From: Candidatus Binatia bacterium
GTDB taxonomy: Bacteria > Desulfobacterota > Binatia > UBA9968 > CAXXLF01
NCBI GenBank assembly: GCA_963664015.2
Contig: CAXXLF010000002.1
Span: 1,824,001 to 1,888,000 of the forward strand
Direction of reading: 5' to 3'
Length of the DNA stretch: 64,000 nt
Part shown: positions 1 through 64,000 of the stretch, piece by piece
Position numbering within the stretch: position 1 is the first letter of the stretch
Layout of the letters: each line of letters begins with the position of its first letter
Notes under the pieces: model-generated
Database searches by the model: none
What the model saw: only the letters and a program-made list of their open reading frames with translations
Told to the model about the DNA's origin: nothing
Program-made: the position numbers and the translations under genes

Positions 1-610
1 TAGGTTCGAGTATTTGCAAGATGCCCTGGCTTTCCTCGATCTTGAGGCGCAGGTTGGAAGCTACCAGGTCTGCCAGAACACCGGGATCACTCACGTTGTC
101 CGTAACCATGGTGATTTCGGGAGGAAGGCTTTTGAGGTTCAAGATCTGCTCGATTTTTTCCTTCACGTTCCGCATCAAGGCCTCGATCTCAATAGAGACC
201 TCCTGTATAACGGGCTCGATGACTTTGCGAATCGTGACCTCAAAAAAGGGATTCTCTTTTACGAAACTCTGGACCTGCCCTTTGGCCAATCCCTGGACCA
301 GTATCTTGACCCGGCCGTCGGCTAATTTCAGCATGCGCAGGATCGAGGCAACGGTTCCCACCTCGTAGATATCTTGCGGGAGAGGGTTGTCTTCGGACGA
401 GCTTTTCTGCGCAACGAGAAAGATCAAACGATCCCGCTCAAGGGACTCTTCGACGGCACGGATAGAGACATTACGTCCGACGAAAAGCGGCAACATCATG
501 TAAGGATAGATGACGATATCCCGGATGGGCAGGAGCGGAATGGTATCCGGAATTTCCGTGGGAGGATCTTTCCAGTCCTGATTGTCTAGAGGCTCTTCTA
601 TTTCGCTCAT
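1..610 (-). CDS. lon: Lon protease (endopeptidase La), N-terminal part; runs off the window edge
   Basis: Not in the ORF track. Manual minus-strand translation from ATG at 610: MSEIEEPLDNQDWKDPPTEIPDTIPLLPIRDIVIYPYMMLPLFVGRNVSIRAVEE...GTVASILRMLKLADGRVKILVQGL, the Lon N-domain. RBS AAGGGG upstream. Confidence 0.93.
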   Translation of the reverse strand, partial: MSEIEEPLDNQDWKDPPTEIPDTIPLLPIRDIVIYPYMMLPLFVGRNVSIRAVEESLERDRLIFLVAQKSSSEDNPLPQDIYEVGTVASILRMLKLADGRVKILVQGLAKGQVQSFVKENPFFEVTIRKVIEPVIQEVSIEIEALMRNVKEKIEQILNLKSLPPEITMVTDNVSDPGVLADLVASNLRLKIEESQGILQILEP

Positions 611-722
611 ATTTCCCCTTCAAACACTTTAACCTGCACCTGCAATCCCGTCAAGAAAATATCTCATTGAGTACGATCGGGATAACCGACGAAAGTCCGA
701 TCGTGGGGCTAGGCAGAGAGTT

Positions 723-1838
723 TTAGCCAAAAATTTGCTTAACTTTATCGAAGAATCCTTTGGCGAGAGGATTGATGTTTTCCCCCCCCGCGGTGTCGAA
801 TTCTTTCAGCAGTTCCTTTTGCTTCGCCGTAAGGTGCGTGGGCGTTTCTACAATGACCCTTACATGCTGGTCTCCCTGATGATAACTGTGAACGTCCTTG
901 ACGCCTTTACCCTTGAGTCGAAAGATTTTTCCCGACTGGGTCCCCGCGGGGATCTTCAATCTGACTTTCCCTTCGAGGGTGGGAACTTGAATCTCAGCGC
1001 CTAGTGCTGCCTGGTGGAACCTGATCGGTACTTCGCAGATGATCTCCGACCCTTCGCGAATAAAGATTGGATGATCGCGAACCTGGATAGCGACATAGAG
1101 GTCCCCGGAAGGCCCACTCGACGCGCCGCTTTCTCCTTTGCCCCTTAACTTGAGGAGCGATCCGGTATCGACCCCGGCCGGAATTTTGATTTCTAGAGTG
1201 TGTAACTGCCGGACCCTTCCCGAGCCAGAACACGTCCCACATGGGTCTGGTATGATCGTTCCACGGCCCTGGCATTGGCCGCAGGTCCTTGCGACACTGA
1301 AAAAACTTTGCTGGAAATTGACCTGCCCCCGGCCGCGGCAAGTCGTGCAAGTTCGGGGTGGGGATCCGGACTTGGCACCGCTCCCGCTACACGTCTCGCA
1401 GTTGCCGTGACGAGGGACCTTGATTTTCTTCTCGGTCCCGAAGGCGGCCTCCTCAAAGTTGATATCCAGATTGTAGCGTAGGTCCTCGCCCCGTTGGGCC
1501 CGCGTGCGGTGACGTCCGGTAGTCCCGCCGAATAGATCTCCGAAAACGTCTCCGAATACATCTTCAAAGCCGGAGGTGAAATCGAAACCAGTACCGAAGG
1601 GACTCCTGCCGTCAAAGGCCGCATGGCCGTACTGATCGTATTGTGCCTTCTTTTCGGGATCCGTTAGGACTTGGTAAGCCTCCGAGACCTCCTTAAAATT
1701 ATCCTCGGACTGCTTATCACCAGGATTACGGTCCGGGTGGTACTTTAAGGCAAGTTTGCGGTAGGCCTTTTTGAGTTGTTCTTCGCTGGCGTCACGTCCT
1801 ATCCCTAAAAGCTCGTAGTAGTCCTTTTTACCGTTCAA
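723..1838 (-). CDS. dnaJ: Chaperone DnaJ
   Basis: J-domain with HPD, G/F-rich region, four CxxCxGxG repeats. Confidence 0.98.
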   Translation of the reverse strand: MNGKKDYYELLGIGRDASEEQLKKAYRKLALKYHPDRNPGDKQSEDNFKEVSEAYQVLTDPEKKAQYDQYGHAAFDGRSPFGTGFDFTSGFEDVFGDVFGDLFGGTTGRHRTRAQRGEDLRYNLDINFEEAAFGTEKKIKVPRHGNCETCSGSGAKSGSPPRTCTTCRGRGQVNFQQSFFSVARTCGQCQGRGTIIPDPCGTCSGSGRVRQLHTLEIKIPAGVDTGSLLKLRGKGESGASSGPSGDLYVAIQVRDHPIFIREGSEIICEVPIRFHQAALGAEIQVPTLEGKVRLKIPAGTQSGKIFRLKGKGVKDVHSYHQGDQHVRVIVETPTHLTAKQKELLKEFDTAGGENINPLAKGFFDKVKQIFG

Positions 1839-1876
1839 TGATCGAATCCTCTCATAGGGTCATATCTAACAAAAAG

Positions 1877-2013
1877 ATTCCGCTGAAAAACCTCTTATTC
1901 ACGAAATTTCGGGATGACAAAAATAATTAACCAAGCTCCGATCGTGCGTTATCGTAGGTTTGTGAGCGAAATGTTTTTTCCTGATTATTGAAATAGGACT
2001 TTTTCAGCAGAAT
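1877..2013. mobile_element. MITE-like non-autonomous element with imperfect terminal inverted repeats
   Basis: Left ATTCCGCTGAAAAACCTCTTATTCA versus reverse complement of right end ATTCTGCTGAAAAAGTCCTATTTCAA. No coding capacity. Confidence 0.55.
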
Positions 2014-2016
2014 TAT

Positions 2017-2057
2017 AAAAAAGCCCCTATCCTGAAATACGGGGGAGTAGGGGCTTT
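2017..2057 (-). terminator. Rho-independent terminator after dnaK
   Basis: Stem AAAGCCCCTA...TAGGGGCTTT followed by a T-run on the minus strand. Confidence 0.7.
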
Positions 2058-2089
2058 GAACTTTACATGACGGTGGCTGACTGTCCTCT

Positions 2090-4003
2090 CTAGTCCTTCA
2101 CCTCCTCGAAATCGGCGTCCACAACGTCCTCCTTCTTCCCCTGTGGGCCTTCCTGCGTGCCGGGACCTTCCTGCCCTCCGGGTGGGGGTTGCTGTTGCGA
2201 GGCCTTGGCATACATGGCTTCCGCAAGCTTGTGGGAGGAGCGTTCCAGCTCCTCGGCGGCAGAGCGAATGGTTGCGAGATCCTGACCCTCAAGGGCCTTC
2301 TTTGCCTTTTCCAATGCGCTATCGATCTCCGCCTTGACCGCGGGGTCCAAGTCGGCGCCGTAATCGGTCACGGACTTATCTGTGTTGTAGATCAACGAGT
2401 CCAAATGATTTCTGGCCTCCACGGTCTCTTTATGTTCCTTGTCCTCTGCCGCATGGGCTTCAGCGTCTTTGACCATTTGGTTGATCTCATCCTCGCTGAG
2501 GCCGCTGGAAGCCGTGATGCGGATCGATTGTTCTTTATTAGTTCCAAGGTCCTTGGCGTTGACGTGTACGATGCCGTTAGCGTCAATGTCAAATGTGACC
2601 TCAACCTGTGGAACTCCTCGCGGCGCCGGCGGGAGGCCGATCAGATCGAACTGGCCGAGCAGCTTGTTATAAGTCGCCATCTCACGCTCGCCCTGATGAA
2701 CACGAATCGTCACCGCTGTCTGGCTGTCTGCAGCAGTTGAAAAAACCTGGCTCTTCTTGGTAGGAATAGTGGTATTTTTCTCAATCAACTTGGTGAAAAC
2801 GCCTCCCAGGGTTTCAATCCCGAGAGATAGCGGTGTCACGTCCAATAGCAAAACATCCTTGACCTCCCCCGTAAGAACCGCCGCTTGAATTGCCGCGCCT
2901 ACCGCGACCACCTCGTCCGGGTTCACACCTCTATGGGGCTCCTTGCCAAAGATCTTTTGGACTCGCTCTTGAACTGCAGGCATGCGGGTCATCCCGCCAA
3001 CCAGAATCACTTCATCAATGTCACCGGTGCTCAAGCCCGCGTCCTCGAGGGCCTGGCGGCAGGGGCCTTCGGTTCTGTTGATCAGGTCCGAGCAAAGGGC
3101 CTCCAGCTTGGAGCGCGAAAGCTTAATGTTCAAGTGCTTAGGGCCACTTTGGTCCGCCGTAATAAAGGGCAAGTTGATATCGGTTTCCATGGTTGTGGAA
3201 AGCTCGCACTTGGCCTTTTCAGCGCCTTCTTTCAACCGCTGCAATGCCATACGATCCTTACGCAAATCAATGCCTTGATCTTTTTTAAACTCGTCGGCTA
3301 GATATTCGATAATCTTTTCATCAAAGTCTTCACCGCCTAGAAAGGTATCTCCGTTGGTTGCCTTGACTTCGAAAACGCTGTCACCCAGTTCCAGGATGGA
3401 AATATCAAAGGTCCCTCCGCCGAGATCAAAGACGGCGACTTTTTCGTCCTTCTTCTTGTCCAGTCCGTAAGCCAGGGAGGCGGCCGTAGGCTCATTTATG
3501 ATTCGTAAAAGGTTTAGCCCGGCAATCTTACAGGCGTCCTTGGTGGCTTGCCTTTGGCTGTCACTAAAGTACGCGGGTACGGTGACCACAGCTTCAGTAA
3601 CTTTTTCCCCCAGGTAATCCTCAGCCGTTTGCTTCATCTTCTGTAGTATAAAGGCTGAGACTTCGGCCGGGCTGTACTGTTTTCCCCTGATCTCGACCCA
3701 GGCATCGCCGTTGTCTGAGCGGACAATTTTGTAGGGGAGAATCTTCATGGCCTTTTGGACCAGGGGATCTTCAAATCGCCTTCCAATCAATCTCTTAACC
3801 GAATAGATGGTGTTTTCCGGATTGGTGATCGCTTGCCTCTTGGCAATCTGGCCAACCAAGCGCTCGCCGCTGTCGGAAAAGGCTGCTACCGATGGGGTGG
3901 TACGGGTTCCCTCGGCATTGGCAAGAACGTTAGGATCACCGCCCTCCATTAATGCCACGCACGAGTTAGTTGTCCCCAGATCAATGCCTATCACTTTTGC
4001 CAT
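2090..4003 (-). CDS. dnaK: Chaperone DnaK (Hsp70)
   Basis: [17 protein letters not shown] and NPDEVVA motifs; C-terminal DADFEEV. Confidence 0.99.
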
Positions 4004-4053
4004 GTTTTGCTCTCCTAAGAAGAAAAAGACTGCGGTGCAGTCACAAGGTTTAT

Positions 4054-4677
4054 TTAATCATCCCCCGAGCCGTTTTCAACCTTTTCCCGGTCGCTAACTT
4101 CTTCCTTTGTTTCTAGCAGCTTAGCGACGCTAACCAGCGCAGGGCGAAGGAGCCGGTCGACCATGGTATAGCCTTTATGCAGTTCGTCGACCACGGTATT
4201 GGGTTCGTGGTCTTTACTTTCCACCTGAGCAAAAGCCTCATGCTTTTGCGGGTCAAAGCGCTCCCCGATGGCACCGATCTGCTTGACCCCATGCTTTTCG
4301 AGGACTTCGAGAAAGCCTTTAAGAACCAGTTCAATTCCCTCCAGGATCGATTTTCCGTTGCCTTCTCCTTGGGCATGATCAACGGCCCTTTCCAGGTTAT
4401 CCAGAACCGGAAGCAGGTCTTTGACGAGAGTTTCATTGCTGAAGCGGATAGCCTCTGTCTTCTCCCGCACAGTCCGCTTCTTGAAATTCTCCGTTTCCGC
4501 GACGTTACGCAGATACAGTTCGTAATTTTTTTTGACCTCGGCGTCCTTAGCGTCGAGGCTCTGGCGCAGCTTTTCCAATTCTGATTGAAGGGGATCCTCG
4601 GTCGATGCGTTTTCGACACTGGATGCCTCTTCGTCCTCTACAGGCTGCTCGGTGGCTTTGGGTTCTTTCTCGTCCAT
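4054..4677 (-). CDS. grpE: Nucleotide exchange factor GrpE
   Basis: [31 protein letters not shown]...[10 protein letters not shown]; directly upstream of dnaK. Confidence 0.97.
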
Positions 4678-4713
4678 CTTGCGTTTATGTCTTTAAGTAC
4701 CAAATTAGGCATT

Positions 4714-4742
4714 ATTTAATCATCATATTCCTGCTTGTCAAG
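4714..4742 (-). promoter_or_regulatory. Putative promoter of grpE-dnaK
   Basis: Minus strand TTGACA-17 bp-TAAATA. Confidence 0.5.
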
Positions 4743-4834
4743 GTAAAGCGTCAGCTAGAACCTCTTGATTTTACGGAGAGTTTGCGCCATTCTGCAGGAA
4801 ATGTTATAAGGATAGAGGAGGCGATGGTTAAGAC

Positions 4835-5644
4835 ATGCCCGTGCTCTCAGTGAGTCCCGCAATAGTGTTACGGGCCAGGTCCTTCGGAGAATCCGACAAG
4901 ATAGTCTCTCTTCTCTCACGAGATTTCGGTAAGGTTACGGGAATTGCTAAGGGCGCGAAGCGGTCGCGCAAGAGGTTCGTCAACACCCTGGAGCCGTTCT
5001 CACTGGTGACCCTTCGCTTCCAAGAGCGCTCGCAGAGTTCTCTTGTTTTTATTCAAGCCTGCGACTGGCTGCAGGTCTTTAAAAATCTAACCACTGACTT
5101 GCAGCGTATCACCATGGCTTCGTATATGATTGAGATCACCGATGAACTCATAAGGGAGCGCGAAGAAAGCCGCGCGGTTTTTGAACATCTAAAACAGGGG
5201 CTGATATTTCTCGAAGAACAGGGCTCGTCACCGGTGTTTTTGGTCTTTTTTGAAATGCAGCTCCTCAGGCTCTCAGGTTATCAGCCTATGCTCGAGTGCT
5301 GTCGTAGATGCGGCAAGAAGAGACCAGAAGTGGGGGCGCCGTTCCAGGTCAAAGAACCGGAAGATGCCGGCACCTACCGGTCCCTGTGGTCTTTTAGTCC
5401 ACGGGATGGGGGGATTTTGTGCCGCTCCTGCCTCCCCTTTCGCAGAGAGACCTTACCTCTGTCACTGGAATCTATCCACGCGTTGGCTCGACTCCAGGAA
5501 GAGGAGCAAAACTTTTCCAGCCTTCCCAAGCTGTCGCCCTTGGCTCTCAAAGAAACTCGGTTCATCCTGCCCCGTTTTATTCAGTTCCAAATCAACAAAG
5601 AGTTAAAATCAGCACGGTTTTTAGAGTCTTTCTGTGCGTTCTGA
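4835..5644 (+). CDS. recO: DNA repair protein RecO
   Basis: AIVLR...GESDKIVSLLS...GIAKGAKRSRKRF...LEPF; zinc-finger cysteines in the C-terminal domain. Confidence 0.95.
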   Translation: MPVLSVSPAIVLRARSFGESDKIVSLLSRDFGKVTGIAKGAKRSRKRFVNTLEPFSLVTLRFQERSQSSLVFIQACDWLQVFKNLTTDLQRITMASYMIEITDELIREREESRAVFEHLKQGLIFLEEQGSSPVFLVFFEMQLLRLSGYQPMLECCRRCGKKRPEVGAPFQVKEPEDAGTYRSLWSFSPRDGGILCRSCLPFRRETLPLSLESIHALARLQEEEQNFSSLPKLSPLALKETRFILPRFIQFQINKELKSARFLESFCAF

Positions 5645-5731
5645 TGTTATGGTCGATGCTTCACAGAAATCCGGATCAGTTAATGATTGTCATGGAGGCG
5701 CTTCCGATGGCCAATAGGCGAGGTCTGTTTC

Positions 5732-7060
5732 ATGAACTCTAAGGCCAGCATGGAAAAGGTGGTCAACCTCTGCAAACGTAGGGGGTTTATCTTTCCTTCC
5801 AGTGAAATCTACGGTGGTCTGGGGAGTTGTTGGGATTATGGGCCCTTGGGAGCCGACCTTAAGAGGAACATCAAAGACGCCTGGTGGAAGGCCGTCGTGA
5901 CCTCACGGGAAGATGTGGTCGGCATGGACAGCGCCATCCTCATGCATCCCCGTGTTTGGGAGGCATCGGGTCACCTGACCGGGTTTTCCGATCCCTTGGT
6001 AGAATGCAAGTCCTGCCACCAGCGTTTTCGGGAAGACCACATCGAAGGGACTAACTGCCCGGCCTGCGGATCTGAACTCACGCCGCCCCGTCAATTCAAC
6101 TTGATGTTCAAGACTTTTATGGGCCCCGTTGAGGATTCGGCCAATACGGTCTATCTGCGTCCCGAGACGGCTCAGGGTATCTTTGTCAACTTTGCCAACG
6201 TCGTTCAGACCTCAAGGCAGAAACTCCCCTTTGGGATTGCGCAGATCGGAAAGAGCTTTCGTAATGAGATCACACCGGGGAACTTTATCTTTCGGACCCG
6301 TGAGTTTGAGCAGATGGAAATTGAGTTCTTTGCCAAAGAGGGCGACGACGACCGATGGTTCGAGTACTGGCAGGGAGAACGATTCCATTGGTACCAGGAC
6401 AATGGTATCCGAAAGGACAACTTGCGGATCCGCGTCCACGAAAGCGACGAGCTCGCCCATTATGCTAAAGGGTGCGTTGACATTGAATATGAGTTCCCCT
6501 TTGGATGGTCGGAACTCGAAGGGGTGGCCAACCGTTCCAGCTTTGACCTGAACAAGCACATAGAGTTTAGCGGCAAAGACCTTTCCTTCTACGAGGAGGA
6601 ATCCAAGAGCCGCATCGTTCCTTTCGTCATCGAGCCCTCTGCCGGCGTGGACCGCTCGCTGTTGGCCTTTCTGGTCGATGCCTATGATGAGGATGAAGCG
6701 GAAGGGGAAAAGAGAATTGTCTTACGGTTACATCCGAAACTGGCACCGATTAAAGCCGGTATCTTCCCCTTGTTACGCAAAGATGGGCAGCCGGAAAAGG
6801 CCCAAGAGGTCAGAGATCGCCTCAAGCATCACTTTTCGGTTGCTTACGATCAAGCGGGGTCCATTGGCCGTCGTTATCGTAGGCAAGACGAGGTTGGCAC
6901 GCCCTATGGTATCACCGTAGATCACCAGACGATGAAGGACGAGACGGTAACCTTGAGGGACCGGGACCTCATGACCCAGGTCCGAGTTCCGATAGCCGGT
7001 ATCGTGGAGGAGATAAGAAACCGCGTGGATGGACCTGTTCGGGAGAGAAGCGATGGGTAG
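5732..7060 (+). CDS. glyQS: Glycine--tRNA ligase, homodimeric (alpha2) type
   Basis: KRRGFIFPSSEIYGG, LRPETAQGIF, FRTREFEQMEIE, IEPSAGVDR, GSIGRRYRRQDE. Start taken at ATG 5732. Confidence 0.97.
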   Translation: MNSKASMEKVVNLCKRRGFIFPSSEIYGGLGSCWDYGPLGADLKRNIKDAWWKAVVTSREDVVGMDSAILMHPRVWEASGHLTGFSDPLVECKSCHQRFREDHIEGTNCPACGSELTPPRQFNLMFKTFMGPVEDSANTVYLRPETAQGIFVNFANVVQTSRQKLPFGIAQIGKSFRNEITPGNFIFRTREFEQMEIEFFAKEGDDDRWFEYWQGERFHWYQDNGIRKDNLRIRVHESDELAHYAKGCVDIEYEFPFGWSELEGVANRSSFDLNKHIEFSGKDLSFYEEESKSRIVPFVIEPSAGVDRSLLAFLVDAYDEDEAEGEKRIVLRLHPKLAPIKAGIFPLLRKDGQPEKAQEVRDRLKHHFSVAYDQAGSIGRRYRRQDEVGTPYGITVDHQTMKDETVTLRDRDLMTQVRVPIAGIVEEIRNRVDGPVRERSDG

Positions 7061-9773
7061 GGTGAAAAAGAGGGTATACCTGTTTGGCGGGGGTAAGGCC
7101 GATGGTAAGGCGAGCATGCGCGAAATCCTTGGGGGCAAGGGGGCCGGACTTCACGAGATGACTCGCATGGGAGTCCCGGTGCCTGCCGGCTTTACCATCG
7201 GAACAAACGTGTGCGTTGCTTTTCAAGGGCAACGAGGCTGCTATCCGAAAGGACTGGACAAGGAAGTTACTGAAGCGCTGCTTCGCGTCGAAAGGCACAT
7301 GGAAAAACGTTTCGGGGACTCCACCCATCCACTGTTGGTCTCCGTTCGCTCGGGGGCGCGGGAGTCGATGCCAGGGATGATGGACACGGTGTTGAACCTG
7401 GGCCTCAACGATCAAACAGTCCAGGGGCTCATTGCCCGAACGCGGAATCCCCGATTCGCTTATGATTCGTACCGCCGTTTTGTCCAGATGTACGGTGATG
7501 TGGTGATGGGTCTAAAATCAACCCAAAAAGACGAGCGGGATCCCTTTGAAGTTATTCTCCAAGCCATGAAAGAAAAGCGTGGGGTCCGCTTCGACACCGA
7601 GCTGACGGCAGCAGACTTGCAGGAACTCGTTGCCGAATTTAAGGCTGAGATCAAGAGTAGACTCAACCAGGACTTTCCCGAGGATCCTTATGTGCAGTTA
7701 TGGGGGGCCATCGGGGCCGTCTTTGGCTCCTGGAACAACGACCGCGCCATTGCCTACAGAGACCTTTACCATATTCCCCACTCCTGGGGCACGGCAGTGA
7801 ACGTGCAGGCCATGGTCTTTGGCAACCTGGGCGAGCGATGCGCTACGGGGGTGGCCTTCACACGCAATCCAGCAACCGGTGAGAAACAACTCTACGGCGA
7901 GTTTCTGGTCAATGCTCAAGGCGAAGATGTAGTTGCCGGCATTCGTACCCCGAGGCCCATTGCCGAGTTAAAAGAAGTCATGCCGAAGGGCTACAGTCAG
8001 TTGGTGCGCTTGTGCAAAGTTCTGGAGAAGCGCTATCAGGAAATGCAGGACATCGAATTCACCATCGAGAATAACAAGCTCTGGACGCTTCAGACCCGAA
8101 CGGCGAAGCGGACAGGCTTTGCTGCGGTTCGGATTGCGGTGGATATGGTTGGGGAAGGCATCATTTCCAAGCATCAGGCGCTACTGCGCATCGAACCGGC
8201 CCAACTGAACCAGCTTCTACGACCCATTTTCGATCACGAGGCTAAGGAAAAAGCCGCCCGCGAGGGGCAAATCGTGGCAAAAGGGCTTCCCGCCGGTCCG
8301 GGAGCGGCCTCGGGACGGTTGGTATTCAATGCGGAGGATGCCCAGGAATGGAAGAAACGGGGCGAGAAGGTCATTCTCTTCCGTGTTGAGACCAGCCCGG
8401 AGGATATTCGCGGCTTTGAGGCAGCTCAGGCTATCGTTACGGCCCGGGGAGGGATGACCTCTCACGCGGCCCTGGTGGCGCGCCAGATGGGAAAGGTCTG
8501 CGTGGTTGGGTGCGTGACATTGAACGTGGATCTTGTCTCCCGCGAGATAAAGGTTGGAGAGACACGGCTTCGTGAAGGCGATTGGGTTTCCGTAGATGGT
8601 AGCGCGGGGGAAGTGATCCGAGGCGAGCTGGACACGCTCCCGTCGGAGATCGCCAGAGTCCTGATCGATCAAAGTCTGGATCCCAAGGCGAGTCGCGTCT
8701 TCCAGCAATTTTCCAAGCTCATGAAATGGGCCGATGAGGTGCGCCGGCTTGGAGTTAGGACGAACGCAGATCAGCCGAACCAGGCAGCAGTCGCCAAGGC
8801 ATTTGGCGCTGAAGGAATAGGACTGTGCCGTACGGAACACATGTTCTTTGCCGGTGATCGTATCAATTCGGTGCGTGAGATGATCCTGGCACCTGACGAG
8901 GGGGGGCGGCAAAGAGCGTTAGAAAAACTCTTGCCCATGCAAAAAGAGGACTTCAAAGGGATCCTTAGTGTCATGGGGAAGCTTCCGGTTACAGTACGGA
9001 CCCTTGATCCACCGCTCCACGAGTTTCTACCGAAGACCGATGAGGAAGTTGAAGAGCTTGCTCGGTCCATTTCGGTTCCGGCGGCAGTACTCCATAAAAA
9101 GATAGCGGCTCTTCACGAGGTCAACCCCATGCTCGGCCACAGGGGCTGCCGACTGGGTATCTCGTTCCCGGAGATCACGGAGATGCAGGTAAGGGCCCTG
9201 TTTCAAGCGGCCTGCGAACTGCGCCAGGAAGGAAAGGACCCCTTCCCCGAGGTGATGATTCCACTGGTAGGCAGCCAGGAGGAACTCATTTCGCAGCGAG
9301 ATATTGTCGAACACATAGCCCAAGAGACCATGAAGAGCTATGGTGTGAAGGTCCGCTACCTGATCGGAACCATGATTGAACTCCCCCGCGCCTGTGTCGT
9401 AGCCGATCGTATCGCTCAGGTCGCAGAGTTTTTTTCCTTTGGAACCAATGACTTAACCCAGACTACCCTGGGAATTTCCAGAGACGATGCAGGCAAATTC
9501 CTACCCTACTACTTGGAACACGGCATCATGGCGCAAAATCCCTTCATTAGCATTGATCGGGAGGGGGTTGGAGCGCTCATGCGGATCGCTATTGAAAATG
9601 GGCGTAAGTCTCGAAAAACACTAGAGTTAGGTCTTTGTGGTGAACATGGAGGGGACCCCAGCTCCGTCACCTTCTGTCATGAAATAGGTCTGGACTATGT
9701 GAGTTGCTCGCCCTATCGTATTCCAATCGCTAAATTGGCTGCTGCTCAGGCTGCACTGCCCAAAAAGAACTGA
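7053..9773 (+). CDS. ppdK: Pyruvate, phosphate dikinase
   Basis: LGGKGAGL, VSVRSGAR.SMPGMMDT, GGMTSHAA phospho-His motif, GLCRTEHMF, FGTNDLTQ. Confidence 0.98.
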   Translation: MGRVKKRVYLFGGGKADGKASMREILGGKGAGLHEMTRMGVPVPAGFTIGTNVCVAFQGQRGCYPKGLDKEVTEALLRVERHMEKRFGDSTHPLLVSVRSGARESMPGMMDTVLNLGLNDQTVQGLIARTRNPRFAYDSYRRFVQMYGDVVMGLKSTQKDERDPFEVILQAMKEKRGVRFDTELTAADLQELVAEFKAEIKSRLNQDFPEDPYVQLWGAIGAVFGSWNNDRAIAYRDLYHIPHSWGTAVNVQAMVFGNLGERCATGVAFTRNPATGEKQLYGEFLVNAQGEDVVAGIRTPRPIAELKEVMPKGYSQLVRLCKVLEKRYQEMQDIEFTIENNKLWTLQTRTAKRTGFAAVRIAVDMVGEGIISKHQALLRIEPAQLNQLLRPIFDHEAKEKAAREGQIVAKGLPAGPGAASGRLVFNAEDAQEWKKRGEKVILFRVETSPEDIRGFEAAQAIVTARGGMTSHAALVARQMGKVCVVGCVTLNVDLVSREIKVGETRLREGDWVSVDGSAGEVIRGELDTLPSEIARVLIDQSLDPKASRVFQQFSKLMKWADEVRRLGVRTNADQPNQAAVAKAFGAEGIGLCRTEHMFFAGDRINSVREMILAPDEGGRQRALEKLLPMQKEDFKGILSVMGKLPVTVRTLDPPLHEFLPKTDEEVEELARSISVPAAVLHKKIAALHEVNPMLGHRGCRLGISFPEITEMQVRALFQAACELRQEGKDPFPEVMIPLVGSQEELISQRDIVEHIAQETMKSYGVKVRYLIGTMIELPRACVVADRIAQVAEFFSFGTNDLTQTTLGISRDDAGKFLPYYLEHGIMAQNPFISIDREGVGALMRIAIENGRKSRKTLELGLCGEHGGDPSSVTFCHEIGLDYVSCSPYRIPIAKLAAAQAALPKKN

Positions 9774-9968
9774 TACTTCGGCTACCTACTCTCATCTGCC
9801 AAATGATCTGACTAAAATCCGTTGCCGAATAACGGCAACAGACCGGCCCCATTACGCACTGAAAATTCAAATTTGGAGTAAACACAACAACTTAGAATTT
9901 ACACAAAAGGGGCAATTCTAGGTTAATTAATATGTAATTTCGGTAATTTTTCGAGCCCAAAAAAAAAG

Positions 9969-10220
9969 GAAATTCTGGTCCGTGGTGGGATCATTAGCCG
10001 CTAACAGTTCAACGAGGGGCTGAACGGTTATAAGAAAAACGGTTCGAGCCTGTTTCAGGAGTTCGTTCGTCTCGGCTACACGAGCGAGGACCAGGTCACC
10101 GATCTTCTCGCCGATCAATTTGTTATCGAGAGGGTCGATGTCGAAGAAATCGATATCCACATTTCAGTTTTCAGCCTTGTCCCGCCCCAGTTCATCCAAA
10201 ATTGCCATTATTATCCGAAG
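9969..10220 (+). pseudogene. pilB: N-terminal remnant of type IV pilus assembly ATPase PilB (MshEN-like domain)
   Basis: Manual translation EILVRGGIISR*QFNEGLNGYKKNGSSLFQEFVRLGYTSEDQVTDLLADQFVIERVDVEEIDIHISVFSLVPPQFI, with in-frame TAA at 10002 and no ATPase domain following. Confidence 0.7.
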
Positions 10221-10567
10221 TACTTGGTTTCATTATGTTTTCTTAAAATTCTAATTGCTACACCAAACCCGTATTTTCACTGCCCAGATCACTTGTAGAA
10301 TATCTAACGAGAATTGTCAGTCCATCGTGATTCACGTTACCCGACGACTCTTTTGCAAGCGTCCTCGCTGACTTCAATATATTTCTGCGTCTGCTGAAGA
10401 GATGAATGCCGAGCAAGCGATTGCATGTCCCGAAGCGATGCACCGACGCTGCTGATTTTTCTGCTCCAGGGCGTGATTGCTGTTCGTCTCCCCGAATAAG
10501 AAGAGTGTTTTAATTTAGTTTATGGTACAATCACAAAAGTTATAGTTCGATAAGGAGGTTTATTTAA

Positions 10568-11089
10568 ATGATTCTTTTCCTACGAAATATTTTTCTGACA
10601 TTTTCCCTTATCGGGCTATTAACAAGTTGCTCTTCTTTCAGCTCTCGGCTGCAAGCCGATACAAAATTATTAATTGAATACGCATTATACGATTTTCCGT
10701 TCCCTCCAACTGCCTATATCATAGAAAAAGAAACGGTGATTTTAGGATCAGGTGAACGGTGGTCTGGAAAAGTGCGGTACCTTGATCAAAAAAGTCCTCC
10801 AGAGATTCTGAAGTATTATGACCAAGTCGTCACTGCTGCTGGCTGGGAAATGAAAGCATCTACTGTATCTGAACGTATTTTTCTCGTATTTCATAAAGAT
10901 TCTCGCGTTGCAACAGTAGAAATAAATCGAATGTCGTTTCTCGAAGGCATAAAACTCATTTCTCCGCGAACAACATCGGTAACCATATCTGTCAATTATG
11001 CAGATTCTATAGGAAAGATGAGATCATCCCAACCGTCGACCCTGAATAGATCTAAAAATTCCAGAAAGCCAAATACAAATAGGCAATAA
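10568..11089 (+). CDS. Hypothetical lipoprotein, AT-rich
   Basis: RBS AAGGAGG; signal peptide with lipobox LLTSC; lower GC than flanking genes. Confidence 0.8.
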   Translation: MILFLRNIFLTFSLIGLLTSCSSFSSRLQADTKLLIEYALYDFPFPPTAYIIEKETVILGSGERWSGKVRYLDQKSPPEILKYYDQVVTAAGWEMKASTVSERIFLVFHKDSRVATVEINRMSFLEGIKLISPRTTSVTISVNYADSIGKMRSSQPSTLNRSKNSRKPNTNRQ

Positions 11090-11104
11090 CGCCGTCGCAA
11101 CCGA

Positions 11105-11247
11105 TCCACCAGTTCTATTTGGCCCCTGGTTTTTCTTCCTTAATAAAAGTGTGGACCAATCGGGGGATGGCGCCGCAGCTAGAGCACCTGGGGGATTCGG
11201 GCTTGGTCCCGTCCGGATTCCTCATGAACCGTAAATAAAAGGGCTTT
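11105..11247. repeat. 143-bp direct repeat, copy 1 (3' part of the zinc-ribbon gene at 17325-17528)
   Basis: Aligns to 17315-17457 with 4 mismatches. Confidence 0.95.
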
Positions 11248-11524
11248 ATGGATAAGGCGCAGTTCCGAGGAATATCCCTTCCAGATGAGGTCAAACTCAT
11301 GGAGAAGATCACGCCAGGGGGGGGAGGCCTTTTTCAGCAAGAAAATATCCCTTGATGACGAGCTGGCCACCCATGAAAAATGCCTACTTTTAGGGGCACT
11401 CAAGAAGACAAACGGGGTTCAGAATAAGGCTGCCGAACTTTTCGGCATTAATTACTGCTCCTTTCGGTACAGGCTTGCAAAATATGGGCTTTTGAGCTTA
11501 AAAAGCCACGGTCTGACCGAATAA
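11248..11524 (+). pseudogene. pilR: C-terminal Fis-type HTH remnant of a sigma54 response regulator (PilR)
   Basis: ISLDDELATHEKCLLLGALKKTNGVQNKAAELFGINYCSFRYRLAKYGL, immediately upstream of pilA. Receiver and AAA+ domains absent. Confidence 0.75.
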
Positions 11525-11713
11525 GAAGGCTCGGCCTGATAACATGTCCTGTCACATTAGGCGTACACCTAATTTGTCACCGTCATATTGATATGCCGCA
11601 TTTTGTCGGTTACAAATTATTGCACCACTTTATGTTATGGGGCAAGTGACTGATTTCGTTGGTTATACGGGATTCCCCCAGTTCAAAATATTTGTACCTC
11701 CCACAAAATGGCA

Positions 11714-11729
11714 TGGCCCAAAATTTGCG
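11714..11729 (+). promoter_or_regulatory. Sigma54 (-24/-12) promoter of pilA
   Basis: TGGCCCAAAATTTGCG fits TGGCACN5TTGC spacing. Several TGTC motifs at about 11545-11610 are candidate activator sites. Confidence 0.75.
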
Positions 11730-11857
11730 ATAACCCAAAGCACGCCCCAAAGGGCGCCTACATCAAGCGGAGAGTAGGAGGTGAGCATTCTATAGCGTTC
11801 CGTTTAGGGCCAAGAGAGGTAAAAATTGAACAAAAACCAAAAAAAGGAGAAATAGTC

Positions 11858-12247
11858 ATGGATAAACTAGGAAAGATGCAATCAGAGGGTGGATTTTCCC
11901 TCATCGAGGTACTGGTCGTTATCGCGATTATCGTTATTCTGGCGGCTATCGCTATCCCGGAAATTGCGGCTCATAGGAGAAGGGGCTATGACGCTGACGT
12001 CAAGTCTAACCTGGAGAACGCCGCTAAAGCTGAAGAGGCCTATTTTGTTAATAACGATACCTATACGAGTACGATCACCCCTGCCGCTTTGCCAGGGTAC
12101 CACCAGAGTTCCAATGTCACCATGTCAGGGGCCTCGTCTGCCACGACGTTTATCATTACAGGTGCCGTTACTACAGGTTGCAGTAGTGGAGGTAACTGGA
12201 GTATCAGTAGCGCAACGGGAATAATTGCCGGCACACCGTGCGATTAA
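11858..12247 (+). CDS. pilA: Type IVa major pilin
   Basis: RBS AAGGAG; leader MDKLGKMQSEGG|FSLIEVLVVIAIIVILAAIAIP with E5 and P22; C-terminal cysteine pair. Confidence 0.93.
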   Translation: MDKLGKMQSEGGFSLIEVLVVIAIIVILAAIAIPEIAAHRRRGYDADVKSNLENAAKAEEAYFVNNDTYTSTITPAALPGYHQSSNVTMSGASSATTFIITGAVTTGCSSGGNWSISSATGIIAGTPCD

Positions 12248-12291
12248 TCTACCCTGATTGACAATTGGGTTTCATCTTCAAACCCAACAGG

Positions 12292-12323
12292 GGGAGGGCT
12301 TTCGCCCTCCCGCCTCTTCTTTC
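12292..12323 (+). terminator. Hairpin/terminator after pilA
   Basis: GGGAGGGC-TTTC-GCCCTCCC followed by a pyrimidine run. Confidence 0.65.
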
Positions 12324-12381
12324 ATTGACCTAGCAAATTTCCGGGAACACTTCCCCACATTCTACTTTTCACCACTGCTCC

Positions 12382-14757
12382 ATGAACGGCAAAAATCCTA
12401 TTGCCAGACCAGACTACTTAGCTTTTCTGCTTCTTCTCGCCTCGGTCATCTGGTTTGACCGCGAAATGATAAGCACGAACCTAGTCCCATTTTTTCGTGA
12501 CTTGGGCCCAATGTTTTACCCTATGCGGTTCAGCCTGGCGGAGAGTTTCAAGGCAGGTGAGCTTCCTCTCTGGGATCGGCATATGGGAATGGGCTTTCCC
12601 TTACTGGCAAATTTTCAATCGGGGGTCTTTTATCCGCCTAACCTTATATATCTCATCTTACCTTTCTTCACGGCCGTAAGATCCCTTTTTTTATTGCACT
12701 ACCTCATTGCTGCCACTGGGTGCTACCTGCTTATTCGCCAGTGGAAATACCCTCCCTATCTCGCCATTTTAGGTTCCCTCCTCTTCACTCTAGGCGGGAC
12801 TGTTGTTTCCCTGAGCAACCTGTTGAATCACTTTCAAACAGCCGTATGGCTCCCCTGGGTAATTTACATGGGGGAACGAGCTATTCGCACCGCCTCCTGG
12901 AAGAGTTTCGTTGGACTTACCGTTGCATTGCTGGTGCAATTCCTTGCAGGATCGCCCGAACTCTACGCTATGAGCATGGGGCTACTTTTAGTAGATGGGC
13001 TGACGATCAAGGCGGTGGAAGGAAATCTTCCTCACCAGAAAACACTCTTAATTCTCGTAGCAGCCAATGTCCTGACCGTGGGTCTGGCCATGGTTCAGAT
13101 TCTACCTACAGTTGAACTTTTTCAGGAGTCGCGGGGAAGTGTTTCTGTTCCTTACTCCATTGCCTCATTATGGTCTCTTCGTCCCATGAGTTTATTCAAT
13201 ATCTTTTTCCCTTATGGGGAAGTCGACCCAAGCCTTGTCAGTGGGACGCGCTTGTTCTTTAGCTCCGATATCCCCTTTCTCGTTTCTCACTACATGGGGG
13301 CCATTTCCCTCTTTGGCCTCTATCTTTCGTTTTATTATTGCTCGGTCAAGGAGAAAAGCCTTCTTTTCGGAATCCTTGGATTATCAATAATCTTGGCGCT
13401 GGGCGATCATACCCCAGTTTATCCCTTCCTGTATCGTTTGGTTCCCTTTTTTAGCGTGTTTCGGTATCCGGAGAAATTTTTCTTTTTGACGCACGCTGTT
13501 CTCGTTTTCGTGACCCTGCGAGGGCTAAATGGATTGCTCAGAGAAGATCATCCTCCCCCCAGAGGTTCCATGTTCGTGACCTGCTCGCTCTTTCTCCTAT
13601 TACCCCTGCTGTATCTATTCATCAATCTAGAGACGTCGTTTTTCACCCGTTTGATTGTATCGGCCACTCAGTCCTCACTGGCTTTTCCAGCTGGGGGTAA
13701 GAGCGCATCCGGTTTCCTCTTTTATCTAGAGAGACAAATGTTTCTCGTAATGGGGATTCTGCTCCTGCTCGTTCTATGGAAAAAAGGGAAACTCCGGAGT
13801 GTCTTGTTCCAGCCCCTCATCGTCGCTCTGGTGTTCCTCGATCTTAGCTCAGCCAACCGGTCGTACCGATATCTTTTGGACCCTAGTTTCGTTTTCCACG
13901 GCGAGAAGACCATCTCCTCCCGGGACCCTGAACCTCACCGTATCTTTTTTTATCCCGGCACTTCCAGCCTTCATCCATCTGAGTATGTTACCTATGAAGG
14001 GCAGTCCTTTGCCGAGCTCAATTTTCTCAGTTACAAAAAACTCGTGCCATACACCGATATCTTTCATGGATTCGATTATATGCAAGTGTTGGATCCCCTT
14101 AGGACTTGGCCCTATGTCGTTTTCTTGTACGTAGCCGACCAACTCCCCCCTGCCGCTCTGTTCCGTTTACTGGGTACGTTGAATGTGAAGTACGTCATCG
14201 GCCCCAATTCATTACCTCCAGGCAATATTTCTCTTGTCCGTCACATTCCCGAATTTCCGGCATGGCTCTACAGAATAAACGATGAGGTTCCAAGAGCCTA
14301 TGTAGTAACCAAGGCGACTGCAGAAACAGACGCGGTAACAGTTTTGAAGCGGTTGTCGAGCCCGGATTTTGAACCGCTACGAGAGGTCATCCTTGAGCGG
14401 TCTTTTCTGATCCCGACCCATGGGGACTCCCGCTCTCAACCCGAGATCGTTCACTACTCAAATCAATCTGTGACCCTCAAGGCCTCTCTCAATGGTGCGG
14501 GGTTTCTGGTGCTGGCGAATTTCTTTTATCCAGGTTGGCGAGTCTATGTGGATGGGATGGAAAAGGAAGTTCTTCGAGCGAACCTTTTCTTTCGAGCTGT
14601 TTCCCTTCCAACGGGCGAACACTTGGTGGAGTTTCGCTATCAGCCTCTTTCGTTCACCATCGGCTTAGCCATATCCCTGATAACCTTTGTTGGGACCCTG
14701 CTTGGGTTTCTTTTCTATCATTATCGTTATTCGAGATCGTCCGGAGAAATAAGATAA
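12382..14757 (+). CDS. YfhO-family multi-pass membrane protein (GT-C-fold glycosyltransferase-like)
   Basis: FRD...FYP, GELPLWD...GFPLLANFQSGVFYPPN, many TM helices, C-terminal YPGWRVYVDG...RAV...GEH.VEFRY. Confidence 0.85.
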   Translation: MNGKNPIARPDYLAFLLLLASVIWFDREMISTNLVPFFRDLGPMFYPMRFSLAESFKAGELPLWDRHMGMGFPLLANFQSGVFYPPNLIYLILPFFTAVRSLFLLHYLIAATGCYLLIRQWKYPPYLAILGSLLFTLGGTVVSLSNLLNHFQTAVWLPWVIYMGERAIRTASWKSFVGLTVALLVQFLAGSPELYAMSMGLLLVDGLTIKAVEGNLPHQKTLLILVAANVLTVGLAMVQILPTVELFQESRGSVSVPYSIASLWSLRPMSLFNIFFPYGEVDPSLVSGTRLFFSSDIPFLVSHYMGAISLFGLYLSFYYCSVKEKSLLFGILGLSIILALGDHTPVYPFLYRLVPFFSVFRYPEKFFFLTHAVLVFVTLRGLNGLLREDHPPPRGSMFVTCSLFLLLPLLYLFINLETSFFTRLIVSATQSSLAFPAGGKSASGFLFYLERQMFLVMGILLLLVLWKKGKLRSVLFQPLIVALVFLDLSSANRSYRYLLDPSFVFHGEKTISSRDPEPHRIFFYPGTSSLHPSEYVTYEGQSFAELNFLSYKKLVPYTDIFHGFDYMQVLDPLRTWPYVVFLYVADQLPPAALFRLLGTLNVKYVIGPNSLPPGNISLVRHIPEFPAWLYRINDEVPRAYVVTKATAETDAVTVLKRLSSPDFEPLREVILERSFLIPTHGDSRSQPEIVHYSNQSVTLKASLNGAGFLVLANFFYPGWRVYVDGMEKEVLRANLFFRAVSLPTGEHLVEFRYQPLSFTIGLAISLITFVGTLLGFLFYHYRYSRSSGEIR

Positions 14758-15105
14758 ATGTGTGGTATCTACGGATAGACTTCTCTTAAACAACCGGTGG
14801 AAGAAAACGTCCTAGCCCGTATGGGCGAGGCTCTGGAACATCACGGTTCCGACAACCACGGTCAAAAGAGTTTTCGGTCGGGAGACCTATCGGTGGGTTT
14901 AGGCCACGAAAGACTCAGCATTATCGACCTCTCCCCGGCAGCCAGTCAGCCCATGACCAACGAAGATGATAGTATCTGGCTTGTTTTTAATGGTGAAATC
15001 TACAACTTCAAGGAGCTTAGGACAGAATTGGAGCAGAGAGGCCACCGATTTAAATCCAGCTCAGATTCAGAAGTCATTATTCATCTCTACGAAGAAAGAG
15101 GACCC
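14758..15105 (+). pseudogene. asnB: Asparagine synthase (glutamine-hydrolysing) N-terminal fragment
   Basis: MCGIYG* (TAG at 14776), then GHERLSIIDLS...QPM...VFNGEIYNF...SDSEVIIHLYEE; ends abruptly, fused in frame to unrelated sequence. Confidence 0.8.
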
Positions 15106-16160
15106 CAATGGACCGAATATCTGAGAGGGTTTCGCGACACGATGGGGCATTTTCAGATTGGCCATCCGGCATTTCTAATGGGCCAGTATTCGGTAACAGG
15201 ATGGTGGTATTATTTCCCTATGGCGGTTCTACTAAAAATTCTCATCCCTTTGTTAGTCTCTGAATTGATGGCTCTTTTCTTTTATAGCTTTGCCAAAAAA
15301 ACAAGCGGGGTATTTTCTCTTACTGCCTGTGGGTGTGATAATGGCGTCCGCTCTGCTGAGGCACATTAATGTAGGGATCAAGCACGTTCTACCCATATTG
15401 TCCATTGCTAATTGTGATGGCCAGCAGTATTACAACAATCCGAAATAGTCGCCCACGTGTCTTTGCTTCCAGTTTCGCTGGGTTGGGACTCTGGTGCGTT
15501 GTCTCAACCGTCTCTATCTTCCCAAGCTATCTGGCTTATTTTAACGAGTTTATTGGGCCGGAAAAGGGGTATCGGTATCTCGTGGATTTCAACCTGGATG
15601 GGGGGCAGGACCTCAAGAGGCTCAAGCAATTTATAGATGAAAAAGAGCTGGATCAGATCTATCTGCACTACTTTGGCACCGCCGAGCCCTGTTACTATGG
15701 AATTCACTCGATTGACTTACCTGGCTCGTTCAACCATTGTGGACGGTCCAATGATAAACTCGCGAGATTCCTCGCCATCAGCGCGACCCATCTTCAATCG
15801 GTCTATCTCCCCAATAAGGCATCCTACGATTGGATATTGAAGCAGGAACCCGTCACGCGGATCGGTTACTCGATTTTTGTCTACGACATCAAAGAAAATG
15901 TCCATAACAACTTTGGGATTCTCTACCTAAAAGAGGGTCAGACTAAACGGGCCCTGGAAGAGTTTAAGCGGGTCCTCGAACTCCTGCCAGGGGAGGCGAC
16001 AGCATATGTCAACGTTGGCTTTGCCCATGCCCGCCTGGCGGCCTTTTAGGAGGCGGAGCAAGCCTATGAGAGGGCATTGCCACTGGACCCACAAAACAAG
16101 ATTGCACAGGCCGGGCTAGAAGGGGTCAAGCGCCTAAGAAAATCCACCCAGGCGCTCTGA
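15106..16160 (+). pseudogene. C-terminal part of a GT-C (ArnT/PMT-like) glycosyltransferase with TPR tail, frameshifted
   Basis: GHPAFLMGQYS..GWWYYFP...K, YLAYFNE..G...YLVD.NLD.GQDL, then TPR continuing through TAG 16047 (EAEQAYERAL.LDP). Confidence 0.7.
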
Positions 16161-16193
16161 ACCGGGGAAACTCTGATCCCCTACTATTGCTAA

Positions 16194-17253
16194 GTGAAAT
16201 CTATCTTTAAACCTGTACTCGGGATATTCGTTGCCTCATCGCTCCTCTATTGTTTTTCTTCTCCTGGAGTGGACAATGATCTTTGGGGCCATCTCTTTTT
16301 TGGGCGTGAGATCGTTTAAAGAGGGACCCTCCCCTTAATCAACCTTTATTCGCACACGACTCCCGATCATCCTTGGGTGAACCACGAATGGTTAGCGGCG
16401 GTTATCTTTCATGGAGTTTATTCTACCCTAGGGTCCCCCGGTCTGATTCTGCTCAAGGTTCTCATCGGCAGTAGCATTGTTTGCATGCTGAATGGAATCA
16501 TCGTAAAGCGGGACCCCTTCAATTTGGGGCCGAGCCTTCACGCTGGTATGGGTCATGGCGCTTCTCTCTCCCGGGTTTCACATCCGCCCGCAAATTTTCA
16601 CTTATTTCCTATTCACCGTTTTTCTCTACGTTTTTCATCGGTGCAAAGAAAAAGGACCCGGTGCGCGTGTTTTGTGGATCTCCGGTGCCCTTTGTCTTCT
16701 CGCTTTGGTGGTCAATCCCTATGGATTGGAGCTGTTGCGCTTCTTATGGCGAGACCTTCGTATTGACCGTCCTATCACCGAGTGGGATCCAGTCCCGCGC
16801 TGGAACCTATCGTTCCTCGAAATCCAGATAGCCTTTCTGGTTGTTCTTTCCTCGATCAGAAAAATCTCCTGGATCAAATGGGATTTTGTCTTAACCCTGT
16901 TCACCGTATTTCTGGCCTTTCGTCATCAGCGTCGCACGCCGCTTTTTGCCCTTGCAGCGGCGCCTTTCCTGGCTCAGGGGTTGGAGACGATCATTCGAGC
17001 CGTCGGGACGGTTCTCGCAAAAGGGAAACAAACCAAACTGTCACTTCCAGCACAGGGGGTCTTCGTTGCGGGTATCCTGGTTGTCGCCACTGTGCAGCTG
17101 GTGTGGTTGGGCAGGATTCACTGGACGAATCGTTTTCAGCTCACCGTAAGTCCGTCCGAATACCCGTTACAGGCGGCCGACTTTTTAAAGCGCAACCGAA
17201 TTATCGGAAATATTGTCGTTCCCCAGGTCCCATCGATCTACTTCTCGGGGTAG
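16194..17253 (+). pseudogene. Fragmented GT-C-like membrane protein
   Basis: DNDLWGHLFFGREIV*...WVNHEWL, then after a frameshift IRPQIFT, VNPYG, ITEW.P, RHQR.TPLF; truncated at the 3' end. 5' boundary approximate. Confidence 0.65.
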
Positions 17254-17314
17254 GCGAGGCGGTGGGGCGAGCTGGAGCATCAGGGACCAGGCCTGAGGCA
17301 GTTGATTCTTCAGT

Positions 17315-17457
17315 TCCACCAGTTCTATTTGGCCCCTGGTTTTTCTTCCTTGATAAAAGTGTGGACCAATCGGGGGATGGCGCCGCAGCTAGAGCATCTG
17401 GGGGATTCGGGTTTGGTCCCGTCCGGATTCCTCATGAACCGCAAATAAAAGGGCTTT
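17315..17457. repeat. 143-bp direct repeat, copy 2
   Basis: Matches 11105-11247. Confidence 0.95.
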
Positions 17458-17528
17458 TCGGTTCCCACATACTCATCGTAGTAAAAGGCAAGTTTGCCGC
17501 ACTCACTGCACTGAAGGTATCGCGCCAT
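17325..17528 (-). CDS. Small zinc-ribbon protein (67 aa)
   Basis: RBS GGAG; MARYLQCSECGK...RCSSCG with two CxxC motifs; starts just after the dioxygenase stop. Confidence 0.75.
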   Translation of the reverse strand: MARYLQCSECGKLAFYYDEYVGTEKPFYLRFMRNPDGTKPESPRCSSCGAIPRLVHTFIKEEKPGAK

Positions 17529-17541
17529 CTGATTGGTTCTC

Positions 17542-18651
17542 CTAGTGTTTGATTTCCAATGTACTCGTGACGGTTTGGTGCCCACCGTTTTCCCTGTAGG
17601 GCTCCTCACGGTACAAGCCCAGGGCTTTCATTACGGGGATATCCTGGATGGAAAAAAGGATGGTATCTGCGCCACTATCGTTGGCGTGTTCATGCCAGGC
17701 CCAGGGAGGAATAACGAAAAAGTCGCCCGGCTCCCAGTTTAGGCGCTGGCCGTTGATAATAGTGCTACCGCTCCCTTCAAATACGTGATAGACGGTGCTG
17801 TTTACCTGCCGATGGGTCTTGGTGTGGACTCCGGCTCGAATGAGTTGAATCGTACAGCCCATAGTCGGAAAGACAGGTCCCCCGGTGTTAGGGTTCAAAT
17901 ACTCGAAACAGATATCGTCGTAAGGGCTTGCAGGGCCCTCCCCAATCCGCTTCAAGGCTTCATAGGTAGGCTCCCATTTGTAGTTGAGCAGGGGAGAGTC
18001 GTCTGTTTCCTGGTTCTCCCAGGTGGGGCGTAGATAAGGTCCGCAAAATTTCGTTTCCGAGTCATTGACTGTTGTAACGGGAAACCGGTGCTCTGGATAG
18101 GGCTCGAAGAAAACAGCGTCCAGATCTCCGACCAGAGGAAGGTCCAGACCGTCCATCCAAATGGTTGGCTGGTCCGACTCGCATCCGTGATCATGCCACG
18201 TCCAGTTGGGGGTCAAAACCAGGTCCCCCCGGCTCATCATACATTTATCACCGTTGACGTTGGTATAAGTGCGCTCCCCTTCGATGATAAACCGAATCGC
18301 CGAGGGTGTATGGCGGTGACATGGGGCAATCTCTCCGGGTTGTACGATCTGGACGGCGGCCCATAGAGTCTGGGTCGCAGCGCATTTACCCCCAAGACCT
18401 GGATTGACCAGCGCCAGAACCCTCCTCTCCCCACCGCGCTCGATGGGAACCAGGTCTGCAGCACGATAAGCCAAATCGCGCAACTCGGATCCTTTCCAAA
18501 GATGGGGTTGAACCTTGGTTTGGGGTTCGGGAGGGAGGAGGCGGCCGGTGACATTCCACAGCGCCACCAGGTGCTTTCTGTCGAGCTCCTTGTAAAACTC
18601 CTCACTCTTTTTATCAACGTGTGTGTTGCCAGGTACTTTTCGCTTAGCCAT
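17542..18651 (-). CDS. Gentisate 1,2-dioxygenase-family bicupin
   Basis: ERRVLALVNPGL, HRHTPSAIRF, LTPNWTWHDH, WMDGLDLP, PPWAWHEH; start ATG 18651 with RBS GGAGG. Confidence 0.9.
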   Translation of the reverse strand: MAKRKVPGNTHVDKKSEEFYKELDRKHLVALWNVTGRLLPPEPQTKVQPHLWKGSELRDLAYRAADLVPIERGGERRVLALVNPGLGGKCAATQTLWAAVQIVQPGEIAPCHRHTPSAIRFIIEGERTYTNVNGDKCMMSRGDLVLTPNWTWHDHGCESDQPTIWMDGLDLPLVGDLDAVFFEPYPEHRFPVTTVNDSETKFCGPYLRPTWENQETDDSPLLNYKWEPTYEALKRIGEGPASPYDDICFEYLNPNTGGPVFPTMGCTIQLIRAGVHTKTHRQVNSTVYHVFEGSGSTIINGQRLNWEPGDFFVIPPWAWHEHANDSGADTILFSIQDIPVMKALGLYREEPYRENGGHQTVTSTLEIKH

Positions 18652-18802
18652 TGGTTGCCTCCATTGGGCAAAATAGCAGAATTGAAATTTCCACGCTAGG
18701 GGACAAGACCTGCCCCGTTCCCACGGATGCTGGCAGTCGTTACCGTGAGGACCAAACGCGGCCCCCATGGGTGAGGTGACCACTGTGCCGTCGGTCCGGC
18801 AG

Positions 18803-19744
18803 TTAGAGGCCCGGGATACTTTTCAGTTTGATTCGTTTTCTGCGCACTTGGTCCATTACATAACGGGCTACGGCCAAGTCCTCGTCTGCAATACCGTTGG
18901 ACTGAAACAGGATTCTTTGGGAACGTCGTGGGGCCTTAGGCCTGCTGACGATCCTTTCCAGAGGAACAACCTTTTCCCATTTGAGGGCCCCAGCATTGCA
19001 AGCGGCAATCAGGTCACCGCTACCCCCCTTTGCGGTGGGAACATCGTCAGTGACCACGAGATCCATCCGCCGTATCAGCTTCGTAGAAACCTCGTGGCGC
19101 AGGTCACTGTTTGCTCCGATCGTAATAACAAGCGCTTCTTCTTTCAAACGAGCTCCCCCTATCACAGGAGTGGTCGAATTCGTAGCCAATGCGACGATGT
19201 CCGACTCCTTTTCAATCTTATCGATGGAAGGGCATTCCCTAAGCTCCACTGCCAGGTTTTGACTCATGCGCGAGATGAATTCTTTGAGCCTTTTTCTATG
19301 GCGACCAAAAACAAGCACTTGTTTTATTCGGCAGGTTCGTACAATAGCCTCTAATTGGTATGCGGCCTGTTTACCGGTTCCGATGAGGCCCAATACTGAC
19401 GCGCCCCTTGGTGCGAGATACCGGGCCGCCACGCCGCTTGCCGCACCGGTACGCAGGCTACTCAGGTACCGCGCGTTGAGCACCAGGCTGATTTCTCCGG
19501 TCCGCCCGTTGTAAAGGGTAATCGTATTTGCCCCGCCCATGTATGCTCTCAGGCAGATTATATCCCGGTCCTGTTGCCACGCGGCCATGATATTGAGCTG
19601 TCGAGCGCGAGCGCTGAGCCGTCTACGGGGAAGGCTCCGCACTTTGCCCGCCGCCCGGTCGCGAAAAATGCGCTCTACGACTCTCAGGGCGCTTGCCATA
19701 TCGATTAGCTTTCTCGTATGGTGTTCGTCAATAACATAGGGCAT
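18803..19744 (-). CDS. Ornithine cyclodeaminase/mu-crystallin family protein
   Basis: LRTGAASGVAARYLA, GLIGTGKQA, SNGIADEDLA. Confidence 0.9.
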   Translation of the reverse strand: MPYVIDEHHTRKLIDMASALRVVERIFRDRAAGKVRSLPRRRLSARARQLNIMAAWQQDRDIICLRAYMGGANTITLYNGRTGEISLVLNARYLSSLRTGAASGVAARYLAPRGASVLGLIGTGKQAAYQLEAIVRTCRIKQVLVFGRHRKRLKEFISRMSQNLAVELRECPSIDKIEKESDIVALATNSTTPVIGGARLKEEALVITIGANSDLRHEVSTKLIRRMDLVVTDDVPTAKGGSGDLIAACNAGALKWEKVVPLERIVSRPKAPRRSQRILFQSNGIADEDLAVARYVMDQVRRKRIKLKSIPGL

Positions 19745-19851
19745 AGGGCTGTTCCTGCCTATTCCGAAATTTGTTTGGATTGAACTCGGGTTGTAATTTG
19801 CGCTCCCTTACAGTCGAACTATCAAAATATCAAACAAGGGGCGACTAAGGA

Positions 19852-21189
19852 CTATTGCCTTCCCGGCTTTTCCTCGATTTCCTCGTCAGGGTCAATCTTA
19901 TTGATGACGAGGCCGCTCAGGAGTTTGGGATAGAAGTAAGTCGACTTCTGCGGCATCTTCTCGCCACCCATGGCCACGGTCAGGACCTGTTCCGGCCGGG
20001 GTGGGTTCAAGACAAAGGCGGCCTGGACAGCTCCCTTTTCCACAGCGTTCAGGGCGTCCTCCGCGTCTTGATTATAAGTGAGGTTACCGTCTTGAAGCTG
20101 AGCCTCGGGGCTAACGCCCAGGATATTCTCGATGAATAGGTGGTGCAGGACGGATACGTCGAGTTCCAGAAGGGATGCACTCATATCCTTTCCCAAGCGC
20201 TGCATGCTCCTTTTATTTTTCAATCGAAGAATCAGATAACGGGGGTCGTTTTTAAAGGAAGCGCCGATGAGTTGGCGTTTTTTCCCTTCCTTGTGGAAGT
20301 CTTTGAGGAACGAGCGCCTGCCTTCCCTAGTCTTGGGGTACTGTTCCATGTTGAAGTGCGCGTGAAGTTTTTCCTCGAGCTGTAAGAACGGAATGCGTGG
20401 AAATTCCCGCAACATCCGGTGGGTCGGGAAAATGACCAGACCCTCTTCGGTCATGTTTGAAAAATACATCATGACATAGTTAAAGGCTTCCCGACCGGTC
20501 CCATGAGGACGCTCACCACGCAGGTGGTCACGATAACTCGTGGCCGCCTCGTAGCGGTGGTGGCCATCGGCGATGAGCAGAGGTTGGTCCGCCATTTGCC
20601 GTTGGATCAGACCGATCAACTCCTCGTCTGTGATCTCCCACATTGAGGTGGAGCCCTTGCCTTCGTCCTTGACCTGAATCGTCGTCGGGATGCCCTGAAC
20701 GTGTTCTTTCAGCAACTGGCTAATAGTCTGCTTGGGCTGGGAATAAAGGGAAAAGATAGGGCTCAAGTGGGCTCCACAGGCTTGCAGGACTTTGATGCGG
20801 TCATCCAGCGGAGCCTTGTGGGTCTTTTCATGGGGAAGGACACCCCCTGCGGAAGAATCTTCTATACGGACAAGTGCCATGAAGCCCAGTCGCTCTTTTT
20901 CCTCTCCGGTCTTCAATTTGAAACGTTGACTCAATAAATAAATCGCCGGTCGATCGCTACGGACCAAGATTCCATCGGCCTGCCACTGCTCGAAGATGCG
21001 GGCGGCCTCTTCGTAGGGGTTGGGTTCCCGGTTGAGGATCAACCGCACGACGTTCTGAGGGGATTTTCGATAGAGCCGGTCTTGTTCCTCCGGCGAGATC
21101 ACGTCGTAGGGCGGTGCGACGACCTTGGAAAAGTCACGTACCTTTTTGGGGTTATAAACAATGCTACGAAACGGGGCGATGCGTACCAT
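19852..21189 (-). CDS. DUF1015 family protein
   Basis: VAPPYDVIS, PHEKT, IADGHHRYE, MPQKSTYFYPK. Confidence 0.9.
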   Translation of the reverse strand: MVRIAPFRSIVYNPKKVRDFSKVVAPPYDVISPEEQDRLYRKSPQNVVRLILNREPNPYEEAARIFEQWQADGILVRSDRPAIYLLSQRFKLKTGEEKERLGFMALVRIEDSSAGGVLPHEKTHKAPLDDRIKVLQACGAHLSPIFSLYSQPKQTISQLLKEHVQGIPTTIQVKDEGKGSTSMWEITDEELIGLIQRQMADQPLLIADGHHRYEAATSYRDHLRGERPHGTGREAFNYVMMYFSNMTEEGLVIFPTHRMLREFPRIPFLQLEEKLHAHFNMEQYPKTREGRRSFLKDFHKEGKKRQLIGASFKNDPRYLILRLKNKRSMQRLGKDMSASLLELDVSVLHHLFIENILGVSPEAQLQDGNLTYNQDAEDALNAVEKGAVQAAFVLNPPRPEQVLTVAMGGEKMPQKSTYFYPKLLSGLVINKIDPDEEIEEKPGRQ

Positions 21190-21259
21190 TTTAGATCCTT
21201 ACCGATAGAACGTTCAACAAAAATACTTCAACAAAGTCCTTCGCGTCAAGGCGACTGCG

Positions 21260-21495
21260 AATTAAAATCCGAATTCCGAAGCTCAGAATCTGAAACAAAC
21301 CAAAAACCTCAAATCCAAAAATCAAATTCCAAAACGATCTGGGAAAAAATCCGAAATCCTAATATCGAAATAGGAAACAGTTTCAAAATCTCAATTCTCA
21401 AAATCCAAACCCTTCCAATGAGAGTTTCTCCTACGTTTTTAAATGTTTTGAAATTAGTATTTTGAGTTTTCCCTTTTTGTTTCGAATTTATAATT
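21260..21495. repeat. Degenerate AAATCCG/AAATTCG heptamer-repeat arms with a complementary T-rich arm
   Basis: AAAATCCGAATTCCGAAGCTCAGAATCTGAAACAAA and AAATCCGAAATCCTAATATCGAAAT; opposite arm TTTGTTTCGAATTT. Confidence 0.7.
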
Positions 21496-22143
21496 TTACT
21501 GGCTTGCTATGAACTTGTCCAACTCCTCTGAGCTGATTTCACCTTCCCGGATAATCTTGAAGCGGTCCTGTTGCATGTCCAGTACCGTGGAACCTTTTGG
21601 ACCTTTGAGCTCCCCACCGTCGAGGAAGTATTTGATTGCTGCCCCAAAATAACCGCGGGCCTGTGCCACCGTTTTGGCCGATTCGGCTCCGGAGGGATTG
21701 GCGCTGGTGGCGGTTATGGGAGATCCCAAGCCTTGAACCAAAGCGGCCGCTACCGGATGGCTGGAAACCCTGATTCCCACTCCCCCCTCGGGGTTGCAGA
21801 GCAGCCGGGTCAGCCCCTTATTGGCAGTCAAGACGAGAGTCAAGGGTCCCGGCCAAAAACGCCGGATCAGTTTTTTAGCCCGCGGAGGGACTTCGCTCAC
21901 AACCTGTTTGAGCATGGTACTATCGGCAACAATCAACGCGATGGGTTGATTGTGATCTCGCCCTTTTAGGGAGGCGACACGTTGAACCGCGGATTCATTC
22001 AAGGCATCGGCGGCCAGTCCATAGAAAGTCTCCGTGGGAAAAACAACCACCTCACCGGTACGCAATGCCTCCAGGGCACGGGCCAAGTGGGGACCGTTAT
22101 TTTCTTCTCTGGCTTTGGAGCTTGCGATTTTTTTCCTCGACAC
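21496..22143 (-). CDS. tsaC: L-threonylcarbamoyladenylate synthase (TsaC/Sua5 YrdC domain)
   Basis: VFPTETFYGL, KGR, FWPGPLTLV, ITATSANPSG. Confidence 0.93.
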   Translation of the reverse strand: MSRKKIASSKAREENNGPHLARALEALRTGEVVVFPTETFYGLAADALNESAVQRVASLKGRDHNQPIALIVADSTMLKQVVSEVPPRAKKLIRRFWPGPLTLVLTANKGLTRLLCNPEGGVGIRVSSHPVAAALVQGLGSPITATSANPSGAESAKTVAQARGYFGAAIKYFLDGGELKGPKGSTVLDMQQDRFKIIREGEISSEELDKFIASQ

Positions 22144-22618
22144 TCGCGGCCAACTCCTCTTTCAGTTGAGCCAACTTGGCAGCGATTTCAGGATCCTTAC
22201 GGGCCACGATCTGTGCTGCGAAGATCCCCGCGTTGGCGGCTCCGGCCTTGCCGATGGCCATGGTTGCCACCGGTACACCGGCCGGCATCTGAACGGTGGC
22301 CAGTAAGGCATCCATTCCCTTTAAAGCGGAGGAGTCGATGGGGACACCAATCACGGGAAGCGTAGTCTTCGCGGCCACCACCCCAGCCAGGTGAGCTGCG
22401 GCCCCGGCGCCAACGATGATCACTTCCAGACCCCTCTGTTCCGCTGATCCCGAGTACTCCATGGTTTGCACAGGAGACCGGTGCGCCGAAAGAATTCGGG
22501 TCTCGTAGGGTATCGCAAATTTGTCTAGCCTATTCTCCGCCTCACGCATGACCGGGTAATCGGAGTCGCTACCCATTAAAATCCCCACCTTAGGTTTCGT
22601 TGAGGTGTTTCCGTTCAC
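22097..22618 (-). CDS. purE: N5-CAIR mutase PurE
   Basis: MGSDSD, SAHRSP, AGAAAHLAG, VQMPAGVPVAT. Confidence 0.97.
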   Translation of the reverse strand: MNGNTSTKPKVGILMGSDSDYPVMREAENRLDKFAIPYETRILSAHRSPVQTMEYSGSAEQRGLEVIIVGAGAAAHLAGVVAAKTTLPVIGVPIDSSALKGMDALLATVQMPAGVPVATMAIGKAGAANAGIFAAQIVARKDPEIAAKLAQLKEELAASVEEKNRKLQSQRRK

Positions 22619-22633
22619 TTGACCGATCCTCCT

Positions 22634-23908
22634 TTATGACGCAGGGGATAGGGCTCGATAGGCGATATCCCTGCGGTAGTGGACGCCTTGCCAACTGATC
22701 TTACCCACGGCACGATAAACCTCTTTGACAGCCTGTTCGATACTGCCTCCCAGGGCGGTCACTCCCAGTACCCTGCCGCCTGAGGTCAACCAGCGACCTT
22801 CCTTTTTCTCCGTTCCCGAGTGGAAGACAAACCCTTTATCCCAACTGCTCAAGCTTTCCAACCCCCGGATTTCTCTTCCCTTGTCATAAGGGCCCGGATA
22901 TCCCTGAGCACAGAGGACAACGCAGACGGAGGAGCCTTCATGCCACTCAGGTTTGACCCGGTCGAGTCCCCCATCAATGGTGGCTTCGAGTAGAGGTAGC
23001 AGGTCTCCCTTGAGGCGCATCATCAGCGGCTGGCATTCGGGATCGCCGAACCTGGCATTGAATTCTAGTACCTTGGGCCCATCGCTGGTAATCATGAGGC
23101 CCAGGTAAAGCACCCCTCGATAACAGACCCCTCTTTTTTTCAGACCCGCGAGGACGGGTATGAGAATGGTCTCCTCGATTTCCCGCTGCATCTGCGGACT
23201 GACCACGGGGGCAGGAGAATAAGCACCCATCCCGCCCGTATTGGGGCCTCCATCCCCGTCGAAAACCGCCTTGTGGTCTTGGGAGGAGGCCAGGGAAAGA
23301 AAATGTTCGCCGTCGGTCAGGGCCATGAAAGAGGTCTCTTCGCCGGTTAAAAATTCTTCGATGACCACTCGTTGCCCTGCTGGCCCAAAGGCCTGTTCGA
23401 CCATGATTTCGTCGACGGCCTTTTCCGCTTCCTGGGCAGTGAAGCACAAGCGGACTCCCTTACCAGCGGCCAGGCCGTCGGCCTTGACCACGCAGGGGTG
23501 TGTCTCGGCGGCATACGCCTGTGCGGCCTTGGGATCGATAAAGGTGGCGAAGGCGGCCGTAGGGATGCCGTTTTCGGCCATGATCTCCTTGGCAAAGCCC
23601 TTACTCCCCTCCAACTGGGCGGCTTCGAGATTTGGGCCAAAGACTCTGAGTCCACGAGCTTCAAATTGATTTGTAATTCCTAAAGTCAATGGGATCTCAG
23701 GCCCGACCACGGTCAGGTCGATTTGTTTCGTTACGGCAAATTCAACCAGCTTGTCGATCTCGCCGGCCTGAATCGGGACCAACTCTGCCAACTGGCCGAT
23801 GCCCCCATTGCCCGGGGCGCAATAGAGCTTGTCCGTCCTCGGGCTTTGCCTGAGTTTCCATCCCAGCGCGTGTTCCCTTCCTCCGCTGCCGATGAGCAGT
23901 ATTTTCAT
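22634..23908 (-). CDS. purD: Phosphoribosylamine--glycine ligase
   Basis: GSGGREHA, KADGLAAGKGV, QDHK...GPNTGGMG, EFNARFGDPE. Confidence 0.98.
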   Translation of the reverse strand: MKILLIGSGGREHALGWKLRQSPRTDKLYCAPGNGGIGQLAELVPIQAGEIDKLVEFAVTKQIDLTVVGPEIPLTLGITNQFEARGLRVFGPNLEAAQLEGSKGFAKEIMAENGIPTAAFATFIDPKAAQAYAAETHPCVVKADGLAAGKGVRLCFTAQEAEKAVDEIMVEQAFGPAGQRVVIEEFLTGEETSFMALTDGEHFLSLASSQDHKAVFDGDGGPNTGGMGAYSPAPVVSPQMQREIEETILIPVLAGLKKRGVCYRGVLYLGLMITSDGPKVLEFNARFGDPECQPLMMRLKGDLLPLLEATIDGGLDRVKPEWHEGSSVCVVLCAQGYPGPYDKGREIRGLESLSSWDKGFVFHSGTEKKEGRWLTSGGRVLGVTALGGSIEQAVKEVYRAVGKISWQGVHYRRDIAYRALSPAS

Positions 23909-24068
23909 AGTTTATGAGCCAGAAGGTTGAGAGGCCGCGACGTATAGAGACCGGACAACATTTCTGGATTCCGATCTTGGATCGTTTTGTCTTTCACTCA
24001 TCACTTCGTCGACATATGGCGCTTGAATCGACCTGTCCCTCGCCGGTCGCTGAAATAGTTTGTTCCCA

Positions 24069-24150
24069 AGCTGCTCAAAAAAATCTCAGACGCGAGTCAC
24101 GTGATCGATTAACAAGCGCAACGAAGCCTGTGAGCTCTTTTTCAGTAGCC
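24069..24150. mobile_element. Degenerate MITE-like remnant between purH and purD
   Basis: AGCTGCTCAAAAAAATCTCA versus reverse complement of right end GGCTACTGAAAAAGAGCTCA; ends resemble those of 1877-2013. Confidence 0.45.
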
Positions 24151-24152
24151 AA

Positions 24153-25727
24153 TTAGTGTCTGAAATGTCGGATACCGGTAAAAATCATGGCGATCCCATG
24201 TTCATTGGCTGCCGCGATGATGTCTTGATCCTTAATCGAGCCGCCTGGTTGAATGATAGCCTTAGCTCCGGCTTTGGCGGCTTCGTCTACCCCGTCACGG
24301 AAGGGATAAAAGGCGTCGGAGCCCACCGCCGATCCTCTTAGATCGAGGCCGTTGCCATGAGCGCGCATGACTGCGAGCTTGGATGAATCGACTCGGCTCA
24401 TCTGCCCCGCGCCGACCCCTAACAGCTGATCCCGTGCGGTAAAAACAATGGCGTTGGACTTTACGTGATGGCAAACGCGCCAGGCGAAATTCAGGGCATC
24501 ATACTCTTCCTCCGTGGGCTTGCGCTCGGTGGGCACCTTGCAATTTCTAACGTCCAGTGGCGCCTCGTCCCAATTCTGTACCAGCAGGCCGCCGTGCACT
24601 CGTCTGAGATCATAACTGGTCTCTTTTTTTGGAGTCATATCCATCTCCAGGAGACGGATGTTCAGCAAGCGCTTTGCCGAAGAGAGAATGGCCTTGGCCT
24701 CGGGAGTGAACGTGGGCGCGATGACGATCTCGAGAAAAATCTCCTTGAGTTCATTGGCGGTTTCCTCGTCCACCGGCCGGTTGAGTGCGATCACGCCTCC
24801 AAAGATCGAGACCGGATCAGATGCTTTGGCCTTGCGAAATGCGTCGGCCAAGGAATTTTTGGACAGCGCAAGCCCGCAGGGGTTGGTATGCTTGATGGCC
24901 ACCGCTGTCGTCTCGGTAAACTCAAGTACGCAGCTCAGTGCCGCATCGGCATCCAGGATATTGTTGAAGGAAAGCTCCTTCCCCTGAATCTGTTTGGCCC
25001 GAGCGATGGAAGGAGCGTTGTCTCCCGGTGAGCTATAGAAAACGGCCTGCTGGTGCGGATTCTCACCGTAGCGCAGGTCTTGGATCTTGGTGAACTGGAG
25101 ATTCAAGTTTTGACTCCAGGGAGTGGGTTCCCGGTTACTGTCCAGGGAACTCAAGTAATTAGATATGGCGCCATCGTAGTGGGCGGTGTATTGAAACGCC
25201 GTGCACGCCAGGCGGAACTTGGTCTGGGGGGAGAGTTCTCCATTGTGCTCTTTCAGTTCAGCGGATACGGATTCGTAGTCCGTCGGGTCGACAATCACGG
25301 CGACATGGGCATGGTTTTTCGCCGCTGCCCGGAGCATGGACGGGCCTCCGATGTCGATATTTTCTACAATCTCATCGAATGGAGCCTTTCGCGCTACCGT
25401 AGCTTCGAAAGGATAGAGGTTAACTACGACCAAATCGATGGGAACAATACCGTGCTCCTTCATCTGGGCCTGGTGTGTCGGGTTGTCCCTGACGGCGAGT
25501 ATCCCTCCGTGGATCCTGGGCTGAAGCGTCTTGACGCGGCCATCCATAATTTCAGGAAACCCGGTCAATTCGGAGACTTCCTTGACTTGGATCTGATTTT
25601 TTCTGAGTAGCTCTGCCGTTCCGCCGGTAGATAGGATCTCGATGCCGAGTCCCGATAGGTTGCGAGCCAATTCGATAATCCCGGTTTTGTCGGACACACT
25701 AATAAGAGCCCGTTGAATCTTACCCAC
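24153..25727 (-). CDS. purH: Bifunctional AICAR transformylase/IMP cyclohydrolase
   Basis: RALISVSDKTG, STGGT, IDIGGPSM, LRYGENPHQ, GAGQMSRVDS, IQPGGS, RHFRH. Confidence 0.98.
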   Translation of the reverse strand: MGKIQRALISVSDKTGIIELARNLSGLGIEILSTGGTAELLRKNQIQVKEVSELTGFPEIMDGRVKTLQPRIHGGILAVRDNPTHQAQMKEHGIVPIDLVVVNLYPFEATVARKAPFDEIVENIDIGGPSMLRAAAKNHAHVAVIVDPTDYESVSAELKEHNGELSPQTKFRLACTAFQYTAHYDGAISNYLSSLDSNREPTPWSQNLNLQFTKIQDLRYGENPHQQAVFYSSPGDNAPSIARAKQIQGKELSFNNILDADAALSCVLEFTETTAVAIKHTNPCGLALSKNSLADAFRKAKASDPVSIFGGVIALNRPVDEETANELKEIFLEIVIAPTFTPEAKAILSSAKRLLNIRLLEMDMTPKKETSYDLRRVHGGLLVQNWDEAPLDVRNCKVPTERKPTEEEYDALNFAWRVCHHVKSNAIVFTARDQLLGVGAGQMSRVDSSKLAVMRAHGNGLDLRGSAVGSDAFYPFRDGVDEAAKAGAKAIIQPGGSIKDQDIIAAANEHGIAMIFTGIRHFRH

Positions 25728-25744
25728 GGTCTACGTTTTCCCCT

Positions 25745-26875
25745 TTAGGTTTTATGAAAACGAGGAACTCTTGAGGTGATGGATGTCAGAATCTCGTAGG
25801 AAATGGTGTTCGCCCAGCCGGCCATCTCTTCCGCTGAAATGACCGCCTCCTTCTGCTTCCCGAGGAGGACCACCTCGTCTCCCTGTTTCACTCCGCCTAT
25901 ATCGGTAACATCCACCATTGTCAAATCCATGCATACCCTGCCGATCACCGGTGCCCGTTGACCACGAACCAATACGGCACCGCAGTTCGAAAGCAGGCGT
26001 TTGTAACCGTCAGCGTAGCCCACCGGGAGTGTCGCCACGAGGGTCTCCCTCCGGGTCGTGAAGGTCTGTCCATAGCTGATACTCGTACCTTGAGGTACCC
26101 GTTTGACTTGCTGGATATGTGTCTTCCATGTCAATGCAGGTTTGAGGGAGGCCTCCTTTACCATGGGTTGGGAGGGATAATAGCCGTAGAGCATTAGTCC
26201 CGGCCGCACCATATTGAAATGGGCCGGGCGAAGGGTCATGACCCCGGCGCTGTTTGCCAGGTGGGCGAGTGATGGACTGTGTCCCTGGTTTTGAAGCCTA
26301 TGAAGGATAGCTTTAAAAGACTCTAGCTGTTTGAGGGTGTAGTCTTGCAGGACGCTTTCGGCTTTTGAAAAATGAGACATGAGCCCCTCGAACCTGAGTC
26401 GCTTCAGCCTTCCCAAGTCCCGCAACATGGAATCCATTTGCTCCGCAGGGAATCCGATGCGCCCCATCCCCGTATCGACCTTCAGATGAAAGTTCAAATG
26501 GATCCGGCGTCGTTGGGCTAGCCTCTCAAGACTCTTGAGAGTCATGGAATCCCCAATTACCGGTGTCAAGCGATACCGTACGAGATCACCCGCCTGATCG
26601 GGGCGGACTCCCGTAAGAACGAGAACAGAAGACTTGACCCCAGCCTTTCTAAGCTCGATTCCTTCCTCGACCGTTGCCGTACCAAAAAAGTCGCACCCTG
26701 ATTGTTCCAAAGCCCTTGCCACTTGTGGGGCCCCATGGCCATAGGCATCCGCCTTGACAACGGATAGGATCTTGACGTGGGAGGCGATTTTCTTTTTGAC
26801 CTGGCGGAAGTTCCAGCGAATGGCATTCAGATCCACCAGACAGTAGGTCGGGCGGCCTTTAGGAAAAACACTCAT
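25745..26875 (-). CDS. alr: Alanine racemase
   Basis: VVKADAYGHG, HLKVDTGMGRIG, GYADG, GRVCMD, TISYE. Start may be at 26911. Confidence 0.97.
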   Translation of the reverse strand: MSVFPKGRPTYCLVDLNAIRWNFRQVKKKIASHVKILSVVKADAYGHGAPQVARALEQSGCDFFGTATVEEGIELRKAGVKSSVLVLTGVRPDQAGDLVRYRLTPVIGDSMTLKSLERLAQRRRIHLNFHLKVDTGMGRIGFPAEQMDSMLRDLGRLKRLRFEGLMSHFSKAESVLQDYTLKQLESFKAILHRLQNQGHSPSLAHLANSAGVMTLRPAHFNMVRPGLMLYGYYPSQPMVKEASLKPALTWKTHIQQVKRVPQGTSISYGQTFTTRRETLVATLPVGYADGYKRLLSNCGAVLVRGQRAPVIGRVCMDLTMVDVTDIGGVKQGDEVVLLGKQKEAVISAEEMAGWANTISYEILTSITSRVPRFHKT

Positions 26876-27371
26876 TTGAAATAGGTGAAAGAGGGTGGGA
26901 GACCGGTTCAATCACCAGATAACCGGATAACAAATCTCAATCCGGTTGTAAAGGACGCATGGAATTCAATCGGCCAATTGTACCCTTTCGTCTCCCGGTG
27001 GTATGGGCCCAGTTCCAGTGCCTGGCCCAGGGCGCGGCCGTCGTAGCAAAAAAGTCCTGAAGACATTCCATGGATACTGTCTCAAGTGGTGAAGGACCCG
27101 TGACCACGCTTCAATGTGGGGTCAGAAAAGTGGAGTTCCTCCTGTTATTTTACGGTATAGACCACGGCTGTTTCGAGTTGACTTCACACGTTGAATTCGG
27201 ATAGTCTCTGTGCCTTGATAAGAAACTTAGGTGGTCACATAGGCCAGTGTGGTTTCACATGGGGTATCGAGAGGTCTCGTAAAGCCAGGTGTTCGTTGGA
27301 AGAGCATTCCAAAAAAGAGAGTTTCGCTCGCGATAGATAGTCATATACCAAAACTATTGATTGGAGGATGT

Positions 27372-28433
27372 ATGAAGCACAGAAAAGTTCACAAAACAGC
27401 CAAGGCCATTCTGGCACTATCCTGCTTTATGTTTGCAATGGCTTTAATTGCAGGTCCAAAGGAAGCCACCGCTGCTCCGTACTTTAAGGGCAAAACAATA
27501 ACCATCGTTGTCGGATACGGGGCCGGAGGTGGATTCGATATCATGGCGCGACTCTTTGCCCGTCACATGCCACGTTTTATAGAGGGGAAGCCCCGATTCA
27601 TTGTGCAGAACAAGCCCGGCGCAGGAGGGCTTATCACGGCCAACTGGGTTTACGGAAAACAGCCCGGGGACGGGCGCACCATCGCGATGTTTCATTATTC
27701 CTTTGTCACGCAAGCGCTCATGGGCGACCCAACGGTCAAGTTTGACCCGCTGAAGTACATCTGGTTTGACGAGCCTACCATTGGGACTCTTCCTCGGGTG
27801 GTCTTTCTCAGAAGCAGTCTGGGTATCCGTACGCTTGAGGACTTAATGAATTCCAAGAAACCTTTCGCCATGGGTGAAACCGGTAGAGGAACGGGGTCAG
27901 CCGTAGCCACCGAATTTCTCAAGAGTGTTGGTGTTCCGCTCACGAATATTCTTGGTTACGGGGGGTCGGCGGATACCTTTGCAGCTATAGAGCGCGGTGA
28001 GGTCGATGGACGGGTTACGTCACAGGAAAGCGCCATCACAAGATACAAGCGCTTTCTCGATGATGATATCATTCGGCCGATTCTAGCTATGGGCAGCGAC
28101 TCGAGGCTCAAACCTTTTCCCGGTGTAGCCACCCTCGACGACCTGAAGCTCGACCCCAAGCAGAAGAGGATGGCCAAGTTTTTAACGCGAACATGGAGCC
28201 GTCTGCGTATGTTTGCACTGCCCCCAGGGACACCCCCGGATAGGGTTAAAATGCTCCGTGACGCGTTCCGGGCGACGCTTACGGACGAGAAATTTCTCAA
28301 AGAGGCCAAAAAACAGCGGATGATCATTGCTCCGGCTCCCTGGCAGGACATCGTAGCGGACATCAAGGGCCTAGCGGAAGCTCCACCGGAAGTCGTCAAG
28401 GGGTATCGGAAGCTTCTCGGTCTAAAAAACTAA
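27372..28433 (+). CDS. tctC: Tripartite tricarboxylate transporter substrate-binding protein (TctC/Bug)
   Basis: Signal peptide, GYGAGGGFDIMAR, VQNKPGAGG, GYGG...RGEVDG, PPGTP; RBS GGAGG. Confidence 0.9.
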   Translation: MKHRKVHKTAKAILALSCFMFAMALIAGPKEATAAPYFKGKTITIVVGYGAGGGFDIMARLFARHMPRFIEGKPRFIVQNKPGAGGLITANWVYGKQPGDGRTIAMFHYSFVTQALMGDPTVKFDPLKYIWFDEPTIGTLPRVVFLRSSLGIRTLEDLMNSKKPFAMGETGRGTGSAVATEFLKSVGVPLTNILGYGGSADTFAAIERGEVDGRVTSQESAITRYKRFLDDDIIRPILAMGSDSRLKPFPGVATLDDLKLDPKQKRMAKFLTRTWSRLRMFALPPGTPPDRVKMLRDAFRATLTDEKFLKEAKKQRMIIAPAPWQDIVADIKGLAEAPPEVVKGYRKLLGLKN

Positions 28434-28443
28434 AAGGCAACTC

Positions 28444-28490
28444 GGAAACGTCCGGCACAGTGCATGCCACAAGCTGTGCCGGACGTTTCC
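28444..28490. terminator. Perfect 17-bp inverted repeat after tctC (terminator or mRNA stabiliser)
   Basis: GGAAACGTCCGGCACAG-13 nt-CTGTGCCGGACGTTTCC. Confidence 0.75.
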
Positions 28491-28650
28491 AATTACAGAG
28501 TTGCTGTTGGGAGTCGCTGAATTCTTCAGTTTGTCAATTTGGGCCTCACCGGTCCAAAACTATTCCATCGGGGCGAACCCGCTGTTTGTCTTGACGGAGT
28601 TTGTATTTATTTGATGCGATTTCCTGATCTTAGTTCCGCAGGGGCCCTCC

Positions 28651-30654
28651 ATGATTGACGCAGCCCTTTCCGCTTTACAGGAACTTCTGGTTCCCATACG
28701 TCTCCTCTTTCTATTAATTGGCGTTCTCATGGGGTTGGTGCTAGGCGCCATTCCAGGTCTCGGCGGATTGGTCGGGTTGGCCATCCTTCTCCCCTTTACC
28801 TTCGACATGGATCCCGCCATGGCATTCGCCATCATGATCGGGCTGCTCTCGATTACGAGCACTTCGGACACGATTCCTTCAGTGCTGTTTGGCGTCCCCG
28901 GGACCGCGGCGTCTCAGGCTACTATTATGGACGGTCACCCTATGGCCAAGAAGGGAGAGGCCGGTCGGGCATTGGGCGCAGCCTACATGGCCTCACTAAT
29001 TGGCGGTCTCTTTGGAGCCATCGTTCTGGCCATGATGATTCCCGTCATAAGACCGATCGTTATGTCCTTTGGTGCCCCAGAATTCTTTATGATGGGCATC
29101 CTTGGGGTTTCGATGGTCGCGGTTTTAAGCGGTAGTGCTCCCATCAAAGGGCTGGTTGCGGGAGCCATGGGCCTCATGGTGGGGATGGTGGGGATGGATC
29201 CGCAGAGCGGGGTGCACCGCTGGGTCTTTGGCGAGCTTTACTTATTGGATGGATTGCCTTTGGTCCCCGTATCCCTTGGTATCTTTGCGATTCCGGAAGT
29301 AGTGGACCTTTTCATCCGGGGAACCCGGATTGCCGATGTTCCCAGTGACGCTCTGAAGGGAGTCCGGGCAGGTATTCGAGATGCGCTGCGGAACTGGGGC
29401 CTTGTCCTTCGCTGCAGCGCATTGGGCGTTTGGATAGGTATGATCCCGGGCCTTGGAGCTGCGGTTGTGGACTGGTTTGCCTACGGTCACGCCATGCAGA
29501 GTGAAAAAGGCGCGTCCGAGTCGTTCGGGAAAGGCGACGTTCGTGGTGTGATAGCCCCCGAGTCAGCCAATAATGCCAAAGAGGGTGGGGCGTTGATCCC
29601 GACCATCGCTTTCGGGGTTCCGGGAAGTGCTTCCATGGCGTTGCTCCTCGGAGCAATGATGATCCAGGGGTTAACACCGGGCCCCGCTATGCTGACTACG
29701 CATCTCGACGTCACCTTCACCCTAGTTTGGAGCATCGCAATCGCCAATATTTTTGGGACCGTCTTATGCCTGTTCTCGACCAATCTTCTGGCGAAGCTCT
29801 CTTTGGTTCGGATCCATTTACTGGTCCCGCTTGTCACTGCCATGGTCTTTCTGGCGGCCTACCAGGCCAGCCGCCACTATGGAGATATGTGGTCGCTATT
29901 GACCTTTGCCCTGCTCGGTTGGTTTATGAAACGATTTGGCTGGCCCAGGCCGCCGATCATTCTCGGTTTAGTCCTGAGTACTATCCTGGAAAACAGCCTG
30001 CATATTTCAGTGGCTCGTTATGGTCTGGGGATGTTCTCTCGACCCATATTCATCGTGATTATCCTGGTCATTATCGCGAGTTTGTATTTCGGTGTTCGAA
30101 TGCAGCGCCGCCCGGCAACGGATGGCGCAGAAGCCCCACCCAGAAGTCCGGTGAAATTCCGCTTCCAGGTTAGTTCTCTTTTCACCCTGGTTATGCTAGG
30201 GATTTTTGGAACTGCCATCTATTCGGCATGGCAATGGCAGTTTCCGGCTGCTCGAGTCTTTCCTTGGTCCATTGGGATCCCTGCGGTGATTCTCTGCCTA
30301 GCCCAGCTTTTTTCGGACCTCTTTCGGCCCATGGAGGTCGGCAAGAGCGGCTTTATGGATCTACCAGTAGATCGAAGCGTACCTGTCTCGGTCGTGATCC
30401 GTAGGGCCACGAATATTTTCGGTTGGATGATGGGGCTTTTTATCGGTATTTGGCTTGTAGGATTTATCGTCATCGTACCGGTGTTCATTGTTCTCTATCT
30501 CACCCTGCAGGCCGGGGAGAAGTGGCGGGTTACATTAGCTTACACGTTGGGAATCATGGCCTTCATGATCGGAGTTTTCCACCTGGTCTTGACCGTTCCC
30601 TGGCCCGAGGCCCTTTTCCCGCAGATGGAGGAGGCGATCCTCGCCTGGTTCTAA
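28651..30654 (+). CDS. tctA: TTT permease TctA fused to a C-terminal TctB-like domain
   Basis: GAIPGLG, GVPGT, DGHPMAKKG, APESANNA, GVPGS; about 170 extra C-terminal residues with 4 TM segments (ARVFP motif). Confidence 0.9.
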   Translation: MIDAALSALQELLVPIRLLFLLIGVLMGLVLGAIPGLGGLVGLAILLPFTFDMDPAMAFAIMIGLLSITSTSDTIPSVLFGVPGTAASQATIMDGHPMAKKGEAGRALGAAYMASLIGGLFGAIVLAMMIPVIRPIVMSFGAPEFFMMGILGVSMVAVLSGSAPIKGLVAGAMGLMVGMVGMDPQSGVHRWVFGELYLLDGLPLVPVSLGIFAIPEVVDLFIRGTRIADVPSDALKGVRAGIRDALRNWGLVLRCSALGVWIGMIPGLGAAVVDWFAYGHAMQSEKGASESFGKGDVRGVIAPESANNAKEGGALIPTIAFGVPGSASMALLLGAMMIQGLTPGPAMLTTHLDVTFTLVWSIAIANIFGTVLCLFSTNLLAKLSLVRIHLLVPLVTAMVFLAAYQASRHYGDMWSLLTFALLGWFMKRFGWPRPPIILGLVLSTILENSLHISVARYGLGMFSRPIFIVIILVIIASLYFGVRMQRRPATDGAEAPPRSPVKFRFQVSSLFTLVMLGIFGTAIYSAWQWQFPAARVFPWSIGIPAVILCLAQLFSDLFRPMEVGKSGFMDLPVDRSVPVSVVIRRATNIFGWMMGLFIGIWLVGFIVIVPVFIVLYLTLQAGEKWRVTLAYTLGIMAFMIGVFHLVLTVPWPEALFPQMEEAILAWF

Positions 30655-30787
30655 AGAGAGAACTCGCAGGCGCCAGTTCTGAGCCACGGATCGTTTGATC
30701 GAGATTTGGTCTGATAGTGGTCGGTTACGGTTGGAACGAGAGATAGTTCGAGGGAAGCCGTGAATCTATTCAATCATGACTCTCGAG

Positions 30788-31108
30788 TCACGAAACCCTG
30801 GATCCGGGGCTCACTCTTTTCTCCGGTGTTAAGATCACGGTATTCTCCCCATCGGAGGCAGCCAAGAGCATTCCCTCACTTTCCAAGCCCCTGAGTTTTG
30901 CCGTTTGCAAATTGGCTACCACCACGACTTGCTTCCCGATCAATTCCTCCGGGGTATAGTGTCCCCTGATCCCAGCAACCAGCTGGCGTTCCTCGGAGAC
31001 CAGGTCAATTTTGACGACCATAGGCCTGTCCGCATTGGGATGGGGCTCCGCATGCTGAATAGTAGCGACCCGGAGTTCTATATTTCGAAAATCGTCGATA
31101 GTGATCAT
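30788..31108 (-). CDS. tRNA-binding OB-fold protein (CsaA/MetG C-terminal-like)
   Basis: MITIDDF..IELRVA, HPNAD, RQLVAGI, VVANL...LRGLESEGMLLA; RBS GAGG. Confidence 0.9.
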   Translation of the reverse strand: MITIDDFRNIELRVATIQHAEPHPNADRPMVVKIDLVSEERQLVAGIRGHYTPEELIGKQVVVVANLQTAKLRGLESEGMLLAASDGENTVILTPEKRVSPGSRVS

Positions 31109-31270
31109 ATCTATCCTCGGTAAGTAAGAGTTGCCGCCACCATAGCAGAATACCAACGTGTCCTGAAGGACACCTCCCACTTGAAGCTCTACGGGTTCAC
31201 GCCCATTCGACTGGGAGATCACGGCTAGCCATGGTTTTCTGCGAAGGCGGATAAAAAAGTGTAGCTCCCA

Positions 31271-31318
31271 TTGACAAGTCCAAGAAGCCCGGATAAAAAC
31301 AATAACCATTCTTAATAA
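31271..31318 (+). promoter_or_regulatory. Promoter plus Fur/PerR-like box of the rubrerythrin operon
   Basis: TTGACA-17 bp-TAAAAA followed by CAATAACCATTCTTAATAA; a Fur-family gene closes the operon. Confidence 0.6.
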
Positions 31319-31334
31319 GCAAAGGAGGACTTCA

Positions 31335-31781
31335 ATGGCAAAGAGTATTAAAGGAACAAAGAGTTTGGAAAATCTCAAAGGCGCCTTCGCCGGTGAGTCA
31401 CAGGCGAACAGACGTTACCTCTATTTTTCCCGGACGGCCGATATCGAGGGTTACCCGGACGTGGGTGGTCTGTTCCGCGACACGGCAGAGGCCGAAACCG
31501 GTCATGCCTTCGGTCACCTGGACTTCTTGAAAGAGGTGGGCGATCCGTGCACCAACGCCCCCATTGGCAATACGGAGAAGAATCTCCAGTCGGCCATCGA
31601 TGGGGAGACCTACGAGTACACCGAGATGTATCCTGGATTTGCCAAGACGGCGCGCCAGGAGGGACTCGATGAGTTGGCCGAGTGGTTTGAGACACTGGCA
31701 AAGGCGGAGAAGTCCCACGCCGGCCGGTTTACCAAAGGCAAACAGCTCATTGCTGGCAAAGATCCAGCGGACGCCGTTTAA
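31335..31781 (+). CDS. rbr: Rubrerythrin, short type without rubredoxin domain
   Basis: [36 protein letters not shown]. Confidence 0.93.
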
Positions 31782-31939
31782 GTTCGATCAGTCCACTGAA
31801 AATCCCGTTGTCGAGGGCGGGGTTCACCCCGCTCTCGATGGATAGGTCTCCTGTCCAGCGACGTACGGTGATGACCTGCACGAAGCGTCGACATGAGCAG
31901 GAAGCTCACCCCGACGTGTGAAGATCGAGGCAAAGAGCT

Positions 31940-33205
31940 ATGGCAGATGGGTTGGACAGCGAACAGTACTGGAATCAAGCAAAAACCGAAGATGAGCTGC
32001 GCCGGGTCTTCGATCTCTGCAACGGGTGCCGGCGTTGTTACAATCTCTGCCCGTCCTTTAACGATCTGTTCGAACGCCTGGACAGTGAGTCGGTCGATGG
32101 CGAGGCAGACAAGCTTGAGAGCCCAGACCTTAGAAGCGTTACCGACTTCTGCTATCAGTGCAAGCTGTGCTATAACCACTGCCCTTATACTCCTCCCCAC
32201 CGATGGGAGATCGATTTCCCGCGCCTCATGTTGCGTTCAAAGGCCGGACAGGTCAAGCGAGACGGGCAATCGTTCCAGGACGCCTTTCTCGGTCAGGTTG
32301 ACCGCGTTGGGCGCCTCGGCAGCTTCTTTGCTCCCATAGCCAATTGGGCCCTGAAGAACCCTGTCAACCGTTGGCTCATGGAAAAACTTCTGGGGCTGCA
32401 CCGCAAGAGGTTGCTCCCTGCCTACGCCAGCGAGACCTTTCGCCGCTGGTTTGACCGGCGAAAGGTCACAACCGGATCAGGTGATGGGAAGAAGGTTGCC
32501 CTATTTTATACTTGCAGCGTGAATTACAATGAGCCAGAAACCGGAAAGGCCTGCGTCCAGGTGTTGGAAAGGAATCGATGTCAGGTAGCCTGTCCCCAGC
32601 AACAGTGCTGCGGCATGCCTTTTCTCGACGGCGGGGATGTGGAGGCAGCCAAGACCAGTGCCCGCGCCAACGTCGCTTCCCTCCACGCCCTGGTTCGGGA
32701 GGGCTACGACATTGTTGTTCCCGGCCCGACCTGTAGTTTTACGATCAAGCAAGAATATCCTCTGCTTTTTCCCGGGGAAGAATCCCGAAAGGTCGCAGAG
32801 AGGACCTTCGATGTCTGCGAGTACCTCATGAGTCTACACGGTGAGGGAAAGCTCGACACCGGATTCACCAAGGGTATGGGACAACTGGCCTACCAGATGC
32901 CTTGTCATCTCCGGGCGCAAAACATGGGTTATAAATCTCGTGACCTGATGGAGCTGATCCCCGACACCCAAGTCCACTTGATGGAGAAGTGTGCGGCCAT
33001 TGATGGCACCTGGGGTCTGAAACAACAGTACTTTGATCTCTCATTGAAGGTTGCCAAGTCGCTGTTGGACGAGATTCAGGAGAAGCGGCCCGATCTCACG
33101 GTTTCCGACTGTCCCCTGGCGGGACTCCAGATCGAGCAGGGAACGGGGAGAAAGTCGCTGCACCCGGTCCGGGTCCTGGCCAAGGCCTATGGCCTTGATG
33201 GGTGA
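31940..33205 (+). CDS. Fe-S oxidoreductase (GlpC/HdrD-like, CCG domains)
   Basis: CNGCRRCYNLCP, CYQCKLCYNHCPY, CCGMP, PCHLRAQ, SDCPLA. Confidence 0.9.
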   Translation: MADGLDSEQYWNQAKTEDELRRVFDLCNGCRRCYNLCPSFNDLFERLDSESVDGEADKLESPDLRSVTDFCYQCKLCYNHCPYTPPHRWEIDFPRLMLRSKAGQVKRDGQSFQDAFLGQVDRVGRLGSFFAPIANWALKNPVNRWLMEKLLGLHRKRLLPAYASETFRRWFDRRKVTTGSGDGKKVALFYTCSVNYNEPETGKACVQVLERNRCQVACPQQQCCGMPFLDGGDVEAAKTSARANVASLHALVREGYDIVVPGPTCSFTIKQEYPLLFPGEESRKVAERTFDVCEYLMSLHGEGKLDTGFTKGMGQLAYQMPCHLRAQNMGYKSRDLMELIPDTQVHLMEKCAAIDGTWGLKQQYFDLSLKVAKSLLDEIQEKRPDLTVSDCPLAGLQIEQGTGRKSLHPVRVLAKAYGLDG

Positions 33206-33211
33206 GCAAGT

Positions 33212-33793
33212 ATGAAAAAGATTGGACTGGATGACATTCAGGGTCTGGCCGCTTACGAGAATATCCGTGAGGAGTTCCGCCGGGAGATCATTGAGCTCAA
33301 GAAAAAGCGACGGGTTGCGGTGGGAGCACAGGTTACACTGGTTTTCGAAAATCGTAAGACCGTCATTTTTCAGATCCAGGAGATGCTCCGAGCGGAACGG
33401 ATTAAGGACCTAGACAAGATTCGAGAAGAAGTTGAGGTATATAACGGTCTCATCCCCGATGGGGGTGAACTCAGCGCAACCCTACTGCTGGAAATCGAAG
33501 ACCAAACCCACATTAGAGAGGAGCTGCTAAAATTCCTGGGTCTCGATGAGGCTGTCTTTATCCAGGTGGGTGTTGGACCGCCTATTCGTGCGCGCTTTGA
33601 GGAGGGGCACAGCAAGGAGGACAAGATCAGTGCGGTGCAGTATGTGAGGTTTTCTCTCGATCCCGGCCTCATTCAGGCCATGGTCGAGAAGAAAGACCGC
33701 ACACGATTGTTTATTGATCATCCCCATTACAAAGCGGAGACGACTCTGACTCCCGAATCCCAGCAATCCTTGGCAGAAGACCTCATGGTCTAG
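33212..33793 (+). CDS. DUF3501 family protein
   Basis: KKKRRV..G...L.FEN..T...QIQEM.R.E, SAVQYVRF; typical partner of short rubrerythrins. Confidence 0.88.
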   Translation: MKKIGLDDIQGLAAYENIREEFRREIIELKKKRRVAVGAQVTLVFENRKTVIFQIQEMLRAERIKDLDKIREEVEVYNGLIPDGGELSATLLLEIEDQTHIREELLKFLGLDEAVFIQVGVGPPIRARFEEGHSKEDKISAVQYVRFSLDPGLIQAMVEKKDRTRLFIDHPHYKAETTLTPESQQSLAEDLMV

Positions 33794-33801
33794 AGGAATC
33801 C

Positions 33802-34185
33802 ATGGCCAAGAATATCCGCAGGCATACCAAGCAGCTCGATTTAATTTGGAACGAAATCTCCCACGATACCTCGCATCCGACGGCAGACCAAATATACGAG
33901 AGGGTAAAGAAAAAAATCCCCAATATTAGCCTGGGAACGGTCTATCGCAATCTCCAGAAACTGGAGGCCGAGGGACAGCTCCAGGTCCTGACCCTCGATC
34001 GGACTCAGCATTTCGATCCCCTCGTGGATCGGCACCACCATTTCATCTGCAAGAGCTGCTGGCGGGTCTACGATGTCTTTGCTGATGGCGAGCAGGAGGC
34101 CCGGCCATCCTGTCCATCCCCCAAAGGGTTCACCGTGACCTCCCGTCAGTCGTCTTGGTATGGCACGTGTCAATCGTGCTCGTGA
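33802..34185 (+). CDS. Fur/PerR-family transcriptional repressor
   Basis: HPTADQIY, ISLGTVYRNL, HHHFICKSC, CQSC. Confidence 0.92.
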   Translation: MAKNIRRHTKQLDLIWNEISHDTSHPTADQIYERVKKKIPNISLGTVYRNLQKLEAEGQLQVLTLDRTQHFDPLVDRHHHFICKSCWRVYDVFADGEQEARPSCPSPKGFTVTSRQSSWYGTCQSCS

Positions 34186-34285
34186 ATCTGAGGGGCTGAG
34201 TCCAATGGAATGGGTGTTCCCGGCACGCGCTATTGGAATACCAGGTGAATTGAATAGACGATTCTTTCGTGTAAAAGGGAGCTAG

Positions 34286-34848
34286 ATGGAAGCCACCGAT
34301 CTTCCCTCCGATTCCCAGAAAAAACTCCTGAGGCTTTCTCGTCAGGTCCTGGAGCATATCGTTTGCGGGGTGGAGGGGCCGCCCGATCAGGGCGGGAATA
34401 CCCTTATCTATTGAGTTCCCGCTATGGTTCCTTTGTCTCTCTGCACAAGGACGCCGAGCTCAGAGGCTGCATCGGCACCTGTGATTCCACGGGTCCCCTA
34501 TATGAAACAGTCATTGAGATGACACAGGCTGCGGCCACTCAGGACAAGCGCTTCTCTCCCATCACATCCGACGAAATTAGTCAGATCCGTCTCGAAATCT
34601 CTATACTCTCGACCCTCGAACCTGTGACTGAGATTCATTCGCTAAAAGTCGGTGTCCATGGCCTACATGTGAGTTGCGGGGAAAAGAGGGGAGTGCTCCT
34701 GCCGCAGGTGGCCACCGAATATGGGTGGGACATGGAAACATTCCTCGGCCAGGTTTGTCTCAAGGCCAAGCTCAACCAGGAGGCCTGGAGGTCCCCTGGC
34801 ACGCGGACGTCGTGCTTTACGACTGTGGTCATAGAGGAGGAGCCATGA
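34286..34848 (+). pseudogene. amrA: AmmeMemoRadiSam system protein A (AMMECR1 domain), frameshifted
   Basis: N-terminus MEATDL...QKKLLRLSRQVLE from ATG 34286 is out of frame with FVSLH...LRGCIG...GVLLPQVA...KA. Shift near 34390. Confidence 0.8.
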
Positions 34849-35645
34849 AGCGACGTGGATTCATCAGTTTGCTGGTGGGATCGTTCTTGCTGTCCGTGCG
34901 CGGGCCGAGGCGGGTCCAAATTCGCAGTGGCAGCCGAGGCACCTCAACTCGTTACTTTATCGAATGGTTCGGCCATTCAAGTTTTCTCATCAATCCGGAG
35001 GCGAGGGTCAAGATCGTAACGGACCCCAATTTCAATGTCACCCCTGGAATCGAAGCCGATGCGGTGACCGTGAGCAACGATCATTTCACCCACAACAATG
35101 TGGGTGCAGTGGGCGGGGATCCGCTCATCCTGAGGGGAATCACCCTGGAACAGACCTGGAATCCGATTGAAACCCGGGTGAAGTACATCCTCATCGTCAA
35201 TCTACCGAGCATGAGGAGCTCCGATTATGGCCAGGTCGCCAACTCGATCTTCATTTACGAGATGGGGAGCCTGTGCATTGCTCATCTGAGCAACATCGGC
35301 CATCTCCTGACGCCTAAGCAGGAACGTCTCATGCGCCGGGTCGATGTCATGATGACGCCTGTCGATGCCAGGTTGAACCTGGGATTTGAAGATCTAGTTC
35401 GAGTCATCAATCAGGTCAAGCCGTCGGTGGTGATTCCCATGCACTAGGATGATCCGGCCCAGGTGGAGCTCTTCGGTGGTTTTGTTCGAGATTGTTACCA
35501 GGTTCGTCAAAAAGCCGATTCCCGGCTGGTTCTCAGCCGAGCTGCGCTTCCGGCCTCCACAGAGGTCCTGGTCCTCACGCACCCGAACCCGGTTTACCCT
35601 GTTGATTCGTGGCCGTCTTATCCGGATACGGGCACAGAGAACTGA
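34845..35645 (+). pseudogene. Metallo-beta-lactamase-fold hydrolase with Tat-like signal, interrupted by in-frame TAG
   Basis: MKRRGFISLL, WFGHSSF, VTDP, SNDHFTHN, IPMH*; same frame continues to 35645. Confidence 0.75.
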
Positions 35646-36276
35646 TCTTGCATTCGGGACAGCGCGGTCGCTTGGCCAGGCACACCCTGCGGCCGTGATA
35701 CTGGAGCAGATGACAAAATCTGACCCGCCGTTTGGCGGGAACAAGATCCATTAGATCAAACTCGATTTTGTCCGGTTGCGTATTGGGGCTAAAGCCCAGC
35801 CTTTGAGAAAGCCGCATTACATGGGTATCCACCCCGATGGCCTCCTTGTTAAAGACATTGCCCAGCAGGATATTGGCTGTCTTCCTCCCGACCCCGGGTA
35901 GGGACGTCAGATCGTCAAGATTGTCCGGGACCTTACCGGCAAAGTGCTCAACGATATCACGGCAGCAATTTTGAATGAGTCGTGCCTTGTTGCGATAGAA
36001 GTTGATCTTCTGAATTTCCTCTTCGAGCTTTGCCGGCGGGCACTTGGCATAGTCATCGGCCTTTCGAAACCTGGAAAAGAGTCCCACTGTCACTTGATTC
36101 ACCCCTGTATCCCGGGCCTGGGCCGCCAGAATGAGGGCAACGAGAAGCTCCAAGGGGGTTGAAAAATTGAGGTCCAGTTTTGCATCCGGGTGGATGCGAT
36201 CGAGCACGGTGAGAATCTTTGTCACGTTTTTCTCATCCGACAAGGGCTTGGGGTGTTTTGTCCTTGGTGTGGCCAT
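35575..36276 (-). CDS. nth: Endonuclease III
   Basis: HhH LPGVGRKTAN, VDTHV, C-x6-C-x2-C-x5-C Fe-S motif. Exact start uncertain. Confidence 0.95.
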   Translation of the reverse strand: MATPRTKHPKPLSDEKNVTKILTVLDRIHPDAKLDLNFSTPLELLVALILAAQARDTGVNQVTVGLFSRFRKADDYAKCPPAKLEEEIQKINFYRNKARLIQNCCRDIVEHFAGKVPDNLDDLTSLPGVGRKTANILLGNVFNKEAIGVDTHVMRLSQRLGFSPNTQPDKIEFDLMDLVPAKRRVRFCHLLQYHGRRVCLAKRPRCPECKISSLCPYPDKTATNQQGKPGSGA

Positions 36277-36333
36277 TTTCGTTTTCATATCGAATATGGT
36301 ACCAGTAGGCAAGACAATCAAAGGAGGGGATTT

Positions 36334-36852
36334 TTGGATTTACACGAGCTTAGAAAAATGACTGTCCCCAAGCTCAAGGAGCGCGCCAAGGAGATCCCCG
36401 ATCTCCAGGGTGTGGGAGGAATGAAAAAGGATGAGCTGATCGGCGCCATCGCCAAGGCTGAGGGCTTTGCCCTTGAGGCCGGTACCAAGGATCTGGGGAC
36501 AATTCGCTCGATCAAGGAACAGGTTCGCACACTACAAAAAAAGAAGGCAGATCTACAGACATCACCCCCGGATCGGTCCAATGGAGCCCGATTGAGAAAG
36601 CGGATCAGAAAGCTCAAGCGTCAAACCCGTCTGATAGCGAATGAGGCTGCACGTCAAAAGGCTGTCCAACAGGCTCAGACAGTAGCAGCCGCTGCAGCGG
36701 CTGAAGCTAAGACTAAAGCGGCAGAAGCTAAGGTTAAAGCCGCCGCAGCCGCTGCAGAAGCTGAAGCCAAAGCGGCTGCTGAGTCGGCTCCCGCGGAGAG
36801 TCCAGCACCTGCAGGAGAAGCCGCGGTTGAAGTCGGACCCACAGGGGAGTAA
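36334..36852 (+). CDS. Rho N-terminal-like (HEH) domain protein with Ala/Glu/Pro-rich tail
   Basis: RBS AAGGAGG, TTG start; LRKMTVPKLKERAK...GMKKDELIGAI. The low-complexity frame continues past TAA 36850 to TGA 37005. Confidence 0.75.
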   Translation: MDLHELRKMTVPKLKERAKEIPDLQGVGGMKKDELIGAIAKAEGFALEAGTKDLGTIRSIKEQVRTLQKKKADLQTSPPDRSNGARLRKRIRKLKRQTRLIANEAARQKAVQQAQTVAAAAAAEAKTKAAEAKVKAAAAAAEAEAKAAAESAPAESPAPAGEAAVEVGPTGE

Positions 36853-37132
36853 GCAACAACCCCGGAAGTTAGCGCCGCACCCGAAGGTGAGGCTACGCCG
36901 AAGGAAGCAACGGTACCAGAAAGCGCTTCCCCCCCCGAAGAAAAGGCGGCACCAGCGGCTGAGGCTAAACCTGAACCGGAAACGAAACCGGCTAGCTCTA
37001 GTTGATTCCCTGACAATTTTCTAGAAACGATTTCCGATCAGTCTTTTCCCCCACCATAGTTCCCTAGTTGCCTGGCGGTTACGGTGGTGGGTGGCCCTCT
37101 TTGGATTTACTAACCTTTGTGAGTTTGAGGGT

Positions 37133-40100
37133 TTACGCTTGTTGCGTGGCCTTAGGGCTCCGGCACATCCGTGCGCGGAGGGTACCCAAAGGACCAATCT
37201 CCTCGGGTAAGCCGTTTTTATAGGCGATGGCCATACCGGAAGTCGGTGAAACCCGCGGGTTGGGAGTCAGGATACCAACAAGGTTTAACGGGTCGGTGCA
37301 CGAGATCACCACTCCCTCGTGGTCGGGGGCGGCTCGGCGCATACTTCTCAGACCTTCGACGGCTTCGGGCAAGGCGTACTGCTCCCCCACAAAGCCGCTT
37401 ACGAATCGGCCACCGCGAATTTCACCGCGCGCCTCAAGCGGGCGGTAAACCCGAAGCAGGATCCACCATGGTGGCACCGTGGTCTCCCGTACCAACAGGT
37501 CGCGAAACACCAGTCCGTAGCGATGAAGCAACTGTAGGGCTATGGCCTCGTGGATCCGCTCGGGCTCAAGGGACGGTTTGGAAGGATTACCCTTCCTCCA
37601 AAGGGACCAGCGGCCCGTAGGCATGAGCCGTGGCGGCAGCGTACGTTTCAAAGAGCCCCTCAGTCGATGCCTCTTGGTTTTCCGTTTTGACTCGGGTAAG
37701 AGCAGAGTCCGAAGCCCGGCAACACCGTCCCCGCTAACATATCCACGGGCGACGAGTTCCCACAGGGCCTCTTCCGCGGGCGCCGTCTCCGCCGCTTTGG
37801 TCCCATTCGATGCCACTCCCGGTTTTAATCTTCCCCACGCCAGGGCGCCTGCAAGACAGAGACTCTCCAGATCTGCGGGGTCGTATTGGGCGATCCGTGC
37901 CGGTAGCACCGGTTCCTCCCAGGCCGGGGTCGGGAGCTCGAGCCCTTGAAGCTGCTTGATGACTTGCGACACCTTTTCACGACCGTGGAGCTGCGTATTT
38001 GGCTCTACATGTTGCCAACGGAGCAAGAAGCGGAGGAAGTCCGCTGCGGTGACCGGTTCAATCTTACGCCGTAGTTGGCCAGGGTAAGGCGGTGGCTGCG
38101 TGCGAGGAGTCGCCGGTCACACCACTCCACTTCGGTATCCGGAAGACCACCGGGAGTGAAGTGTCCTTGCAGGACATTGCCGGAGGCTTCCAGGGCAAAG
38201 AGGGCCTCTTTAGCTATTTGGGTGGGGAGTCCGATGCGCCTGGCAAGGGTGGTTGCCGTTACCGGGCCGACCACCTCCATCCATTCTTGTACGATCAATC
38301 CGATGGCGTGCTCCGCCGGAGAGTTCTCGTCCCTATGACGAATCCCTGATGGTAAACCAGTCGGGGCCTCTATTTCCAGATCAGGGAAGACGCTACGAAC
38401 CCGATCCAGGGGCTCCGTGGCAGCGTAGCCGGAGCGCTGGGCGGACCCGTCTCCAGGGTTCCACCGGACGAGAACGGTTCGGCCCGTTGCCATGAGTTCT
38501 TCCGACCATACGATCCAGTGCCGGGCTTCTTCCAAGGGCACGATTTCCGTACCTAAGAGAAAATCATGCAGCTCATCGGCGTCGCGTATATCTGGCCACG
38601 CCTCCGAGCGCACCTGCTCGATGGCTGCACTGCTGAGTAAACCGATACCGCGGGCCAGATCGGGATCGGTCCTTCGAAGGGCCACCGCTCGCGCGCGGCG
38701 TTCCTCGAAAGGTGCCTCATCTAGAAAGGCCTACGGGTTGGGATTGAGAATCTCGTGGGCCATGGGGGAAGGTGAGGGTGTGTCCACTGCCACGGTTGCT
38801 AGCTGCCTTTGCTCGATTCGTGTGAGGATCTTGTATAGACCGTCCAGATCCATAGCCTCATGAAGGCAGTTGCCAACCGTTTCATTCACCAGAGGGTGGT
38901 CGGGAAGCTCAATCGGGCCGACACGGTTATCCTGACACATGACCTGGGCCGGAAAGACCGAGGCCAGAATGTCTTCAGCGCCCATGCGCTGGATCGCCAT
39001 GGGGACCTTTTTACCACCGCAGAAACGCTGGATGGCCAATGCCCGTGTAGCATTCCACCGCCATCGAGTGGTAAAGATCGGCGCGGCCAGTAAGGCCTGA
39101 GTCAGATCCTTCTCTGCCGTCGTCGGCAGAACATAGGAAAAGATACTCTCCATTGGATAAGGAGTGATGCTTTCCCAGCGAAATAACGATACCGTCATCT
39201 GTGGCTGCGGCCTGCAGTTCAAAATTAAAGGCGACGTAAAAGCGTTTGCGCAGTGCCAGGCCCCAGGCGCGGTTGATGTGTCCACCGAAGGGCGTGTGCA
39301 GGACGAGTTGCATGCCGCCGGATTCGTCAAAAAACCACTCGGCAACAATGCCTTCGCCTGTAGGAACGCACCCGAGCACGGCTAGAATCGCTCGGATATA
39401 GGCAGCGATCTGCTCCGCTCCCGGGTGACATACCCCCGTCTCGTTCATCAGCCAGTTTACGGCAGCGACTGTGTCATGACTCAGTTGATCCACTTCATGT
39501 CGTAGATCGGAGATCGCTTGGGATAGCTCGCGGGTACGGCCAGGCGCCTCACCGAGCCAGAAGGGGATAGTGGGAGGAGCACCTTGGGCGTCCTCGACCC
39601 AAACCTTTCCCGAAGCGACCCGATGGATACGCCATGACTGATTGCCCAGAAGAAAAATATCCTCGGACAAACTTTCAATAGCGAAGTCCTCATTGACCTT
39701 GCCAACGAAGGTTTCCTGGGGGGCCTCGATGACATCGTAGTCGGCCGTATCCGGAATAGCACCACCACCGGTGATAGCCGTGAGGCGAGCTCCTCGACGC
39801 GCACGCAACCTGCCATGTACCTGGTCGCGGTGCAGGTAAGCGCTCCTTCGTCCCGTGCGGGCGGCAACTCCCTCAGAGAGAATGGTGAGGATCTCCTCGA
39901 ATTCCCTCCGGCTCAGGTGCCGGTAGGGATAGGCTCGGCGAACCATGGACCACAGCTCCTTCTCGCCGATACCCGAGGTGAGGCCTTCTTCTTCCATCGA
40001 GGGGGAGACTCCACTGTGGTTGTTGGAGCGGCATCAGGCTGGCTACGGTGGCGACCATCTGCTGAGCCAGGATATCCAGTGGCTTTTGCGGGATCTCGAG

Positions 40101-41308
40101 ACGGTCGAGCTCGCCCATCCGAACGGCGCGAATGGCCGCAGCCGATTGAAGCAGCTCGTCGCGGGTCAGTGGATAGAGAATCCCCTTGGAAACCGCTCCG
40201 AGCCAGTGGCCCGATCGCCCCACCCATTGGAGCAGGCTTTCCAACGACCGCGGTGCCCCCAGATGACACACCAGGTCCACATGACCGATGTCGATGCCGA
40301 GTTCGAGTGAAGCCGTTGCTACGACTACAGGGACCTGGGCGTTCTTGAGCTTTTGCTCGGCTTCGAGGCGTATCTTGCGGGAGAGGCTTCCGTGGTGGGC
40401 CCGAACCTTGTCTTCTCCCAGGCGCGCGCTCAATTGATGCGAGACACGTTCGACCAAACGGCGCGTATTGACGAAGACCAACGTGGTTCGCTGGGCGTTG
40501 ATCTGACCGACAATTCGATCATAGACCTCCGCCCAGAGCTCGTGGCTGGCGATGGGTCCGAGTGCTTGTTCCGGCAGGTATATAGTCAGATCGAGATCGC
40601 GCTTGTGACCGACATCCACGATAGTACACTGGGGCGCTCCATCATTTTTGATGCGATCGTTGCCGACCAGTAGCCGTGCCACCTCTTCTATGGGCTTCTG
40701 GGTCGCGCTCAGACCAATACGCTGCAGGCGACGGCCCGTGAGGGCGTCGAGTCGCTCCATGGAAAGGCTGAGATGGGCCCCGCGCTTGTCACCGGCGACC
40801 GCATGAATCTCATCGATGATAATCGTCTCGGCAGCCTTGAGGATCTGACGGCTGTGGTGGGCGGTGAGGAGGATATACAGGGATTCGGGTGTCGTAATGA
40901 GGATGTGGGGGGGGGGCGCAGCATCAACTGGCGCTTCCGATTGGGAGTATCTCCGGACCTCACCGCCACTCGGATATCGGGGTGGAGTTCCCCCTGATGG
41001 CCCATCAAGCTCAAAATTCCTGACAGGGGTTCCTGGAGGTTTTTTTGAATATCGTTTTCCAACGCCTTGAGGGGGGAAACATAGACAACGCTGGTCTTGT
41101 CCTCGAGGCGCCCTTCAACGGCTCGCCGTATGAGCCGGTCGATGGACCAGAAAAAAGCCGCAAGCGTTTTGCCTGATCCGGTGGGCGCTGCGATTAGGGT
41201 GTCATTACCCTGAGCGATAGATTCCAAGCCAGCTTCTTGAGCTGCGGTAGCCTTGCCAAAGCGCTCAGCGAACCACTGCCAGACGAGGGGGTGAAACAGA
41301 TGATTCAT
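37133..41308 (-). pseudogene. lhr: Lhr-family DEAD/DEAH helicase broken into at least six pieces
   Basis: [74 protein letters not shown] spread across frames; several frameshifts and TAG at 38731. Confidence 0.9.
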
Positions 41309-41426
41309 GAAACTTCCTTGCCCGAGGGATTCCAAGAGTGTAAATTCTTTAGTCCCTGTAACGCAACAGGCAGATGTAATCTAACGGTCCTATTCGGGCC
41401 CATTCAATGATTGAAAGACGACGTCC

Positions 41427-42029
41427 ATGGCGCTCATTTTCACTGCACCCATGGCAAAGCGTATGACCCCCCGGGTGCGCGGAATACTGGAGGATTCGCT
41501 GCGCTGCTTCCCCGAGCTGCAAGGGCAATCCATTACGGTGGGTTACACCCGGGGCGCCCTGGGTGTAGCCTACATGCCCATGGATGGCTCCGGTGGGTCC
41601 ATGGGCATTCGTCTAAAAGTACGTAACTTGGTCTACAACACCGTCGGCCACGAATTGACCCATCTGGTGCAGTGGTTGTCCCAAATGACCGAGGAAAAAG
41701 CTGCGACAGAAGGGCTAAGGATCCCCGGCGGGGAGAAACAATGCGATATCTGGACCCTGGCCCGAAGCGATCTCTTTTGTGACGACGCCCCGACTTATCT
41801 TAAATTGCCGCACGAAATCAGGGAGAATTGGTCACCCTATGCGGGAGCCGTCCGCTCCCTCTGCATAGCCGCCATAGAAAAACGGAAGGCCTATCGATAT
41901 TACATCCGCTGGCTGGAAGATCAGATACACCAGCTGGCATGCAAAAAGAAGCCAAAGGATACCACGGGCGTAAGCCCGGGGAGGCTTCATTCAGAAGCGC
42001 CCGTCCAAGGTTGGTTGCCGTTTGTTTAA
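41427..42029 (+). CDS. Hypothetical protein with HExxH zincin motif
   Basis: VGHELTHLVQ plus downstream E (GEKQCD). Confidence 0.7.
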   Translation: MALIFTAPMAKRMTPRVRGILEDSLRCFPELQGQSITVGYTRGALGVAYMPMDGSGGSMGIRLKVRNLVYNTVGHELTHLVQWLSQMTEEKAATEGLRIPGGEKQCDIWTLARSDLFCDDAPTYLKLPHEIRENWSPYAGAVRSLCIAAIEKRKAYRYYIRWLEDQIHQLACKKKPKDTTGVSPGRLHSEAPVQGWLPFV

Positions 42030-42097
42030 AACCGGTGGAGCGTTATCGGTGTCCTGGGGCTGGAGGAGATTTTAGGAAGCGGGCAGGGTATTGGGGG

Positions 42098-42422
42098 TCA
42101 ACCCCGTTTCAGTTGGACGACCGTAGCTCCCCAGCCACCACGCTCCGGTTGTGCGTCTTTGAAAGAGACGATCCATGGATGTTTTTCGAGCAGGGATTGA
42201 ACCACCTATCGTTGAATCCCCTTACCGCGCCCATGAATTAGCCGGACCTCGTGGAAGCCAGCCTGGCGGCACTGCTCGAGATACTCCTCCCCCCACGCTG
42301 GGAATGTCTCTGGGGGGAAATACGTGGAGGTCGATATAATCTTCAATAGGTAGGACAACGGTATCCTCAATGGGAGCATCATCCGCATCGTATTTTTCAG
42401 GCGTTTTGCTACCTCGATTCAT
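42098..42422 (-). pseudogene. Smr domain protein, frameshifted and with an in-frame TAG
   Basis: LPIEDYIDLHVFPPRD / EYLEQC...VRLIHGRGKGIQR*VVQSLL...GGWGATVV. Confidence 0.85.
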
Positions 42423-42425
42423 TAT

Positions 42426-42788
42426 GGCATAGGGCTAAGGGGAAGAGTAAGACAGTAGGCAGTTTGCAGTGGGCAGCAAGAAAGCAAAGAGCAGAGTGTC
42501 CGAACTCCTCAACCGCAGATGGACGCAGACTAAATAAAAAATCTAAAATCCGAAACTCTAAACTATTTAATTCAGTAGTTTTGAAATTAGGTATTTTGTC
42601 ATTTGCATTTATTTCGGATTTAGAATTTCGTTATTCGAATTTCTCACTCTCTTTAATATCTGCCGGCTGTCTTTCTTGGCCCCAATAACTCAGCCCTCAG
42701 CACTTTTGACTCATTACTATTCTTGCTGCTCCCTGCCATTTGCTTGCTGTTTTTCTGACCTCTGTTTTCCGACCTCTGGCTGATAGCT
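42426..42788. repeat. Nested inverted short-period repeat arms
   Basis: GCAGCAAGAA(42473)/TTCTTGCTGC(42720); AACCGCAGAT(42511)/ATCTGCCGGCT(42658); TCTAAAATCCGAAA(42542)/TTTCGGATTTAGA(42612). Confidence 0.75.
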
Positions 42789-43095
42789 AATCAAGATCGA
42801 TATCCTTTAAGGGCTTTGTCAGTGGCTCCTCCTTGGCTTTTTTGAGGAGTTCCTGGAATTTGTTTTCGAAGACCTTTCCCTTGCTCTTTTCCGCTTCTAC
42901 GATGTTGTGAACCTTCTCGTCCCGACGGGTGGCCTCTTCCTTGAGGAAACTGTTGGCGTCCTTCATATGGGCGACGGGTTGCGGGCGTGCCGGTTCTTTA
43001 TGACTTAAGACCGTGGCCAGTGGGGTATCGACTGTGAGAATGGACCCGCAGCAAGGACAAGTGACTTGAATTGTCGAGGCATTGTTATCGGACAT
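42787..43095 (-). CDS. Small hypothetical protein with N-terminal CPCC zinc knuckle and coiled coil
   Basis: VTCPCCGSILTVD...KFQELLKKAKEEP..KP..DIDLD; RBS GGAGG. Confidence 0.75.
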   Translation of the reverse strand: MSDNNASTIQVTCPCCGSILTVDTPLATVLSHKEPARPQPVAHMKDANSFLKEEATRRDEKVHNIVEAEKSKGKVFENKFQELLKKAKEEPLTKPLKDIDLD

Positions 43096-43106
43096 GATGG
43101 ACCCTC

Positions 43107-43496
43107 CTATTGGGCATTGTTTCCCCTGAGTTCGATATGCTCACCATCGGGACCTTTAAACACTACCCTACGCCAGCCCGCCTCCCGGGGTTCCCGTGCC
43201 GCCGTAGGGTGGGGTGGCTGCACGACCTCCACTCCATCTCGTTCCAAGTCGGACACCGATTGGTCGAAGTTTTCCGTTTCAAGACAGAAGTGAAAGCCAA
43301 TCATGGAGCCCTCGGACCGATGTGTCAGCTCCAAGACCGTATCTCCCAATTTGAGATAGGCGATTTGAAGTCCCGCGCGCGGTTGGTTTTGGAAATATGT
43401 TTTGAAACCGAAGTGTCGTTCGTAAAATTCAACCGAACGGTCCAGATCTTTCACATGTAAGGCCATATGGTCAATTCGTTTATACATGGATTCCAA
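43107..43496 (-). CDS. VOC/glyoxalase family protein
   Basis: IDHMAL.V.DL.RS..FY, LEL, HFCL, F.GPDGEHIEL. Confidence 0.9.
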   Translation of the reverse strand: MESMYKRIDHMALHVKDLDRSVEFYERHFGFKTYFQNQPRAGLQIAYLKLGDTVLELTHRSEGSMIGFHFCLETENFDQSVSDLERDGVEVVQPPHPTAAREPREAGWRRVVFKGPDGEHIELRGNNAQ

Positions 43497-43698
43497 CCCC
43501 TGGCACGGCTCATCCTTCTATGAATTAGCATACACTTTCGCGCTGGTGGTTTGCAAAAGCGTCTACGGTAGCGCTCCGGTGAAGGGTGGAATAGAATTCA
43601 CGGTTGCAAACGGAAATAGCAGTGGCCGTGATTGGATGAGCCCTCTCAGGTCGGTTGCGTGCAAGGGGTAAAATTGGTAGTGGTGAGCGGTACGGCTT

Positions 43699-44403
43699 AT
43701 GCCTATTTATCGATTGATTGATGAGATCGTCTTTCCCCCGCCTGAGGATGCTCAACTGGACGGACTGCTGGCCGTAGGGGGAGACCTGAGTGCCAAGCGG
43801 CTCCTCATGGCTTACCAGTTAGGTATCTTTCCGTGGTATTCGGAAGGACAGCCCATTCTGTGGTGGTCGCCGGATCCGCGTTTGGTCCTTGACCCCAAGG
43901 ACTTTCGACTTTCCAAAGCACTGCGCCAGACACTTACGAAGGGTCCATTCCAGGTTACCTTCGATCAGTCGTTTGATGAGGTGATCGGGGCATGTAGCCA
44001 GGTCCCTCGAAAGGGGCAGCAGGGGACGTGGATCACGCAAGAAATGCAAGAGGGATACAAGGGGCTCCATAAACTGGGGTACGCCCACTCTGTGGAGAGT
44101 TGGCGCGACGGGGAATTGGTAGGCGGCCTTTATGGAGTTTCCCTGGGACGGTGTTTTTTCGGCGAATCGATGTTTTTTCTCGAAACCGATGCATCAAAAG
44201 TTGCCTTCGCAACTCTAGTAGAGCGACTCAAAGACTGGGGCTTTCACCTGGTTGATGCCCAGGTGACGACGCGCCACCTGATAAGCCTGGGGGCCAAGGA
44301 GATACCCCGCCCTGAATTTCTGAACCGGCTTGAGGAAGCCATGCGTTTCCCGACCCTCAAGGGCTCTTGGAGCGAGAGCAATGGCCTATTCATGGAACAA
44401 TAA
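43699..44403 (+). CDS. aat: Leucyl/phenylalanyl-tRNA--protein transferase
   Basis: GLLAVGGDL, GIFPWY, WWSPDPR, GTWI, AHSVE, FFGESMF, DASKVA. Confidence 0.97.
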   Translation: MPIYRLIDEIVFPPPEDAQLDGLLAVGGDLSAKRLLMAYQLGIFPWYSEGQPILWWSPDPRLVLDPKDFRLSKALRQTLTKGPFQVTFDQSFDEVIGACSQVPRKGQQGTWITQEMQEGYKGLHKLGYAHSVESWRDGELVGGLYGVSLGRCFFGESMFFLETDASKVAFATLVERLKDWGFHLVDAQVTTRHLISLGAKEIPRPEFLNRLEEAMRFPTLKGSWSESNGLFMEQ

Positions 44404-44475
44404 TCAGGCCCCATTGGCGTAGGGCCCACAGCTCTCGGTGCACTTCCGGGATGAATTCTGATCGGGGTTAGTGAG

Positions 44476-45735
44476 TTAAGCTGTTGGACAGCGGCCGGTG
44501 GTGAGGTGAGCCTGGAAATCATCCGGGAAGAGCTTGAAGGCACTTTCGATAGGCGGGCCCGGCATATTGATCAGATTACAGAACCCCTTCCCCTTATTGA
44601 AAGCAATAACCTTACTCAATTGATCCAAGAGGGCCTCTTGCCCTCCGCCTTGCTGGACCTTTTTTAGGATGGTGACCAGCATGTTGGTCTCCATCCGGCA
44701 GGCCGGACATTGATCGCAGGACTCACGAGAGAAGAACTCGGCGATTTTGAGGGTTTCTTCAACGATGCACTGGCCGTCGGTCAGGAAGCGGACGACGCCA
44801 CAACCAATAGAAGAACCAGCCTCGCGTACACTCTGGTGATCCAAGGGTAGGTCGAGCTTTTCGGGGAGGAGAAAGGCCGACGATGGGCCTCCAGGCTGAA
44901 TTGCCTTGAGGGATTTTTGGCCCTTAATGCCCCCACCGCATTCTTCCAGAAGGGTACGAAGCGGCACGCCGAAGGGAAGCTCATATATTCCCGGACGCTC
45001 TACATCTTCATTGAGTGAGAATATCATGGTTCCCGGGCTGTCCGCCGTACCAAAGCCACGATACCACTGGGCCCCTTTGGTCACAATTTGCGGTAGATTT
45101 GCCAGGGTTTCCACATTGTTGACGGCCGTGGGCTTGCCAGAAAGCCCAGCGGTAGCTGGAAAAGGAGGTTTCTCCCTCGGTTTGGGTTCTTTCCCCTCCA
45201 GGACCTCCAGCGCAGCAGTGTCCTCTCCCGCCACGTAGTTAGGTGGTGCGGGTTGGTGCAGGATTTCTAGATTAAATTTACTGCCTAGGACTTTCTCGCC
45301 CCAGTAGTCGGCCTTCTTGGCCTCGGCCATGGCTCCCAGCATGCTTTCGGTTGCGGCCTTATAATTTTGGTTTATGTAGAGATAGGCCTTGGGTGCCTGA
45401 ACCGCATAGGCAGCAAGGATAACTCCTTCGAGGACCAAGTGAGGGGCGTTCTCCATGAGGAGCCGGTCTTTTTTACTACCCGGTTCGTCCTCGCCACCGT
45501 TTAAGACCACGTAATGAGGCTGCTCTGTGCACTCGGCCGTGATGGCCATCTTCTTTCCCGTGGGAAATCCCGCCCCTCCGTGGCCGCGCAGGCCGGAATC
45601 GCTAACCTCTTTGAGAACGGCCTCGGGAGAGCCTTTAAGAGCCTTCTCCAGAGCTCCGTAGCCCCCATGGGCTAAGTACTCTTTCAGACCCTGTTTGCTC
45701 GCCACGACGCCACTAGGAAAGATGATCCCATCCAT
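44476..45735 (-). CDS. Stand-alone NuoF/HoxF-like FMN/[4Fe-4S] NAD(P)H dehydrogenase subunit
   Basis: SGLRGHGGAGFPTG, NGGEDEPGS.KDR, YVAGEDTA, NNVETLAN, SLBB domain, ESCDQCPACR...C. Confidence 0.9.
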   Translation of the reverse strand: MDGIIFPSGVVASKQGLKEYLAHGGYGALEKALKGSPEAVLKEVSDSGLRGHGGAGFPTGKKMAITAECTEQPHYVVLNGGEDEPGSKKDRLLMENAPHLVLEGVILAAYAVQAPKAYLYINQNYKAATESMLGAMAEAKKADYWGEKVLGSKFNLEILHQPAPPNYVAGEDTAALEVLEGKEPKPREKPPFPATAGLSGKPTAVNNVETLANLPQIVTKGAQWYRGFGTADSPGTMIFSLNEDVERPGIYELPFGVPLRTLLEECGGGIKGQKSLKAIQPGGPSSAFLLPEKLDLPLDHQSVREAGSSIGCGVVRFLTDGQCIVEETLKIAEFFSRESCDQCPACRMETNMLVTILKKVQQGGGQEALLDQLSKVIAFNKGKGFCNLINMPGPPIESAFKLFPDDFQAHLTTGRCPTA

Positions 45736-45743
45736 AAGGCCCC

Positions 45744-46067
45744 CTAAAAGACTCCGGTATCGAGGAGCTGATAGATGAGATCTTTGAGTGAGCTGTCGAT
45801 CTTATCAAGCCGTTTGACGTCAGGTCCTCCGGAAAGGTGCGCTACAATATCATTGACATCTTCCTTCTTGACGCCAGCGTACCAGCTTTTCTGTGGGTAG
45901 AGAACGATGTTGGGCCCCTCCTGGCAGGCGCCAAAACACATGTATGACTTGACCTCCACATCCTTTAAATCCTTTTCACCCACCTGCTTCTCAAGTTCTT
46001 TCATAATCTCTTCAGACCCTCGACTTTTACAATCGATGTTCTGACAGACAAGACAGATACACTTCAC
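45744..46067 (-). CDS. Thioredoxin-like [2Fe-2S] ferredoxin
   Basis: CQNIDC...CFGAC..GPNIVLYP...WY; GTG start with RBS AAGGAG. Confidence 0.9.
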   Translation of the reverse strand: MKCICLVCQNIDCKSRGSEEIMKELEKQVGEKDLKDVEVKSYMCFGACQEGPNIVLYPQKSWYAGVKKEDVNDIVAHLSGGPDVKRLDKIDSSLKDLIYQLLDTGVF

Positions 46068-46113
46068 TTAACTCTCCTTCCCATTGATGACAAGACTTGC
46101 GAGTGAACTGGGA

Positions 46114-47214
46114 TCAGTTCATCTGTAGGACCCAGTCTTTTTTCTTGAAGATTTCACTCAGGATACGTTCATCCTCTTCTGTGGGAAGCACCTGGGTCAG
46201 ATGCCTCTTATGCTCCTTTTGTGTGAGCAGTTGGCCATCGACGCTGTAAGGCTTCCCCGTGTGCTCTCCGATGGAACGGTTAAACTTTAAATCGGGACTG
46301 GTCAGTTTGATCTCCCCGTCGGGGATATTCTGATTGAGGGCCTCCACCAGACTATGGGCCTCGATACAATAGTGCTCTAAGGCCAGCTCGTTGAGTCTGG
46401 TCTTGTCTGCCTCTTCCTTGGCCTCGTGCTCATTGTAGCGGCCTTTGAGACCCCAGACATAAGCCCACTGGGCGGAAGAAGATTGAGTGGTTCCAAAGAG
46501 GTCATAGGCCGTGGATAACCACTTGTTAAAGTATTTCTGTACGATGGATACGGGAATCTTTCGCGCCTTGACGACACGAGTGAGTCCCGTGTTGCCGGTG
46601 AACATATGGAAAGACTCCTCCTTGAGCATCGCGGTTACGCTCTGGGCCAAGGGGGCAAATGCCGAATGACTCAGCATGGTGAGCTGGTATTTCCCGTCTC
46701 TGTCGACGAATTCGGTGTAGGTAAAAAAATCGAGCCAGTTGGTCACCGGCTGATTGAAAGAGCCCAAAAGGCGATTGCCCTGCCCCGCTCGACGCTGCAG
46801 AAGCTTCTCCGCTTCCAATTTTCCAGAATAGCCAAAGTAATTCACCAGAAGATAGCACATCTGCCAGCCATGGCGCATCTCTTCGCTGTTGACGCGGATG
46901 AGCGCCTGACGATCATAATCCGTAGGTGCGTTGTCCAGAAGGTTTTTCTGTTGTTCCACAGAGGCAAATTCCGTATCCCCCTGATATACGATCAGGTTCA
47001 AAAGCGCGTCACGGATGGTTTGATTGGGGATCTGGGTCACTCTTTGCCATTTCGGTTGCCCCTTGAAATCGCCGAATTCGATCTCGGGAGAATGGAGTTC
47101 CCCAAGTTTGGTCTCGAATTTATAGTCACCAAAAAGAAAAGCATCGTAGCCGATATCCTTATGCCATTCGTGGAAACAGTCGATCCAATCATCAAATGTC
47201 GTGATTTTTCCCAT
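46114..47214 (-). CDS. BoxB-like (PaaA/PaaC family) ferritin-like diiron aryl-CoA epoxidase subunit
   Basis: QGDTEFASVEQQ, APTDYD, EEMRHGWQM, DRDGKYQL, EESFHMFTG, DLFG; RBS GAGGAG. Confidence 0.88.
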   Translation of the reverse strand: MGKITTFDDWIDCFHEWHKDIGYDAFLFGDYKFETKLGELHSPEIEFGDFKGQPKWQRVTQIPNQTIRDALLNLIVYQGDTEFASVEQQKNLLDNAPTDYDRQALIRVNSEEMRHGWQMCYLLVNYFGYSGKLEAEKLLQRRAGQGNRLLGSFNQPVTNWLDFFTYTEFVDRDGKYQLTMLSHSAFAPLAQSVTAMLKEESFHMFTGNTGLTRVVKARKIPVSIVQKYFNKWLSTAYDLFGTTQSSSAQWAYVWGLKGRYNEHEAKEEADKTRLNELALEHYCIEAHSLVEALNQNIPDGEIKLTSPDLKFNRSIGEHTGKPYSVDGQLLTQKEHKRHLTQVLPTEEDERILSEIFKKKDWVLQMN

Positions 47215-47245
47215 TTTCTTCTCCTCTGGGGATCCCTTCAGTTAG

Positions 47246-47292
47246 TTCGAACGATCGTTAGAATTTATAGCTTGGAAGGGGCAATGTCAACG
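47246..47292 (-). promoter_or_regulatory. Promoter and palindromic TetR-type operator of the boxB-like operon
   Basis: Minus strand TTGACA-17 bp-TAAATT; palindrome TTCGAACGATCGTTAGAA (47246-47263) just downstream of the -10. Confidence 0.7.
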
Positions 47293-47505
47293 CTAGAGGT
47301 CCCCCTTTCAGGGTGCCTTTTTGTCGGACGCAACTTTAGGGATTTTCCCTTTGGAAGTCAAATACTTCGCTGGGACTAGGGGGGACTATATCCGATAACA
47401 ATAACACGGTAGTACTAGCGCTCATTCGGTTCTCGCTTTGGATTTCTCTATGTGACGGATCCATCGAGTGAGTTTTCAGGGGAATGAATTAGATAAAGAA
47501 AGGGC

Positions 47506-48984
47506 TCAAGGGCGATTGGACTTGCCCACGAACCCAGGGCCGAATCCGGCCGCTTGAGCGGCCCAAGCCCCTGCCACGCGCCCGCTGAATATGGAGGGGC
47601 CAAGCATGGTTCCTTCCAGTCCCGCGTGCCCGTTGATATGTCCTCCAGCCATCCCGGACACCTCTCCCGTGGCGTAAAGGCCCGAGATGGGCTCGAAGTG
47701 ACAGTCCAGCACATGACATCTGAGGTCGGACTTGATGCCGCCGAAGTTCTTTCGCGCCACGGGAAAGAGGTGAATGGCATAAAAAGGGGGCGTGCCGAAT
47801 TTTTTCGACTGCTTGAGGGGTTTGCCCCATTCGGGTTCTTGTTCCAGGCCGCTCTCGCATGCCTGGTTGTACCGCTCCATGGTGGAACAAAAGATGGGAA
47901 GGTCCACCTCCGTCTTCCGCCCCAACTCGGCAATGGATTCGGCCTTATGGATATGGCGCGAGTTATCCAGCAGCGCCTGGATCTTCTCGCGTACGGTCTT
48001 GTTGTCTGCTTGGCCAAAGAGATCGGAAACCGCCATTTCCATCGCCATGGTCCCATCCAGTATCGCCCTCGCGTGTGGCGGATCCTACGCCATGAGTGCC
48101 AGCGTGGCCGAAGCGCCTCTGGTGAGAGATTCATTGTGGAAGCGTCGTCCCTGTTGGTTCACCCAGACGAATCCGGGGGTACCCCGAAAGGCGATGCCCC
48201 GCTTCCCCGTGGGGTCGCGGTGATCCGGAGTGGGGAAAACATAAAACCAGATATGATCCATGTGGGTAAGATAAGCACCTACTTCACTGGCGAGTTTGTG
48301 ACCCGCCCCTGTGGCTCCTAGACCGGCTCCCGCCATAATTCTGTACCTCTTGAGATCTGGTCTTGCCTCCAAGATCATATCCAGGTTGGAGTTGAATCCT
48401 CCGGCGGCAATAACGACGGTTTTACTGCTAATCTCCAATGGGTCACCGCTCTTCGTATTCACCCCGCTCAGACCGCAGGCCCTGCCATCTCGTGTGAGAA
48501 TCCGGGTAACTTCGGTTGCGGTGTGGATTTCGTAAACCCCGCACGCCTTGACCGCTTCGATCAAGGCCGACGTAATCCCGAAGCCCCCCTCGGCAGGGCG
48601 ATGCCAGCGGGGAACCCGGTTGCCTTCGGGCTGGTTAAGGTCCTGCCAGTGGACCCCCAATTGTTCTGCCCACAGATAGAGTTCGTGCAACGAATGCTCG
48701 AGGTAAAACCTGGCCCACGGCTCATCGGCTGCACCTCCGCCCCACGCGACCCAGTCCTCAAAGGCCTGATCGGGGGTGTCATGTATCCCTTTGGATGACT
48801 GGAGTGGGGTCCCGGCCATACAGCAACCGCCTCCGGAGACAATGGACGCACCTCCCATGGTCTCCGCCCTTTCCACCATGGCAACCTTGGCACCGGTACC
48901 ACGGGCCTCGATGGCGGCCGCCAACCCGGCTCCTCCAGTACCGACAATGGCCACATCGGCTACAATTCGCTTCGGGTCAGCCAC
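47506..48984 (-). pseudogene. FAD-dependent oxidoreductase (fumarate reductase/3-ketosteroid dehydrogenase flavoprotein family) split by an in-frame TAG
   Basis: GTGGAGLAAA, GGAS..SGG, AAGGF, VNQQGRRF.NE; TAG at 48085; then GLYATGE..G, GRVAG. GTG start with RBS AAGGAGG. Confidence 0.85.
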
Positions 48985-49302
48985 GACGCTCCTCCTTGAC
49001 TCCAGTCCCACGTATAATAGTCCGACCACCCATATATCAAAAGACGTGAAATTGTGAAGTTTCGACGTTAGTTCCGATTATGGGTCTACTCTTCATTCGG
49101 CCAAGACCCCTGATTGACCCCCAAATGCCTCGGTGGTAAGTATCACGTGCTTTAACAACGGTTTCGAACAGCTAATCGGGGAACCCCAAGTCGACCACGA
49201 TCCAATCCGTATCTATGTAATCCGAGTGTTGGCTCAGTCTAATGCTAAGTTGGGGCGAATGGGAACTCATCAATCCTTTCATCTGTTCATAGGAGAGAGA
49301 AC

Positions 49303-52155
49303 ATGAACCCTTTACAGGCACTGAACGATTATGGGCAATCGGTCTGGTTGGATTTTATCCGGCGCAGCCTCCTGACCAGCGGCGAGCTCGCCCGTCTTGT
49401 CCAGCAGGACAGTCTCCGTGGCGTGACCTCGAATCCGGCGATCTTTGAGAAGGCGATTACGGGCAGCACCGATTACACAGAGATGCTCAAGGATCTGGCG
49501 TCGCAGCACGGCGACGCCAAGGCGTTGTACGAGCAGGTAGCCATTGGGGATATTCAGGACGCTGCGGATGTGATGCAATCGGTCTATATGGAGACCAAGC
49601 GGCGTGACGGATACGTCAGCCTGGAGGTATCCCCCCACTTGGCCCGTGATACCAAGGGCACTCTGGAAGAGGCCCAGCGGCTTTGGAAGGCCGTGGGACG
49701 TGACAATCTAATGATCAAGGTGCCGGCGACACGGGCAGGGATCCCTGCCATCGAGCAACTGATTAGCGATGGGATCAATGTCAATGTGACCCTTCTCTTC
49801 TCTCAAGCCATTTACGAGAAAGTCGCAAAGGCTTACCTTGCGGGACTTCAAAAGTTTGCGAGCCAGGGTGGTGATGTGAGCCGGGTCGCCAGTGTGGCGA
49901 GTTTCTTTATCAGCCGCATAGACACGGCTGTGGATATGCGGCTCGAGGCTAGCATCAAGACTGCCAAACGGGCCAGCGAGCGAGCCCTGCTGCAAAGCCT
50001 CATGGGCAAGGTCGCCATTGCCAATGCCAGGCTGACCTATCAGAGTTACCAGGAGCTTTTTCGTGGCGAAGGGTGGCAGGCCCTGGCAAAAACAGGGGCA
50101 CAAACCCAACGGGTCCTCTGGGCCAGTACGAGCGCTAAAAACCCGAGCTATCGTGATGTGGTCTATGTGGAGGAGCTGATCGGGCCTGATACCGTCAATA
50201 CGATTCCACCAGCAACCTATGATGCCTTCCGGGACCACGGCCGGGTTCGCATGAGCCTGACTGAAGGGTTGGAAGAGGCGCACGATACCATGGAAACCCT
50301 CGCCAAGGTCGGGATCTCGATGAAAGAAGTGACCGACAAACTGCTGCATAACGGGGTCCGGTTATTCGTTGAGCCCTTTGACAAGCTCCTGGCGGCAGTG
50401 GGAAAAACCTGTCAGAAATCTGTCACAGCAAAGATCAACCAGCAGAGCTATTCGATACCGGAGCCTCTGTTATCAGCAGTGAAAGCCTCGTTGGAAGAAT
50501 GGCGTGCGGATGGCAAGGTCCCTCGGTTGTGGGCCCGGGATGCCACTCTGTGGACGGGCACCGACGAGGCCAATTGGCTCAGCTGGTTGGGTATAACCGA
50601 AGAACAACTCGAGCGGGCGACGCATTTCACGGACATCGCCGCTGAGGTCAAGAAAGCAAAGTTCTCTCACGTCCTGCTCCTGGGCATGGGAGGATCGAGC
50701 CTTTGTCCCGAGGTGATGCAAAGGACCTTTGGCAAACAGGCTGGCCACCCGGAGTTTCATGTCCTGGATTCAACGGATCCAGCCCAGGTCAAGGCGTTCG
50801 AGGAAAAGATCAATGTGGCCCGTTCCCTCTTCATCGTGTCGAGCAAATCCGGTGGGACCTTGGAGCCTAACATATTCAAGCAGTATTTCTTTAAACGGGT
50901 TCAACAGGTTGTCGGTGCGCAAAAAGCGGGAAGCCGGTTTATTGCCATCACGGATCCCGGTTCCAAGATGCAACAGGTTGCCGAGAGCGATGGGTTCCGC
51001 CGTGTGCTCTTTGGGCTACCCAGCATCGGTGGAAGGTACTCGGCGCTATCGGACTTCGGCATGGTGCCTGCGGCGATCATGGGCATCGACGTTCCACGCT
51101 TCCTTGACCGTACCGACGAGATGGTGCAGGCCTGTTCCTCTTGTGTCCCGGTGGAAGAGAATCCCGGTGTAGTCCTGGGGACCCTATTGGGGGTTCTGGT
51201 CAATCACGGACGGGACAAGGTCACACTTATCACCTCGCCGGGGATATTCGATCTCGGCGCGTGGTTGGAACAGCTCCTGGCAGAGTCGACGGGGAAAGAA
51301 GGGAAAGGGCTCATTCCCGTCGACTTGGAGGAAGTGGGTCCCCTGGAAGCGTATGGCAATGACCGGATCTTTGTCTACATGAGATTGGAAACGGCCCCTG
51401 ACGCACACCAGGATAAAGCCGTCGACGCCCTCGAGCGCGCTGGCCAACCCGTAATTCGCATTGCCGTATTGGACATTTATGATATCGGCCAGGAAATTTT
51501 TCGCTGGGAAATCGCAACAGCGGTGGCGGGAGCTATCATCGGGATCAATCCTTTTAACCAACCGGATGTGGAGGCCAGCAAGGTTGCCACTTGGAAATTG
51601 ACGACCGAGTACGAAAAGAAGGGGACACTACCCCGGGAGACTCCGATTCTAAATCAAAAGGGTATCAAACTCTTCACCGACGAGAAGAACACCGCGGCAC
51701 TGAAGCAGGCGGTGGGACAGGATCAAACCCTGATCGGATATCTCAAAGCCCATCTCAGTCGCATTTCAACCGGAGATTACCTTGCCCTGCTAGCCTATAT
51801 CGAGTTCAACACGGTACACCAAGAGCAATTACAGGCAATGCGGCATGCTGTCAGGGATAAGAAACAGGTGGCGACATGCCTGGGCTTCGGCCCGCGTTTT
51901 TTACACTCGACCGGTCAGGCCTATAAGGGTGGGCCTAATTCAGGCGTCTTTATACAGATTACCTGCGATGACGCGGTGGATCTAAAGGTTCCCGGCCAGA
52001 AGTACACCTTCGGCATCGTTAAAGCCGCGCAGGCACGAGGTGACTTCGAGGTGCTGGCTGAGCGCGACCGTCGCGCGTTGCGTGTTCACCTTGGCAAAGA
52101 CGTTAACGCCGGTTTGGCCACGCTGGGTAAGGCCATAGAGCAGGCGTTGGCATAG
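49303..52155 (+). CDS. tal: Bifunctional transaldolase/phosphoglucose isomerase
   Basis: GQSVWLD, GVTSNPAIF, MIKVPAT, NVTLLFS, LWAST; PGI half GMGGSSL, SSKSGGT.E, GGRYS, QL.AESTGK, NPFNQPDVE. Confidence 0.96.
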   Translation: MNPLQALNDYGQSVWLDFIRRSLLTSGELARLVQQDSLRGVTSNPAIFEKAITGSTDYTEMLKDLASQHGDAKALYEQVAIGDIQDAADVMQSVYMETKRRDGYVSLEVSPHLARDTKGTLEEAQRLWKAVGRDNLMIKVPATRAGIPAIEQLISDGINVNVTLLFSQAIYEKVAKAYLAGLQKFASQGGDVSRVASVASFFISRIDTAVDMRLEASIKTAKRASERALLQSLMGKVAIANARLTYQSYQELFRGEGWQALAKTGAQTQRVLWASTSAKNPSYRDVVYVEELIGPDTVNTIPPATYDAFRDHGRVRMSLTEGLEEAHDTMETLAKVGISMKEVTDKLLHNGVRLFVEPFDKLLAAVGKTCQKSVTAKINQQSYSIPEPLLSAVKASLEEWRADGKVPRLWARDATLWTGTDEANWLSWLGITEEQLERATHFTDIAAEVKKAKFSHVLLLGMGGSSLCPEVMQRTFGKQAGHPEFHVLDSTDPAQVKAFEEKINVARSLFIVSSKSGGTLEPNIFKQYFFKRVQQVVGAQKAGSRFIAITDPGSKMQQVAESDGFRRVLFGLPSIGGRYSALSDFGMVPAAIMGIDVPRFLDRTDEMVQACSSCVPVEENPGVVLGTLLGVLVNHGRDKVTLITSPGIFDLGAWLEQLLAESTGKEGKGLIPVDLEEVGPLEAYGNDRIFVYMRLETAPDAHQDKAVDALERAGQPVIRIAVLDIYDIGQEIFRWEIATAVAGAIIGINPFNQPDVEASKVATWKLTTEYEKKGTLPRETPILNQKGIKLFTDEKNTAALKQAVGQDQTLIGYLKAHLSRISTGDYLALLAYIEFNTVHQEQLQAMRHAVRDKKQVATCLGFGPRFLHSTGQAYKGGPNSGVFIQITCDDAVDLKVPGQKYTFGIVKAAQARGDFEVLAERDRRALRVHLGKDVNAGLATLGKAIEQALA

Positions 52156-52173
52156 GAGCCGCCCAAATCATAA

Positions 52174-52540
52174 TTATTTTACCTTGATCTTGATACCGCT
52201 TCTGGGCGAGGCTCAGTTTGGTGCGCTTCTGTTCGGACCGCGCTAAGATGACGACCCCCTTTTGATTTTTCATGCTGACTTCTCCGATGCCACCGGCTAC
52301 GGCAAATGTCGCCGAACCCGCCACATAGGTACCGGCAAGATTAGAGGCCCTGTTCAAGTCATAGACCTCGCCCTTGGCGCTCACCTTTGAATATCCCAGG
52401 TCGACCAGGCTGAGACCCTCAATGGAAAAGACGTATTCCTTACCCTTGAATCGGAGTTTTCCATCGCCCCAAGCGACACCGACCCCGAGAGCCACCGACG
52501 TGCTCTGAACGTCGATCGTGCCAGAGGGAACCCTCGTTGT
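52174..52540 (-). pseudogene. DUF1134/EipA-like beta protein remnant
   Basis: PSGTIDVQSTSVALGVGVAWGDGKL.F.G..Y.F...GLS...G.VY.L...LAG.Y. No clear start; 3' frameshift. Confidence 0.6.
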
Positions 52541-52559
52541 TTTCTCGTAGTTGGGATAC

Positions 52560-53178
52560 GACTTAACGGTTCCCAGCAGTTGACCTTCGTTGTGTTCGTT
52601 AACCTGCTAGCCCCTTTGGATCAACTGATAACGTGCAACCGGGCTTACCGAACCGGTCACCCATAGGTGCTTTTCTGTGACTCCTGGCTTCTTGCTGATT
52701 GCAAAGTTTGCTGCATCGATGAACTTGGCGATGTTCTCGGTCCAAACCAGATAATCCAGGGGGACGTTGAGAACCAACTTACCCCCGCCCGTGCTAGCGG
52801 AGACGAATTGCCCCAGGGGAACGAAACTCTTTACCGGTTCTATGGTTCGGTTATAACCCGCGTACATCTCAGCCTGAAACTGGCGGAGATGAGTGATCAC
52901 AGGGTCATTGGCTGGTATGGAATACTTGATAAAGGCGCTCCGGTTCGCCGCCGGCTTCATCTCGTCCAGGGCCCCGACGATCAAGGTTTGCTCGCGCGGA
53001 AAGAGTTGGACGGGCTGAGCGTCGCTGGCACTTCGTATTGGGGAGCCATGGCCGTGACAGGGCTCCCCAAAAGGGCCAACGACAATGCTAACGAGATCCC
53101 GTATCCGCTTCGTTTCGTCCATCGGCGGCCGCCTGCTAGCCGTGTCAATATGAGTAGGTTGCTCCCAATTGATTTCAT
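52560..53178 (-). pseudogene. Fragmented exported hypothetical protein
   Basis: Signal-peptide piece (52981-53178) out of frame with the C-terminal piece PLDYLVWT...LWVTG.VSP.AR...RG*QV. Confidence 0.5.
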
Positions 53179-53403
53179 GATGGACTTCTTTTAATGCAAT
53201 TGAAGAGTGCCACTATAACACCGGGCTTTCCCCTCGCTTGTTGCGAAAGACCCGGTCAATATTTATGACCTTCTAACTGATGACGTTCAGGAGGCTACCT
53301 TGTTCCGGTACATTGGCGCAAGAATCTATAGCCAGGCTTTGAATTTTCTCCTGAACAGTCAAGTCAAGCACAAAATGTCCCGGTTGCGGTGCGTTCCATA
53401 CTT

Positions 53404-56400
53404 CTATGGCTTTGACGGAGCCGCGGCGACCTCCGGATTCCCCAAATCGCCCTTGACCGTAATAGGGACGGAAAGAATGTTGCCGCCCAGAATATTTCTA
53501 ATGATAGGCGTTCTTTGCGTGAGAGCGTTTATGGTCTTAAAGGGTGCGATAAAAAGCTTGAAATTCAACTTTCGGCTCATGAGATCTACCTCTCCCGTCC
53601 CTATGATATCCATGGACGACCCATCGATGAGGAATTCGGTGACATCGATCTTACCATCCTTCAAATCTCCTTTGGCTATAATAGAATCGAATGAGAATCC
53701 TTCTTTTCTTAAATCAGGGACTTTCCCTCTGAATAATTCTGTAAGGTTTACTAAGGCTAATGCCTTGGCCAGCATGCTAAACTCGTAAATGCGTCCCTTT
53801 TTTGAAATGAATTCGAGTTTTCCCGTGGCAGTCTTGATCAATTCATTGCTCTTTCCCTGAGCCTTGAATTTTGCATCGAAGTCAAAAGTTCCTGTTCCAC
53901 GCCGCTGTTCATATCCCAGGCACCGGGTCGTCTTTTCGTAATCCTCGTCCTTGGCCAGCAGCGAAAAGTCCCATGACAAGTCATCGGGGTCTATTGTTAA
54001 GGTCCCGGTCGAGGAAATTCCGCAGAGAGCCGCCTTGTTCACTGCTATGCTTATGGAATCTTGAAGCCGAGAGATGTCCGCATGCAACGGACTCCAGGTC
54101 AAGTCGCCAAAAAGGAACGAGTCGGATTTTAACCGAACCGTACCACGAACGGGCAAATCCCAGAATTTGCTTTTCTCTCGACCGTTATTGCTCTGACTCT
54201 TAGAAGGAAAACGCTCTTTCAGCTTTCCCCAATTCAGTTGGTTGAGGGTAAGGTCCAGATTCAAGACAAAGGCGTCTTCTGCCGCGCTGATGGATCCCTG
54301 GAGATTCCCTTTATGCTGTTCCGAAGTAAGGGCCATCGACTTAAAATCAAGCCTTTTGCCATTTGCACTGACCGCCATGTCATTAATGATCAGAGGGACA
54401 TTGAACTGTTTTAGAAAACCAAGGCCTTTCCCTTCAAGGGTTCCGTGAATCCTGGAGTTCGCCGGATAGTCAAGAAAGATATGTGCACGAAAGTTGCCCC
54501 GCAGCCATTCGTTTTGTTGTGGGGTGTTTACCAGTATCTTTCCCGTCGTCCCTTGTGTGAGGGTCCCGTTAAAGTTGAAAGCGTATTCATTCTCGGACCG
54601 TCGCATTCCAAGTGAAGCGTTGGATTCATCATCACGGACCGTCAGATTTTTAATGGTCAGTTCCTGGGGGGACGCCTCGATATCCAGCGAAAGCTGCGGG
54701 CCGTTGTTAATCGTGAGGTCCCCTTTGAAAGAGATCTGTTTGCCTTTTTGCCACTGCAACTGGGATGGAGAGAATGACATCGGGGAACGGACGTGGAGTT
54801 GGGGTGGTAGGTTCATCAAGTCGGAAAGCCATGCCGTCGCTTCCGCTCCCAAATCGCCGCTCAAGGTCACCTCGGCCTTCTCTAGCCTGCGTATGGGGGA
54901 AGGGAGAATGCCGGACACCTTTATGCGGGCATCCGCCATTTGAGCATTGATGTTATTGACGACAATCTCTTCTGGGCTTGCCTTGAAAAACCCGCTCGTT
55001 ATTTTCATCGGGCCGGGCAGCAATTTCGATTCAATGACGAGGTCATCCAATTCCCCGTTCAGGTTGTAACGCCACTTTTCTAGGCTGAGAATGGGACCTT
55101 TTAAATCGATGCTAGACAATAATATGGCACCTTTGGCAGAAGTAACTGCATCCAGCTCAGGTGCGAGGTTTTTGAAGGAGAGAAGCCAGGGGTAAATGTC
55201 TTCCAAAACGAAAGAGGTGCGTCCCGATTCAATGGTCAAGAAAGATTCCCTTTTGAGGTTGAGAGAACCTTTCAGATTGGAAAAAGTTGAGCGTCCCATT
55301 TGGCCGCGTAGTTGGTCGACATTGACACCTGTCTCATTATACGAGATCTGCCCACCCTTTATTTGGAGCGGAAATGGCAGTGGTCGATAACTCGCCGATA
55401 CATTGACCTTCGAAAGATCTACTCGGACATTCAACGAGCCGACTCGGTCTCCCAGGATGAGCTTGCCTTGAACCTCACCTTTGGCATCGTTTATTTTCTG
55501 CAATTCATTTTTGATGGCATCATCATTGATCAGACGTGTGATCAATGGTGGAACCTCACTCAGGTCGGTCGTGACCTCTATTTCAACATTCAGCAGGGGA
55601 TTGGGGCCCGTGAGTCCGACTCTTATTTTCCCATTTTCACCCCGGGTCTTGAGCAGTCTCGCTGCAACGTTAGAACCCTCCAGAACTCCTTGGGAAATGA
55701 CGACATCGCCATCGACGTCTTCGAAATTCAAATCAACGGCTGGAATATAGATATTTCCATTGGACAGCTTCCCGCGAATAACCAAGGCCTCCTTACTGTC
55801 CAGGCCTTTCCATGATTTCGCCTGGCTGGTGATGGTCATCGAAGGGATGGTTCCCCCTCGCACGAATTGGAAGATGTCCTGTACGTCCGGATCGTCACCT
55901 GCAAGGGTAAGGGCAACCGCGCGGGTTGAAAGGAGATCGAAATCGTTCACTTTTAGTTTGAGATCGATAATGGAAGTGTCCCTTTGTGCTTTCAGGGTGC
56001 CAGAGAGAGAAAGCCGCGGAGACTCGAGTTCCAGTGTGTCAATGGTGACGGACCTGGTACGCTCGTTCAATTCAATGGAACTCTTCAGGCTTTTGACGAT
56101 GACCGTGGTCTGTTTACTTCGTTTGAATGCGGTAAGAATTAGCTTTGAGCTTCTTAACTTCGCTAGTAAATCCGTGAGGCCTTTCGTTAGAAAATTTATT
56201 TTAAAAGACCGAATAGGCTCAATAATGCGATAATCAGCCAGGGCAGGTACGTAGCGACTCAATATCAGAGGGTGGAAGCCTTCCAGCTCAACGGTCCCCT
56301 TAGCAATCAATGGCCCGGGTTCCAAAGTGGCGTGAATGGCGACGCTTTCTGAGAGATTGGACTTGCTGTCCAAATCAATTTTGAATTGTTTGGGGCTGAG

Positions 56401-56952
56401 CTCAAAAACAGCATCCACGTCATCAAAGGAAAGCAAGGACCCATCTGTTGCTGTTAGAGTCAGTCGTCCTTCATCTATCTCGATATCGAGGTCCGTTACA
56501 TTTGTGGCTAAAGCTCTAACGGCGGTAAGAACCTTTTGCTTTATTCCGTCAAAATCGATCGGTGTATCTGTTGGGAAGGGAAGCTTTATAAATATTTCAG
56601 GTGCTTCCAGGTGAAGCTCGTTAATCCGTACTTGGGCCCACAAGAGAGGAATAAGTTCAGGATAAGCGGCCAAAGAGTTCACGCTTCCTGTGGCGGTATT
56701 GGGGATGGACACGATTCCTTGGTGGATCACGACATGAGGCAGTGGGAAAACCGAGAAACCCATGCTCTCAAATTGGACCCTCCCCCCTATCTGCTCAGAG
56801 ATCGTTGTCTCTAGCTTGGTTTTGATGGCCTGGGAGTTGAAAAACTTCGGCGCGATGTAAGGAAAGACAATGGAAAATACTACAAGAAAGACAAGCAGCG
56901 CCCCCGTCAACCACAGGGATTTTTTCTTCTTTTTGCACATATTCGGGGTCAA
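53404..56952 (-). CDS. AsmA-like (YhdP/TamB-type) lipid transport protein
   Basis: N-terminal TM anchor, long beta-rich body, C-terminal AsmA_2-like GFSFDSI...G.I...G..D...P...IPII...GDL.NP. Confidence 0.85.
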   Translation of the reverse strand: MTPNMCKKKKKSLWLTGALLVFLVVFSIVFPYIAPKFFNSQAIKTKLETTISEQIGGRVQFESMGFSVFPLPHVVIHQGIVSIPNTATGSVNSLAAYPELIPLLWAQVRINELHLEAPEIFIKLPFPTDTPIDFDGIKQKVLTAVRALATNVTDLDIEIDEGRLTLTATDGSLLSFDDVDAVFELSPKQFKIDLDSKSNLSESVAIHATLEPGPLIAKGTVELEGFHPLILSRYVPALADYRIIEPIRSFKINFLTKGLTDLLAKLRSSKLILTAFKRSKQTTVIVKSLKSSIELNERTRSVTIDTLELESPRLSLSGTLKAQRDTSIIDLKLKVNDFDLLSTRAVALTLAGDDPDVQDIFQFVRGGTIPSMTITSQAKSWKGLDSKEALVIRGKLSNGNIYIPAVDLNFEDVDGDVVISQGVLEGSNVAARLLKTRGENGKIRVGLTGPNPLLNVEIEVTTDLSEVPPLITRLINDDAIKNELQKINDAKGEVQGKLILGDRVGSLNVRVDLSKVNVSASYRPLPFPLQIKGGQISYNETGVNVDQLRGQMGRSTFSNLKGSLNLKRESFLTIESGRTSFVLEDIYPWLLSFKNLAPELDAVTSAKGAILLSSIDLKGPILSLEKWRYNLNGELDDLVIESKLLPGPMKITSGFFKASPEEIVVNNINAQMADARIKVSGILPSPIRRLEKAEVTLSGDLGAEATAWLSDLMNLPPQLHVRSPMSFSPSQLQWQKGKQISFKGDLTINNGPQLSLDIEASPQELTIKNLTVRDDESNASLGMRRSENEYAFNFNGTLTQGTTGKILVNTPQQNEWLRGNFRAHIFLDYPANSRIHGTLEGKGLGFLKQFNVPLIINDMAVSANGKRLDFKSMALTSEQHKGNLQGSISAAEDAFVLNLDLTLNQLNWGKLKERFPSKSQSNNGREKSKFWDLPVRGTVRLKSDSFLFGDLTWSPLHADISRLQDSISIAVNKAALCGISSTGTLTIDPDDLSWDFSLLAKDEDYEKTTRCLGYEQRRGTGTFDFDAKFKAQGKSNELIKTATGKLEFISKKGRIYEFSMLAKALALVNLTELFRGKVPDLRKEGFSFDSIIAKGDLKDGKIDVTEFLIDGSSMDIIGTGEVDLMSRKLNFKLFIAPFKTINALTQRTPIIRNILGGNILSVPITVKGDLGNPEVAAAPSKP

Positions 56953-57074
56953 ACTAACACCGGTACCTTTGCAAATAATGTGGCAGAGTTCTGAGAATTT
57001 ACAATAGGCTCAAGACGATCACATCCGAAATTGAGGGTCGACCCGCCTTAGATAAAAAGCGTGAATGAATTTAG

Positions 57075-58013
57075 TTACTTGCGTGGCAAGCGGACCTCGA
57101 GTAGGTGCTGGAGCAGGATCCTTCCCATTTCGCTGATGGCGAGTGGGTGCCCTAGAACCGAGTGCCCCGACTGAACCACGAGCTCCGATTCGGCGTCGTC
57201 CAGGTGAGCGTTCTTGTAGACGACAACGCCATCGTCCCCTTGGGTGGGATCCCCTTCTCCGTTGACCGAGATGATGGAGTGGTCTTTCCCCTCTGGTGCC
57301 ACCGGAATGGAAGCTATGGTCTTTATGAACGGGTGGTCGGGAGACATATTATCGACGCTGGTCGGGATATACCCGTGGAATTCAGGTGGAAACGTCATTT
57401 TTGAAAATATCCCTGTGCCGAGTTTTATGATATTTATCGGCATCGTCACTAGCATAGAGCTCAGTTTGCCGATCCAATTGCCGGTGATGAAGCTGCCTCT
57501 TTGAGGAGTTGAAATAAAGATTACGCGCCGGGCGAATGGGAGAGGTTCGAAGAAAAGACTGCGCTGTAGAATCGCGCTTTGCTTCTCGGTGGAGGACATC
57601 TCGTCGAAGTTTTTGTCACTGATGTTCCGCCAAAATTTGTCGTCGCTTATTGCAACCATCATCTTGGTCAGGAGGTCACCCTGGCTGTGGCCGATCACTA
57701 CCGTTTGTTTCAGCGCGGAGTCGGAATCCTCAGGGTTGAATGAGCTTACCGCCTCTCGTAAAGAGTCACGGAGTAGGGATACGGAATAAGCAATAGGGTT
57801 CCCAGTGGTATAGATAAAGAACCAGAACTGGAACCGTTTGCGTATCTCGTGATTTCCCTGCAGGCCGTTAAACATCTTGGCCCATGTGGCTGGGCTGGAG
57901 GCCGTGCCGTGAACAATGACAACGGTGATCTTGCCCACCAGGTACGGCTGAATCAAGTAAAGCCCCGTCTTCAGCCATCTTCTATTCGCTGGTAAGGAAG
58001 GCGGCCGTTGCAA
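57075..58013 (-). pseudogene. Alpha/beta hydrolase (esterase/lipase), N-terminally truncated
   Basis: VHGTASSP, GHSQG nucleophile elbow, DGVV, H. No good start; degenerate motifs (GHSQGD, STPQRGS). Confidence 0.65.
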
Positions 58014-58186
58014 ACTTCCAGAGAACGGACTCTTCCAGTGAAGAGGCCAGGGGCGCGCTCAGATCTGCCTCCAAGGGAACCTTTCGGTCCCGCACATCGA
58101 TCTGTGGAACATCGAAGGGCGAATAGAGCTCCAAGGAGGTCGAAACCGTTTGAGCGCTTTGACTGTTTTCGGTCCGATAGGTGGGA

Positions 58187-58765
58187 CTAGGGAGCCGGGG
58201 TGATCTTGATTATATTTGTGCCCTCGAGTCCGATGCCGGCCATGACACCTTTCTGGTCGAAGATGAAGGCGTACACACCTTTCCGTAGTGTCGTACTTGA
58301 TAGCGACCCCGCAACACCTTTGTCCAAGACCACGAGACTGGTTCCTGTGCCCAACTCCCACCCGCGGCTCTTGTCCATATACTCCAGCGACGCATCGTCC
58401 ATGAACATCAATACATAGTCAAAGGCCTGAAGTCCGGCTTGAAGACCAAAAGAGGCTGCAATAGATCGGTAATAGGCAACGGTCTTGCCTTGTTTGAGTA
58501 GCGCCCCGTCTCCCATATGGCCACCGATGAGGAAGCCCGCCTTCACGATCTTGGGAAAGACCAGGATACCCTTGGCCTTGTCCCCCAATATCTTGGATCC
58601 CGGTGTCGTATCGTAAAGTCTCTTAAGAACGTCCGTGACTTTGTGATCGATCTCACTTGCACTTGCCGCCAACGCCGGACCTGAAGCGACAAGGCCCATC
58701 ACTAGCATGCTGAATACTGAGGTTAATAACAGCCCCCGATAATTTGTTTCTTTGATAAGGCGCAT
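58187..58765 (-). CDS. YSC84/SYLF lipid-binding domain protein
   Basis: Signal peptide; AKGILVFP...KAGF..GG..G.G, SFGLQAG.Q, GWE.G, KG.MAG..LEG..I. Confidence 0.88.
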   Translation of the reverse strand: MRLIKETNYRGLLLTSVFSMLVMGLVASGPALAASASEIDHKVTDVLKRLYDTTPGSKILGDKAKGILVFPKIVKAGFLIGGHMGDGALLKQGKTVAYYRSIAASFGLQAGLQAFDYVLMFMDDASLEYMDKSRGWELGTGTSLVVLDKGVAGSLSSTTLRKGVYAFIFDQKGVMAGIGLEGTNIIKITPAP

Positions 58766-59031
58766 TGGACCCCCCCCCGTCTTTCACCTGCATTTGGTAT
58801 TGAGATTATTCATATCTTCCTTGTGGGTTTAGGTCAATGATAGCTTTGCTGGATCGTTAAGCAGCATATGGCATGATTTTACAAACAATGATTGCAGATG
58901 ACCTGCGTCACCGGAAGGTTAATGTTAATCACCCGCCAATCCGGCATCGCGTCGAACCCCTATGTCAGACAATAACAGCCACGACCTTCGAATTAGAGCA
59001 TGGGTACTACGATATTTTTGTTGGGGATCGG

Positions 59032-60123
59032 TTATTTCCCTGCCGGTTCAGTTCTTGGTTCTGTTTCCTTTCCTCCCGGGCCTTCGTCTATCCATGCCCC
59101 GAGAAGCGCGTTGGCGACCGTGAGGATTACGGGTCCGACAAAGATGCCGATGAGGCCGAAGGCTAGCAGACCGCCGATGACGCCGGCAATGATGAGAAAC
59201 AGCGGGAGTTTGCCACCTTTCTTAATGAGGAAAGGGCGCAGAAAATTATCCATGGTTCCGACGATGACGGTCATGACCAGTAGAAACGTTCCCCATCCCG
59301 AGCTGCCGCTCCAATAGAGCCAGATCACTGCGGGTAAAAGGATCAGGACGGGTCCGATCTGTGCGATGCAGAGGAGGAGCATAACAGCTGATAAAACGGC
59401 GGCGAACGGGACACCCGCCAGCGCCAGGGCGATCCCGCCCAAAATCGACTGGGCGAGTGCCGTGACCACGACGCCCAAGGCGACACCCCGGATGGTTTGG
59501 CCGGCAAGGTGAACCATCCTTTCACCACTGGCTCCCCCGAGACGGTATCCGAACTTCAGGACTTGATCGGTCACGAATTCCCCATTGGCGTAAAGGGCTG
59601 CAGCGAGAATGACCGTCAGCAGGAACTGTACCAGCAAAAATCCGAAATTTCCGAGCTGAGCCAACACCCACTTGAATATCCCGGAGGCGTAAGGGACGGT
59701 CTTAGCAACAATTCCCTCGATTCCCAAGGCAGCAATACTCTCCCAGGCCTCAACTAACTTCTCTCCAGCCAGCGGCAGATTTGCCAACGTTTCAGGTGGG
59801 GAACCCATCTTAAAATTCGCGAGCGACCTGATCCATGTCGCGATATGCTCTGCGTTGGAGGTAATCGTTCCGACGGTCAATATCAATGGAATGACTAGAA
59901 CACAGAGCAGAACGAGTGTCATCAACGCCACCGTGACAGAACGATTGAACTTTAGCCGAGCCTCGGCTGCTGCCAAGAACGGCCAGGTTGCGACCACGAT
60001 GGTTGTTGCCCATACGATCGCGCCGAGAAACGGCCCCAGAACCCAGAGGAACGACACAACAAGGATCAAAACAAACAGGACCTTTAATATAGTACGGGTG
60101 GTGTCACTTTCCGTGTCGGGCAT
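59032..60123 (-). CDS. ydiK: AI-2E family transporter YdiK
   Basis: WATTIVVATWP, IRGVALGVVVTAL.Q, AQIGP, DNFLRP.LI, GVIGGL.AFG.IGIF.GPV. Confidence 0.9.
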   Translation of the reverse strand: MPDTESDTTRTILKVLFVLILVVSFLWVLGPFLGAIVWATTIVVATWPFLAAAEARLKFNRSVTVALMTLVLLCVLVIPLILTVGTITSNAEHIATWIRSLANFKMGSPPETLANLPLAGEKLVEAWESIAALGIEGIVAKTVPYASGIFKWVLAQLGNFGFLLVQFLLTVILAAALYANGEFVTDQVLKFGYRLGGASGERMVHLAGQTIRGVALGVVVTALAQSILGGIALALAGVPFAAVLSAVMLLLCIAQIGPVLILLPAVIWLYWSGSSGWGTFLLVMTVIVGTMDNFLRPFLIKKGGKLPLFLIIAGVIGGLLAFGLIGIFVGPVILTVANALLGAWIDEGPGGKETEPRTEPAGK

Positions 60124-60348
60124 TCGCTAAACCTCTCAGGTTAAAGGTCATTGCATCCTGGCCCCCGCGATTGGAGATTAATCGTGACCGAGACAGGAAT
60201 CCTCTCACTCCTTATAATATCCGATTACGGCTGCAATGTCCCCTCGAAATCTCCGAACCGACCGATTCCTTATCTTCGATCAGCTACCCAAATCGGCGGG
60301 TAATTGAATTTAAAAGATTTTATGCCGCAGATTGGTACAGGCAAATAA

Positions 60349-60632
60349 TGGCATAGCGGAGGGCACATAGCGTTCGGAAAACCCCCGACGGCCATTATCT
60401 ATTGCCTTGCTCTCTACTCTATGCACTCTGCCCCATGCCCTTGGCCAGTCTTAACCACTGAGGCGTGGTGGGCCCGACGCAGAAGTAAGACAATTAGCAG
60501 ATGGCAGGGAGCAGGAATGAGGGATGAGTCGTGAGGAAATCTAGCTGTCAGCCAGGCCACATAGGGAGACAGAAGGCAGCCGGAATAGTATTAAGTGTTA
60601 AGCAATGAGTGTTGAGGAAAGACCGCAGAGCC
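60349..60632. repeat. Cluster of degenerate short-period repeat arms
   Basis: GGCATAGCG/CTATGC arms, AAGTAAGACA, GCAGATGGCAGGGAGCAG, AGCTGTCAGCC, AGTGTTAAG/AGTGTTGAG. Confidence 0.6.
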
Positions 60633-60645
60633 GGTAGCTCTGGAA

Positions 60646-61275
60646 TCAAAATTTGGGCTTGCCACCTGTCTTATCAAATTGCTTGACCTTTTTTTTCATC
60701 TTTCCGATGAGCTCTGGAAAGGATTCTTTGGTAATTACCCTATTGAATTGTGACCGGTAGTTGTTAACGACACTGATGTTTTCTACTGAGACGTCGTAAA
60801 TTTTCCAGCTCTTCTCCGTGAGATGCAATTTGTAGATGACCGAAAACGCCTCTCCTTGCTTATTGACGATGTTCGAGCCTACTTTGGCATAACCCTGATC
60901 AATCGCCTCTCGAGTGTAGACTACCTTTTCGTCGTCGTAGGATTCGATCTTGTTGGCGTAGGTCTGTTCCAACAACTTAGTAAAAATAGTAACGAACTCT
61001 TCGCGTTCCTCCGGTGTGCGCTGACGCCAGTGTAGGCCGAGTGAACGGCGAGCCATCTCCGGGAAATCAAACACTGAATAGACTGCTTCCCTCAGCAGAC
61101 TCAGGCGTTCTCCCTTCCTGTGGTTTCCCCCTAGTTTGGGGTCGTTCAGGATCTGAATTGCCTTTTCAATCACATCACTTACTAGTTCCGTTGGCCCCTC
61201 GGCCTCGGACCGCAATGGGGTTAGTAGAACGAGAACCATCAACAAATAAATCCCGACTGTGATGCGAATCTTCAT
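60646..61275 (-). CDS. mlaC: MlaC/Ttg2D family phospholipid-binding protein
   Basis: FDFPEMARRSLG.HW...F..LL...Y, WKIYDV.VENIS.V.NYRSQF. Confidence 0.9.
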   Translation of the reverse strand: MKIRITVGIYLLMVLVLLTPLRSEAEGPTELVSDVIEKAIQILNDPKLGGNHRKGERLSLLREAVYSVFDFPEMARRSLGLHWRQRTPEEREEFVTIFTKLLEQTYANKIESYDDEKVVYTREAIDQGYAKVGSNIVNKQGEAFSVIYKLHLTEKSWKIYDVSVENISVVNNYRSQFNRVITKESFPELIGKMKKKVKQFDKTGGKPKF

Positions 61276-61460
61276 GTTGCCCTCGTCGAACGGCATCAAA
61301 TGTCAAACAATCCAACAGTTTGTAATGTCGTGAAAATGAACAGGTCCTTCGTTGCTCCGGCGTGACAGGTGCTACAAAACTCTAGAATACACCATTCGCC
61401 TTGCCTTGACCGTACGTGTTCTTGTAAATCGATTTTGAGCTTCAGTCAAGAGCCACCAAA

Positions 61461-61672
61461 CCGCAAAGGGCAGAGCGCCAGGCGCGGAAGTAAGACAGAT
61501 GGCAGTAAGCAGCAATGAGTTAAGAGACTCCGGACGACAGGACTACGAAGAGGCAATTAGTACTGAGTGGCGAGCGTTTAGTACTGAGTTATCAAAATCG
61601 AAAATAGAGGATCGAAGATAGAAAGATGGAAGGGGATACTTAACCGCAGATTCACACCAATGATCGCAGATT
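61461..61672. repeat. Stack of left arms of short-period repeats
   Basis: CCGCAAAGGGCAGAGCG, AAGTAAGACAGATGGCAGTAAGCAG, AGTACTGAGT twice, AAATAGAGGATCGAAGATAG, AACCGCAGAT. Confidence 0.65.
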
Positions 61673-61727
61673 GTGCTCTACCGAAGAGAAGAGAATCGCC
61701 CAAAACGGGGGGGGGTGGGTCTGTGCG

Positions 61728-61997
61728 CTACCGTTTTCTCTTTAGAGCGGTCCTTCGGACTCGCTTTCTTGCAGTCTTTACTGTCCTTGCAGCCTCTTTC
61801 CTGATGATTTCCGCATGCTTTCTGACATGACCCACCGCGCTCTTGGCTAGTCTCTCGAGTTTCCCGGCTGCCAACTTGAGTTTCTTTTCCAGTCCCGCCG
61901 CCCTTGCTGTCTTCTTCAGTTCCGCCTGCAAGCGTTTAGCTGTAACCTCGACTTGATTGACGAATTTGGAACTCTGACTCCTACGCTTTTGTGCCAT
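61728..61997 (-). CDS. Small highly basic Lys/Arg/Ala-rich protein
   Basis: 89 aa, RBS GGGAG, no aromatic core. Confidence 0.7.
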   Translation of the reverse strand: MAQKRRSQSSKFVNQVEVTAKRLQAELKKTARAAGLEKKLKLAAGKLERLAKSAVGHVRKHAEIIRKEAARTVKTARKRVRRTALKRKR

Positions 61998-62101
61998 ACG
62001 ATTTTCTCCCCAAGAAAATTTGTTTGTGAAAATCCATTCTCATTGTACGAACATACATAATTCTATAGAAGTTTTCTTTTAGGGGCAAGAAATTTAATTT
62101 A

Positions 62102-62440
62102 ACACTGAGTAAGATTAGCTGTTAGCGAGGCAGGAGAGAAAAACAGTACGCAATATCCAGGGAGCAGCATAGCGCAAGGCGCAGAGCGCTCAGCGACAGG
62201 AGGAAAACATTTAGAGCAATTCACGGCAGATTTGCGCTGATTAACGCGGAACATTTTCTGGCCAATCTGGCCAGAAATAAATGTTTCTCATCTGTAAAAT
62301 TCTATGTAAATCTCCAGTTAGGTTATTAAAGAGATTCTTGCCGGCGTCTATCTGCGGTTGTAAAAATTCTGAGCCGATGTCTGATAGCTAGAATCCGGAC
62401 TCTCTGCGCTATACTCTTTGCGGGCTGACAGCTGAAAGCC
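62102..62440. repeat. Stack of repeat arms, including right arms complementary to 61461-61672 and 60543
   Basis: ATCTGCGGTT(62350), TCTCTGCGCTATACTCTTTGCGG(62401), GGCTGACAGCT(62423). Confidence 0.65.
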
Positions 62441-62466
62441 GGGCGCCCATCCGTGGATGGAGGCTC

Positions 62467-62696
62467 AGTTGAGGAGGCTCCCGATGGTCAGCTCGCGGCA
62501 GATCTCCATGGCTTCCGACCGGTGCGGTCCGCAATCGGGGCATACCCTTTAGGGGGAAGGCCATCGAGGCCGAGTCGTTCATACCGCTCAACGGGAGTTG
62601 ACGGTACTGCTGGCCGCAGATTCCACATTGATAGGTTATGTCTATGGTCTCAGTCCTTGTTAGGGATACGTTAATCCTTGGAATAGGCTCAGGCAA
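62467..62696 (-). pseudogene. Small zinc-finger protein, frameshifted
   Basis: YQCGICGQ in one frame and VCPDCGPHRSEAMEICRELTIGSLLN* in another. Confidence 0.45.
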
Positions 62697-62835
62697 CTAG
62701 TATATTTACTAGTTTTAATAAAACTTTTACTGGCTCCCGGTGAAGAGGTTGTTAAGAGTCTAAATATAAAATAAAGAGGTTAGAGGCTCAAGACTTTACC
62801 TGAATAGATTTCGGGATTCAAGGGGGTGGCTCGTC

Positions 62836-63519
62836 GTGGATCCAAAAGAGGTGGTAATCCTCGTCGACGTAGATAACACGCTTCTCGACAATGACCGCGT
62901 CATCTCGGATTTGATGGACCATCTGGACCAGCAGGTGGGCCGTAGCTGTCACGAACGATACTGGGTCATCTTCGAGCAACTTCGTGAAGAACTCGGCTAT
63001 GCGGACTATCTGGGAGCGCTGCAGCGCTACCGGATAGAGTATCCCCGTGATCTCCGCATCATGGCGGTTTCATCCTTTCTCACCAATTATCCATTTTCCA
63101 ATCGCCTGTTTCCTAACTCCCTCGATGTGATCGATCGACTCAAGCAGTGGGGAACACCCGTCATCCTTTCCGATGGCGACGTCGTTTTCCAGTCTCGCAA
63201 GATCGAACGTTCCGGGTTGTTTGATGCCGTGGGGAAAAGGGTCCTGATCTACATCCACAAAGAACTCGAACTCGAAGACGTCGAACGCCGTTACCCGGCG
63301 AAGCGGTACCTCCTAGTGGATGACAAGCTACGAATTCTGGAAGCTGTCAAAAAGGTTTGGGGGGAACGGGTGACCACTGTCTTTACTCGCCAGGGTCACT
63401 ACGCACTGGATCCGCAAGTGATGACCGAGCATCCGCCGGCGGATCTGACGATTGATAAAATTGGTGGTCTACTGGCCTACGATCTGGAAACTCTTGTCGC
63501 TATGGGTCGGCGGAGCTAA
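62836..63519 (+). CDS. HAD-family hydrolase
   Basis: DVDNTLLDND motif I, LSDGD, K, VDDK motif IV. Confidence 0.9.
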   Translation: MDPKEVVILVDVDNTLLDNDRVISDLMDHLDQQVGRSCHERYWVIFEQLREELGYADYLGALQRYRIEYPRDLRIMAVSSFLTNYPFSNRLFPNSLDVIDRLKQWGTPVILSDGDVVFQSRKIERSGLFDAVGKRVLIYIHKELELEDVERRYPAKRYLLVDDKLRILEAVKKVWGERVTTVFTRQGHYALDPQVMTEHPPADLTIDKIGGLLAYDLETLVAMGRRS

Positions 63520-63896
63520 AGTGGCGGAGTGTCGGAACTCTTGGTTGTGAAGTCGATGCCCTTGAGGTCGTTTTCTAGAGCGGTCAAGATTTGACGTAGC
63601 CCATCGTTCCACCCCTGGACCAGGGATTCGGGAGAACCTTCCTTGAGGGGAACCTGCTCAGCGTACTCCTTGCGAAAGATGATCTTGCTGCGAGTAGACA
63701 GATCCTGGAGGAGAAAAAATTCCATTTCTAAAACTGTCCGAGGCGCCGCCCGCTCTATAATGAGTATGGCCTCACGCCAGATCTTGCCGGTAGTCTTGGA
63801 ATCAAGGCTCCCCTCAATGGTGAGAGTGAGGCCCCCTTCGGTGCTGGTGCCCGCACTGAGGCTCACCGGGGTTATGGTGTTGGATAGGGCTGTCAT
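63516..63896 (-). pseudogene. Deletion chimera: STAS-like N-terminus of an MlaE permease fused to a PqiC-like lipoprotein C-terminus
   Basis: LTLTIEGSLDSKTTGKIW (STAS-like) joined to VLEMEFFLL...IIFRKEY...P....PESLVQGWN.GL.QIL..LE.DL. Confidence 0.6.
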
Positions 63897-64000
63897 GAAT
63901 GTCGAAAGGACTCGTTTGTTTTGTCAGGAGCTCTTGGGGCCGTTCCGGACCTTCCTCTATCTATGATAAATCAGGAGCAACCTAAAAATCTATCTCTAAT

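Follow-up and report, generated by a model that had tools for sequence, protein, structure and literature searches.

The closest described counterpart of the locus analyzed here is the BoxAB system of Azoarcus evansii, in which BoxB has been described as monomeric and BoxA as an NADPH-specific protein carrying FAD and two [4Fe-4S] clusters (PMC4498308). For the A. evansii enzyme, the iron ligands of BoxB have been given as E120, E150, H153, D211, E240, and H243, and the second-shell residues Q116, T119, S123, F193, F203, F206, and T210 position the benzoyl group (PMC5489048). The phenylacetyl-CoA 1,2-epoxidase PaaABCE is likewise a diiron enzyme acting on a CoA thioester. To our knowledge, the reductases of diiron multicomponent oxygenases are all of the ferredoxin-NADP-reductase type, and we know of no oxygenase served by a NuoF/NuoE-type module. 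The titles and abstracts retrieved in a literature search held nothing on a short BoxB-like family or a NuoF-served oxygenase.

The window (the whole 64,000-nucleotide stretch of DNA that was analyzed) contains a trio of genes on the reverse strand: a short BoxB-like diiron oxygenase gene (46114..47214; 366 aa, ATG start preceded by a GAGGAG ribosome-binding site), a thioredoxin-like [2Fe-2S] ferredoxin gene (45744..46067; 107 aa, GTG start preceded by GGAGA), and a gene for a NuoF-like FMN/[4Fe-4S] NADH dehydrogenase subunit (44476..45735; 419 aa, ATG start). The open reading frame (ORF) coordinates leave 46 bp between the first two genes and 8 bp between the last two, which bears out an earlier note on this DNA that had described three intact, co-oriented, tightly spaced genes; the motifs quoted in that note were all found in the translations of the diiron and NuoF-like proteins. 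A promoter-like site (TTGACA-17-TAAATT; 47262..47290, reverse strand; 10 of 12 consensus matches) precedes the diiron start codon by 48 bp, and a terminator-like hairpin (44405..44428, reverse strand; nine pairs, five of them G-C) lies 48 bp past the NuoF-like stop codon. Both count as consensus matches only, with four promoter-like sites in the region against 2.8 ± 1.6 in shuffled sequences and nine terminator-like sites against 5.2 ± 2.2. We consider the chances about evenly balanced that the trio is one transcription unit for an NADH-driven three-component aryl-CoA epoxidase, which makes this the likeliest reading.

The earlier description of a neighborhood full of pseudogenes was overstated, as most other ORFs in the window look whole; the broken genes include an FAD flavoprotein gene directly upstream (47506-49029), which has one in-frame TAG at 48085-48087, and an Lhr-type helicase gene (37133-41335) split into five pieces. 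Positions 44300-49100 were identical, flavoprotein break included, in contigs of three sequencing runs from two studies, one of which may be the source of the window. A Pfam scan of 48 further window ORFs detected no nuo, hox, or fdh family, as previously claimed, and no NuoG-, hydrogenase-, or formate-dehydrogenase-type partner near the trio. The ORF list and the same scan revealed no PaaB/C/D-type genes adjoining the trio, and the diiron protein is probably a single oxygenase subunit, as in monomeric BoxB. In the window and in related loci, the trio is flanked by housekeeping genes or by PtsP, a radical-SAM gene, and aat, and no catabolic genes were linked to it. A functional link to aat, PtsP, the radical-SAM gene, or a glyoxalase gene was considered and dropped, since these neighbors vary between loci or lie on the opposite strand.

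The diiron protein carries the motifs GDTEFASVEQ (79-88), EEMRH (111-115), DRDGKYQL (171-178), and EESFH (199-203) and passed the gathering cut-off of the PaaA_PaaC superfamily (PF05138; 49.9 bits versus 28.5). BoxB was its best match by both sequence (PDB 3per; E 5.3e-53) and fold: in Foldseek, the AF2 model (pLDDT 92.7) matched BoxB with benzoyl-CoA (3pm5) with a TMq of 0.90-0.91 and a TMt of 0.70-0.71, the whole-chain BoxB fold being kept, and matched PaaA with a TMq of only 0.54-0.57. The PaaA model TIGR02156 was likewise not reached (47 bits; cut-off, 280). The six BoxB iron ligands align with E82, E112, H115, D171, E200, and H203, which were invariant in 26 aligned sequences. However, the protein scored 243 bits against the BoxB equivalog TIGR03225, about half of the 499.1 cut-off, whereas true BoxB representatives scored 672 and 908 bits; in a tree from a quick search (42 rows), the trio clade (13 rows; SH-aLRT, 98) fell inside a short family, with true BoxB on a separate long branch. 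The BoxB-type assignment made previously is supported, yet the protein is a BoxB relative and not a BoxB orthologue. Canonical BoxB is indeed roughly 100 aa longer (471 model positions in TIGR03225; representatives of 465 and 475 aa; PDB chain of 481 aa). The oxygenase is "minimal" in the sense that it lacks three BoxB loops and the C-terminal tail; no domain has been lost. The ESM Atlas added a BoxB-family label and nothing further.

The two other proteins resemble parts of the NADH-input module of complex I. The ferredoxin passed PF01257 (37.4 bits; gathering cut-off, 24.8) but not the NuoE model TIGR01958 (33.7 bits; cut-off, 142.4), of which it covers positions 72-147 of 148; it thus matches the C-terminal thioredoxin-like half of NuoE and lacks the N-terminal half. 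In an alignment of 17 sequences, its cysteines C8, C13, C44, and C48, with the NuoE-type spacing C-x4-C-x30-C-x3-C, were invariant, as was the C-terminal tail IYQLLD.G. The NuoF-like protein has the complete domain set (PF01512, 131.2 bits; PF10531 [SLBB], 27.9 bits; PF10589, 61.4 bits), and its best PDB match, NuoF 8e9g, aligned end to end (E 9.4e-97), but it did not reach the NuoF model TIGR01959 (414 bits; cut-off, 558.65), and its gene is not in a nuo operon. Its [4Fe-4S] cluster cysteines C340, C343, C346, and C386 were invariant in the alignment, and the glycine-rich FMN/NADH motifs are kept. Regarding the motif changes that had been taken as signs of specialization, NGGEDEPG (79-86) and YVAGEDTA (167-174) were invariant in 10 trio-type proteins, but RGHGG (50-54) reads RGRGG in 8 of the 10. 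Approximately 152 kb away, the genome encodes canonical NuoE and NuoF together, which score 178.3 and 629.5 bits against cut-offs of 142.4 and 558.65, respectively; the ferredoxin and NuoF-like genes of the trio are extra copies in addition to these. In a complex prediction with the diiron protein as the partner of the NuoF-like protein and the ferredoxin, the score was 0.00, which counts neither for nor against binding.

From these components, we infer the electron path, substrate, product, and NADH-versus-NADPH preference of the trio. The NuoF-like flavoprotein would accept hydride from NAD(P)H at its FMN and hand electrons on, one at a time, via its [4Fe-4S] cluster to the thioredoxin-like [2Fe-2S] ferredoxin, and the reduced ferredoxin would deliver them to the diiron center of the short BoxB-like protein. 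In this electron path, the ferredoxin-NuoF pair would do the job of BoxA. The diiron protein would then activate O2 and oxygenate an aryl-CoA thioester on its ring, with epoxidation as the likeliest reaction and benzoyl-CoA or a close analogue as the likeliest substrate. The absence of boxA, boxC, and paaE that had been noted for the window extends to the whole genome, in which the best matches to BoxA (35.4 bits; cut-off, 459.2), BoxC (66.8 bits; cut-off, 712.3), and PaaE (34.6 bits; cut-off, 420.8) all fell far below their thresholds. Among 61 genomes of the order, none matched BoxC (E<=1e-60) or BoxA (E<=1e-40), in a search in which no positive-control genome matched either protein. As BoxC is absent, later steps would be carried out by enzymes encoded elsewhere in the genome. 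The genome encodes a benzoate-CoA ligase family protein (588.7 bits; cut-off, 375.25), and its PaaF-, PaaG-, PaaH-, and 3-oxoadipyl-CoA-thiolase-like genes were all under the equivalog cut-offs, the PaaH-like gene being split into two ORFs.

The trio is conserved in other genomes, as a synteny comparison demonstrated: the order diiron-ferredoxin-NuoF was found in 28 of 30 loci at >=71% identity, the remaining two being cut by contig ends, although the 28 loci are not independent since most related loci come from one order. The trio diiron clade was present in 46 of the 61 genomes of this order, 43 of which also yielded the NuoF-like gene; the three genomes without a match are fragmented assemblies. 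All three trio genes are under strong purifying selection, with dN/dS values of 0.03-0.06 against two same-family genomes at saturated dS. A 98.6%-identical contig of a further run carried a diiron gene with nine nucleotide and five amino acid changes, too few to say anything on selection. In a genome with many broken genes, an intact trio kept under selection suggests a function that the organism needs. The taxon labels of related contigs are those of metagenome bins, and spread across phyla is not secure because one locus labeled 'Verrucomicrobiia' shares the flanks of Binatia loci.

The trio clade belongs to a wider family with 5044 homologues at E<=0.001, and two short-family paralogues often occur in one genome. 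In 46 of 50 sister-clade diiron loci, neither a ferredoxin nor a NuoF-like gene was found nearby, indicating that the short BoxB family can use other donors. In the other four loci (L033, L034, L051, and L080), whose surroundings otherwise differ, a homologous ferredoxin is encoded close to the diiron gene; in the Acidobacteriota-labeled L051 and L080, it lies beside a diiron gene of another clade with different flanks. Immediately upstream in the sister-clade context lies a PaaG-like crotonase (227.8 bits); the other neighbors are another crotonase, an aldehyde dehydrogenase, CoA-transferase subunits, a 3-hydroxyacyl-CoA dehydrogenase, and a molybdoenzyme with a large subunit that passes the 4-hydroxybenzoyl-CoA reductase alpha cut-off (1011.3 versus 994.55 bits), a context that points to an aryl-CoA substrate. 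A search for fusions among longer proteins returned five matches, none of which joins a short BoxB-like protein to a reductase. Three are long BoxC-BoxB-type proteins of the canonical family, and in the other two a short BoxB-like part is joined to a crotonase in one (P0271, 57% identity) and to an aldehyde dehydrogenase in the other (P0272, 55% identity); as each has a single member and an unknown source, these may be read-through gene calls and are a weak hint. Two sets of apparent fusions were rejected as upstream open-frame extensions: the 443-652-aa ORFs over diiron genes in the high-GC loci L076 and L077 and, by frame arithmetic, the 503-514-aa 'NuoF' ORFs of L022 and L029.

Among the alternatives, the one that survives best, though we hold it to be somewhat unlikely, retains the proposed redox chain but assigns it a different substrate or chemistry, namely a substituted or non-aromatic acyl-CoA, or hydroxylation or desaturation instead of ring epoxidation. 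The missed BoxB cut-off, the clade apart from true BoxB, the missing loops and tail, and the lack of a BoxC to process an epoxide all fit this reading, and the frequent presence of two short-family paralogues per genome suggests differing substrates or donors. Mapping from the BoxB alignment revealed that two of the seven benzoyl-positioning residues are changed (F206 to Y166 and T210 to V170), together with a residue lining or adjoining the pocket (P121 to F83). On the other hand, the remaining five (Q78, T81, S85, F153, and F163) are identical, and the changes are common to all three short clades, one of which adjoins the 4-hydroxybenzoyl-CoA-reductase-like enzyme and the PaaG-like crotonase, consistent with benzoyl-CoA epoxide chemistry.

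Less probable still, and in our judgment distinctly unlikely, is a general role of the ferredoxin-NuoF pair as an NADH:ferredoxin module, with its adjacency to the diiron gene being inherited order and the diiron protein using another donor. An intact pair without an adjacent diiron gene occurs in 12 genomes of one genus and was under selection in the three diiron-less loci examined (omega, 0.05-0.16), so that the pair has some use without the trio diiron protein; one such locus (L114) retains a remnant of the diiron gene 3′ end. The many sister-clade loci devoid of both genes and the derivation of the 28 loci mostly from one order are compatible with this explanation, as is aat, a functionally unrelated neighbor as constant as the trio partners. 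Against this explanation, a single transcript is indicated by the 8-bp gap together with the promoter and terminator signals that the genes share, and the trio persists as a unit despite differing upstream genes (PtsP in many relatives, the broken flavoprotein here, and transporters elsewhere). The homologous ferredoxin beside other-clade diiron genes in L051 and L080 also weighs against it, and all 12 genomes carry a sister diiron paralogue that could be the acceptor. The idea of a repurposed complex-I module put forward in the earlier note is supported in part: the genes are extra copies besides canonical NuoE/NuoF, but the pair is not strictly dedicated to the diiron protein.

Reduction of O2 or peroxide is within the reach of ferritin-like diiron proteins, and with no catabolic genes flanking it, the trio might serve as an NADH oxidase or peroxidase, detoxifying O2 or H2O2 at its diiron center with no organic substrate; the retention of benzoyl-holding BoxB residues and of the whole BoxB fold, including its C-terminal part, and the CoA-thioester clusters around sister clades make this highly improbable. 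That the diiron protein is a short BoxB orthologue in an ordinary Box pathway, as the JGI name for many family members ('benzoyl-CoA 2,3-dioxygenase component B') and the best matches would have it, is scarcely credible given its score, its separate clade, and the searches that found no BoxA or BoxC in this genome and 60 relatives. For the three-component epoxidase, we counted the trio anatomy with the promoter-like site before and the terminator-like site after it, the BoxB likeness, the conserved trio, co-occurrence, selection, the ferredoxin in 4 of 50 sister loci, the CoA-thioester context, the missing BoxA, BoxC, and PaaE, and the benzoate-CoA ligase family and paa-like genes of the genome. 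Against it, we counted the 12 diiron-less pair genomes, the 46 of 50 sister loci without the pair, the lack of linked catabolic genes, the BoxB cut-off missed by half, the two changed benzoyl-contacting residues, and the sub-cut-off paa-like genes.

Judged from its genes, the trio looks like an oxygenase that is driven by NADH and common among uncultured bacteria of soils and the sea. We tentatively propose, at somewhat less than an even chance, that a NuoF-like flavoprotein with the thioredoxin-like half of NuoE constitutes an unrecognized class of reductase for bacterial diiron oxygenases, and that the short BoxB family provides a route of aerobic aryl-CoA ring attack without BoxA and BoxC that is usual in soil and marine bacteria of the Binatia type and the Acidobacteriota; the pair may also supply electrons to further diiron paralogues. 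If true, a NuoF-type donor would represent a new wiring of NADH to O2 activation and another reuse of complex-I parts. The short BoxB family is large and unstudied, and because pipelines label its members BoxB or 'phenylacetic acid catabolic protein', it may be misread when aerobic benzoate breakdown in soils is estimated from genomes.

Compared with BoxAB of A. evansii (3per, 3pm5), the diiron protein shares the fold, the six iron ligands, and five of seven second-shell residues with BoxB, but three loops and the tail at the C terminus are absent, which makes it about 100 aa shorter, and its clade is separate; in place of BoxA, the proposed reductase would be a NuoF-like FMN/[4Fe-4S] protein with a [2Fe-2S] ferredoxin. 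With PaaABCE, it has PF05138 in common, and the sister-clade crotonases are most PaaG-like, whereas the diiron match to PaaA is weak and no PaaE was found above the cut-off in this genome. The SSO1313-type 'ring oxidation complex / phenylacetic acid degradation-related' protein 4mud belongs to the same superfamily (E 2e-20; TMt, 0.82), but it has 235 aa and is of unknown function, versus 366 aa for the trio protein; the genome also encodes a 238-aa member of the 4mud family elsewhere (L081). Cluster cysteines and FMN/NADH motifs are shared with NuoE-NuoF of complex I and with their NuoF-like counterparts in NAD-linked hydrogenases and formate dehydrogenases, whereas the trio proteins, under both the NuoE and NuoF cut-offs, are set apart by a ferredoxin without the N-terminal half of NuoE and by the NGGEDEPG and YVAGEDTA motifs invariant in the NuoF-like clade.

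The most likely reading of the trio, the genes for a short BoxB-like diiron protein, a thioredoxin-like [2Fe-2S] ferredoxin, and a NuoF-like protein, is an NADH-driven three-component aryl-CoA oxygenase, which we hold at about even confidence. The NuoF-like flavoprotein and the NuoE-derived ferredoxin would take the role of BoxA and deliver electrons from NADH to the diiron oxygenase. All three genes lie on the minus strand: the diiron protein gene at 46114-47214 (366 aa, ATG start), the ferredoxin gene at 45744-46067 (107 aa, GTG start, with GGAGA just before it), and the NuoF-like gene at 44476-45735 (419 aa). The tightly spaced, co-oriented, intact arrangement described in the earlier note was confirmed at the ORF level (gaps of 46 and 8 bp from ORF coordinates), and every motif quoted there was found. 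A sigma-70-like site upstream (TTGACA-17-TAAATT, 47290-47262) and a hairpin with a T-run downstream (44428-44405) are consensus matches only, and the trio region showed no clear enrichment in promoter-like or hairpin sites. A Pfam scan of the 48 other ORFs of the window placed the trio among housekeeping genes and returned no family matches for other nuo, hox, or fdh genes, as had been claimed.

The earlier proposal presupposed a conserved trio, and the comparison bore this out. Thirty of 80 fetched genome loci encode a diiron protein with 71% identity or more; in 28 of the 30, the genes for the ferredoxin and the NuoF-like protein follow directly downstream in the same order, and in the other two the contig ends before the trio completes. 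Record titles label these 30 loci as Binatia (13), 'Deltaproteobacteria' (8), Verrucomicrobiota (3), Syntrophobacter-type (2), Thermodesulfobacteriota (2), Limnocylindrales (1), and Eisenbacteria (1). The labels come from metagenome bins, and their cross-phylum spread carries no weight here. One 'Verrucomicrobiia' locus has flanks common to Binatia loci. Against two genomes of the same family, each trio gene gave a dN/dS of 0.03-0.06, with dS saturated.

The diiron family comprised 5044 proteins at E≤0.001, and the top 120 of these homologues were all 366 or 368 aa long with 75-100% identity. In a 42-row tree, obtained by a quick search and containing several long branches, the trio-linked proteins formed a single clade (SH-aLRT 98) nested in the short-protein family, with true BoxB apart on a long branch. 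Our literature search found no publication on the short BoxB-like family. The genome also encodes another member of the PaaA_PaaC family, 238 aa long (L081 1468-2184, plus strand; G000:C2:1009305-1010021), which scored 92.3 bits with the PaaA model, below the cut-off; the ORF after it looks like an electron-transfer flavoprotein beta subunit.

Among 50 loci of the sister clades, the short BoxB-like proteins outside the trio-linked clade, 46 had neither a ferredoxin nor a NuoF-like gene nearby, and a homologous ferredoxin lay near the diiron gene in four. In Acidobacteriota-labelled loci, the sister diiron gene is clustered with a TetR regulator, an aldehyde dehydrogenase, CoA-transferase subunits, a 3-hydroxyacyl-CoA dehydrogenase, and two crotonases, of which the one immediately upstream most resembles PaaG and the alternative oxepin-CoA hydrolase. 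A three-subunit molybdoenzyme is also present, with its large subunit narrowly above the 4-hydroxybenzoyl-CoA reductase alpha cut-off (1011.3 vs 994.55) and its two small subunits below cut-off. As annotated from sequence, these are the activities expected around an aryl-CoA epoxide, and they are the chief ground for proposing that the short family acts on benzoyl-CoA or a close compound. The main rival, unlikely in our estimation, retains the same redox chain and assigns it another substrate or chemistry. Two further members of the full CoA-thioester clusters around the short BoxB-like gene (L068 1572-12623; L060 2850-9571) are a Mug/UDG-like gene of 170 aa and a small gene resembling ArsC/Spx. 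Binatia-type genomes have a GlpC-like Fe-S protein next to the sister paralogue, and a CCG-domain/4Fe-4S protein of the window (31940-33205, 421 aa) is 48% identical to it; this CCG protein stands in a row with a DUF3501 protein and a Fur-family regulator (31940-34185, plus strand).

As the earlier note had found for the window, no canonical BoxA, BoxC, or PaaE partner was found in this genome, where the best matches fell far under the cut-offs. Across the order, 0 of 61 genomes matched BoxC at E≤1e-60 and 0 of 61 matched BoxA at E≤1e-40, and no control genome matched in either search; the BoxC model used on the 61 genomes gave 675 bits on a separately fetched protein. A benzoate-CoA ligase family gene scored above its cut-off (589 bits vs 375.25) and lies 14 kb ahead of the window, in a row with an aldehyde dehydrogenase and a class II aldolase (L111 9945-13705, plus strand; G000:C2:1807944-1811704); a double hot-dog dehydratase-like gene lies near this row on the opposite strand. 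Another cluster holds PaaF-, PaaG-, and PaaH-like genes, the last of them split, and a 3-oxoadipyl-CoA-thiolase-like gene, all below equivalog cut-offs. The genome further pairs an aldehyde dehydrogenase with a crotonase that shares 58-60% identity with the crotonase of the Acidobacteriota clusters. Judged by homology, these ligase, paa-like, and crotonase candidates could supply the rest of a pathway.

The NuoF-like protein aligned end to end with complex I NuoF (8e9g, E 9.4e-97) and matched NuoF-like hydrogenase subunits and NfnB about as well. It scored below the cut-off (414 bits vs 558.65) and retains the four cluster cysteines. NGGEDEPG and YVAGEDTA were invariant in 10/10 aligned trio-type NuoF-like proteins; RGHGG was variable, reading RGRGG in eight. 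The ferredoxin matches NuoE in its C-terminal thioredoxin-like part only; its four cysteines, spaced as in NuoE, are invariant, as is its C-terminal tail. Canonical NuoE and NuoF genes, adjacent and both above cut-offs, lie about 152 kb from the trio; therefore, the ferredoxin and NuoF-like genes are extra, diverged copies.

Across the 61 genomes of the order, the trio-type diiron gene occurs in 46 and the NuoF-like gene in 55; 12 genomes of one genus have the latter without the former. In all three of these examined (L113, L114, and L115, from G020, G022, and G040), both genes of the redox pair are intact, still adjoin aat, and are under selection (omega 0.05-0.16, dS 0.35-0.65), and in L114 the 3' end of the diiron gene survives as a remnant (5810-5972). 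This retention counts against a strictly dedicated reductase and favors a general NADH:ferredoxin module whose location reflects inherited gene order, an explanation we regard as improbable, more so than a change of substrate or chemistry. All 12 genomes carry the sister paralogue, and the redox pair may therefore serve it there.

The earlier description of a neighborhood full of pseudogenes was too strong for the window, in which two broken genes lie nearby; many genes are broken genome-wide, and the trio is whole. Directly upstream, a FAD flavoprotein gene (flavocytochrome c/3-ketosteroid-dehydrogenase-like, ~507 aa; 47506-49029, minus strand) carries a single in-frame TAG at 48085-48087, and the region 44300-49100 including this break is identical in contigs from three runs in two studies, one possibly the window's own source. 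An Lhr-type large helicase gene (37133-41335, minus strand) is broken up into five ORFs that lie in different frames, with Pfam DEAD, Helicase_C, DEAD_assoc, and WH_Lhr distributed among them. At 14797-17552 (plus strand), a 190-aa glutamine-amidotransferase ORF followed by three ORFs without a Pfam match may be a decayed asparagine-synthase-type gene. A single 950-aa ORF at 49303-52155 (plus strand) joins transaldolase and phosphoglucose-isomerase domains. Further genes appear broken elsewhere (G000:C2:194808-196465, C2:482933-483947, C2:784684-786101, and L112 9595-11293): the two CoA-transferase subunits each gave two BLAST pieces and an FNR/2Fe-2S reductase-like gene gave three, internal stops interrupt an acyl-CoA ligase, and a PaaH-like dehydrogenase is spread over two ORFs.

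The diiron protein passes the Pfam PaaA_PaaC model (49.9 bits), scoring 243 bits with the BoxB equivalog model, below its cut-off of 499.1, and 47 bits with the PaaA model. Its closest solved structure is BoxB 3per (E 5.3e-53), followed by 4mud, a 235-aa Sulfolobus protein, with PaaA much more distant. The AF2 model (pLDDT 92.7) fits onto BoxB holding benzoyl-CoA along its entire chain (TMq 0.90-0.91). By alignment, the diiron protein is without three loops of true BoxB and its C-terminal tail and retains every domain. PMC5489048 names six iron ligands and seven second-shell residues of BoxB; all six ligands are retained and five of the seven second-shell residues are identical in the diiron protein, with BoxB F206 and T210 corresponding to Y166 and V170, the same two changes being found across all short clades.
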